Assembly: GCF_000341895.1 (NCBI RefSeq)
Contig: NC_020409.1
Span: 1,590,001-1,622,000, forward strand
Reading direction: 5' to 3'
DNA from: Pseudodesulfovibrio piezophilus C1TLV30
Lineage (GTDB): Bacteria; Desulfobacterota; Desulfovibrionia; Desulfovibrionales; Desulfovibrionaceae
Length of the DNA: 32,000 bases
A model generated the notes under the pieces. That model was not told the origin of the DNA. It was given only the letters and a program-made list of their open reading frames with translations, and did not search any database. The position numbers were made by a program, and so were the translations under genes. Each line of letters begins with the position of its first letter. Positions within the stretch are counted from its first letter, which is position 1. Positions 1-32,000 of this stretch are shown here, one piece after another.

Positions 1-1869
1 GGTGCCTATATTCCACCTGCCATTTCCACAGACGCCAAGATTCTGCCCGTTCTTTTTCACCTTGACGCACCCAAGGACGAAAACGCTGAAGAGCGATTCC
101 GCAACGTCCTCAAACGATGTGAAGGCTCCCTGGCTGTTGTCATGCAGAACCTCAATGATTTCGACTCCCAATTCCTTGCCCAAAAAGGATCTGGACAATC
201 CTTTTATATCGGGAAAACGCAGGACGGCTGGCTTGTCGCCAGTGAAGCGTACGGAATGGCGGCCCGCGCCCGCTCCTCATTCCCCATGGCTGTCCACCGC
301 CAGGGTGGCGTCTCCGTCATCCTGAGTGACAGCGACCCTGCGGACATGGTCCCTCAAGCCCGTTTCCTTCACTCCGGGGAATGTGTTCCACTCAAGGAAG
401 AAAAAATTGAAATATTTTCACGCGATATATTTCGCGGTAAATACAATCATTACATTGAAAAGGAAGTGCACGAAGCATCAAGCTCTGTTCGCAACACCTT
501 ACACGGTAAATACCTTCGCCAAAATGGACACGTCACTTTCCTGCCCGAAGGTTTTGGCAATGGCCCGGCTCTCGTCAATCGATTCCGCAACGGAAAGACT
601 CCGATTGCACGCATCATCTGTGTGGGGCAAGGCACTGCTGCCGTCGCGGCCATGGCCGTGGCATCGCTCCTGCGCCGGGCGCTGAAGGGGAGCGACATTT
701 CCATTGAAGCCTACACAGGCTCCGAATTGGTCGGATTCATGGGTGATGAAAGTATGGATAATGTCTTTTTGATCCCGGTTTCCCAATCCGGTACCACCAC
801 TGATACCAACCGTGTCGTGGATCTCTGCCGTGATCGTGGAGCCTGGGTCAATTGCATTGTCAACCGCCGTAATTCTCCTTTGGTCCAAAAATCCGATTCC
901 TATATTTACACCAGTAATGGGCGCGATGTGGAGATGGCCGTAGCCTCGACCAAGGCTTTCTACTCTCAGGTCGCTGCGGGCAAACTCCTTTCTCTCTGGT
1001 TGGCCGATGTACTCGGCACCATGGACACGGCCACTATTTCAGCAGATATGGATTCGCTGGAATCACTTCCCAATGCCATTGACAAAGTACTGGAAACCAA
1101 GGATGCCATTGGCGAGGTGGCCAAAAAATACGCCCCTGTCCATCGATACTGGGCATTGGTCGGAAACGGCGCCAACTGCATCGCCGCACAGGAAGTGCGC
1201 ATCAAGCTCTCCGAACTTTGTTATAAATCCATTCCCTGTGATGTTACGGAAGACAAGAAACATATCGACCTGTCCACAGAGCCATTGACCCTTGTCATGG
1301 CGTCCGACCTGCCTGAAATGGTTGTCATGGATACGGTCAAGGAAACAACCATCTTCAAGGCACACAACGGATCGCCCATAGTCTTCTGCGCCGAGGATGA
1401 GACCCGTTTTGACGCAGTGGCTGAAGCGACTATCAAGGTTCCCCGAGTTGGGGGAGGGCTGGATTTTGTTCTGGAAACTGTCGCAGGTCACTGGTGGGGC
1501 ATCATGGCTGCCAAGGCCATCGACGCCCATGCCGAGCCATTTCGCAATGCACGCATCCTGATAGCCGAGATGGTTGTGGACCCATCAAAATGGGACCGCA
1601 CAGCCGTCCTTACTCAGCTGAATCAATGCGTGGACCGTATTGCCTCCGGCGCAACAGACTCGGCGCTGCCAGCCCGCGTAGCTTCCGGCTTGGCGAACTA
1701 CATGCTCTGGCTGGTCAACCAATCCCAGGATATCTGCGTCACCGAAGCCAGACTTGCCGATATCCTTACCGTGCTCAACAAAGCGATCGAAGAAATGACC
1801 CGCCCCATCGACACCATCCGCCATCAAGCCAAGACCGTCACCGTAGGAATCAGCAGACCACAGGGGTAG
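1..1869 (+). CDS. GlmS-family protein (end of class-II glutamine amidotransferase domain plus tandem SIS domains), 5' partial
   Basis: Frame 1 is open from base 1, so the ATG at 142 is internal. SIS signatures are VGQGTAAVAAMAVA, IPVSQSGTTTDT and VASTKAF. The C-terminus ...HQAKTVTVGISRPQG resembles the GlmS tail ...LAKSVTVE. An extra ~90 aa lies before the tail compared with E. coli GlmS as I recall it, so this is a divergent paralogue rather than canonical glmS. Stop TAG at 1867-1869. Confidence 0.8.
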   Translation, partial: GAYIPPAISTDAKILPVLFHLDAPKDENAEERFRNVLKRCEGSLAVVMQNLNDFDSQFLAQKGSGQSFYIGKTQDGWLVASEAYGMAARARSSFPMAVHRQGGVSVILSDSDPADMVPQARFLHSGECVPLKEEKIEIFSRDIFRGKYNHYIEKEVHEASSSVRNTLHGKYLRQNGHVTFLPEGFGNGPALVNRFRNGKTPIARIICVGQGTAAVAAMAVASLLRRALKGSDISIEAYTGSELVGFMGDESMDNVFLIPVSQSGTTTDTNRVVDLCRDRGAWVNCIVNRRNSPLVQKSDSYIYTSNGRDVEMAVASTKAFYSQVAAGKLLSLWLADVLGTMDTATISADMDSLESLPNAIDKVLETKDAIGEVAKKYAPVHRYWALVGNGANCIAAQEVRIKLSELCYKSIPCDVTEDKKHIDLSTEPLTLVMASDLPEMVVMDTVKETTIFKAHNGSPIVFCAEDETRFDAVAEATIKVPRVGGGLDFVLETVAGHWWGIMAAKAIDAHAEPFRNARILIAEMVVDPSKWDRTAVLTQLNQCVDRIASGATDSALPARVASGLANYMLWLVNQSQDICVTEARLADILTVLNKAIEEMTRPIDTIRHQAKTVTVGISRPQG

Positions 1870-1873
1870 TTTT

Positions 1874-1921
1874 TGTGTAGCGTGACAATATAGTTGTTAA
1901 CGATACAATAAAGTTGTTAAC
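1874..1921 (+). repeat. Tn7-like right-end terminus with two closely spaced TnsB-type binding repeats
   Basis: TGTGTAGCGTG is followed by ACAATATAGTTGTTAAC (1885-1901) and ACAATAAAGTTGTTAAC (1905-1921). The same motif occurs inverted three times at the left end. Confidence 0.7.
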
Positions 1922-1971
1922 AAAAGCCGTTTCTGGTAACTACAAAATGTAGAAAACTAGGAGCGGCTTTT

Positions 1972-2796
1972 ATGTCCAAACGATATTCCCCATCCGACGA
2001 AAGATTTTAACGTTGGCGCAAGGAAGGTCGCGGTGCCGGCAGGCATGGCAACTATAAGCCTTGGTTGACTGTGTGGGATGTGCCTTCCCAAGGGCGTTCA
2101 CATCGAATCTTCGGACACAAAGTACGCCGAACGCACCACCTTTTCTCCGACCTAGAGCTTGCTGTCTTCCTCCCTTTGGAATGGCAGCAAGACGTAACCG
2201 ACATTCGGGAACAATTTCCGCTTCAACGAGAACTCACGATTGAAATCGCCGACCAATACGGCATTACACACCCTTCGGCCTCTGGCGTCCTTCAGTACAT
2301 GACTTCAGACTTTCTCGTCGACACATCACGGTCAGACAAAATGCGCGTGGCGCTACAGGCTAAGTACTCCGATGAGCTTCAAAAGCCCCGAATGATAGAG
2401 AAGCTGGAATTAGAACGCAGGTATTGGGAGCAGAAAGGCGTCCACTGGCATCTGGTGACTGAAAAGGAAATTTCTTCTGTCGCACTTGAAAACATAAAGT
2501 GGCTTTACCCAGCTCAACGTGACGAAATCGAGGATGCTGATCTGAAGCATCGAGCGGATTTTTACAGTCACCACTTTGCCGAAAACAAAGAGTCTACATT
2601 AATCAATCTCGCTAAATCTCTTGAAGTAGCCTACGACCTTGCTCCCGGAGAATCTTTACGAGAAATCAGACAGCTACTATCTCAAAGAGTCTTTTCATTC
2701 GATATCAATATTGCTTTTCGTAAGCTTGCACCCAGGGATTTAGTCGCAGCTGAAGCCGTGACCTTAGAGGAGATGCTTCATGTTCAGAATCAATGA
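1972..2796 (+). pseudogene. tnsA: tnsA (Tn7 TnsA endonuclease family) with an in-frame TAA at codon 13
   Basis: ATG at 1972 is preceded by AGGAG (1959-1963). Translation reads MSKRYSPSDERF*RWRKEGRGAGRHGNYKPWLTVWDVPSQGRSHRIFGHK..SDLELAVFLPLEW..IREQFPL..KLELERRYWEQKG. It is collinear with Tn7 TnsA (..RRIKEGRGQGHGKDYIPWLTVQEVPSSGRSHRIYSHK..SDLELAVFLSLEW..IREQFPL..LELERRYW). The TAA at 2008-2010 lies between the ATG and the conserved block. The ORF track only rescues a TTG start at 2065. Confidence 0.85.
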
Positions 2797-3269
2797 AGTG
2801 CTTAAGTATGAAGGCCGGTTGTTCCGAGTCCTCTCGTTGCTTGGTGAACAGTTGGTCTGGATTGACCTTGAAAGCCCTAAGCCCTTCCCTGCGCTCATTT
2901 TGAGAAATGATCTGATTCAATCAATTGAAGATGAAACCCTATTCCGGGCTGAAGACCCTCACTCCGAGCTTGCATTTAAAAATCCCAAACCAGGAAGTTC
3001 GGCACAAATCAAACGAGATACCAATTACGCATTTGTCCAGGAGACGCTTGATAAACTTGAGTACTTCGATCGCAAAGAATTAACTGCTCGCATCAATGAA
3101 GTTGTTTCGAGTGGCAAGGTGTCCAAGCCTCAATTGTACAAATTACTGAGGCGTTATTGGCAAAGGGGGCAAACGCCCAATGCCCTTCTTCCAGACTACA
3201 AACACTCTGGCGGCAAAGAAAAGAAACGCGTAGCGAACGGGAAAAAACTCGGGAGACCGCGCGAGTTTA
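2780..3269 (+). pseudogene. tnsB: tnsB N-terminal fragment (Tn7 TnsB transposase family), truncated by IS insertion
   Basis: MFRINEVL... and ...YKLLRRYWQRGQTPNALLPDYKHSGG match the Tn7 TnsB N-terminus (MWQINEV..., YKLLRRYWQRGQTPNALIPDYKNSG). The ATG at 2780 overlaps the tnsA stop (2794-2796). Similarity ends at ~3269, where the IS inverted repeat begins. No DDE core follows. Confidence 0.85.
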
Positions 3270-3332
3270 TGAGAAGTGGGTTCACTTTATCGGACCACTG
3301 AGCGGCGAATTTAAGGTGGACAGTTTTACGTG

Positions 3333-4082
3333 TTACGCCGCCTTGTGGGTCCATCCCAGAGGGGGTACCCCCTCTGGGATGGGACCGCTTTGATATATCT
3401 CCATCGGCTTGCGTCCGTCAAAGGTCTTATGAGGACGCCGATTATTGTAGAAGTTAAACCACCAGGCCAAGGCACTCCGCAGCTCACTTCCTGTCTCCAG
3501 TTCCCGCAAGTAGACACATTCGTATTTCAAAGACTTCCAGAGTCGTTCGATCATGACGTTATCCATCCAGCGTCCTCGGCCATCCATTGAAATGCGGATG
3601 CCAGCATCCCGCAGAGTCTTTGTGAATTCATAGCTGGTGAACTGGCTCCCCTGGTCTGTGTTGAATATCTCAGGTTCTCCATAACGGTTGATCGCATCCT
3701 CCAAAGCTACGACACAAAAGTCGGCCTCCATCGTATTCGACAAACGCCACGACAATACTGCCCGGCTATGCCAATCCATGATTGCCACGAGATACAAGAA
3801 GCCTCGTTTCATCGGAATGTAAGTAATGTCGGTACACCAAACTTGATTTGGCTTTGTGATCTTCATGTTCCGCAACAAATACGGATATATTTTGTGCTGT
3901 GGATGAGGATCACTCGTCCTCGGTTTTTGGTAAATCGCCATCAAGCCCATCTTGCGCATAAGTCGTCTCACACGACCACGGCCAACCAGATGCCCTTCAT
4001 CCCGCAGAATGTTGCGCATCTGGCGTGAGCCGAAAAATGGTAGCTCCATGAACAACTCGTCGATGCGTTTCATCAACTCCAA
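3333..4082 (-). CDS. IS3-family transposase OrfB (DDE/rve integrase core); probably made as an OrfAB fusion
   Basis: DDE-core signatures are [21 protein letters not shown] and [15 protein letters not shown]. The same frame stays open upstream of the listed TTG start (..[23 protein letters not shown]) and across the orfA stop. It is in the -1 frame relative to orfA. Confidence 0.85.
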
Positions 4083-4210
4083 GTTATACGATGATTCGCC
4101 AATCGGCTGATAATAGTATGTTGAGCGTTGCAGTTTGAGGATTCTGCATTGTCGCCGGACGCTGAGTTGTGGATGCTCTTTGTCGACGACTTCACGCCTT
4201 CGCTCGCAGC

Positions 4211-4522
4211 TCAGATTTTGGCGAAGGCTTGTTGCAAAAAATCCTTCTCGATCAGAAGTTGGCCGATCTTAGCGTGCAGATCCTTGATATGTGCATCGTC
4301 CATTTGCTGGCTCTTCTCTGCCTTGCCAGAAAATGACGCGACAATACCTTCTTTGGCTTGTCGTTTCCACGTGGATATCTGGTTGGTGTGAACTCCATAC
4401 TTGCTGGCCAGCTCGGAAAGTGTGTGCTCGCCAGACAAAGCGTCGAGGGCTACACGGGCTTTGAATTCAGCAGTAAATCTTCTTCTCTTCTTGGACATCG
4501 AAAAGCCTCCTTCGGCTATCAT
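4211..4522 (-). CDS. IS3-family transposase OrfA (HTH)
   Basis: MSKKRRRFTAEFKARVALDALSGEHTLSELASKYGVHTNQISTWKRQ is a typical IS3/IS911-type OrfA N-terminus, followed by a leucine-zipper-like tail. Confidence 0.85.
   Translation of the reverse strand: MIAEGGFSMSKKRRRFTAEFKARVALDALSGEHTLSELASKYGVHTNQISTWKRQAKEGIVASFSGKAEKSQQMDDAHIKDLHAKIGQLLIEKDFLQQAFAKI
4235..4241 (-). other. Candidate programmed -1 frameshift heptamer T TTT TTG in the orfA/orfB overlap
   Basis: On the minus strand orfA reads GAT TTT TTG. This fits the X XXY YYZ pattern. The -1 frame is open from here into orfB. Confidence 0.4.
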
Positions 4523-4570
4523 ATGTCCACCTTATACTGTGGTCCAGTTTCTTAGACCCACTTCTCTCAT

Positions 4571-4798
4571 ATAGTTAAAAGACATATGAAGGAGTTTTTG
4601 GGAAAAGGTATTTCTAAAAATGAAATTCCTGATTTTCTTCAACAAGCCTTAGCAAAGAATAATGTGATTGGTTTTCAGGGCAAAGGAAAAGGTAGACCTA
4701 TTTACGAGTTTGTCTATAAAGGTAAAAAATAGCGTATTGCGATTACTATTGGAGGTAATGGCTATATAGTTGGTGCTAACTTTAGAAGTAGTAGGTGA
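4571..4798 (+). pseudogene. 5'-deleted remnant of a toxin C-terminal domain (paralogue of the last ~75 codons of the 10301-11590 toxin) with an in-frame TAG
   Basis: Translation is IVKRHMKEFLGKGISKNEIPDFLQQALAKNNVIGFQGKGKGRPIYEFVYKGKK*RIAITIGGNGYIVGANFRSSR. The paralogue reads HILEEHKQDFWRKGISKDEIPDFLQQALEKNNVVGYQGQGSGRPIYELVYKGKRQRVAITVGNNGFVVGANPKGLK. The TAG at 4730-4732 aligns with CAG in the paralogue. The fragment starts directly at the IS boundary. Confidence 0.85.
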
Positions 4799-4803
4799 TT
4801 AAT

Positions 4804-5112
4804 ATGTTGGAAAGAATGAGACTTGCGTTGGAATATTATTGCTCACCCATTTGGATAATTGATGATGATGGGAGTTCCGACACTATAGCTGTTGAAGATA
4901 TGGATATAAGTGATTCTCTTAAGAAAGATATCATTACTTGGGATAATCTTTATCAGGCCACTTTTGATGCTGAATATCCTCCAGATTCTGGATTTTCTTC
5001 AAAGGAGGCCGATGATTTATTGAAAAAATCATTTAGACTAGAAGGAAAAGCATTGTTTTTGAGGCTTAAAGAAGAGTTAAAAGGTAAGTATATATTTGAA
5101 TATATGGCATGA
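4804..5112 (+). CDS. Putative immunity protein, paralogue of 11596-11913
   Basis: MLERMRLALEYYCSPIWIIDDDG...YPPDSGFSSKEADDLL..LEGKALFLRLKEEL is collinear with MIKRIRLALEYGCSPIWIIDEDG...YPPDSGFSSNEANVLL..LEGKELFLRLKEEL. It sits directly 3' of the toxin remnant. The ATG at 4804 is preferred over the GTG at 4795 because the TTAATATG context is shared with the paralogue. Confidence 0.75.
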   Translation: MLERMRLALEYYCSPIWIIDDDGSSDTIAVEDMDISDSLKKDIITWDNLYQATFDAEYPPDSGFSSKEADDLLKKSFRLEGKALFLRLKEELKGKYIFEYMA

Positions 5113-5267
5113 TTTCTTGTGTGATAAGAATTATCGCCTATCTTGTCTGGTGTGTAACGATGGTAAGACCATTAGTGAAGAGTGGCTTCTGTCTCGTTAT
5201 TTCTCAAGGGAGAGGGGGTATTATCAACTAATCTGCCAATCCCAAGTAAGTACTAGGCAAAGGACAT

Positions 5268-5639
5268 ATGATAAACGATACAACATTACTCCAATGGTTA
5301 AACTTACTGAATTTGTCTCCTGATTTTGTAATCAGACATGGTAATGAAAATGAAAGTTCAACAACAACAGCAATCCCTCTTGTTCCAAAGGATGACGGTG
5401 ATTACTGGATCGCTGGAGTAACCATACTTGCTAACGGTGATCGGCTAGACTCTGTTTTTATTGTTGATACGAATTCTGGAGGAGAGCTTTCCAGCGTGTA
5501 CTGGAAGATTGATAACAAATGGTGGGACTTTTTTGAACGCCCTGCCGTTTTCGCAGCATTGTCATTAAACGAGAAAGACGTATTTCCTTTTGATTGGCAG
5601 TTTTCAGTGCCTTTGGAAGAAGATATCTTTCATGACTAG
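5268..5639 (+). CDS. Hypothetical protein (candidate orphan immunity gene)
   Basis: 123-aa ORF in AT-rich DNA between two cassettes. AAGGA lies just upstream of the ATG. I recognise no family. Confidence 0.45.
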   Translation: MINDTTLLQWLNLLNLSPDFVIRHGNENESSTTTAIPLVPKDDGDYWIAGVTILANGDRLDSVFIVDTNSGGELSSVYWKIDNKWWDFFERPAVFAALSLNEKDVFPFDWQFSVPLEEDIFHD

Positions 5640-5730
5640 TACTTAGATTTAGAAAGCAACCGATTCATCAGACCGCTTGCTTTCTACCAATCTATTTAAT
5701 TTTTTTCATCGACCCTCTTACCACCTTAAA

Positions 5731-5765
5731 GACGGCCCGCCTCAGCGGGCCGTCTTTCGTTTTTT
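5731..5765 (+). terminator. Rho-independent terminator-like hairpin, first base of the repeated cassette unit (copy 1)
   Basis: GACGGCCCGC-CTCA-GCGGGCCGTC (10-bp GC stem) followed by TTTCGTTTTTT. Confidence 0.7.
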
Positions 5766-5839
5766 GACATAACCCCAACTCCTCGACCTCCACCACTGTA
5801 AACACCGTCATCAACGGCGGCGATCTCGGCGAAAATCTG

Positions 5840-7018
5840 GTGGGGAGCCTCCACTCTTCCGCAGTGGGCGTGCTTGGCAAGCACGCAGCCATGAAGATTG
5901 GTGAGGCGTATGACGGCGGCAATGGAGATATTGATTACGTCACTCATAAAATCGCTCATGCCGCTCTTGGCGGGACCATGGCTGCGGCAACAGGGGGAGA
6001 TATCGCCTCTGGTGCCATTGGCGGTGTCGTTGGGGAAGTTTTTGCTGAAGAATTTAGAAGTGAGTTGGAAGATGCCATACGAATGGGTGAAGTCGAACCA
6101 GATCAGGTTCAACGATGGGGCGATGCAGGTGTTGACATGTCGGCTCTTGTTGCAGGTTTGGCTGCGGCAGCTGCCGGTGGTGATGTAAACACTGCATCTG
6201 AAACTGGAGCAAATGCCGCCGAAAATAATGCCCTTTGTGGTGGATTCTGCATAGCTGCACTTGCTGCAGCTATATGGGTGTTAGCATCAGGAGAAGGAGA
6301 TCCTATAGAAGGCTTGGAAGAAATTGGCGATGGAACTGATCCGCTTAGTCAAGCCATTGCAACTGGCACTAAGGAAGCTGTGAATTTTTCAAGGAAGGAG
6401 CTCCCAAAAGAAACGGACGCAGTTATAGATGTTTTGGGGAAAGCTGGTGAAAATATTGATGCAATAGTCACTTATGTAGATGAAGCAACCGGTAAAGAAG
6501 TAAGTAGTCGTTGGAATAAGCTTCCTGAGCGAACTCGAAAGAGGCTCAAGGGTGGAGCAAAGGTTGTTTCAGTCTTGATTCCTGGTAAGGTTGTTACAAA
6601 ACTTATAAATAATAAAGCAATTAAGCCAATCGTTAAATTAGGGCAGAAACTGAAGGGGAAAAAATACACTCCTCTTGACAAAGGGCCTCTTAATACTGAA
6701 ATAGCAAAAACATTTAGAAGTGCAACTTATACTGAGAAAATTACAACCAAACCTACCACCTTGTATCGAGTGATAAGTGATAATGGAAATCCTGCTGGAG
6801 GGTATTGGACTCGTATTAAACCTAAAGGACCATTACAATCTGTAGTTGATTCAGCTCTTGATCAAAACTGGGGAAATACTGCCACGAGAGTTGTGAAAGC
6901 GGTTATTCCAAGAGGGACGACTATATACGAAGGCTTTGCTGCTTCACAACGCGGATTAGTTGGTGGTGGTAATCAAGTGTTCATAAAGTCTGTGAACCCC
7001 AAATGGATCACAAAGTAA
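5840..7018 (+). CDS. Orphan CdiA/FhaB-family toxin C-terminal cassette 1 (DUF637-like plus PT-VENN-like pre-toxin plus variable CT); no convincing start codon or RBS
   Basis: The frame is open from 5768, right after a stop. ..TVNTVINGGDLGENLVGSLHSSAVGVLGKHAAMKIGEAY..THKIAHAALGG..GGDIASGAIGGVVGEV..LVAGLAAAAAGGDVNTASETGANAAENNAL shows the pre-toxin pattern of two-partner-secretion exoproteins. The VENN-type motif AENN lies at 6218-6229 and is followed by a unique ~260-aa C-terminus. Confidence 0.75.
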   Translation: MGSLHSSAVGVLGKHAAMKIGEAYDGGNGDIDYVTHKIAHAALGGTMAAATGGDIASGAIGGVVGEVFAEEFRSELEDAIRMGEVEPDQVQRWGDAGVDMSALVAGLAAAAAGGDVNTASETGANAAENNALCGGFCIAALAAAIWVLASGEGDPIEGLEEIGDGTDPLSQAIATGTKEAVNFSRKELPKETDAVIDVLGKAGENIDAIVTYVDEATGKEVSSRWNKLPERTRKRLKGGAKVVSVLIPGKVVTKLINNKAIKPIVKLGQKLKGKKYTPLDKGPLNTEIAKTFRSATYTEKITTKPTTLYRVISDNGNPAGGYWTRIKPKGPLQSVVDSALDQNWGNTATRVVKAVIPRGTTIYEGFAASQRGLVGGGNQVFIKSVNPKWITK

Positions 7019-7029
7019 CTGAGGCTAAC

Positions 7030-7272
7030 ATGTGGGAAGAGATACATGGGTTTATTAGCCCAAGCGAATATAAACGTTTTTTGCAGTTCATTCATGATCA
7101 AGTTGTCCTGGGGCGTGTCGTAGAAATAGTTGTAGATCCAGATTACTGTGAAGGGATGATTTGTGGAGGAAGATGGTTTCAAGACCCTTCTTCGGGAGAG
7201 GTTTGGAGGCTTATAGAGCCTGACTTTCCGTTTAAAGGGTTATGGGAAAGAGTAAATTGTAGTGACTTGTAG
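7030..7272 (+). CDS. Putative immunity protein for cassette 1
   Basis: Small ORF directly 3' of the toxin. GAGG (7021-7024) lies 5 nt upstream of the ATG at 7030. The track start at 7003 overlaps the toxin end. It is followed by hairpin copy 2. Confidence 0.6.
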   Translation: MWEEIHGFISPSEYKRFLQFIHDQVVLGRVVEIVVDPDYCEGMICGGRWFQDPSSGEVWRLIEPDFPFKGLWERVNCSDL

Positions 7273-7288
7273 GTATAATATGATTGGC

Positions 7289-7321
7289 ACGGCCCGCTTC
7301 TGCGGGCCGTTTTTCGTTCTT
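7289..7321 (+). terminator. Terminator-like hairpin, cassette unit copy 2
   Basis: ACGGCCCGC-TTCT-GCGGGCCGT followed by TTTTCGTTCTT. Confidence 0.7.
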
Positions 7322-7395
7322 TGACATAACATACCTCCACCACCTCCGCCACTGTAAACACCGTCATCAACGGCGGCGATTTCGGCGACAATCTG

Positions 7396-8406
7396 GTGGG
7401 GAGCCTGCATAGTTCCGCAGTGGGCGTGCTCGGCAAGCACGCGGCTATGAAGATTGGTGAGGCGTATGACGGCGGCAATGGAGATATTGATTACGTCACT
7501 CATAAAATAGCGCATTTAGCTTTGGGAGGAGCTATTGCGGCAGCTAGTGGCGATGACATTGCTGCAGGTGCCATTGGTGGGATGATTGGGGAAATCACCG
7601 CCGAGGCATTCCTTACTGATCGTATCCAATCAGGCATGACCGAGGAAGATATTGATAAGCTTGAAGCTGTCGGCGTAGACTTTTCGAAGTTGGCGGCTGG
7701 ATTGGCGGCAGCTGTGGCAGGAGCCGACGTTGATACTGCCGCAGGAACAGCAGAGAACGCCGCTCAAAATAACGCTGTCGATACTTTCTTTGACGCACTC
7801 TTTGTTCTGGCGGATGCAGGGAAGATCGCTTGGGGTTGGTATACGGACGATGACGGACTTCTTCAAGAAGGTATCATTGACCTCACTGCTGATAGTGCAG
7901 CCCTTCTTATACCATGCGTTCCCGCAGGATCAACCAGAGTCGCTCGTATATTCCAGAAAGCAGCTAGTAAAACAGATGATGTTGTTGATGCAGCAAAAGC
8001 TATTGATAATGCAGGAGATGCTGCGAAAGTTGTCGATAATGTCGCTGATGCTGGTAAAATTGGCGAAAATGTATCAGGCGGTGTCAAACATAGTGACAAA
8101 TATGCTCATGTTGGTAAAAGGCTTGATGAGAATGCAGCAAGACAATTTGATAACAAAACCATTAAAACTGATGATGCTCTTGATTTAGCACAAGATTTTC
8201 TTGGCTCAGGGTATAAAGACATGGGTGGTGGACGATTTTTATCTAAAGATGGTACTCGACAAGTACGAATGGGAGATGCTGACATTACAGGTCAACATGC
8301 AGGAGGAAACCATATGAATTTTGAAATATTAACTCCTAACCCTAAAAAACTTGGTAAAATGATGATTAAGAAAAAAGACAATCTTCATATCTTTTTGAAG
8401 GATTAA
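7396..8406 (+). CDS. Orphan CdiA/FhaB-family toxin C-terminal cassette 2
   Basis: The frame is open from 7330, after a TAA. It has the same pre-toxin region, with AQNN at 7762-7773. The post-motif domain VDTFFDALFVLADAGKI..IPCVPAGSTRVARIFQKAASK is shared with cassette 3. The unique C-terminus is ..GRFLSKDGTRQVRMGDADITGQHAGGNHMNFEIL..NLHIFLKD. Confidence 0.75.
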   Translation: MGSLHSSAVGVLGKHAAMKIGEAYDGGNGDIDYVTHKIAHLALGGAIAAASGDDIAAGAIGGMIGEITAEAFLTDRIQSGMTEEDIDKLEAVGVDFSKLAAGLAAAVAGADVDTAAGTAENAAQNNAVDTFFDALFVLADAGKIAWGWYTDDDGLLQEGIIDLTADSAALLIPCVPAGSTRVARIFQKAASKTDDVVDAAKAIDNAGDAAKVVDNVADAGKIGENVSGGVKHSDKYAHVGKRLDENAARQFDNKTIKTDDALDLAQDFLGSGYKDMGGGRFLSKDGTRQVRMGDADITGQHAGGNHMNFEILTPNPKKLGKMMIKKKDNLHIFLKD

Positions 8407-8410
8407 ATTC

Positions 8411-8650
8411 ATGAAGTATACCCTTGACATATCAGATGATAATTTTTGGGAAGTTGGGGCCGAAATAGAAGTTCAAATTGGAGATGACTTTGAGGCAGTC
8501 ATCAAAGCTAATGCAAAAGGATTTATTTCCCTTGCGAGACTTTGCTTGCAGTTCTCTTTGGATGATGTTCGGGCGCATGACCATTTACATCTCGACGTAA
8601 ATACTGGCCTTGAAGAAGGTTCTACAGAATTAATTATTGAAAGAACTTAA
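8411..8650 (+). CDS. Putative immunity protein for cassette 2
   Basis: 79-aa ORF 4 nt after the toxin stop. AAGGA lies 8 nt upstream. ..ANAKGFISLARLCLQFS..HDHLHLD..LEEGSTELIIE is reminiscent of Imm32-type immunity proteins; this is from memory and unverified. Confidence 0.6.
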   Translation: MKYTLDISDDNFWEVGAEIEVQIGDDFEAVIKANAKGFISLARLCLQFSLDDVRAHDHLHLDVNTGLEEGSTELIIERT

Positions 8651-8677
8651 TACACAAATACCAGATGAGTAATTTGC

Positions 8678-8710
8678 ACGGCCCGCCTCAGCGGGCCGTT
8701 TTTCGTTCTT
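8678..8710 (+). terminator. Terminator-like hairpin, cassette unit copy 3
   Basis: ACGGCCCGC-CTCA-GCGGGCCGT followed by TTTTTCGTTCTT. Confidence 0.7.
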
Positions 8711-8784
8711 TGACATAACGTACCTCCACCACCTCGGCCACGGTAAACACCGTCATCAACGGCGGCGATTTTGGCGACAATCTG

Positions 8785-9690
8785 GTGGGGAGCCTCCACT
8801 CTTCCGCAGTGGGCGTGCTCGGCAAGCACGCGGCCATGAAGATTGGTGAGGCGTATGACGGCGGCAATGGGGATATTGATTACGTCACTCATAAAATAGC
8901 GCATTTAGCTTTGGGAGGAGCTATTGCGGCAGCTAGTGGCGATGACATTGCTGCAGGTGCCATTGGTGGGATGATTGGGGAAATCACCGCCGAGGCATTC
9001 CTTACTGATCGTATCCAATCAGGCATGACCGAGGAAGATATTGATAAGCTTGAAGCTGTCGGCGTAGACTTTTCGAAGTTGGCGGCTGGATTGGCGGCAG
9101 CTGTGGCAGGAGCCGACGTTGATACTGCCGCAGGAACAGCAGAGAACGCCGCTCAAAATAACGCTGTCGATACTTTCTTTGACGCACTTTTTGTTCTGGC
9201 GGATGCAGGGAAGATCACTTGGGGCTATATCATCGATGACGATGGGATGGTTAATGAAGGGTTGATTGATCTTAGTGCAGACAGTGCCGCTATGCTCATA
9301 CCATTTGTGCCAGCAGGAACAACTAGAATTGCGAGAATATTCCAAAAAGCTGCAAGTAAATCTGATGATGTTATTGATATCGCTAAGCGATCAGTTACTT
9401 ATTCAGAGAAGCAGTTAAAGCGTAAATTTAAACACGCTGGAGATTTTGGTATTGAAGGAAAAAATTACAATCCTTCAAAAGGTGAAAGATTTAGAAAAGC
9501 TATTGACGATCATGTCCGTAATACAGAAACTGTTGAAATAAAAGGAACCTATAGAGGTCAAGATGTGGTTCATTACGTTAACCCCAAAACAGGTAATAAT
9601 GTTATTAAAAAGCCGGATGGGGAGTTCATTAGTGGGTGGAAATTAAAACCTGACCAGCTAAAAAATGTTTTGACCAGAGGTAAACTTTAA
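8785..9690 (+). CDS. Orphan CdiA/FhaB-family toxin cassette 3 with a colicin D-like tRNase C-terminal domain
   Basis: The frame is open from 8719. AQNN lies at 9151-9162. The C-terminus is SEKQLKRKFKHAGDFGIEGKNYNPSKGERFRKAIDDHVRNTETVEIKGTYRGQDVVHYVNPKTGNNVIKKPDGEFISGWKLKPDQL. It resembles the colicin D catalytic domain (..KHAGDFGI..F..AI..H....T..KGTYR......NP.T.NVVI.K.NGEFLSGWK..). Confidence 0.8.
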   Translation: MGSLHSSAVGVLGKHAAMKIGEAYDGGNGDIDYVTHKIAHLALGGAIAAASGDDIAAGAIGGMIGEITAEAFLTDRIQSGMTEEDIDKLEAVGVDFSKLAAGLAAAVAGADVDTAAGTAENAAQNNAVDTFFDALFVLADAGKITWGYIIDDDGMVNEGLIDLSADSAAMLIPFVPAGTTRIARIFQKAASKSDDVIDIAKRSVTYSEKQLKRKFKHAGDFGIEGKNYNPSKGERFRKAIDDHVRNTETVEIKGTYRGQDVVHYVNPKTGNNVIKKPDGEFISGWKLKPDQLKNVLTRGKL

Positions 9691-9963
9691 ATGGATACTA
9701 CGAATATATATATTAATTTAATAGATGATTTCTTACATTATAGAATTACGGCTTCAGAGTTCGAAATGTCATTTATCAGACAACGGCGTCAAGATCTTAA
9801 TGATAAAAACAATTATAATAATGCATTAGAAGAATTGTTCTTTGATATTGATGCATTCTGCTCTGATCCAGAGTTGATAGAAGAAGAAGATTTAACGGAA
9901 GAGGAGCTGCGGAGAAGCTGCATGCGAACTCTTTCTGATTTAAAGTCAGACGGAAAAGGATAG
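9691..9963 (+). CDS. Putative immunity protein for cassette 3 (colicin D immunity-like)
   Basis: The ATG immediately follows the toxin TAA. GAGGT lies 9 nt upstream. The N-terminus ..LIDDFLHYRITASEFEMSFIRQRRQ resembles ImmD (..[22 protein letters not shown]..) as I recall it. The C-terminal half is acidic. Confidence 0.65.
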   Translation: MDTTNIYINLIDDFLHYRITASEFEMSFIRQRRQDLNDKNNYNNALEELFFDIDAFCSDPELIEEEDLTEEELRRSCMRTLSDLKSDGKG

Positions 9964-10194
9964 TCGCAAGGTCGCGAAAAGATATAAAAATAATACAGAA
10001 TGCTTAGAAGCCATGAAAAGGATTCTTAATGAGAAAAAAATGGGAAGAAAAAATATATTGATTTGATCAAAGTGTATGAATTGATGGGAGATAGAGCGAA
10101 TGCTCTTGATAAAAAAGATATGAATATGCCTTAAAGGGTAGTGGTTATGAAGAGAAGAATTGTGATTAATTTGAAATGATTTGTGCGTTCGTAG

Positions 10195-10227
10195 CGGCCC
10201 GCTTCGGCGGGCCGTTTTTCGTTCTTT
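10195..10227 (+). terminator. Terminator-like hairpin, cassette unit copy 4
   Basis: CGGCCCGC-TTCG-GCGGGCCG followed by TTTTTCGTTCTTT. Confidence 0.7.
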
Positions 10228-10300
10228 GACATAACATACCTCCACCACCTCCGCCACTGTAAACACCGTCATCAACGGCGGCGATTTCGGCGACAATCTG

Positions 10301-11590
10301 GTGGGGAGCCTGCATAGTTCCGCAGTGGGCGTGCTCGGCAAGCACGCGGCTATGAAGATTGGTGAGGCGTACCATAAAGGCGATCTGAACTATGTGACGC
10401 ATAAAATCGCCCATGCCGCCCTCGGCGGAGCCATCGCAGCAGGAACTGGCGGCGATGTCGCATCCGGTGTCATTGGCGGGGCTGTGGGTGAGATCACAGG
10501 TGAATTTCTTTCCAAAGAAATCGAAGATGCTCTGAGAGCAGGGGATATAGACCCCACCAAAGTTCATCAGTGGATGGATGCCGGTGTCGACGTTTCAAAG
10601 CTTGCAGCTGGTCTTGTTGCGGCCGCTGCTGGCGGCGATGTCAACACTGCGGCCGATGTGGCAGATAATGCTGCTAAGAACAATGCCTTCTGGATCGCCA
10701 TACCAATTCTTTTGGAAGTGGCAGACAAGATCCTCATGGCTGCCGATGCCGTGGAATTTGGCGAAGCCGTCATTACAGGGGATGTCGAAAAACAAAACGA
10801 GATCATGCTGGGTTTCCTGATCGGCATGGGTATCGAAACCACTGTCGGCAGCATACTCCCCGGCAGCTATGTCGCGCTCAAGGGAGCCATCAAGGCTGGC
10901 AAGCTCGACGTGATCATCGACCTGCTTCCAGACAAAGCAGTCAAGTGGATTATCGAACATTCAGACGATGCCATCGGCGAGCTTCGAAGTACGCTTCATT
11001 CAAAATTCCCGGACCTGAAAGCTGATCTGGACAACTTTAATTTCGATGGCCTTAAAAATAGCGACGAGCTGAATAAAATTCTCGCCAAGAAAAAGGGCGA
11101 TACGGATATTCCGAATTCCGGTGGCAGCTCCTCTGGTGGGAGTTCTTCTGGAGGTTCTCACGGGAATTCTTCTGGTGGAAAGCCGGATGGCTCGACAAGT
11201 GGGGCTGTCGATATTGCAACACAGGTTCATGCTGAACATCTTGAAGAAATGAAAAGCTTAGGAGTTAAGTATACTCATGAGGATGTACTTTTCACCCACA
11301 AAATGCCTGATGATAAGATTGCATTCCTTGAGAAAGGAAGCTCAAATGGGGGGCTCGCTCATATACTTGAAGAACACAAGCAGGACTTTTGGAGAAAAGG
11401 TATTTCTAAAGACGAAATTCCAGATTTCCTTCAACAAGCCCTAGAGAAAAACAACGTGGTTGGCTATCAGGGACAAGGAAGCGGTAGACCTATTTACGAA
11501 CTTGTTTATAAAGGTAAAAGACAGCGTGTTGCAATAACTGTTGGCAATAACGGTTTTGTCGTTGGCGCTAACCCTAAAGGGCTTAAATAA
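10301..11590 (+). CDS. Orphan CdiA/FhaB-family toxin C-terminal cassette 4
   Basis: Same 5' region as the other cassettes, with AKNN at 10673-10684. A hydrophobic post-motif segment is followed by a Gly/Ser linker (NSGGSSSGGSSSGGSHGNSSGGKPDGSTSG) and a ~130-aa C-terminal domain (..GGLAHILEEHKQDF..GRPIYELVYKGKRQRVAITVGNNGFVVGANP). I cannot assign that domain to a family. Confidence 0.75.
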   Translation: MGSLHSSAVGVLGKHAAMKIGEAYHKGDLNYVTHKIAHAALGGAIAAGTGGDVASGVIGGAVGEITGEFLSKEIEDALRAGDIDPTKVHQWMDAGVDVSKLAAGLVAAAAGGDVNTAADVADNAAKNNAFWIAIPILLEVADKILMAADAVEFGEAVITGDVEKQNEIMLGFLIGMGIETTVGSILPGSYVALKGAIKAGKLDVIIDLLPDKAVKWIIEHSDDAIGELRSTLHSKFPDLKADLDNFNFDGLKNSDELNKILAKKKGDTDIPNSGGSSSGGSSSGGSHGNSSGGKPDGSTSGAVDIATQVHAEHLEEMKSLGVKYTHEDVLFTHKMPDDKIAFLEKGSSNGGLAHILEEHKQDFWRKGISKDEIPDFLQQALEKNNVVGYQGQGSGRPIYELVYKGKRQRVAITVGNNGFVVGANPKGLK

Positions 11591-11595
11591 TTAAT

Positions 11596-11913
11596 ATGAT
11601 AAAAAGAATAAGACTTGCATTGGAATATGGTTGCTCGCCTATTTGGATAATTGATGAAGATGGAGATTTGGACACTGTGGCTATTGAGAATATGAATATA
11701 AGTGATTCTTTAAAAAAAGATATTACCATTTGGAACGATGTTTACCATGTTACTTTCAATGAGAACTACCCACCGGATTCTGGTTTTTCCTCAAACGAGG
11801 CTAATGTGCTATTACAAGAGGCATTCAAGCTAGAAGGGAAAGAATTATTTTTGAGACTTAAAGAAGAATTAAACGGAAGATATATCGTTGAATCAAAATT
11901 CGGTATTAAATAG
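11596..11913 (+). CDS. Putative immunity protein for cassette 4
   Basis: 105-aa ORF 5 nt after the toxin stop. It is a paralogue of 4804-5112. Confidence 0.7.
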   Translation: MIKRIRLALEYGCSPIWIIDEDGDLDTVAIENMNISDSLKKDITIWNDVYHVTFNENYPPDSGFSSNEANVLLQEAFKLEGKELFLRLKEELNGRYIVESKFGIK

Positions 11914-11951
11914 AAATCATGAAGTCTAATCAGGTCACCCCATGATTACAG

Positions 11952-12069
11952 AAAACGGCCTGCTTTAGTGGGCCTTTTTTTGTTCTTTGATATAGCTCCT
12001 CACTATCTACTCCACACCTCAGCCGGGTGAATATCGCCATCAAAGGCGATGATTTGGGAGAAAATCTGG
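11952..12069 (+). pseudogene. Stub of a fifth cassette (degenerate hairpin plus diverged 5' coding stretch), cut by an IS fragment
   Basis: A weak GGCC...GGCC hairpin with a T-run is followed by TTGTTCTTTGATATAG and ..VNIAIKGDDLGENL, compared with ..VNTVINGGDLGENLVGSL in the other cassettes. Similarity stops at ~12069. Confidence 0.65.
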
Positions 12070-12465
12070 CGAGATGATCCGGGATCTGATGCTCGAATGC
12101 GTGGAGAAACGATTCGGCGCGAGCCGTGCGCCGCACAAGGTGCAATGGCTGTCGGACAACGGCTCCTGCTACACGGCAAAGGAGACCGTTGAGTTCGCCG
12201 CCTGGCTGGGGCTGGAAAGTTGTTTTACGCCGGTACGCAGCCCGGAGAGCAACGGCATGGCCGAGTCATTTGTGAAAACCTTCAAACGCGATTATGCCTA
12301 CGTGCATGACCGGCCCGATGCGAGGACGCTCTTCGCTCAATTGGCCGACTGGTTCGAGGATTACAACGAAAGGCATCCCCACAAGGGACTGCGGATGCAA
12401 TCTCCCCGCGAATTCATCCGCTCATTGGCAACCGCCGAGTGTCCGATTTAGCGAGGGCAACTCCA
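12070..12465 (+). mobile_element. 3' fragment (~400 bp) of an IS3-family, IS2-group element
   Basis: It encodes only the C-terminal part of OrfB. The end, read as reverse complement, is TGGAGTTGCCCTCGCTAAATCGGACA, which resembles the IS2 right inverted repeat TGGATTTGCCCCTATATTTCCAGACA. The 5' two-thirds of the IS are missing. Confidence 0.7.
12074..12451 (+). pseudogene. Truncated IS2-like transposase OrfB (C-terminal fragment)
   Basis: ..[70 protein letters not shown] is collinear with IS2 InsD (..[68 protein letters not shown]). Confidence 0.8.
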
Positions 12466-13581
12466 ATACCATCTCTCTCGAAGTGTACACTTATAACGAC
12501 CAGGAATCCCCTTCAACTCTCCAAACGCTAAATATTCCAACAGCCCTTCAGTAAAACTATCAGCATCTACACCATTTAAGTCCAATAAATAACGAGGCTT
12601 CTCGTTCGCTACTAGCTATTCGTGATTTACGTCTGTATATCTAACTGAACCATTCACAAACATGCCTTTTTGAATGACAGGCTTGACATATCCACCTAGA
12701 TCGTACTGCTCAACAGTACCCTGTGATACAATAAAAAAATTATTCGCCGCAGTTACTATCCCAGCTACAGAAGTGCAGTAAGATGAAATTGGTCTGCAGG
12801 CCTCTGTCAATCGTTTAACCAATCCAAGTTCTTCAGAACTAAGGATAAACGATGTCCATTTGGCAGTTTCAGCACCTTCATGTTTAGTTAATTGAACTTC
12901 AGCTGAACTAAGCTCCTCAATAGAGTCTACTTCTGTAAAATAAAATCCCTCTTCTGTTGCCTCCTTATGAGCAATCAGAATAACTGTGTCTTGTTCTAAA
13001 GTCTCAAAGGCAAGTTTCCTAAATGAGATAATCTCTACGCGATTAAAACTCTGAAGCAGATACGATCTGATTTCTTGAGCGTACTTTACTTGCAACAACT
13101 CTGTTGGAATCACGAAGGCCATCACGCCATGAGGGGTCAACAACTGGGCAGCTTTCACAACAAAAGCTGTCCAGATATTTGATATCTCTTTATTGACCAA
13201 CCCTGCTTCTACATGGATTTTCTTACAAGCAGCAGCCTGATCCGACGCCAAATTCGTCTTACTTATGTAAGGGGGATTCCCGAGGATGATATCGTATGAG
13301 TGGGGAGCATCCCATGCGAGAAAATCTTCATTAAAAAGCTTAGAAGATGGCATGCTCTGATGCGCAATGGAAAGGGCATCGCAATCAATCTCAACCCCAT
13401 CGACTGCCAATTAATTACGGCTCTTCAAACCCGCTAGTGCTCGAAAAAAGACACCGTCGCCGCAACTAGGCTCAAGCACTCGAACTTGATCACCTGGGAA
13501 TGTCAGGCCCACCACCCTTTGCGATATCCACCTGGCGAGACTTGCTGGAGTATAGTATTTTCCGCTTTTCTTATTTGTCAT
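12466..13581 (-). pseudogene. Gamma-class N6-adenine DNA methyltransferase (Eco57I/TaqI-like) with two in-frame stops and a 3' truncation
   Basis: From the ATG at 13581 it reads MTNKKSGKYYTPASLARWI..VLEPSCGDGVFF (motifs X and I), then SRN, TAA (13413-13411) and LAVDGVEID..ILGNPPYIS (motif IV). After ..VNHE a TAG (12618-12616) is followed by 50 more open in-frame codons: LVANEKPRYLLDL..GELKGIPGRYKCTLRERWY. These run into the IS2-like end at 12465. No restriction endonuclease gene is adjacent. Confidence 0.75.
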
Positions 13582-13755
13582 CACATATCAACCTATTACA
13601 GCAAAAAAAGTGGAGTGTAACACCAAACTGTTCACAAAGGTTCTGTTTTGAAGTAGCAAGTCGCCCCATTCAAGTCTAGGACTCAGAAATACCTGAACTA
13701 ATACACAACTTATTGCATCGAGACGATATTACTAAGGCAACCTTAAGACGAACCT

Positions 13756-13903
13756 GTTAACGACTTTATTATTTCGATTTTATCATTTGTTTGCACCCTC
13801 CTGAGGGAGTATTAACAACTAAGATGCTAATTCATCTTCTTTTTAATGGGCGGATTCAGAGTTTTTGGGGCAATGCTGTAAACAACTTTATTGTTCGCCC
13901 ACA
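13756..13903 (-). repeat. Tn7-like left end with three dispersed TnsB-type repeats
   Basis: GTTAACGACTTTATTATT (13756-13773), ATTAACAACTAAGATGC (13811-13827) and GTAAACAACTTTATTGTTCGCCCACA (13878-13903) are inverted copies of the right-end motif. The sites are spaced out, as in the Tn7 left end. Confidence 0.7.
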
Positions 13904-13908
13904 TTTTT

Positions 13909-14028
13909 TGTGGGTGAGTAATAAAGTTTTTAAGTGAGTAATAAAAGTTCTTTAGCAAGTAATAAAGTTGAGAACTGAAACCGCTTCTGGTATTCTTGAA
14001 AATAGAAATAATCAGGAGCGGTTTTATC
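13909..14028 (+). repeat. Fossil right end of a second, related Tn7-like element (terminus, three repeats and tnsA leader only)
   Basis: TGTGGGTGAGTAATAAAGTT..GAGTAATAAAAGTT..AAGTAATAAAGTTG is followed by AAACCGCT..CAGGAGCGGTTTTATC. This is collinear and in direct orientation with 1874-1975. The position of the tnsA ATG reads ATC (14026-14028), and no tnsA sequence follows. Confidence 0.65.
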
Positions 14029-14048
14029 TCTCTGTAGACAATCGTTTT

Positions 14049-14441
14049 TTATTGTAAATGCGGTTTTACCTTATCTGAAGCCATCCCCACAGCGATATCC
14101 AATGCCTCTGCTGAAGTGGTGCGTTCAATTCCAAACCAATCCCCTGCAGGCGTTGTGGCGTTTTTCAATATTTCAAGGACACTGCCCCCAAAACGGACCG
14201 CAAGAGTATTCTGTGGCCAATTTGCATACATCTTCTTCAAGCCACTCTTTGCCGCGTCCACCAAAACCAGAATGCTATAATGAGATTAGACTTTGCCATT
14301 TGGTAGATGTTCTCTCCCCGTGCCCACATGCATTACTTGTGCATTATCACAAGAGAGATCGACCTCGCACGCCTGAGGCAAGCTTACGTCTGGAAGCAGG
14401 CAAACAAAGACTAGAGCCAAAATCACACGTATTTTATTCAT
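14049..14441 (-). pseudogene. Small secreted hypothetical protein interrupted by an in-frame TAA (or a 51-aa signal-peptide ORF plus an unrelated ORF)
   Basis: GGGAGTGGG precedes the ATG at 14441. The translation MNKIRVILALVFVCLLPDVSLPQA looks like a signal peptide. TAA at 14288-14286 is followed in the same frame by the 71-aa track ORF (14049-14264). Confidence 0.4.
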
Positions 14442-14944
14442 CCCACTCCCCATATGTGATCATTTAGTTAATCATCGCATTATCAGAACCTACCGCTGTC
14501 AAACATATAACCTAGCCGACTGGGAGGGGCTTTGGTAGTCAGCATCACCGAATTGAGAGTTAAGAGCATGCATGCAACCTGCTGGGAACGCTCTTGATGG
14601 CTAAGCAAAGAGGCTCCGGAAGCTCATCCACCAGAAATGCTAAAGAATATTTCACCCAGTCTTCCATAGGCAAAGCCTCCATGACAACCTGCTTACGAAC
14701 CCTCCAGACAAGAAAGTTTTCAGCTGGATATTCAGACTGATATAGTGACACATTTCAGAAATTGCCGATTGACCTCAGTGAGTGTTCAACTCTATTCTTT
14801 GGCTGGGCAACGTGAGATCTACAAACGCACGGTCAAGAGTGATCTGGACACTGACGACCATGTTCCTGTCGCTCGTCCGACCATTGAAGTTTTCACCGCC
14901 CCACCGAGATGAACCCAGGCAAGTCCCCATACAAGGAATAGGCT

Positions 14945-15340
14945 ATGCAAATTTCCGTCACCACACCAGCGCTTCTCTTCCCGGCGATCTCACTTTTCAT
15001 GCTCGCCTTTACAAACCGTTTTCTCTCACTGGGAGGACGCATCAGAGCCTTGCATGATCAGTACAGGATCGAACCGGATGAATCCATCCGAAAGCAGATC
15101 GAAAACCTGCGAATCCGCGTTCACATGATACGCCGAATGCAGGGATTTGGTGTCATGTCCATGCTGAGCTGCATATTTTCCATGGTTTGCCTTTTCCAGA
15201 CATGGGAATTGGAAGGCGAAATATTATTCGGCATCAGCCTGATCTTTCTCATTCTGTCCCTGGGTATTTCCTTTATGGAAATACGGATATCAGTCAACGC
15301 ACTCGAAATATTGCTGGAAGATATGGAGCGAGAAGAATAG
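14945..15340 (+). CDS. DUF2721-family membrane protein
   Basis: ..LLFPAISLFMLAFTNRFLSLGGRIRALH..IRKQIENLRIRVHMIRRMQ plus C-terminal transmembrane segments fit the DUF2721 pattern as I recall it. AAGGA lies upstream of the ATG. Confidence 0.65.
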   Translation: MQISVTTPALLFPAISLFMLAFTNRFLSLGGRIRALHDQYRIEPDESIRKQIENLRIRVHMIRRMQGFGVMSMLSCIFSMVCLFQTWELEGEILFGISLIFLILSLGISFMEIRISVNALEILLEDMEREE

Positions 15341-15386
15341 AGCTTCGCAATCAACGGGAAAACTCAAAGGCAATCACTTTTGAGGC

Positions 15387-15914
15387 TCAAATATATAGAC
15401 GCTTGAAGCTGGCCCCTTTCTCTGGCAAATCTCTATAGTGAAGATATTCAGCCGCAGCTTTTTTCATCGATCGAATCATGAGTGGCACCAATCCTGCCCG
15501 AGTGACTTTGCGAGTCCAGAAACGCACTTCGCATGTCTCATCAGTCTTAAAAACCATTGTCAGTTCCAGCCCAGTGCCCCGCTCCACCACCACGGGTGCG
15601 AACTGATCCTGCATGTTCACGGTCACATCCATGGCCGGGAATATATCCTGATTCTTGATGGCCATGAAATTGATATTTCTCATCTCTTTTGGTGAAAGCC
15701 TGAGCGCTTTCACACTCACAGCACCCTTCACCGAAACACTTTCAATGATCTGCGTATCATATGTTGGTTGAGAGGAAGGAAAGGTCAGCCCCACCAGATT
15801 GGTCTGAAAGGCAACAACGGCAGCAACTGCAATCAGCAACATGACTGCGATTACGAGTGTCCGCTTCGTATTATTTGTCTGCTTTTTCGCCAAAGTGCTC
15901 TGCTCCCATGCCAC
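15387..15914 (-). CDS. Membrane-anchored hypothetical protein, paralogue of 16044-16532
   Basis: It has an N-terminal transmembrane helix (TLVIAVMLLIAVAAVVAF). The C-terminus CEVRFWTRKVTRAGLVPLMIRSMKKAAAEY..SFKRLYI is shared with its neighbour. GTG start per the ORF track. Confidence 0.6.
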   Translation of the reverse strand: MAWEQSTLAKKQTNNTKRTLVIAVMLLIAVAAVVAFQTNLVGLTFPSSQPTYDTQIIESVSVKGAVSVKALRLSPKEMRNINFMAIKNQDIFPAMDVTVNMQDQFAPVVVERGTGLELTMVFKTDETCEVRFWTRKVTRAGLVPLMIRSMKKAAAEYLHYRDLPEKGASFKRLYI

Positions 15915-16043
15915 ATCCTCACATCAGAAATGAGGAAACAACTAACTCTGACAATCACAGTCTACCAGAACAAACCTGCTCATAAAAAAAGGGTCCGAGC
16001 TTTTACTCAGACCCTATATTGGCTGACTCAATTTATCAACCGA

Positions 16044-16532
16044 CTATATATAGAGACATTTAAAACTTTGTTGCACATCAGGATACTTTTTGAACTGCTC
16101 AAATTCCTTGGCGGCCTTGTCCATATATAGGACCATTTGCGGCACCAGATCGCTCCTTGGAACCTTTCGACTCCAAGAACGAACCTCACAGTTTCCATCC
16201 GTCTCCAGGACCATGGCCATGACAAGGACCGACTTCCCATCAAGTTGCCCACTTCCTGACTTTCTATCGAGGAAGACGGCAACTTGTGTAAAAGTATTTC
16301 TATGCGATTTGACAGTCCTGTTGATCTTCTTGACTTCATTTTCTGTCAGTCCAAGTTCGGAGACCTTGATCGTGCCCTTAACCGCAACCACCCCTGTCAG
16401 GGTGTCACTCATGGCGCTGCGCGCCCCCCAAAGCCCTGCCTTAAATGCAACCAGTCCTGCCATACATAAAAAGAGCGCAACAATGGCTATTACCTTATAG
16501 CCAGTCCTGGGAACAGCTTTTTCAACAACCAT
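16044..16532 (-). CDS. Membrane-anchored hypothetical protein, paralogue of 15387-15914
   Basis: CEVRSWSRKVPRSDLVPQMVLYMDKAAKEF..SFKCLYI, with transmembrane helix YKVIAIVALFLCMAGLVAF. The start is placed at the ATG at 16532, with GGGAG 9 nt upstream. ATG 16541 is an alternative. The track start at 16679 adds an implausible extension. Confidence 0.6.
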   Translation of the reverse strand: MVVEKAVPRTGYKVIAIVALFLCMAGLVAFKAGLWGARSAMSDTLTGVVAVKGTIKVSELGLTENEVKKINRTVKSHRNTFTQVAVFLDRKSGSGQLDGKSVLVMAMVLETDGNCEVRSWSRKVPRSDLVPQMVLYMDKAAKEFEQFKKYPDVQQSFKCLYI

Positions 16533-16932
16533 CTTCCACATCTCCCGAAGGGCTAAGAATATCAGTAAAAAATTAAGGATGTCTCTATAGAGATTCAGAG
16601 GTAAATCATTTGTGGCGACTTGGCAACGCCACCTTTGGGCGAATTTTAAGCCCACCATTTTTAACCATTCACAATACAAAGAAAAATTTTACAGAATACA
16701 ATACTTTATATTTTTTTACAAGTATCAACTCCATTATCATAATTTGATACTTACAGAGACTCTCTCACCTCTCCTCAATATTCCCTGTGTTTCTCTATAC
16801 AAAACAAAGAGCGATTCAAGCCTCAGCTATGTGTTTTATTCTTCTCGAATCATGCAAGTTTCACAGCTGGATTCTTCCCGTTTTTACTCTGTATTGAGTG
16901 TTATGCAACAATGTTGTAGGAGATGTCGGTAT

Positions 16933-18213
16933 ATGGTGAAAACAGATATGCCGGAATATAGGGTTTCAGTGGACCAATTGCGAATCGGTGTCTTCATCCG
17001 CTTGGACAAGACCAGTTGGTTTGATCACCCGTTTCTCTTCAACCAATTCAAGGTTAAAGATGAAGATCAGATAGCACTGCTCCGAAACCTTGGAATGACC
17101 CAAGTCTTTTGTATTCCGGAAAAGAGTGACATTCTCCCATTACGCCCTGCTGAAGGAGACAAGGATAAGACTGTCGCAAGACGGCAACTTCCCCAGGAAA
17201 TCATTGATCACTTATGGGAGATCAAGAGAGAGCGGACCCGGCGTTTACGCGCTAAAAAACAGCGTATAGCCGAGTGCGAAGAACACTTTACCACTTGCAT
17301 CAAAACTTTTGACAACATCATGACCGGAGTGCTTGGTGGCAATGTGCATTCCATCAAAGAAGCCATCGCTTTTGTTGAACGACTCTCTACCTATTTCCTG
17401 GAAGATCGGGAGTCCACACTCCACCTCATGAATGTGGTTGATCATGCCGAGGCAGCTTATTCTCACCCCATGAACGTGGCAGTCCTGTCACTCATGGTTG
17501 GCAAGGAAGCTGGCTTTGATGCCGAAGAAATGATGGCGCTTGGCTTGGGGGCACTTTTTCATGACATTGGCAAGGCGCATATTCCGAAAAAGCTTCTCCG
17601 AAAAAAAGGGATATTAACCAAATCGGAAAAGAAACTCATTGAGCAACATGCCCTCGCCGGTGCAGCCATGTTGACCGAAATAGATATTTTCCCCTCAGAA
17701 GTTCCACTGATTGTCGCTCATCACCATGAGCGCATGGATGGCTCTGGTTCACCTGCCCGACTGATGGGAGAGGCTATCAACAGGATGAGCCGCATTGTCG
17801 CCATAGCAGATGCCTATGACAACCATACCAACGCTCATATCCCGGATGATTCCCTCACACCATATCTCGCCCTGTCATATATGTTCGGCCAGCAAAAACA
17901 ACTTTTCGATGTCGAGATACTCGCTCTCTTTATTCGCTGTCTTGGGGTCTACCCCCCCGGAACAGTTGTCGAATTATCAAACGGATCCATCGGGATGGTG
18001 ATGTCGGTCAATCCCAAAAATCAGCTCAACCCCAGCGTGGTCCTTTACGATGAAGAAGTACCCAAAAAGGAAGCATTGATCGTGGATCTCGCCGATGAAG
18101 CCGACCTGCGAGTGGAAAAATCCATCAGGCTCGCGCACCTTCCACAGGAAGTTCTGGACTACCTGTCACCCAGGACAAAGATAACCTACTTTGTCGATCC
18201 AAGCGGTATCTAA
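16933..18213 (+). CDS. HD-GYP-type phosphohydrolase domain protein with DUF3391-like N-terminus
   Basis: MVKTDMPEYRVSVDQLRIGVFIRLD..SWFDHPF is a DUF3391-like N-terminus. ..LFHDIGKAHIP.. and ..VAHHHERMDGSGSPARL are HD-GYP signatures, here with GSP in place of GYP. AGGAG lies 10 nt upstream of the ATG at 16933. The track start at 16612 lies in AT-rich DNA. Confidence 0.8.
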   Translation: MVKTDMPEYRVSVDQLRIGVFIRLDKTSWFDHPFLFNQFKVKDEDQIALLRNLGMTQVFCIPEKSDILPLRPAEGDKDKTVARRQLPQEIIDHLWEIKRERTRRLRAKKQRIAECEEHFTTCIKTFDNIMTGVLGGNVHSIKEAIAFVERLSTYFLEDRESTLHLMNVVDHAEAAYSHPMNVAVLSLMVGKEAGFDAEEMMALGLGALFHDIGKAHIPKKLLRKKGILTKSEKKLIEQHALAGAAMLTEIDIFPSEVPLIVAHHHERMDGSGSPARLMGEAINRMSRIVAIADAYDNHTNAHIPDDSLTPYLALSYMFGQQKQLFDVEILALFIRCLGVYPPGTVVELSNGSIGMVMSVNPKNQLNPSVVLYDEEVPKKEALIVDLADEADLRVEKSIRLAHLPQEVLDYLSPRTKITYFVDPSGI

Positions 18214-18332
18214 ACTTTTCTGCGGCAACAGTTCCTGAAAAGGTATTTCCCAACGCACAATTCAAAGCACATGACGCGCATCAATCCTTCTGCGCACACT
18301 CCTCAATGCCACTCTGCGCAGAGAATCCCTTT

Positions 18333-19157
18333 CTATTCCTTGACTGATCCTGCAAGCAATCCGCGTATAAAATATCTTCCAAGGAAGATGTAAATACACA
18401 GGACCGGAACAGCGGCCATAATCGACCCTGCCATGGGGAGATTCCAACTCACAGCCTGTCCCCCGGCCAGCTGAGCCAGCCCGACCGTGATCGGATTATC
18501 AGCATGACGGGTCAAACAGATACCCCAAAGGAATTCATTCCAGATTTGTGTAAACTGCCACAGCGATGTGACGACAAAACCGGGAATCGAAAGAGGAAAG
18601 ACGATCCGTGTATAGATGGAAAAGAATCCGGCCCCGTCAAGACGCCCGGATTCGATGAGCGCAGTCGGAATCTGCGAATAGAAATTACGAAAGATCAATG
18701 ATGTGATCGGCAGTCCATACACGATATGTGCCAGAATCAACCCCGGCAACCCGCCATACAGATTCATAGCGCGCAGGGTCTGAAACAACGGGATCAGGAT
18801 GACCTGATATGGAATAAACATGCCGAAAAGGAACAGGGTAAAAACGATTTCACTTCCCTTGAATTTCCACTTGGAAAAGACATATCCATTCAGAGAACCG
18901 AGTAGAGTGGACCCGGCCGTGGCACAGATAGTGAGAATGACTGAATTGACAAAACTCGGTTTGAGCAACGAAATCGCCTGGGAAAAACTTCCCCAATTGA
19001 GCACAGACGGAAGCTCCCAGGCCGTTGGAAGATTGATCTCTGCCGGCATTTTGAGTGCTGTCACCAAGGCCATATAGGCTGGCATGAGAAAAAGAAGGGC
19101 GAGAACAGCGAGAGTTCCGTACAGTAAAAAGGAACCGGGAGTCATGGCACGTTTCAT
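18333..19157 (-). CDS. Carbohydrate ABC transporter permease (MalG/UgpE-like)
   Basis: Six-TM-type hydrophobic profile with the EAA loop ..[27 protein letters not shown]. Confidence 0.85.
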
Positions 19158-19159
19158 GG

Positions 19160-20278
19160 TTAGCCTCTCCTTCTATGACGATATTGGCTGACCAGGTACG
19201 GCACTATGAAGGTGGCTGCCACCAGAAAAAGAACGATAGCTATGGCGGCACCTGCGGCAAAGTCGTTGGCCCTGAAGGTTGTCAAATACATATTGAGCGC
19301 GGGATGACCTGTCTCCGCGTTATCCGGGCCAGTCATGGCAAAGATCAAATCAAACATTTTCAGCGAGATATGTGACAGAATAATAACCGCACTGATAGTA
19401 ATCGGTTTGAGCATCGGAATGGCGACATGGCAGTAATAACCAACTTCACTTGCGCCATCGAGCATGGCCGCATCCCGTAAATCTTGAGAAATTCCGTTGA
19501 ACCCAGCTAGGTAGAGTGCCATGGTGTACCCGGAATACTGCCATATGGTCGCCATGATAATACCAAGTGTCGCCATATTGAACCCGTGAGTCTCTTCCAT
19601 GAAGAGAGCGTCGGGCAAAAAATCGCCCAAAAGCCACGTTGCGGCACCTAGGGCAATCCCTGGAACGAGCCACCGTTTGATCGCACGGCTCGTATTTCCC
19701 TTGAGCTTGTACAGACCCACAAGAATAAGAACAAATGTGAGCAGAAAAAGAAGAATCGCAAAGAGATTCTGCCAATTGAATTCCAGGATGGCCCCAGTGC
19801 TTGACAACCAGTCAAAGGAAAGAGGGTCCAGTCCCAGATAGGTGGGAAGGATATTGACACCCCCCTGAGGAGCGAGAAGCCATCTCCAAATGGTTCCCGA
19901 GACAATGAATGACAATGCCATGGGGTAAAGAAAAATGGTGCGCAGGATATCTTCGCCCTTGGGCTTCTGATCAAGGAGAATGGCAATGAACATTCCAAGA
20001 CCTATGGCTCCGACCAAAAGCATCACTGAATAATAGACGGCATTGACCAGATCCTGCCGAAAACCGCTTCCCAGAAAGCCTGTAAACAGCTCAATATAAT
20101 TATCTAAACCAACAAAATTTTTCTGTGGATGAAAAGCAAGTGACCCGGAGCCACCCCAATCCGTCATGGATGTCCAGATGGTATCGCCAATGAAGCCGTA
20201 AACAAAAACGGCTATGAGGATCATGGATGGCAACAATGTCAAAAAGGCTTTGTATTTATCTCGTGATGCTTCGCGCAT
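19160..20278 (-). CDS. Carbohydrate ABC transporter permease (MalF/UgpA-like)
   Basis: Polytopic membrane protein with the EAA loop ..[26 protein letters not shown]. It abuts the second permease gene. Confidence 0.85.
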
Positions 20279-20381
20279 TCTCTAACCTAACGCTGCCGCT
20301 GCACTAGTCGCGACAACTCTCCATTCGTTTATGCTGTCCGCACCGGAAACGCATGATTCCCGATGCGGACAACGTGTTGTT

Positions 20382-21638
20382 TTAGATGCCGGACTTCTTG
20401 GCCAATTGAGCGCACGCCTTGCCAGCCGCCATGGGATTCCTAGTTTTCAGGAACATTTCCATGACAGAGGCGAAACCGCCCATGAATGTCTCATTGGCGG
20501 CAACGCCATGAGCCAAGGAACCAACCACACGATCCTTGCCAAAATCAGCAGCCGCAGATTGAAGATAGTCATTATACTTGCTCAAATCGGAATCCGTACG
20601 AGCAGAGATAGACCCCTTGAGCGGATTGAATGTGTCGCTGCCTTCCTTGGAACCAAGCAATTTCAACCATGTGAGAGCATTGTCCCTGTGAGGAGAGCCC
20701 TTTGGCAACCCGAAGGAATCCGCCAGGAACAGGAATTCGCCCTCGGTATCGGGAGAGGCTTCCCAACCGTACCCTTGACCCGGTACCAACTTTTTAGTGG
20801 TCGTCATGTAACCGGCGGCCCAGTCTCCCATGATGTTAAAGGCAGCACGCCCGTCAATAACCATGTCGGTCGCCTGTTGCCAGGAGAGAGAGGTCGCGTC
20901 GGAGTTAGTATATTCAAGCACCTTGCCGAACAATTCCCAAGCTTTGACTCCCTCAGGAGAATCAAACTTCAGCTTTCCGGCCCACAGAGCATCCCAGTTG
21001 TCCGCACCCAAGGAAGCCAGGGCAACGGATTCCCACAGATGATTGGCAGTCCAGTTCTGGGCCAGAGCCAGCGGGGTGACTCCTGCCGCCTTGAGTTTGG
21101 GAGCGATGGCGAAAAATTCATCCCATGTTTTGGGAACTTCCACACCCCATTTCTTGAGATTGGCGGGAATGTACCACAGCACATTGGAACGGTGAACATT
21201 GACCGGCACAGACCAGATGCCCTTATCGGTTCCGATAAGCTTGATCAGCCCTTTGGGAAAAACATCCATCCATCCCTGCTCATTGAACAACGGAGTCAGG
21301 TCTTCCATACGATCAGCCTTGACCCAGGTACCGATCAGTTCCTGACCGGAGTGGACCTGAAAGGAATCCGGCGGCTCACCACCCAGCATCCGAGTTTTCA
21401 GAACAGCCTTGGCATTGACACCTGACCCACCGGTCACGGTGGCATTGATCACATCCACCTTGGGATTCTGTTTCTTGTAAATATCGATCAGGGCCTGCAA
21501 GGCTGGACCTTCATCCCCTGCCCACCAGGAAAAAATCTCCAGATCGCCAGTCAACTCCTTGGCCTGCACGGCCTGGGGGGCTGCCAACACAAGGACGGCA
21601 ACCAGAGCCATGAGAATCTTCGCAACGGTCGTTTTCAT
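20382..21638 (-). CDS. Sugar ABC transporter substrate-binding protein (family 1 SBP)
   Basis: GGAGG precedes the ATG at 21638. The signal peptide is [26 protein letters not shown]. The length and composition are typical of family 1 SBPs. The track start at 21707 is an upstream extension. Confidence 0.85.
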
Positions 21639-21716
21639 ACTACCTCCTAAGTATTGTGAAACACACCTACAGCCAATCAAAACAATATTAAAATAACCAC
21701 TTACCATGGCACAAAA

Positions 21717-22814
21717 TCAAGTGAGCGCATTGGTTGTCTCAGGGTCAAAGAGAACCATTCTGTTAAACTCAAAACCGATGGGAACTATCTCACCAGGATG
21801 GGCGACAATCCTTCCCTCCACTTCGGCAATCAATTCATTGTCGCCATCGACCACGATTTCCAAATGAGACTGCCCACCGAGAATTTCTGAAACAACAACT
21901 TCCCCCTGGCACAGCCATTCCTTGGGTAGCTTGTCAATATTATCACCCATTTTGATGGAATCCGGCCGAATACCGATCAGCACCGGGTCACCATGTTTCA
22001 AGGATTCGGCCTTACCGTCCACCAAAGGAAAAGTTGATTTCCCGGCGACCACGCAACGTCGACCATCGATCACTTCATAAATCCCCTTGAGAATATTCAT
22101 GGGAGGATTGCCTATAAAACTGGCAACAAAGACATTGGCTGGTTTTTCAAAGACATCAATGGGCGTGCCCACCTGCTGGATATGCCCATCCTTGAGAATC
22201 ACGATACGATCTGCCAGGGTCATCGCTTCTATCTGGTCATGCGTCACGTAGATGGTCGTCGTGGACACCCTGAGATGCATCTTCCGCAATTCCATCCGCA
22301 TCTGGGTGCGGAGCTGGGCATCCAGATTGGACAACGGCTCGTCAAAAAGGAAAACATCCGGCTTGCGAACCATGGCACGTCCCATGGCAACTCTTTGACG
22401 CTGCCCACCAGAGAGTTCTGAAGGCTTTCTATCCAGATATTTTTCCAGTTCAAGAATACGGGCAGCCTCGTTGACCTTGGCTTGAATGTCATCCTTGGAC
22501 CGCTTGCGCATTTTCAGGGAGAACCCCATATTTTCACGAACAGTCATGTGCGGATACAGTGCATAGTTCTGAAAGACCATGGCAACGTTGCGATCTTTCG
22601 GCGACATTTGATTGACCACCTGATCGCCAATGTGGATTTCTCCGCCGCTGATTTCCTCCAGTCCGGCCACCATGCGCAGCACAGTGGACTTACCACACCC
22701 GGAGGGGCCAACCAGCACAATGAACTCATTGTCTTTGATCTCCAGGTCTATACCGTGAACAACCTCCACATTGCCGTATCGCTTGACGACTTTCTTCAAC
22801 TCGACATGTGCCAT
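21717..22814 (-). CDS. Sugar ABC transporter ATP-binding protein (MalK/UgpC family)
   Basis: Walker A GPSGCGKST, signature LSGGQRQRV, Walker B VFLFDEPLSNLD, and a C-terminal regulatory (TOBE-like) domain. Confidence 0.9.
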   Translation of the reverse strand: MAHVELKKVVKRYGNVEVVHGIDLEIKDNEFIVLVGPSGCGKSTVLRMVAGLEEISGGEIHIGDQVVNQMSPKDRNVAMVFQNYALYPHMTVRENMGFSLKMRKRSKDDIQAKVNEAARILELEKYLDRKPSELSGGQRQRVAMGRAMVRKPDVFLFDEPLSNLDAQLRTQMRMELRKMHLRVSTTTIYVTHDQIEAMTLADRIVILKDGHIQQVGTPIDVFEKPANVFVASFIGNPPMNILKGIYEVIDGRRCVVAGKSTFPLVDGKAESLKHGDPVLIGIRPDSIKMGDNIDKLPKEWLCQGEVVVSEILGGQSHLEIVVDGDNELIAEVEGRIVAHPGEIVPIGFEFNRMVLFDPETTNALT

Positions 22815-22844
22815 TTTCGTCCCTTGATCTCGTTACTCCCGCTC

Positions 22845-23897
22845 TCATTTTCCAGAGAGACGGTACTCTGTTATCTGTTCATACCGCTCACCAGGGCGCA
22901 GTGTGATAGCCGGGAATTCCGGCCTGTTGGGCGCATCGACATAGGCCTGAGTCTCAATGCAGAAACCGGATCTATAGCCGTACATGACCCCCAGCTTTCC
23001 ATTGATACGGTCAGCCATATGATTACCTGAATAAAATTGCAGTCCGGGCTGGGTTGTGCAGACTTCCAGCACACGCCCGCTCCCGCCGTGAAAAATTTGT
23101 GCCGCCGGAGTCATCTCTCCAATATCCCCATCAAGAATGAAATAATGATCATATCCCTGCCCGATACCAATGGCCTCATGATCTGCATCAATATGCAGCC
23201 CGATGGCCTTTGGCCGGGAAAAATCAAAAGGGGTGCCAGCCACGTCATGCACTGCACCGGTAGGAATCTGATCATTGTCCGTCGGCAGATAACGGCTGGC
23301 GTTCAGCGTCAGAACATGGTCAAGAATATCACTTCCCGGATCACCACTCAAATTGAAGTAAGCGTGATTTGTCATGGTAACAACTGTCGGTTTATCCGTC
23401 CTGGCACGGCACGTCATGCGCAGCCCCGCTCCCGTCATGAGATAGACGACTTCAGCATCAAGATTGCCGGGATACCCCTCTTCACCATCTGCGCTTCTGT
23501 AACGCAAAGTCACGGCCGGACCTTCCATGGTTTTTTCGGCTTCCGCTTCCCACAGACGAGAATGAAAACCGGTTGCACCACCGTGCATTTGAAATTTTTC
23601 CTTGTTCCGCGGCAATTTATGGAGAACACCATCAAGCTCAAATTGTCCGTGACTGACTCGATTGGCAACACGACCGACCACAGCGCCAAAATACCCTCGG
23701 CCGTTGATATATTCATCAACAGTATCGTACCCGAGGACCACGTCAGCCATGGTCCCATTTCGGTCCGGGGCTGTCAGGCCGACCAGAATGGCTCCATAGG
23801 AAGTTATGGATGCTGTCATCCCCTGCGCGTTAGTCAAGGTGAACAGGTCAACAGTCCTGCCGTCCGGCATGGAACCCCATGAATTTCTGGTGATCAT
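22845..23897 (-). CDS. galM: Aldose 1-epimerase (galactose mutarotase)
   Basis: 350 aa. ..TNAQGMTASITSYGAILVGL..DVVLGYD...YFGAVVGRVANR..HGG..GF follows the GalM family pattern. It sits within a gal cluster. Confidence 0.8.
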   Translation of the reverse strand: MITRNSWGSMPDGRTVDLFTLTNAQGMTASITSYGAILVGLTAPDRNGTMADVVLGYDTVDEYINGRGYFGAVVGRVANRVSHGQFELDGVLHKLPRNKEKFQMHGGATGFHSRLWEAEAEKTMEGPAVTLRYRSADGEEGYPGNLDAEVVYLMTGAGLRMTCRARTDKPTVVTMTNHAYFNLSGDPGSDILDHVLTLNASRYLPTDNDQIPTGAVHDVAGTPFDFSRPKAIGLHIDADHEAIGIGQGYDHYFILDGDIGEMTPAAQIFHGGSGRVLEVCTTQPGLQFYSGNHMADRINGKLGVMYGYRSGFCIETQAYVDAPNRPEFPAITLRPGERYEQITEYRLSGK

Positions 23898-24922
23898 TGT
23901 CTTCTCTCCCTTGCTATGGATGAACCTCGAATCAAGAGCTTAGTCTCAAGAACCACGGTTTCGGGCAGGAAGGTACCATTTTCTTCGTCAAATTGCCTCA
24001 TTAAAAGTTGCGCGGCTGTCTTTCCCATGCAGAAAGCGGGCTGATACACCGTGGTCAGGGCGGGTTCAAGAAGAGCAGCAACCGGAGTATCGGAAAATCC
24101 AACAAGGGCAACATCTTCGGGTATGCACAGCCCAGCCCGCCTGAATTCGGAAAACAGGCCCACGGCTACAGGGTCGTTGATGGCCAAAATGGCTTCGGGC
24201 GGACGTTCCATGGCAAGGTACTGTTTTGCCCCTTGCCGACCGTCTTCCTCCCTGTATCCACCGTGCAGGTGATACGCCGGGACATACTCCAATCCATAGG
24301 CATGTAGGGCGTCTCGATAGCCCTTATAGCGCAAGCCATTCAGGCTAATGCCATCCTGCCCCGCCATATGACCGATACGACGGTATCCCGAGGAGGCCAG
24401 ATGAGCCACGGCCTCGTAGGCTGCCTTGTAGTCATCAACGACCACTTTCCCGGTTGGCAACTCCTCGACCACGCGATCGAACTGGACGAGAGGAACTCCC
24501 TGTCTGAGCACATCAGCCAGATGGTCATAACAAGTTGTCTCGGATGAAATGGCGATCAGCAGTCCTGCCACTCGATTGGAAATCAACGCCTGAGTATTGA
24601 TCCTTTCCCGAGCCAAGGTTTCATTACTCTGACAGACCATGATGGTATAGCCGTGCTCATAGGCGACTTCTTCAATCCCGCTGATGGCTGTGGAAAAAAA
24701 ATGGTGGCGGATTTCAGGAACAATGACACCGATGGTACTGCTCCTTTTTTTCTGGAGGGACTGAGCCAGCTGATTGGGCTGATAATTGAATTTTCTGGCA
24801 GCTTCTTCCACCCGCTTTTTCATGCTTTCGCTGATATCCGGATGATCCCGTAATGCCCGAGAGACAGTGGAGGGAGAAACTCCGACATAACGGGCAAGAT
24901 CTTTGATGGTATATTGCGCCAC
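23894..24922 (-). CDS. LacI/GalR-family transcriptional regulator
   Basis: N-terminal HTH TIKDLARYVGVSPSTVSRALRDHP plus a periplasmic-binding-protein-like sugar-binding core. Its stop overlaps the galM start by 4 nt. Confidence 0.85.
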   Translation of the reverse strand: MAQYTIKDLARYVGVSPSTVSRALRDHPDISESMKKRVEEAARKFNYQPNQLAQSLQKKRSSTIGVIVPEIRHHFFSTAISGIEEVAYEHGYTIMVCQSNETLARERINTQALISNRVAGLLIAISSETTCYDHLADVLRQGVPLVQFDRVVEELPTGKVVVDDYKAAYEAVAHLASSGYRRIGHMAGQDGISLNGLRYKGYRDALHAYGLEYVPAYHLHGGYREEDGRQGAKQYLAMERPPEAILAINDPVAVGLFSEFRRAGLCIPEDVALVGFSDTPVAALLEPALTTVYQPAFCMGKTAAQLLMRQFDEENGTFLPETVVLETKLLIRGSSIARERRQ

Positions 24923-24925
24923 GGC

Positions 24926-26224
24926 TTACTCTCGCCCCTTTGGACACCGGATCACGGAATGTCCGGGCTTGCGAATACGAAGCGGCACCACGGAACCGGG
25001 GCCAAAGACCGATTCCATGAACTCGGTATATGCTGCAAAGACATGGAGGGGAACATAGGTTTGAATACTCCCGGCAAAGCCACCTCCTTGGATGCGGCAA
25101 GCGCCCTCACCCCCAAGAAAGCGTTCCGTCAGGGTGAGGGCAAGGGGCACCCCCTGCTCATCGGGCTTGATGGTGCTGCTACAGTTCTGCAACAGCCGCC
25201 AGGAAGAGTCCCCCGAATCCCTGACAAGCTCGAGAAAAGTTTCCATATCAGCCTGTCGCAAGACTTCAGCCTGACTTATGGCACGCTCATTTTCCTCGAC
25301 GAAATGAATCAGACGCAGGATTGCACGATCCCCGGCCATACAGCGGATATCCGCCGCGGCACTCATGATCTGCCCCATGGTTAAACCCCGTGCATATTCC
25401 TGTCCGAGCGCACGGGCGGCCTGTGTCATTTCACGAGGAATTGCGGCATACTCCGGGGTCAGGTCCGCATGACTCCCCCCGGTATCAACGACAGCCAACT
25501 GATAGGCTGTCCGCTGAAAATCACACGCGACATCAGTAACAACCGGCTTTTCCTGATCGAGAAAATCGATACTGAGGACACCTTCAACTGCGCAGGACAG
25601 TTGGTCCATAAGCCCACATGGTTTGTCAAAATGAACATTTTCCGCCCTACGTCCGATACGGGCAAGCGTGACATCATCCACTGAACCGGCGTTATAAAGC
25701 TGATTGAAAATCCTCCCCACACAGACTTCAAAGGCAGCAGAAGAACTCAACCCGGTTCCCATGGGGATATTGCCAGTGACACACGCGTCAAATCCTCCGA
25801 CGGCAAGCCCAGCCCGGACAAAGCCGTCAGCCACGCCCCGGACCAAGGCTGTCGGGTCTCCCACTTCGGAAGGATGAAAGGAGAGGTCGCCAAGATCAAC
25901 TTCAATGGTTTCGGAAAAGCCTTCGGACTTGATACGGACCCTATTCCCGTCCGAAGGGAGAGCAACCGCCAAACAGTCAAAACTGACCGCAGCGGCAAGT
26001 ACAACACCATGATTATGGTCTGTATGGTTTCCACCCAATTCGGTCCTGCCCGGAACACTGACCAGACAGACGGCGCGCTCCTTCGACCACGGCATCATCC
26101 GGGTCAACAGATGCTGCCACCGTTCATGTTGCTGAAGCAGGGCATCTTCCCCATACAAGGCCAACAAGACATCATCCAAATCGCCACGGCACAGGGCCGC
26201 CTTGTACTCTTGGACTGTCGCCAT
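24926..26224 (-). CDS. galK: GHMP-family sugar kinase, galactokinase-like
   Basis: VSVPGRTELGGNHTDHNHG is a variant of the GalK signature GRVNLIGEHTDY. GHMP motif PMGTGLSSSAAF. Its start overlaps the galT stop (TAATG at 26222-26226). Confidence 0.7.
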   Translation of the reverse strand: MATVQEYKAALCRGDLDDVLLALYGEDALLQQHERWQHLLTRMMPWSKERAVCLVSVPGRTELGGNHTDHNHGVVLAAAVSFDCLAVALPSDGNRVRIKSEGFSETIEVDLGDLSFHPSEVGDPTALVRGVADGFVRAGLAVGGFDACVTGNIPMGTGLSSSAAFEVCVGRIFNQLYNAGSVDDVTLARIGRRAENVHFDKPCGLMDQLSCAVEGVLSIDFLDQEKPVVTDVACDFQRTAYQLAVVDTGGSHADLTPEYAAIPREMTQAARALGQEYARGLTMGQIMSAAADIRCMAGDRAILRLIHFVEENERAISQAEVLRQADMETFLELVRDSGDSSWRLLQNCSSTIKPDEQGVPLALTLTERFLGGEGACRIQGGGFAGSIQTYVPLHVFAAYTEFMESVFGPGSVVPLRIRKPGHSVIRCPKGRE

Positions 26225-27282
26225 TAATCATTCTCCAGAGAATCACGGTAATGAACCTCTGACAGTTCACGAAGGCGCAATGCAGCTGATTCAGCTGTCA
26301 GATCTCGCTGGGGCATGGCCATCATTTCAAACCCGACCATGAATTTTTTTACAGATTGGGAACGAAGTAGCGGCGGATAAAAATGCAGATGAAAATGCCA
26401 GTGGGGATGGTCTTTCCCATCCACCGGCTGCTGGTGTATTCCCATGGAATAGGGAAATGAGGTCTGAAAAAGATTGTCATACCGGATGCCGATACGGACC
26501 AGAGCGTCTGCAAGATCCTTGCGCTGGGCTTCGTTCATCTGGGCAATGAATGCCATATGGACTTTGGGCAGGACCATGGTCTCAAAAGGCCACACTGCCC
26601 AAAAAGGAACAATGACAGCAAAGGATTCATTCTCGAAGACGATCCGTTCGCCACGTGCCTGTTCCTGCCGAAGATAACGACACAGAAGACACTCTCCTGT
26701 GTCTTCAAGATGAATCTTTTGGCGTTCCTCTTCCATGGCAGGATACATGGGCACACTCCCGGTCGCCCATATCTGCCCATGAGGGTGCGGATTCGAGCAC
26801 CCCATGACCGCTCCCCGATTCTCGAATATCTGAACATAACCGATCTCAGGACGATTCCCCAAGACTTTGTATTCCCGACACCAAACATCCACGACCTCGG
26901 ATACTGCTTCAACACCAAGGCGGGCCATATTGAGATCATGGCGCGGGGAATAACAGATTACACGACAGACACCTGGCTCCGGCTCAGCCACCAGCAATCC
27001 ATCCGGCTCAAAAAACGATGCCCCAGCAGGGGAATCATCAGGATATAAAGCTGCAAAATCATTCGTAAAAACAAAGACATCACGATATTCTGGATTAACG
27101 CTTCCCCTGGCGCGCTCATTACCGGGGCACAGGTAACACGTCGGATCGTGTGCAGGCAAAGTTCCTCTGTCCGGCTTTTCCTGCTGACCCTGCCACGGCC
27201 GTTTGGTCCGATGGGGTGACACAAGAACCCATTCTCCGGTCAGTTGATTCAAACGCCTATGCGGCTGTTCGTCAAATTTCAT
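26224..27282 (-). CDS. galT: Galactose-1-phosphate uridylyltransferase
   Basis: [32 protein letters not shown].., CYLCPGN.., active-site [14 protein letters not shown] lies 4 nt upstream of the ATG at 27282. The track start at 27462 is an unlikely extension. Confidence 0.85.
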
Positions 27283-27535
27283 GTTTCCCCTGCGATACAA
27301 ACCGTACAAACCGTACACCCCGAACGGCCTCGATATTTCGACCCCGTAAGCCTCGCCCAATGGGTGCAGACAAGACCGCAAACGTTTGCGACACCCACCC
27401 GCAACACAATCATACGGCCGGGTTTCTGTCAAGAACCGGGGCTGAAAACAAGGACTAATCACTCTCAGAGAATTCTATAACAGGCTTAAAATGAAAGGAT
27501 TCATTCACGCCCTAAAGAGAGGACAAAAATGTAAA

Positions 27536-27563
27536 ACCGCTCCCGAGTTGCATCGAGAGCGGT
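27536..27563 (-). terminator. Rho-independent terminator-like hairpin downstream of 27577-27990
   Basis: ACCGCTC(C)CGA...TCGAGAGCGGT stem, followed on the minus strand by TTTTACATTTTT. Confidence 0.5.
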
Positions 27564-27576
27564 GCAAAAGGACGGG

Positions 27577-27990
27577 TTATTCCGCAGGGACCTGTGACAG
27601 AATTTGTCCGACAGTCGCCGCTGCGAGGATGGAGAAACAAAGACGTGCGTCGGTTTCACCGAAACGAACATCCATGTAAATGGTTTCTTCATGTTGATAA
27701 CTTTCAGCCGCAGCCCAAGTGATCAAGGGCAATTCAGTTGTCTCGTTCAAATCGAACTCGACCGGGATCATGCCTTCTTTCTCCGGTCCCATGGCAGCCT
27801 GGCTCATATTGGCGAGACCTTCAGCCATGGAGGTACACACATCAAGGCTGACCGGAAGATACAGTTGCCCGAACTCAAGCAGGCAGACGTCATGATCCTC
27901 AAGCAGCATGGCCTGTGGCGGTTCAGCCAACACCTGAAAAAGATACGGCCCCTTATCTCCGAACTCAATTCTCTGACCTTCTTCGGACAT
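27577..27990 (-). CDS. Hypothetical acidic protein
   Basis: 137-aa ORF. GGAGG lies upstream of the ATG (plus strand ..catcttgcctcc..). No recognisable family. Confidence 0.5.
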   Translation of the reverse strand: MSEEGQRIEFGDKGPYLFQVLAEPPQAMLLEDHDVCLLEFGQLYLPVSLDVCTSMAEGLANMSQAAMGPEKEGMIPVEFDLNETTELPLITWAAAESYQHEETIYMDVRFGETDARLCFSILAAATVGQILSQVPAE

Positions 27991-27998
27991 CTTGCCTC

Positions 27999-28316
27999 CT
28001 AATCTACGTATGAGCAGCAGTAATCGGTGACCTCGGCCACCTTGATTTGAAAAGAAGAATCAGCAGGCACGTTAAAGCTTTCGCCTGCTTTGAAGGTCTC
28101 CCACTCGTGACTCTCGGGAAGCAGAACCGACAGTTCTCCAGTGGTGATATCCATGATCTCGGCTTTTTCCGTGCCGAATTCATATTCTCCGGGCAACATG
28201 ACTCCCAATGTTTTCACCGAACCATCGGCAAAAGTAATCTTCCGACTACTGACATTTCCGTCAAAATAGATATTTGCCGATTTATTCACGGTGACTCCTG
28301 CGAACTCGTCCATCAT
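27999..28316 (-). CDS. ppnP: Pyrimidine/purine nucleoside phosphorylase PpnP (DUF1255/YaiE family)
   Basis: ..ANIYFDGNVSSRKITFADGSVKTLGVMLPGEYEFGTEKAEIMDITTGELSVLLPESHEWETFKAGESFNVPADSSFQIKVAE is collinear with E. coli PpnP (..YFSGKVKSIGF....[58 protein letters not shown]). Confidence 0.85.
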   Translation of the reverse strand: MMDEFAGVTVNKSANIYFDGNVSSRKITFADGSVKTLGVMLPGEYEFGTEKAEIMDITTGELSVLLPESHEWETFKAGESFNVPADSSFQIKVAEVTDYCCSYVD

Positions 28317-28534
28317 CCCTCCCGGGTTCGACTTTTTCTAATCGTCCAATCTGAATCTTTTTCAACAAATCCGTATTAATATAATACTTGCCAGAGACCC
28401 GAAACGTCAAGGACTGACACGGTCTCTCCTTTTCAAACACGCGCATAATTCGCTTCCAACGCAACTTTTCGCTGACCATTGCCAGGAGTTGCTCACTTAT
28501 TGTAGGTTCGTCTGAAAATCACAAGGATATCCAT

Positions 28535-29542
28535 ATGAAAAAAATTCGCCTCGGCATTCTCAGCACTGCCAAAATCGCGCTCACCAAGGTCATCCCAGCC
28601 ATGCAGTCCGGTCGTTATACAGAAGTAACCGCCATTGCTTCCCGATCTATTGAAAATGCCCAAAAGGCCGCATCGGAACTCCATATTCCTCAAATTCATG
28701 AAACGTATGAAGCACTCCTCGCTGACCCTGAGATCGACGCCGTTTATATTCCGCTCCCCAACCACCTGCATATTCCATGGACCATCGAGGCCATGAAAGC
28801 CGGTAAGCATGTCCTCTGTGAAAAACCCATCGGCCTGGACACCAACGAGGTCAACCAACTCATCGACGCAACCAGCCGCTATCCCAATCTCAAAGTGATG
28901 GAAGCCTTCATGTATCGCCACCATCCCCAATGGGTCGAAGCCAAACGACTGATCAAGGCTGGAGAGATTGGCGAATTCATTACTCTCCAATCGTTTTTCT
29001 CCTATTTCAACACCGACCCGGAAAACATTCGCAACAAGGCTGACATCGGCGGTGGTGGCCTCATGGACATAGGGTGCTACAACATTTCACTTTCCCGCTT
29101 TCTTTTTGATGCCGAACCCAAAAGGGTTTGCGGCTTCATGAACACCGATGCCAAATTCGGAACCGACCGTCTCTTCTCCGGCATGCTGGATTTTTCAGGC
29201 AGAATTTCCACTTTTACCTGCGCCACCCAACTCACCGCGTACCAGCGTGTAAACATTCTCGGAACGTCTGGTCGCATTGAAATACTCATCCCGTTCAATG
29301 CCCCGCCCAATGCTCCCACGCAGATAATTCTCCAGCGCGACATGTTGGAAGACGAAGAAGACAAGCTTCGCACCATAACGTTTGGTGTTTCAGACCAGTA
29401 CACCCTCCAGGGAGACCTTTTTGCCAAATCGATACTCGACGACACCCCTGTCCCGACTCCCCTCACCGATGCCTGGGCAAACATGCACACTCTTGAGGCT
29501 CTCTTCACAAGCGCACAATCCAACCAATGGGTTGTTTGTTAA
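28535..29542 (+). CDS. Gfo/Idh/MocA-family NAD(P)-dependent oxidoreductase
   Basis: N-terminal Rossmann segment KIRLGILSTAKIA, the family motif HVLCEKPIGL, and the C-terminal alpha/beta domain. Confidence 0.8.
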   Translation: MKKIRLGILSTAKIALTKVIPAMQSGRYTEVTAIASRSIENAQKAASELHIPQIHETYEALLADPEIDAVYIPLPNHLHIPWTIEAMKAGKHVLCEKPIGLDTNEVNQLIDATSRYPNLKVMEAFMYRHHPQWVEAKRLIKAGEIGEFITLQSFFSYFNTDPENIRNKADIGGGGLMDIGCYNISLSRFLFDAEPKRVCGFMNTDAKFGTDRLFSGMLDFSGRISTFTCATQLTAYQRVNILGTSGRIEILIPFNAPPNAPTQIILQRDMLEDEEDKLRTITFGVSDQYTLQGDLFAKSILDDTPVPTPLTDAWANMHTLEALFTSAQSNQWVVC

Positions 29543-29708
29543 CTGGAATCATTCCATGAAGACTGATCATATTCATGGAGTCACACCAATCTCCACTGCT
29601 TCAAAAAAAGCTTGCACCACTGGGTCGCACAGCGATCGGTGATAAAGAGAAGGACATTCCCACCTCGGGATTTCATACAGTTCTAGCCGCTCCCCAAGTC
29701 CGGATAAG

Positions 29709-29739
29709 AAAAAGGCCCACACATTGTGCAGGCCTTTTT
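29709..29739. terminator. Bidirectional terminator-like hairpin between convergent genes
   Basis: AAAAAGGCC-CACACATTGTGCA-GGCCTTTTT lies between the oxidoreductase (+) and the glutamine synthetase (-) 3' ends. Confidence 0.55.
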
Positions 29740-29762
29740 CATTTATATTTTCCTCACCAAGG

Positions 29763-31946
29763 CTACTTGATGAAAAGGATTTCCTGATAGCTGGGAAGCG
29801 GCCACAGATCATCGGCCACTTCGCCTTCGAGGGTATCGGCTACAGCGCGAACATCCAGCATGGCTGGCAGAATCTTGCTGGTCTTGTATTGAGCTTCTTC
29901 CTCTATGGACTTGAAGTCTTCCTTGATCATCAGCTTCTCAAGAGCAACGATGGACTTATCCAACTTGCCGACCAGATCAGTGATGGCGGACAAGGCAGGA
30001 GTTTCAGCTTTGACACCGGCGGCCTTCAAATTGGCGGCAGTGCCAGCCAACTCGCCCTGGTAACGCATGGCTGCGGGCAGGATGATGGTCTTGGCAATCT
30101 TGACGACCAACTGGGATTCGGTCTGAATATGCTGATTGTACTGCTCATGGTAGATTTCACAACGGGAGTGCAGCTCGTCAGCAGACAGGACGCTGTATTT
30201 CTCGAAGAGTTCGATGACGTCCTTTTCGATCATGGCGGGCAGCGCATCCGGGGTGGTCTTCAGGTTGGGCAGACCGCGCTTGGCAGCTTCTTTCTGCCAT
30301 GCATCAGCATATCCATCGCCATTGAAGACAACATGTCCGTGCTTCTTCATGATACCCTGGATAACCTTCTGACACGCAGCGCTGAGTTTGGAAGCATCAC
30401 CCTTGGTGATTTTTTCAATCTCATCGGCAACGAAATCGAGAGATTCGGCCATCATGGTATTCAGGGCTACCTGAGCACCGGCGATGGACTGATCAGAACC
30501 GACAGCACGGAACTCGAAACGGTTGCCGGTGAAGGCGAACGGTGAAGTACGGTTACGGTCACCGGAATCCATTGGCAACGGAGGCAGTGTATCGACACCG
30601 ACACGGAGCATGCCTTTGGCTTCGGTTCCTTTGAGATCACCCAACTCGATCTGGTTGAAGATCTCTGCCAATTCTCCACCCAGGAAGATGGAAATAATGG
30701 CAGGAGGAGCTTCATTGGCACCCAGACGGTGATCGTTACCAGCGCTGGCAACAACGGAACGAAGCAACTTGCTGTATTTTTCCACAGCGCGGATAGTGGC
30801 GGCGGTGATAGCCAGGAACTGCATGTTCTCAGCCGGAGTATCGCCCGGAGAGTACAAAGAACCCTGAGTCGGAGTGGACAGGGAATAGTTCAGGTGCTTC
30901 CCGGAACCATTGATACCGGCGAACGGTTTTTCATGCAACAGACACGCCATGCCATGACGTTTGGCAACGGACTTCAGAGTGGTCATGATCATCTGATTGT
31001 GATCAGTGGCCAGGTTGGATTGCTCATAGAGCGGTGCGATTTCGAACTGGCCAGGAGCAACCTCGTTATGACGGGTTTTGACAGGCACGCCGAGTTTGTA
31101 GAGTTCCCGTTCGACTTCCAGCATGAAAGACAGAACGCGACGCGGGATGGCACCAAAGTAGTGGTCATCCAATTCCTGCCCCTTGGCAGGTTTGGCGCCA
31201 AACAGAGTCCGTCCGCAGACCATCAGGTCAGGGCGGGCAAAGTAGAAATTACGGTCAAGCAGAAAATACTCCTGCTCGGGACCGGCGTTGGAAACAACCA
31301 TGTTTCCATCATCGTTGCCAAAGAGAGACAGGAAGCGGCGTCCGGCTTTATTAATAGCCTGATTTGCGCGCAGCAGCGGAGTCTTTTTGTCCAGCGCATG
31401 TCCCTTCCAGGAAATGAAGGCAGTGGGAATGCACAGGAAGGTACCATTGGGATTTTCCAGAATGTAAGCCGGATTGGTCAAATCCCAGGCAGTATATCCA
31501 CGAGCCTCGAAAGTCGCGCGCAAACCGCCGGACGGGAAGCTGGAAGCATCAGGTTCGCCCTGGATGAGCAGCTTACCGTCAAATTCTGCAATAGCACCAC
31601 CTTGGCCGTCAGGGGACAGGAAACCATCATGCTTTTCAGCAGTCAGCCCAGTCAGAGGATAGAAAACGTGAGTGTAGTGGGTTGCACCTTTTGCGATGGC
31701 CCACTCTTTCATGGCGGCGGCAATGGGACCGGCGATGGTCGGGTCCATTTCTTCGCCAGCCTGTTTGGTGGCCATCAGAGATTTATATATCTCTTTGGGC
31801 AGCATTGCCTTCATGACCTTGTCACTGAAGACATTGGAACCAAAGACGTCCGTCGGGGATGTCTCTGCAAAATTCAGTGGTTTAACAGTCGGTTGGTAGT
31901 TGGTCACCGCAGCAATGGCGGTCTGACGAGTCTGGTATCCGCTCAT
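29763..31946 (-). CDS. glnN: Glutamine synthetase, type III
   Basis: 727 aa, which is the GSIII length class. The N-terminus ..[50 protein letters not shown] and the core ..[37 protein letters not shown] are typical of GlnN. Confidence 0.85.
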
Positions 31947-32000
31947 GTAAATACTCCTTCAGGCAAGTAAAAATGGATTTTCCGGCTCAATCCGGGCCAA

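Follow-up and report, generated by a model that had tools for sequence, protein, structure and literature searches.

Orphan cdiA-CT/cdiI modules occur downstream of cdiBAI in E. coli EC93 and EC869, Yersinia pseudotuberculosis and Dickeya (Poole et al. 2011, PMC3150448; Ruhe et al. 2016, PMC4927057). On mobile islands, start-less orphans have been described in arrays interspersed with insertion sequences (ISs) and transposase genes, there is precedent for start-less, functional orphans and for expressed orphan immunity, and both 'silent reservoir' and 'immunity collection' models have been put forward for such arrays (PMC3150448, PMC4927057). Pseudodesulfovibrio piezophilus C1TLV30, a deep-sea sulfate reducer, carries an array with four complete start-less cassettes in the 32-kb stretch of DNA analysed here (the window). 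Judged by its sequence, the array appears to be a textbook set of silent contact-dependent inhibition (CDI) toxin tips with antidote genes, unusual only in its severance from secretion genes and in its dead Tn7-like setting. The reading favoured here, to which a probability of about 75% is assigned, is that these are orphan CDI toxin-immunity cassettes, with silent toxins and still usable immunity, which were severed by ISs and stranded in a Tn7-like element, now defunct, at a glmS-like site.

Cassette anatomy and expression

The cassettes occupy four stop-to-stop frames of the + strand, 5768-7015 (416 codons), 7330-8403 (358), 8719-9687 (323) and 10235-11587 (451). All four match both PF04830 DUF637 (profile positions 90-168 of 168; 49-54 bits, gathering threshold 26.6) and PF04829 PT-VENN (22.5-23.6 bits, threshold 20.3). 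Each unit is a cdiA 3' end, formed by the final ~80 DUF637-region residues and the PT-VENN pre-toxin up to NA(A)xNN, followed by an entry-type domain (common to some cassettes), a distinct toxin and, last, a cognate immunity gene with its own ATG. The boundary motifs of cassettes 1 to 4 read AAENNA, AAQNNA, AAQNNA and AAKNNA, and a DNA repeat family (D1) of 300 nt is present in four copies with 71-96% identity. Terminator-type hairpins lie at 5728, 7289, 8678, 10193 and 11957; the hairpin pattern has eight matches against 0.01 expected, all eight within the array. The features of the array are as follows.

4569-4790, +, cassette 0, 3' end of a truncated toxin resembling that of cassette 4, TAG at 4730-4732 (repeat and sequence comparison)
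4804-5112, +, cassette 0 immunity gene, intact, paralogue of 11596-11913 (66% amino acid identity, dN/dS 0.18)
5268-5639, +, 123-aa ORF between cassettes 0 and 1 (kept in contigs L002 and L037)
5728-5767, +, cassette 1 junction element: hairpin, T-run and TTTTTTGACAT (hairpin search)
5768-7015, +, cassette 1: start-less DUF637-C/PT-VENN (AAENNA), entry-type domain, unclassified putative toxin (Pfam)
7003-7272, +, cassette 1 presumed immunity gene, 89 aa, overlapping the toxin stop (position only)
7289-7329, +, cassette 2 hairpin/junction element (hairpin search)
7330-8403, +, cassette 2: start-less pre-toxin (AAQNNA), shared entry domain, unclassified putative toxin (Pfam)
8411-8650, +, cassette 2 immunity gene, Imm32 family (PF15566, E 2e-12)
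8678-8718, +, cassette 3 hairpin/junction element (hairpin search)
8719-9687, +, cassette 3: start-less pre-toxin, Colicin D-type tRNase domain (PF11429, E 6e-25)
9691-9963, +, cassette 3 immunity gene, colicin-D immunity family, Colicin_immun (PF09204, E 2e-14)
10193-10234, +, cassette 4 hairpin/junction element (hairpin search)
10235-11587, +, cassette 4: start-less pre-toxin (AAKNNA), entry domain, CdiA-CT homologue (PDB 7m5f_C 'Toxin CdiA', E 5e-31)
11596-11913, +, cassette 4 immunity gene (PDB 7m5f_A 'CdiI', E 1e-6)
11957-12052, +, stub: diverged hairpin/junction and the first ~30 codons of another cassette, truncated by an IS fragment (alignment A1, hairpin search)

Cassette 0 retains the final ~55 toxin codons, its 5' side severed by an IS, and the decayed copy (4571-5112) has 78% nucleotide identity to 11355-11654. 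Cassette 1 aligns over 279 aa, at 48% identity, with residues 1476-1748 of a D. caledoniensis CdiA of 1908 aa. Cassette 2 is 100% identical to P0001 and has the same entry domain as cassette 3, which over its C-terminal 221 residues shows 100% identity to WP_407635867.1 (P. piezophilus); cassette 3 is predicted to be a Colicin D/colicin-D-immunity pair. The entry domain of cassette 4 is common to the orphans of Pseudodesulfovibrio sp. zrk46, and its toxin and immunity products correspond to the two chains of 7M5F, a CdiA-CT/CdiI complex of solved structure. No family was matched by the toxin domains of cassettes 1 and 2 (Pfam search), by the presumed immunity gene of cassette 1 (profile searches) or by the 123-aa ORF (Pfam and NCBIfam), which is possibly an extra immunity gene.

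The four complete units, the decayed copy, the stub and their shared layout are thus all present as the original prediction had them, each complete unit having a terminator hairpin ahead of it, an (A)xNN boundary of the VENN type and a small ORF just downstream (7003-7272, 8411-8650, 9691-9963, 11596-11913). The two profile families that it had named, DUF637 and PT-VENN, were recovered in 4/4 cassettes, Colicin_D is paired with Colicin_immun in cassette 3 and Imm32 occurs in cassette 2, and the Pfam and PDB matches, which pass their thresholds, argue that the units are orphan cdiA-CT/cdiI-type cassettes. Also as predicted, the variable toxin and immunity parts are AT-rich (33-44% GC, against 54-57% in the conserved parts and 51% in the chromosome).

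The claimed lack of a translation start holds as well, in that no Shine-Dalgarno sequence precedes the sole early in-frame GTG. Start codon context, signal peptide and TPS domain are all missing from the toxin fragments. Together with the terminator ahead of each cassette, the bare GTG supports the view that the toxins are probably silent; the immunity genes would still be expressible and could protect the cell against neighbours deploying matching toxins. NCBI annotation places internal ATG starts in some cassettes, so low-level internal translation may occur. An alternative in which the cassettes, translated from such starts, stabilise the island as intracellular toxin-antitoxin addiction modules is nevertheless very improbable. 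The NCBI calls, which include 221-aa and 132-aa 'colicin D domain-containing protein' entries, would fit this idea, as would the ability of cdi genes to stabilise mobile elements (PMC4927057). Against it, the internal Met varies between cassettes, no Shine-Dalgarno sequence was seen ahead of the early GTG, a terminator precedes each cassette, E. coli EC93 makes orphan immunity but not orphan toxin (PMC3150448), and cdi stabilisation as described requires cell-to-cell delivery by full CdiA.

The Tn7-like element and its decay

The array is bracketed by Tn7-like ends (1874 and 13903), as had been proposed, and a glmS-like gene adjoins the element. The surrounding features are:

142-1869, +, glmS-like gene, isomerase/SIS half only, attachment-site flank (PF01380 SIS)
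1874-1921, +, Tn7-like right end, TGTG terminus (TGTGTAGCG...) and two direct 17-nt TnsB-type repeats, 1885-1901 and 1905-1921 (repeat search)
2065-2796, +, tnsA, intact (PF08722, PF08721)
2780-3268, +, tnsB, 5' 163 codons only, truncated by an IS (tblastn; frame runs into the IS)
3270-4568, -, IS3-family element, orfA 4211-4522, orfB 3333-4082, inverted repeats 3271-3298 and 4539-4566 (Pfam HTH_Tnp_1 and rve, repeat I4, junction sequences)
12053-12448, +, 3' part of a second, distinct IS3-family transposase gene (PF13683, PF00665, partial)
12616-13584, -, Eco57I-type N6-adenine methylase pseudogene, split and truncated, other decayed cargo (PF07669, PF02384)
13756-13903, -, Tn7-like left end, terminus ...CGCCCACA at 13903, inverted TnsB-type repeats 13756-13772 and 13878-13894 (repeat search)

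The stop of the glmS-like gene lies 5 bp ahead of the right end; the gene covers positions ~180-580 of the glmS profiles NF001484 and TIGR01135, with scores under their cut-offs. TnsB-type repeats at the two ends give four matches against 0.07 expected, and the tnsB fragment has 45-51% identity (tblastn) to the N-termini of DDE/Mu-type transposase genes adjoining tnsA on 257 plasmids. The element is defunct: tnsB is cut at codon 163, and neither tnsC nor tnsD/tniQ is present in it. The IS3-family element at 3270-4568 truncates both tnsB and cassette 0, with no target-site duplication at its junctions, and at the right edge of the array a second IS fragment severs the terminal stub.

Such damage raises the question of whether the array is merely what a lost CDI locus left behind, a non-functional fossil in decay that is still to be eroded fully and is of no benefit to the cell through toxin or immunity. 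Cassette 0 is truncated with a premature stop, and the stub, methylase pseudogene, truncated tnsB and IS fragments indicate that the whole island is degrading; in addition, the supplementary tables of the genome paper have no hemagglutinin, filamentous or exoprotein entry, a hint that maybe no CdiA is left. On the other hand, four frames of 323-451 codons have stayed open although their toxin-coding parts are only 35-44% GC, which counts against a non-functional fossil, and they are also open in natural variants at 97-99% identity. The immunity genes of cassettes 0 and 4 are both intact, though the cassette 0 toxin is cut and stop-bearing, and these paralogues appear to be under purifying selection (dN/dS 0.18). 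A fossil without benefit is therefore rather unlikely.

Cassette turnover, relatives and origin of the array

In near-identical metagenome contigs, both the set of cassettes and the sequence to the left of the IS differ from those of the window. The order is c0'-c1-c2-c3-c4 in the window, c0'-c1-c4 in L037 and intact c0-c2-c4 in L002, both contigs being 97-99% identical to the window with breakpoints in the conserved region. L037 (99% identical) has the same IS/cassette-0 junction as the window and a quite different left flank. Among the contigs, cassette 0 is intact, with a complete 5' side, in L002 alone, and L002 ends within that cassette; L038 is identical to the window on the right side through the Tn7 left end. 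Between cassettes, the first 42 codons have a dS of 0-0.22, whereas beyond them comparisons between cassettes 1, 2/3 and 4 show saturation at synonymous sites (pS 0.71-0.85). The hairpin and the first ~126 coding nucleotides, near-identical between cassettes, may thus serve as a homology arm, at which recombination would delete, insert or swap cassettes, and by which a full-length cdiA, were one present in the cell or gained by gene transfer, could receive a cassette.

No TPS domain, CdiA body or CdiB was found within the 32-kb window (tblastn with a relative's CdiA/CdiB), in agreement with the predicted lack of full-length cdiA and cdiB, and no match longer than 699 aa was among the matches listed in protein searches. 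In other Desulfovibrionaceae the pre-toxin family lies in its usual place, 3' of cdiB and a full-length cdiA. In zrk46, cdiB is followed in turn by cdiA, cdiI and four orphan cassettes, and the pre-toxin aligns to the C-terminus of its 1834-aa CdiA. A CdiA body lies upstream in at least 24 of 34 genome loci with this pre-toxin (TPS domain and CdiB both present in 12 of these), and wherever the flank of a related locus is long enough, the family is part of, or follows, a full cdiB-cdiA.

The original prediction had gone further and made the transposon a vehicle for a silent library. On that account, a Tn7-like transposon took up the array as cargo and spreads it site-specifically as a silent toxin/immunity library or immunity island, independently of cdiBA. 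The matched ends at a glmS-like attachment site would agree with this, as would an independent metagenome contig that has the same right-hand part, from cassette 4 through the stub, IS fragment and methylase to the left end, and the conflict-related cargo known in Tn7-like elements (PMC8649781). The account is distinctly unlikely, and this part of the prediction is not supported: the transposition genes are destroyed or missing, IS junctions truncate cassettes at both array edges, the sequence left of the IS differs in L037, no second example was found, and the relatives are ordinary cdiBAI loci with orphans. The absence of tnsA/tnsB from the flanks of all 34 related loci is a weak point against a vehicle, because those flanks are short. 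IS-mediated rearrangement, rather than a purpose-built transposon library, best accounts for the absence of a neighbouring cdiBA. In the favoured reading of severed orphan cassettes, IS-mediated deletion or recombination would have removed the upstream part, with the remaining Tn7-like machinery and plausibly a cdiBA locus, leaving an orphan-only array within the defunct element at the glmS-like site. The earlier interpretation as a whole is partly supported.

Comparison with known systems

Neisseria meningitidis tpsC and mafB-CT/mafI cassettes are, like those of P. piezophilus, silent, 5'-truncated and each accompanied by an immunity gene, with a conserved 5' stretch that could recombine with an expressed gene. 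Unlike the present array, they adjoin an expressed tpsA or mafB gene, and the Maf system has another N-terminal domain and another secretion route. Orphan rhs-CT/rhsI modules of Salmonella and Dickeya (PMC3150448, PMC4927057) are likewise displaced toxin tips with immunity genes, which become active again when they recombine with the main gene; their carrier is a YD-repeat Rhs and not a TPS/FhaB-type filament, and the P. piezophilus array has no Rhs or PAAR features.

With the Tn7-like transposons with conflict cargo of Benler et al. (2021, PMC8649781), the element shares tnsA and tnsB at the right end, TGT...ACA ends with repeated TnsB sites, insertion beside a glmS-type gene, and a restriction-modification gene and other mobile elements among the cargo; it differs in being non-autonomous and decayed. 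The main text of that large cargo survey makes no mention of CDI-type, secretion or polymorphic-toxin cargo. The novelty first claimed is accordingly reduced: start-less orphan arrays with IS/transposase genes on mobile islands were already described (PMC3150448, PMC4927057), and the Tn7-like context appears to be the only unreported aspect.

The features shared with orphan cdiA-CT/cdiI (PMC3150448, PMC4927057) are start-less cdiA 3' fragments keeping the pre-toxin and a VENN-type motif, mutually unrelated toxins each with an own-start immunity gene directly 3', tandem units in one orientation with cassettes interrupted by ISs, cassette swaps between strains, and arrays on mobile islands. The P. 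piezophilus array differs in having no adjacent cdiB or full-length cdiA, at least within 32 kb, in its A(E/Q/K)NN motif instead of VENN, in its sulfate-reducing Desulfovibrionaceae host, in lying in a Tn7-like remnant and not a tRNA-linked island, and in the conserved terminator/GYTCTTTGA junction element that opens each cassette and is common to several Desulfovibrionaceae species.

Cassette architecture and family assignment

The array is formed by four cdiA 3' fragments, each followed by an immunity gene (cassettes 1-4), and is completed by an IS-truncated remnant (cassette 0) and a stub at the array end. The cassettes lie where the original prediction had placed them, and in every detail: frames, hairpins, boundary motif and downstream ORFs are all there.

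Features of the cassette array (window coordinates)
4571-5112; cassette 0, a decayed copy: last ~55 codons of a cassette-4-like toxin, with TAG at 4730, and an intact immunity paralogue
5768-7015 (+); cassette 1 frame, stop-to-stop translation; conserved part ends at AAENNA
7330-8403 (+); cassette 2 frame, stop-to-stop translation; AAQNNA
8719-9687 (+); cassette 3 frame, stop-to-stop translation; AAQNNA
10235-11587 (+); cassette 4 frame, stop-to-stop translation; AAKNNA
Array end; stub: hairpin and ~30 codons

Each frame opens right after a stop codon downstream of a terminator, and no Shine-Dalgarno sequence precedes the early, first in-frame GTG of the cassettes, in agreement with the claim that they lack a translation start; the fragments carry no signal peptide either. 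Terminator-type hairpins stand upstream of the cassettes at 5728, 7289, 8678 and 10193, with a diverged one at 11957; the pattern is confined to the array (eight matches vs 0.01 expected), and an Rfam search of the window gave no match. The spacer between the cassette 3 immunity gene and the next hairpin (9964-10192) is 229 nt long with 31% GC, while the equivalent spacers of the other cassettes measure only 16-43 nt.

The four frames begin with a near-identical opening peptide, ..TVNTVINGGD(L/F)G(E/D)NLVGSLHSSAVGVLGKHAAMKIGEAY.., and at the DNA level the 5' regions of cassettes 1-4 form a repeat family of 300 nt with 71-96% identity. Both pre-toxin families match above their curated Pfam cut-offs in all four cassettes: DUF637 (PF04830) with 49-54 bits, covering profile positions ~90-168 of 168, and PT-VENN (PF04829) with 22.5-23.6 bits. 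The C-termini of full-length CdiA proteins align with the same region. Next comes an invariant boundary motif, NA(A)xNN (A(E/Q/K)NN), which reads as a variant spelling of VENN and downstream of which similarity declines. The predicted AT-richness of the variable parts is equally clear: the toxin and immunity parts have 33-44% GC, the conserved parts 54-57% and the neighbouring chromosome 51%. A pre-toxin of the DUF637/PT-VENN type is specific to TPS filaments, and cassettes for Rhs, Maf or T6SS effectors were ruled out on this ground.

The region after the NN motif is modular. Cassettes 2 and 3 have one domain in common, also found in several relatives; another is common to cassettes 4 and 0 and occurs in orphan cassettes of the relative Pseudodesulfovibrio sp. 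zrk46 with different toxins. The counterpart in cassette 1 aligns with part of a full-length, 1908-aa CdiA from Desulfovibrio caledoniensis at 48% identity across 279 aa, and this alignment stops where the toxin proper begins. A delivery or entry domain followed by the toxin is the typical two-part layout of CdiA C-termini.

Toxin and immunity partners could be recognised for part of the array. In cassette 3, the C-terminal domain is a Colicin D tRNase (Colicin_D; Pfam E 6e-25) and the downstream gene encodes a colicin-D-type immunity protein (Colicin_immun; E 2e-14); the last 221 residues of this toxin are 100% identical to a P. piezophilus RefSeq protein, with CCH48764.1 of strain C1TLV30 in the same cluster. 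The cassette 4 toxin resembles 'Toxin CdiA' of a known structure (PDB 7m5f_C, E 5e-31), and its downstream ORF resembles the 'CdiI' chain A of the same entry (7M5F, E 1e-6). The ORF following cassette 2 encodes an Imm32 immunity protein (Pfam). Cassettes 1 and 2 gave no toxin match in Pfam, NCBIfam or PDB (the latter by phmmer), and AlphaFold2 single-sequence models of these two domains were too poor for use (pLDDT 43). No family was assigned to the small ORF of cassette 1, a presumed immunity gene by virtue of its position. The immunity ORFs start with their own ATG at 0-9 nt from the toxin stop, several of them with a Shine-Dalgarno sequence. Between the cassette 0 immunity gene and cassette 1 lies an ORF of 123 aa (5268-5639), without a family match but kept in the metagenome variants L002 and L037, which is possibly a stand-alone immunity gene.

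Taken with the two profile matches, both chains of 7M5F and the colicin D pair uphold the proposed orphan cdiA-CT/cdiI identity, and assignment of the cassettes to the CDI family is close to certain.

Related loci and natural variants

A locus scan with one genome per species yielded 34 loci with this pre-toxin family. A CdiA body contains or precedes the pre-toxin in at least 24 of them, and in 12 of these a TPS domain and CdiB are present as well. In zrk46, cdiB (POTRA/ShlB) is followed by cdiA (1834 aa, TPS and DUF637) and a small immunity gene. Behind these come four orphan cassettes, with immunity genes and an IS200-type transposase. Orphans downstream of cdiB-cdiA-cdiI and in the same orientation were seen in six related loci (L001, L003-L006 and L009), and in the closest relatives ordinary chromosomal genes lie upstream of cdiB. 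Since the pre-toxin of the relatives belongs to a classical cdiBA context, the object is best described as an orphan cdiA-CT/cdiI array. As had been predicted, neither a full-length cdiA nor cdiB is found nearby: the 32-kb window contains no cdiB, no cdiA body and no TPS similarity, and the array begins at an IS junction. Entries for hemagglutinin, filamentous, exoprotein, COG3210 or COG2831 are likewise missing from the supplementary tables of the genome paper; as these tables list gene subsets, this is only a weak hint that cdiBA is absent from the genome.

Three metagenome or SRA contigs (L002, L037 and L038) match parts of the window at 97-100% identity and provide natural variants of the array. 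L002 carries an intact cassette 0 without the IS, then cassette 2 and then cassette 4. L037 shares with the window both the IS and its junction with cassette 0, followed by cassette 1 and then cassette 4. The right side is unchanged in L038, with cassette 4, stub, IS fragment, methylase and Tn7 left end. These variants indicate that cassettes come and go as entire units and that the breakpoints fall within the conserved 5' region.

Over the first 42 codons, dS between cassettes is 0-0.22, cassettes 2 and 4 being identical there, and the sharp step in dS after codon 42 appears to mark a homogenised homology arm. In the pre-toxin proper, synonymous sites between cassettes 1, 2/3 and 4 are saturated (pS 0.71-0.85) with dN at about 0.27-0.29; therefore, the cassette pre-toxins diverged as parts of working proteins. 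The immunity paralogues of cassettes 0 and 4 share 66% identity with a dN/dS of 0.18, and as the toxin of cassette 0 is truncated next to such a gene, selection on immunity would fit.

The Tn7-like element and the probable severing of the array

The array was predicted to lie between the ends of a Tn7-like element, and this holds. The ends at 1874 and 13903 form inverted TGT...ACA termini and carry a 17-nt TnsB-type repeat twice each, in opposite orientation between ends (four matches vs 0.07 expected); given these matching ends, the array is physically inside the element.

Features of the Tn7-like element and its surroundings
142-1869; glmS-like gene, SIS (isomerase) half only
1874; right end, TGTGTAGCG, beginning 5 bases after the glmS-like stop
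3270-4568 (-); IS3-family element (IS)
12053-12448; 3' fragment of an IS3-family transposase gene of a different member, into which the stub runs
12616-13584 (-); Eco57I-type N6-adenine methylase pseudogene, two split ORFs, truncated
13903; left end, CGCCCACA
13909-14040; second, solitary Tn7-like right end

Along its isomerase half, the glmS-like gene at the attachment site matches glmS models with scores below their cut-offs, and the 141 nt upstream are too short for a glutaminase domain; possibly it is a paralogue of glmS or a truncated glmS. The flanks of the element, GTTTT (1869-1873) and TTTTT (13904-13908), match at four of five positions, but as the match sits within a T-run the boundary of any 5-bp target duplication is ambiguous. 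Behind the right end, TnsA is complete (PF08722 and PF08721). TnsB is reduced to its first 163 codons and its catalytic domain is missing. Neither TnsC nor TnsD/TniQ is encoded between 1874 and 13903, where all ORFs of at least 100 aa are accounted for. The methylase pseudogene looks like decayed restriction-modification cargo of the element.

Several further observations were made in this region. The second right end, only 5 nt beyond the first element's left end, reads TGTGGGTGAG and bears three GAGTAATAAAGTT-type repeats, unlike those of the first element; a hairpin-like internal stretch of the first right end recurs behind it. With no tns genes behind, it resembles a relic of an earlier tandem insertion into this site. 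The 3' end of the IS transposase gene contains a perfect 32-nt palindrome (3351-3382; CCATCCCAGAGGGGGT/ACCCCCTCTGGGATGG). Two adjoining ORFs, 15387-15914 (-) and 16044-16679 (-), resemble each other in their C-terminal halves (…EVR.W.RKV.R..LVP.M…FK.LYI) and are predicted to have membrane segments at the N-terminus, without a Pfam match.

The IS lacks a target duplication and separates the truncated tnsB on one side from the truncated cassette 0 on the other. A composite transposon formed by two flanking IS was ruled out, the two being different IS3-family members, one of them only a fragment. In L037 (JGI metagenome 3300009849), a contig of 99% identity, the sequence left of the IS (positions 1-1855) encodes a ParB-like protein and small phage-like ORFs instead of tnsB; close strains therefore differ in what lies left of the IS. 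From the variants it follows that the junction tnsB'-IS-cassette 0' arose secondarily, through recombination or deletion mediated by the IS, and does not represent the original cargo boundary. As read from these junctions and from L037, a history of severing by the IS appears well supported; what exactly the IS activity removed, we infer.

The proposed mechanism would thus have three elements: the array would represent the silent toxin tips and expressed immunity of a CDI system; homologous recombination at the conserved arm would shuffle its cassettes; and IS activity would have cut it from its upstream part, leaving it in a dead Tn7-like element. That a transposon acts as the vehicle for a silent library, as originally proposed, is not established by one decayed example. 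In the short flanks of the 34 related loci there was no tnsA or tnsB, a tblastn search of plasmids with the pre-toxin returned one Agrobacterium match and no Tn7 link, and the literature search found no paper tying Tn7-like cargo to CDI modules.

The boundary element and comparison with known systems

A boundary element marks the 5' edge of every cassette: a GC-rich hairpin is followed by a T-run and G(C/T)TCTTTGA, after which CAT usually comes. Cassettes of at least five other Desulfovibrionaceae genomes open with this element as well; it is kept in zrk46 and another Pseudodesulfovibrio, in D. caledoniensis, in a Desulfocurvus MAG and in others.

Boundary elements in the window and in related loci
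Window; 5728-5767, 7289-7329, 8678-8718, 10193-10234, 11957-11990
L001; 6448-6488, 11250-11290, 15021-15055
L006; 9230-9265, 11405-11440, 13365-13405
L008; 4060-4092, 6920-6952
L009; 12520-12557
L010; 9725-9757

One position of the hairpin stem shows a compensatory change (GGCCCGC/GCGGGCC vs GGCCCGG/CCGGGCC). Downstream of the element, cdiA coding resumes at a species-specific point: counted on the zrk46 CdiA, this is at ~residues 1185-1280 for several relatives and at about 1440 for the present array. The array ends keep the element only up to TTTGA. Comparison with known motifs was negative: TTGACA in the junction is not a -35 promoter box, there being no -10 element downstream in any copy; the integron attC core GTTRRRY is unmatched; and there is no resemblance to a Neisseria-type DNA uptake sequence or a dif/Xer site.

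The boundary element may be an operon terminator retained with each displaced module. A more far-reaching proposal, which we regard as improbable, is that the cassettes are discrete mobile units and not just leftovers. If the junction were a specific crossover or circle-junction site, the arrays would resemble integrons whose cassettes encode CDI toxins and immunity proteins, and a Tn7-borne, orphan-only array could serve as a transferable cassette or immunity store needing no linked cdiBA. The hairpin/TTTGA junction conserved across species gives a concrete clue, open to testing, to the way in which these arrays are assembled.

Orphan cdiA-CT/cdiI modules have been tested experimentally in enterobacteria, where they lack a start codon and retain pre-toxin homology, their toxins are functional once grafted onto CdiA, their immunity genes are expressed and some modules are interrupted by IS elements (PMC3150448, PMC4927057). 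The genome paper of P. piezophilus listed DESPIv2_11521-11533, including a 'colicin-D domain protein', among genes without sulfate-reducer homologues, and the array explains this 'genomic island of unknown function'. Orphan CDI toxin/immunity arrays are hereby extended to deep-sea sulfate reducers, with a clean natural example in which three near-identical variants differ by whole cassettes and IS elements appear to have stranded the array from its secretion genes. Should the genome truly be without cdiBA, one could use the array to test the idea that orphan modules persist for the sake of immunity alone. Published work already covers the class and its silence, its links to IS and mobile islands, and the 'reservoir or immunity' models. 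New are the host group, an orphan-only array within 32 kb, its place in a Tn7-like remnant and the conserved junction element.

Follow-up and report, generated by a model that had tools for sequence, protein, structure and literature searches.

A probable stranded array of orphan toxin–immunity cassettes, bounded by repeated hairpins, in Pseudodesulfovibrio piezophilus

The feature at 5731–5900 is, we judge with good confidence, a junction, one of five, within a row of orphan toxin–immunity cassettes that are arranged in tandem and belong to a CdiA/TpsA-type two-partner-secretion system for contact-dependent inhibition (CDI); the junction hairpin would be a terminator, the cassettes recombine with each other and the array would be stranded. 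The arrangement is of an already known type, described as 'orphan cdiA-CT/cdiI' or 'tpsC cassette'. All positions refer to the window, the whole stretch of 32,000 nucleotides that we analyzed (contig NC_020409.1 of P. piezophilus C1TLV30, 1,590,001 to 1,622,000).

Cassettes, junctions and the transposon that carries them

Each cassette runs from the second half of DUF637 through PT-VENN into a variable toxin and an immunity gene. In all four cassettes, Pfam matches to DUF637 cover profile positions 90–168 of 168, begin at residue 2–3 and are followed by PT-VENN, as in a 5'-truncated cdiA/tpsA fragment that keeps the sequence upstream of the VENN-type pre-toxin motif. The cassette frame corresponds to about residue 1476 of an 1834-aa TpsA, and the same region lies 300–460 aa from the C-terminus in proteins of about 2000–2900 aa. 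Downstream, the C-terminal toxin domain varies and a small immunity gene comes directly after it.

All cassettes lie on the + strand. Cassette 1 (5768–7018) carries DUF637 from residue 3 and PT-VENN (AENNAL at about 6225–6242) ahead of an unclassified toxin domain; immunity-like gene 1 (7030–7272, alternative start at 7003) has TGAGG 5 nt before its ATG and no family match. Cassette 2 (7330–8406), also with an unclassified toxin domain, corresponds by database match to CCH48761.1 of P. piezophilus C1TLV30 and is followed by immunity gene 2 (8411–8650; Pfam Imm32, 2e-12). Cassette 3 (8719–9690) has DUF637, PT-VENN and a colicin-D-type tRNase domain (Pfam Colicin_D, 6e-25), matches P0002, and precedes immunity gene 3 (9691–9963; Pfam Colicin_immun, 2e-14). 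Cassette 4 (10235–11590; Pfam DUF637 and PT-VENN) resembles cassette 1 in that an unclassified C-terminal domain is followed by a small ORF, here immunity-like gene 4 (11596–11913). A fifth-cassette stub (11991–12071), ending ..VNIAIKGDDLGENL, retains about 75 nt of cassette frame before an IS fragment cuts it at about 12071. Each predicted toxin would be neutralized specifically by the adjacent putative immunity protein. G+C content is 52–58% in the arms vs 33–42% in the toxin and immunity parts, a contrast which points to a foreign origin of the variable parts. Exact database look-ups returned no record for immunity gene 3, P0002, P0153, the glmS-like gene described below, or cassette 2 when its GTG is taken as the start.

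An older cassette tail and its immunity gene lie upstream, at 4570–5112 (+), and had been overlooked. This cassette 0 consists of a toxin 3' tail (4570–4798), related to the toxin of cassette 4 and carrying an in-frame TAG at 4730, and an immunity-like gene (4804–5112) that is a paralogue of immunity-like gene 4. The region is 78% identical to 11355–11654. In the closely related metagenome contig L002, from JGI sample 3300009848, the in-frame stop is also present and the immunity-like gene is a 102-aa gene. Between cassette 0 and junction 1 lies a 123-aa ORF (5268–5639, +) with no family match; it is conserved in L002 and is possibly a second immunity gene.

Five units each open with a hairpin, GGCCCGC-N4-GCGGGCC, a T tract and TTTGACATAAC, the fifth in diverged form. 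The sequence-only reading of this DNA had reported the same GC hairpin and motif in four units. For those four the report holds: each of them carries, on the + strand, GGCCCGC-N4-GCGGGCCGT with TTTTCGTTCTTTGACATAAC after it, at 5734, 7291, 8680 and 10196, against 0 matches expected in shuffled sequence; the count, however, left out the diverged copy at 11955–11996. When the four units are aligned, similarity starts sharply at the foot of the hairpin and the DNA 5' of it is unrelated. The loops differ (CTCA, TTCT, CTCA and TTCG in units 1–4) on identical stems, just as had been described.

Junction element 1 (5728–5773, +) comprises a 13-bp hairpin (5728–5757, loop CTCA) and the tail CGTTTTTTGACATAAC, with an in-frame stop TGA at 5765–5767; its RNA fold reaches -25.7 kcal/mol (z = -6.9). 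Element 2 (7289–7330, +) has loop TTCT, then TTTTTCGTTCTTTGACATAAC, and a stop TAA at 7327–7329. Elements 3 (8678–8719, +; loop CTCA) and 4 (10193–10235, +; loop TTCG) have TAA at 8716–8718 and 10232–10234. Element 5 (11955–11996, +) reads GGCCTGC TTTA GTGGGCC, then TTTTTTTGTTCTTTGATATAGC, with TGA at 11988–11990. Two G.U pairs preserve its stem in the + strand RNA only, and it folds at -17.4 kcal/mol on the + strand vs -8.9 on the - strand (core hairpin -10.9 vs -4.7). The toxin frame had been said to open just after an embedded stop, and in units 1–4 it does, at 5768, 7330, 8719 and 10235, but the stop is not the same one: a 1-nt indel after TAAC accompanies the use of TGA in cassette 1, vs TAA in cassettes 2–4. 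We envisage a junction of three parts, namely a G+C-rich hairpin with a U tract that would act in the sense RNA, a conserved tail TTTYGTTCTTTGAYAT, and a cdiA/tpsA fragment that would enter in mid-DUF637 and continue through PT-VENN to a cassette-specific toxin domain and immunity gene. The frame would open after a stop because a gene fragment has been fused to non-coding DNA.

The array in its entirety forms the cargo of a decayed Tn7-like transposon (1874–13903, no strand assigned), which begins 4 nt past the stop of a glmS-like SIS gene (142–1869) whose glmS-like matches fall below the cut-off. One end reads TGTGTAGCG.. at 1874 with ACAATAWAGTTGTTAAC repeats at 1885–1921 (+); the same repeats are inverted at 13756–13772 and 13878–13894, and at 13903 the element closes with ..CGCCCACA. 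These inverted ends with repeated TnsB-type sites, the insertion just downstream of a glmS-like gene, and tnsA (2065–2796, +; Pfam Tn7_TnsA-like_N 3e-21, Tn7_Tnp_TnsA_C 3e-20) are features of Tn7-like elements. A putative tnsB N-terminal fragment (2780–3269, +) begins ahead of the tnsA stop, an overlap also found in Tn7-like operons, and continues into an IS inverted repeat; as 2780–3269 has no family match, the name tnsB is inferred. The putative tnsB is cut at 3269, and the window holds no tnsC or tnsD. The interrupting element belongs to the IS3 family (3270–4569, -; Pfam rve, HTH_21, HTH_Tnp_1; inverted repeats 3271–3298 and 4539–4566) and shows no target-site duplication. Where the window has this IS, L002 runs 900 nt further 5' into cassette 0, and we read the element as marking a deletion of the remaining tns genes and of everything 5' of cassette 0. 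Another transposase gene of the IS3 family is represented by a 3' fragment at 12074–12451 (+; Pfam rve_3, rve).

Recombination among units and the apparently missing full-length gene

The sequence-only reading gave 7311–7468 and 10215–10372 as identical and then diverging, which is essentially so: cassettes 2 and 4 are identical over 7302–7466 (165 nt, ending ..GAGGCGTA), with a sharp break at 7467. Cassettes 2 and 3 are identical over 7483–7799. Judged by these tracts, units have exchanged sequence within the array, cassette 2 being a mosaic drawn from cassettes 4 and 3. Rearrangement is also seen in L002, which is 99% identical to the window but lacks two cassette bodies. There, the junction of cassette 1 is followed by the body of cassette 2, and that of cassette 3 by the body of cassette 4, the crossovers lying inside the conserved unit in tracts of 28–33 identical nt. 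As L002 is a short metagenome contig, these apparent deletions could be assembly jumps across repeats, although the contig carries private SNPs and differs from the window by about 1%. L003 and strain zrk46 (94% over 1037 nt) likewise show a junction element with a near-identical arm, followed by divergence. On this comparative sequence, cassette gain and loss via the repeated junction appears to have natural examples.

The identity of cassettes 2 and 4 from 7302 on and the position of the L002 crossovers bear out the earlier view that the hairpin was copied along with the coding stretch. Its corollary, that the units are not independent truncations, stands within the array of the window but not beyond it, since in other Pseudodesulfovibrio loci at least seven truncation points are found joined to this element. 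Repeated flanks are provided by each junction element together with the conserved pre-toxin stretch, and homologous recombination between such flanks adds, deletes and reshuffles cassettes, as the sequences show. In strains with a full-length gene, the same recombination could join a cassette to it, as the rest of the family suggests.

The earlier reading went further, seeing in the conserved stretch a homology arm for swapping a cassette into an expressed full-length gene; in this strain the cassettes would then be a silent reservoir for a full-length cdiA/tpsA of the same genome. The architecture fits orphan cdiA-CT and tpsC cassettes, for which the conserved stretch has been proposed to act as a homology arm (orphan cdiA-CT modules; PMC3150448, PMC4927057) or shown to work as one (meningococcal tpsC cassettes; PMC3848433), and the arms here are perfectly identical over 165–317 nt between cassettes. 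Moreover, relatives L004, L009 and L010 have a full-length cluster immediately upstream of their arrays and in the same orientation; complete loci of relatives include ShlB and TPS domains. In zrk46, the orphans share only about 75% identity with the full-length gene of that strain. The arm is of the published type, but we found no full-length partner for it in this strain. The 32-kb window contains no cdiA or cdiB, so that the array does not lie downstream of a full-length cdiB/cdiA (tpsB/tpsA) cluster there. P. piezophilus is absent from the best 120 TpsA homologues, among which other Desulfovibrionaceae are present, and no long protein holds anything close to the 157-aa arm: among proteins above 700 aa the top score is 114 bits, vs 212 for the cassette itself. 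By window and protein searches, then, the full-length gene with which the cassettes were supposed to recombine appears to be missing from this strain, which is what the earlier reading had itself named as a refutation of its model; a pseudogene or a divergent TpsA would escape the protein databases on which this absence rests. The IS3-family element that cuts cassette 0 inside a decayed transposon also speaks against a working reservoir, and we consider one unlikely here. The full-length gene has apparently been lost, probably by an IS3-associated deletion, which would leave the array stranded and at most an immunity repertoire.

Readings of the junction element

From its structure and placement, the hairpin with its U tract is most likely the intrinsic terminator, or a 3'-end stabilizer, of the preceding toxin–immunity module. 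All five hairpins were called terminator-like, with folds of -17 to -26 kcal/mol; G+C-rich stems of 7–13 bp are followed by GTTTTTCGTT or TTTTTTTGTT and lie 16–230 nt past the stops of immunity genes. Although it had been described as the 5' part of each unit, the hairpin makes a better 3' end for the module before it, for in relatives it also follows the immunity gene of the main gene (L010 9903, L004 11357) and the last immunity gene of the array (L010 19296). Pairing is conserved in the sense RNA across 18 junction copies in 5 loci, with stem pairs counted from per-sequence folds. Pair 7 swaps from C-G to G-C; five single-sided changes that preserve pairing are all C-to-T on the + strand, giving G.U in the sense RNA and a weaker antisense fold; and a plain mismatch occurs in one copy (L003 b3). 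A scan of 4400–12600 against Rfam (E <= 1) gave matches at chance level only, such as isrB at 26 bits vs a gathering score of 35.

The hairpin and a TTTGAYAT tail are newly found after immunity genes in other Pseudodesulfovibrio loci as well. Scanning genome contigs brought up nothing beyond a decayed remnant in the MAG of an uncultured Desulfovibrio (L001), scanning metagenomes brought up L004 and also L005, which is arranged like L001, and viral contigs gave no match to the junction element. In the other Pseudodesulfovibrio loci, the element is fused to at least seven truncation points spread over about 600 codons, coding homology beginning 2–9 codons past the motif. A plain terminator gives no reason for an identical CTTTGAYAT tail across species whose adjacent coding DNA is about 72–76% identical, and this tail is invariant in the 14 copies that precede orphans, in four lineages. 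The cassette frame is in phase with the motif TGA in 6 of 9 junction types. In the 202 kb examined the element is confined to arrays, and TTTGACAT is not enriched outside them, unlike a genome-wide Chi-like or uptake-sequence-like motif.

The number of truncation points, the conservation of the tail beyond that of neighboring coding DNA, the array-only occurrence and the six in-phase junction types are the grounds for supposing that the hairpin and TTTYGYTCTTTGAYAT form a dedicated, genus-wide cassette boundary, at which some activity captures or joins 5'-truncated cdiA fragments, integron-like but without a known integrase and perhaps linked to Y1/RAYT enzymes. We hold this to be quite unlikely, and give equally low credence to its more specific form, in which the element is a site for site-specific recombination or transposition (like an integron attC or an HUH/Y1 hairpin end) and has been joined to cdiA fragments enzymatically. 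Y1-transposase (RAYT-like) genes and REP-like repeats do occur within two related arrays (zrk46 and P. sediminis; L010 and L011), but the REP hairpin there, GAATTAGGGAGGTGTCCCCCTAATTC, is unlike that of the junction in sequence. In the window the array contains no recombinase, no integrase, no Y1 gene and no REP-like or cognate repeat; by direct reading the element has neither of the integron core sites, RYYYAAC and GTTRRRY, and the other cassette end has no conserved partner site. Furthermore, the stem changes as an RNA helix would, with G.U on the sense strand only, the junction offset past TTTGAYAT ranges from 0 to about 20 nt, and one junction shows possible CTGACC microhomology, a usual mark of illegitimate recombination. 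A terminator at the end of each module remains our preferred reading. A minus-strand G-quadruplex in the C-rich stretch after the motif was also considered and rejected, as only one copy (L003 7942–7957) has four G3 runs.

Because the toxin fragments have neither a start codon nor a ribosome-binding site, they are presumably silent. As far as sequence goes, they show an upstream stop, no Shine-Dalgarno-like sequence and no promoter-like site; the earlier remark that the first GTG or ATG has no Shine-Dalgarno sequence before it agrees with our direct reading, which found nothing like GGAGG there. NCBI annotation starts cassettes 2 and 3 only at an internal Met (P0154 and P0002). It is very unlikely, in our estimate, that each cassette is a separately expressed small toxin gene, with TTGACA as its -35 box and the first GTG or ATG as its start. 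TTGACA is a perfect -35 hexamer, and gene callers do predict ORFs from GTG (CCH48761.1), but 16–18 nt downstream there is no -10-like hexamer in any copy (CTCCGC, CCTCCA, CCGCCG and CCGGTG stand there), a promoter scan was empty at the junction sites, and we reject a sigma-70 promoter at TTGACA. All the way to the stop codon the frame is homologous to internal DUF637 sequence, and a fragment that lacks a TPS or signal domain would not be secretable. A sigma-32-like CCCCAT after the motif was likewise discarded, since it occurs in one junction type only and is coding sequence there. The immunity genes have Shine-Dalgarno-like sequences of their own, but a strong terminator ahead of every cassette leaves the route by which orphan immunity genes would be expressed unexplained, which counts against our favored explanation.

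That the motif encodes a minus-strand small protein, MSKNEKRPAEAGR.., read from the CAT of TTGACAT with GGAGG upstream, is scarcely credible: copies 1–4 do have an ATG with a GGAGG- or GAGGAG-like sequence 6–8 nt upstream, and three loop variants are all synonymous (Ala-Glu), but homologous copies refute it, with ATA for ATG in copy 5 of the window and in L011 12341 and a stop after 2–9 codons in L011 17815, L003 2074 and 4384, and L010 9933, and the G.U changes favor the sense strand.

Relation to known systems

Modules of the orphan cdiA-CT/cdiI type are known downstream of cdiBAI in E. coli EC93 and EC869, Dickeya, Yersinia and others (Poole et al., 2011, PMC3150448; Ruhe et al., 2016, PMC4927057). 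The array shares their 5'-truncated cdiA fragments, in which sequence upstream of the VENN-type motif is retained, their lack of translation initiation signals, and their unrelated C-terminal toxins each with a small immunity gene; these modules, too, stand in tandem arrays among IS elements, with common arms thought to permit recombination. It differs in that this strain has no upstream cdiBAI cluster, in that the array is cargo of a Tn7-like transposon, and in its host, a sulfate-reducing member of the Desulfovibrionaceae, a family for which our literature search found no CDI literature. A close parallel is provided by the tpsC cassettes and IORFs of the TPS islands of Neisseria meningitidis, which are silent, N-terminally truncated TpsA homologues with differing 3' ends and interleaved immunity ORFs, and among which, together with tpsA, strain comparisons show recombination (Arenas et al., 2013, PMC3848433). 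Unlike the array described here, the meningococcal cassettes adjoin an expressed tpsA, and no conserved hairpin-plus-tail junction is described for them (PMC3848433).

Two other systems are similar in part. The orphan rhs-CT/rhsI of Salmonella Typhimurium, as the review by Ruhe et al. relates it, is a silent 3' toxin–immunity module that has an arm in common with an expressed gene and is deployed by recombination (Koskiniemi et al., 2014, via PMC4927057), but by the same account it involves Rhs/YD repeats, is linked to T6SS and is usually a single orphan. Integron arrays likewise hold promoterless cassettes in rows, with a conserved, hairpin-forming boundary of species-specific sequence, and toxin–antitoxin content is common in them. 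Here, however, intI and attC core sites are absent, and the hairpin is a short perfect GC stem with a U tract that behaves as an RNA helix. Moreover, the cassettes have long coding arms in common, so that ordinary homologous recombination suffices, in contrast to integrons.

Orphan toxin–immunity arrays are thought to supply CDI systems with new weapons and new immunity. The present array extends them to deep-sea sulfate reducers of the Desulfovibrionaceae, offers an example of such an array as cargo of a Tn7-like transposon, and shows how one looks after its expressed gene has, as it seems, been lost. Across Pseudodesulfovibrio, a terminator and tail bound every module; should this element do more than terminate transcription, it would be relevant to the way in which orphan arrays are built up.

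Repeated units and the cassettes they carry

The sequence-only reading described four units that begin with the same hairpin and motif, and all four are present. On the plus strand, GGCCCGC-N4-GCGGGCCGT followed by TTTTCGTTCTTTGACATAAC matched at starts 5734, 7291, 8680 and 10196, with 0 matches expected from shuffled sequence. When the four regions were aligned, the DNA upstream was unrelated and similarity began at the foot of the hairpin. As that reading had proposed, identical stems in copies 1-4 carry varying loops (CTCA, TTCT, CTCA and TTCG), and a long plus-strand frame opens directly after a stop embedded in the motif: TGA at 5765-5767 in cassette 1, which has a 1-nt indel, and TAA at 7327-7329, 8716-8718 and 10232-10234 in cassettes 2-4. 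Two further pieces had been overlooked, namely a fifth, diverged junction copy at 11955-11996, followed by a cassette frame of ~75 nt that is cut by an insertion sequence (IS) fragment, and, at 4570-5112, the tail of an older cassette (cassette 0) together with its immunity gene. Among nine distinct junction types (window 5763-5773 and three related arrays), six have the TGA within TTTGAYAT in register with the cassette frame, where about three are expected by chance in this small sample. As readings of the element, we rejected a promoter at TTGACA of the tail, a minus-strand mini-ORF in the motif, known RNA families, integron attC sites, REP/Y1 elements within the window, a G-quadruplex and a genome-wide motif.

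In each frame, residue 2 or 3 opens a Pfam DUF637 match that enters the 168-position profile at position 90; PT-VENN follows downstream, with the motif versions AENNAL, AQNNAV and AKNNAF; the C-terminal parts beyond are unrelated among cassettes. The cassette 3 toxin has a colicin-D tRNase domain with a colicin-type immunity gene next to it, and an Imm32 gene lies after cassette 2 (CCH48761.1 of Pseudodesulfovibrio piezophilus C1TLV30). When searched as a profile, the conserved 157 aa matched 816 proteins, whose long members (2000-2900 aa) have this region 300-460 aa from the C-terminus, and the loci of several long matches contain ShlB-type TpsB genes and TpsA genes with a TPS domain and haemagglutinin repeats. 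Given the DUF637, PT-VENN and toxin-immunity matches, and the position in long TpsA proteins of the arm (the shared pre-toxin coding stretch), each cassette is, judged by sequence, a 5'-truncated CdiA/TpsA-type gene of which the 3' end is left, paired with an immunity gene of its own. G+C content is 52-58% in the arms and 33-42% in the toxin and immunity parts, as would be expected of horizontally acquired variable modules. The identity of cassettes 2 and 3 (7483-7990 and 8872-9380) extends past VENN over roughly the first 25 aa of the toxin region and is followed by 58-78% identity over ~150 nt, beyond which the two are unrelated; this suggests a common N-terminal, possibly entry-type, sub-domain with differing toxin domains.

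The junction hairpin and its tail in related arrays

The hairpin had been taken as the 5' part of the cassette that follows it, a view that we revise. In relatives, the junction element is also found after the immunity gene of a full-length gene (9903 in the Pseudodesulfovibrio sp. zrk46 locus, L010; 11357 in a marine metagenome contig, L004), and at L010 19296 it follows the array's last immunity gene with no cassette beyond. All five window hairpins were called terminator-like, with plus-strand RNA folds of -17 to -26 kcal/mol; the fifth folds at -17.4 kcal/mol on the plus strand versus -8.9 on the minus strand. In a comparison of 18 stems, drawn from the window plus four related loci, pair 7 is C-G in some copies and G-C in others, and the single-sided changes that keep pairing (5/5) are C-to-T on the plus strand, giving G.U in the sense RNA and a mismatch in the antisense RNA; one copy, b3 of the metagenome relative L003, has a plain mismatch. 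Because the element also comes after main-gene and last-of-array immunity genes, and sense-RNA pairing is kept, we interpret the hairpin with its U tract as the 3' end, and putative intrinsic terminator, of the toxin-immunity module upstream. A similar stem, GGCCTGC..GTGGGCC followed by Ts (29709-29734, minus strand), forms the terminator of a type III glutamine synthetase gene (29763-31946, minus); this stem style is therefore common in the C1TLV30 genome, and only the tail is array-specific.

The element recurs in zrk46, P. sediminis (L011) and L003, where a GGCCCG..CGGGCC hairpin comes after immunity genes and leads through T-rich sequence to an identical CTTTGAYAT. There it is joined to cdiA fragments that start at at least seven different places (about residues 960, 1189, 1213, 1273, 1455, 1472, which is the window's, and 1545 of zrk46 TpsA), with coding homology beginning 2-9 codons past the motif. 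The tail is invariant in 14 orphan-preceding copies, next to coding DNA of 72-76% identity. It has another form at L010 19296, where the array ends, and was absent outside arrays in 202 kb of sequence examined. Within a genome the T-rich part does not vary, and it differs from one genome to another, which indicates concerted evolution. One junction shows a possible CTGACC microhomology, and we think it improbable that a site-directed mechanism makes the junctions. We prefer the reading in which every toxin-immunity module has hairpin and tail as its conserved 3' flank: the two would move along with the modules in recombination and would limit the sites of new junctions, since both terminator and immunity gene would have to survive any deletion.

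Related loci show further arrangements. In L004 (11357-11899), a full-length gene with a colicin-D toxin and its immunity gene are followed by the same GGCCCGC..GCGGGCC hairpin, and 13 nt past it a long orphan starts in the haemagglutinin-repeat region; the TTTGACAT tail is absent. An uncultured Desulfovibrio MAG (L001, 9671-10250) and a metagenome contig (L005, 3357-3936) have a colicin-type immunity gene and then a frameshifted cassette stub that begins at about the same gene point as the window cassettes, with neither hairpin nor tail ahead of it. The arrays of zrk46 (L010 12397-13436, 17043-17310, 18427-18760) and P. sediminis (L011 13950-14693) contain Y1_Tnp genes, whose best NCBIfam match, below cut-off, is the REP-associated tyrosine transposase, along with numerous REP-like GAATTAKGGGRACAC repeats, half of one standing behind the stop codon of most immunity genes; at L010 13436 and 17310, truncated cassettes lie immediately against the right-hand REP hairpin. 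The window has no such Y1/REP arrangement.

Exchange among units and the apparently missing partner gene

The proposed exchange among units inside the array is borne out by the mosaic structure of cassette 2, which equals cassette 4 over 7302-7466, with an abrupt break at 7467, essentially as the sequence-only reading had noticed, and cassette 3 over 7483-7799. At a polymorphic block (CTCCACTCT or CTGCATAGT), cassettes 1 and 3 stand against cassettes 2 and 4. The metagenome contig L002 (JGI 3300009848) is 99% identical to the window and has two cassette bodies versus four; it is a short-read contig in which assembler jumps across repeats are possible, although its ~1% divergence and private SNPs count against them. 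In L002, the cassette 1 junction and first 65 nt lead into cassette 2, with the crossover within 28 identical bases (5797-5824 / 7354-7381), and the cassette 3 junction leads into cassette 4, with the crossover near 8835-8857, an arrangement that would be expected of homologous recombination between repeated units. The junction element with a near-identical arm and subsequent divergence is also seen in zrk46 (94% over 1037 nt) and L003.

Swapping a cassette into an expressed gene through the arm presupposes a full-length partner, and one is seemingly absent from this strain, judging by the window and protein searches; the family is not affected. There is no cdiA or cdiB in the 32-kb window, and closely related matches to the arm in a protein search were all cassette-sized. 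In an exhaustive profile search, the best protein longer than 700 aa scored 114 bits, versus 212 bits for cassette 2 itself. Among the 120 best homologues of the 1834-aa TpsA of zrk46, all of at least 511 bits, many are from Desulfovibrionaceae and none is from P. piezophilus, whose cassette proteins are present in the database searched.

This absence can be understood because the array sits in a Tn7-like transposon hit by a probable IS-associated deletion. The decayed transposon (1874-13903) encloses the whole array as cargo, together with tnsA (2065-2796) and an Eco57I-like methylase fragment (12616-13410, minus strand); its inverted ends have ACAATAWAGTTGTTAAC repeats at 1885-1921 and 13756-13894, and it is inserted 4 nt past the stop of a glmS-like SIS gene (142-1869), with flanks GTTTT and TTTTT. 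An apparently intact IS3-family element (3270-4569) without target duplication cuts a putative tnsB at 3269 and has the interior of cassette 0 on its far side, where L002 reaches 900 nt further into cassette 0. An IS-associated deletion has thus probably removed the other tns genes along with the DNA ahead of cassette 0, which may have held cdiB and cdiA. A fragment of a second IS3-family transposase gene (12074-12451) cuts the fifth cassette stub, and the two IS sequences together point to IS-mediated deletions at both array ends. The toxin tail of cassette 0 has an in-frame TAG at 4730-4732, versus CAG in cassette 4; L002 shares it (1073-1075), so this nonsense mutation is older than the IS insertion.

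The remainder of the window appears unrelated to the array: an HD-domain protein at 16612-18213 and, on the minus strand at 18333-27462, genes for a sugar ABC transporter (binding protein, two permeases, ATPase), aldose 1-epimerase, galactokinase and galactose-1-phosphate uridylyltransferase.

Comparison with described orphan modules

The window cassettes match the type of the orphan cdiA-CT/cdiI modules (Poole et al., PMC3150448) and of the tpsC cassettes of meningococci (PMC3848433). By predicted function and anatomy, the array is an orphan cdiA-CT/cdiI (tpsC-type) cassette array of a known kind. One feature of such loci, the full-length cluster upstream, is missing in C1TLV30, and the array is therefore best called a stranded remnant of an orphan cdiA-CT/cdiI locus. 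It differs from described orphan arrays in the strong terminator and conserved tail after every module, in its carriage by a Tn7-like transposon and in its new host lineage, as do related arrays in their Y1/RAYT-type genes and REP-like repeats; we found no CDI literature for Desulfovibrio-type bacteria. Of the features described here, the conserved junction element most merits following up.
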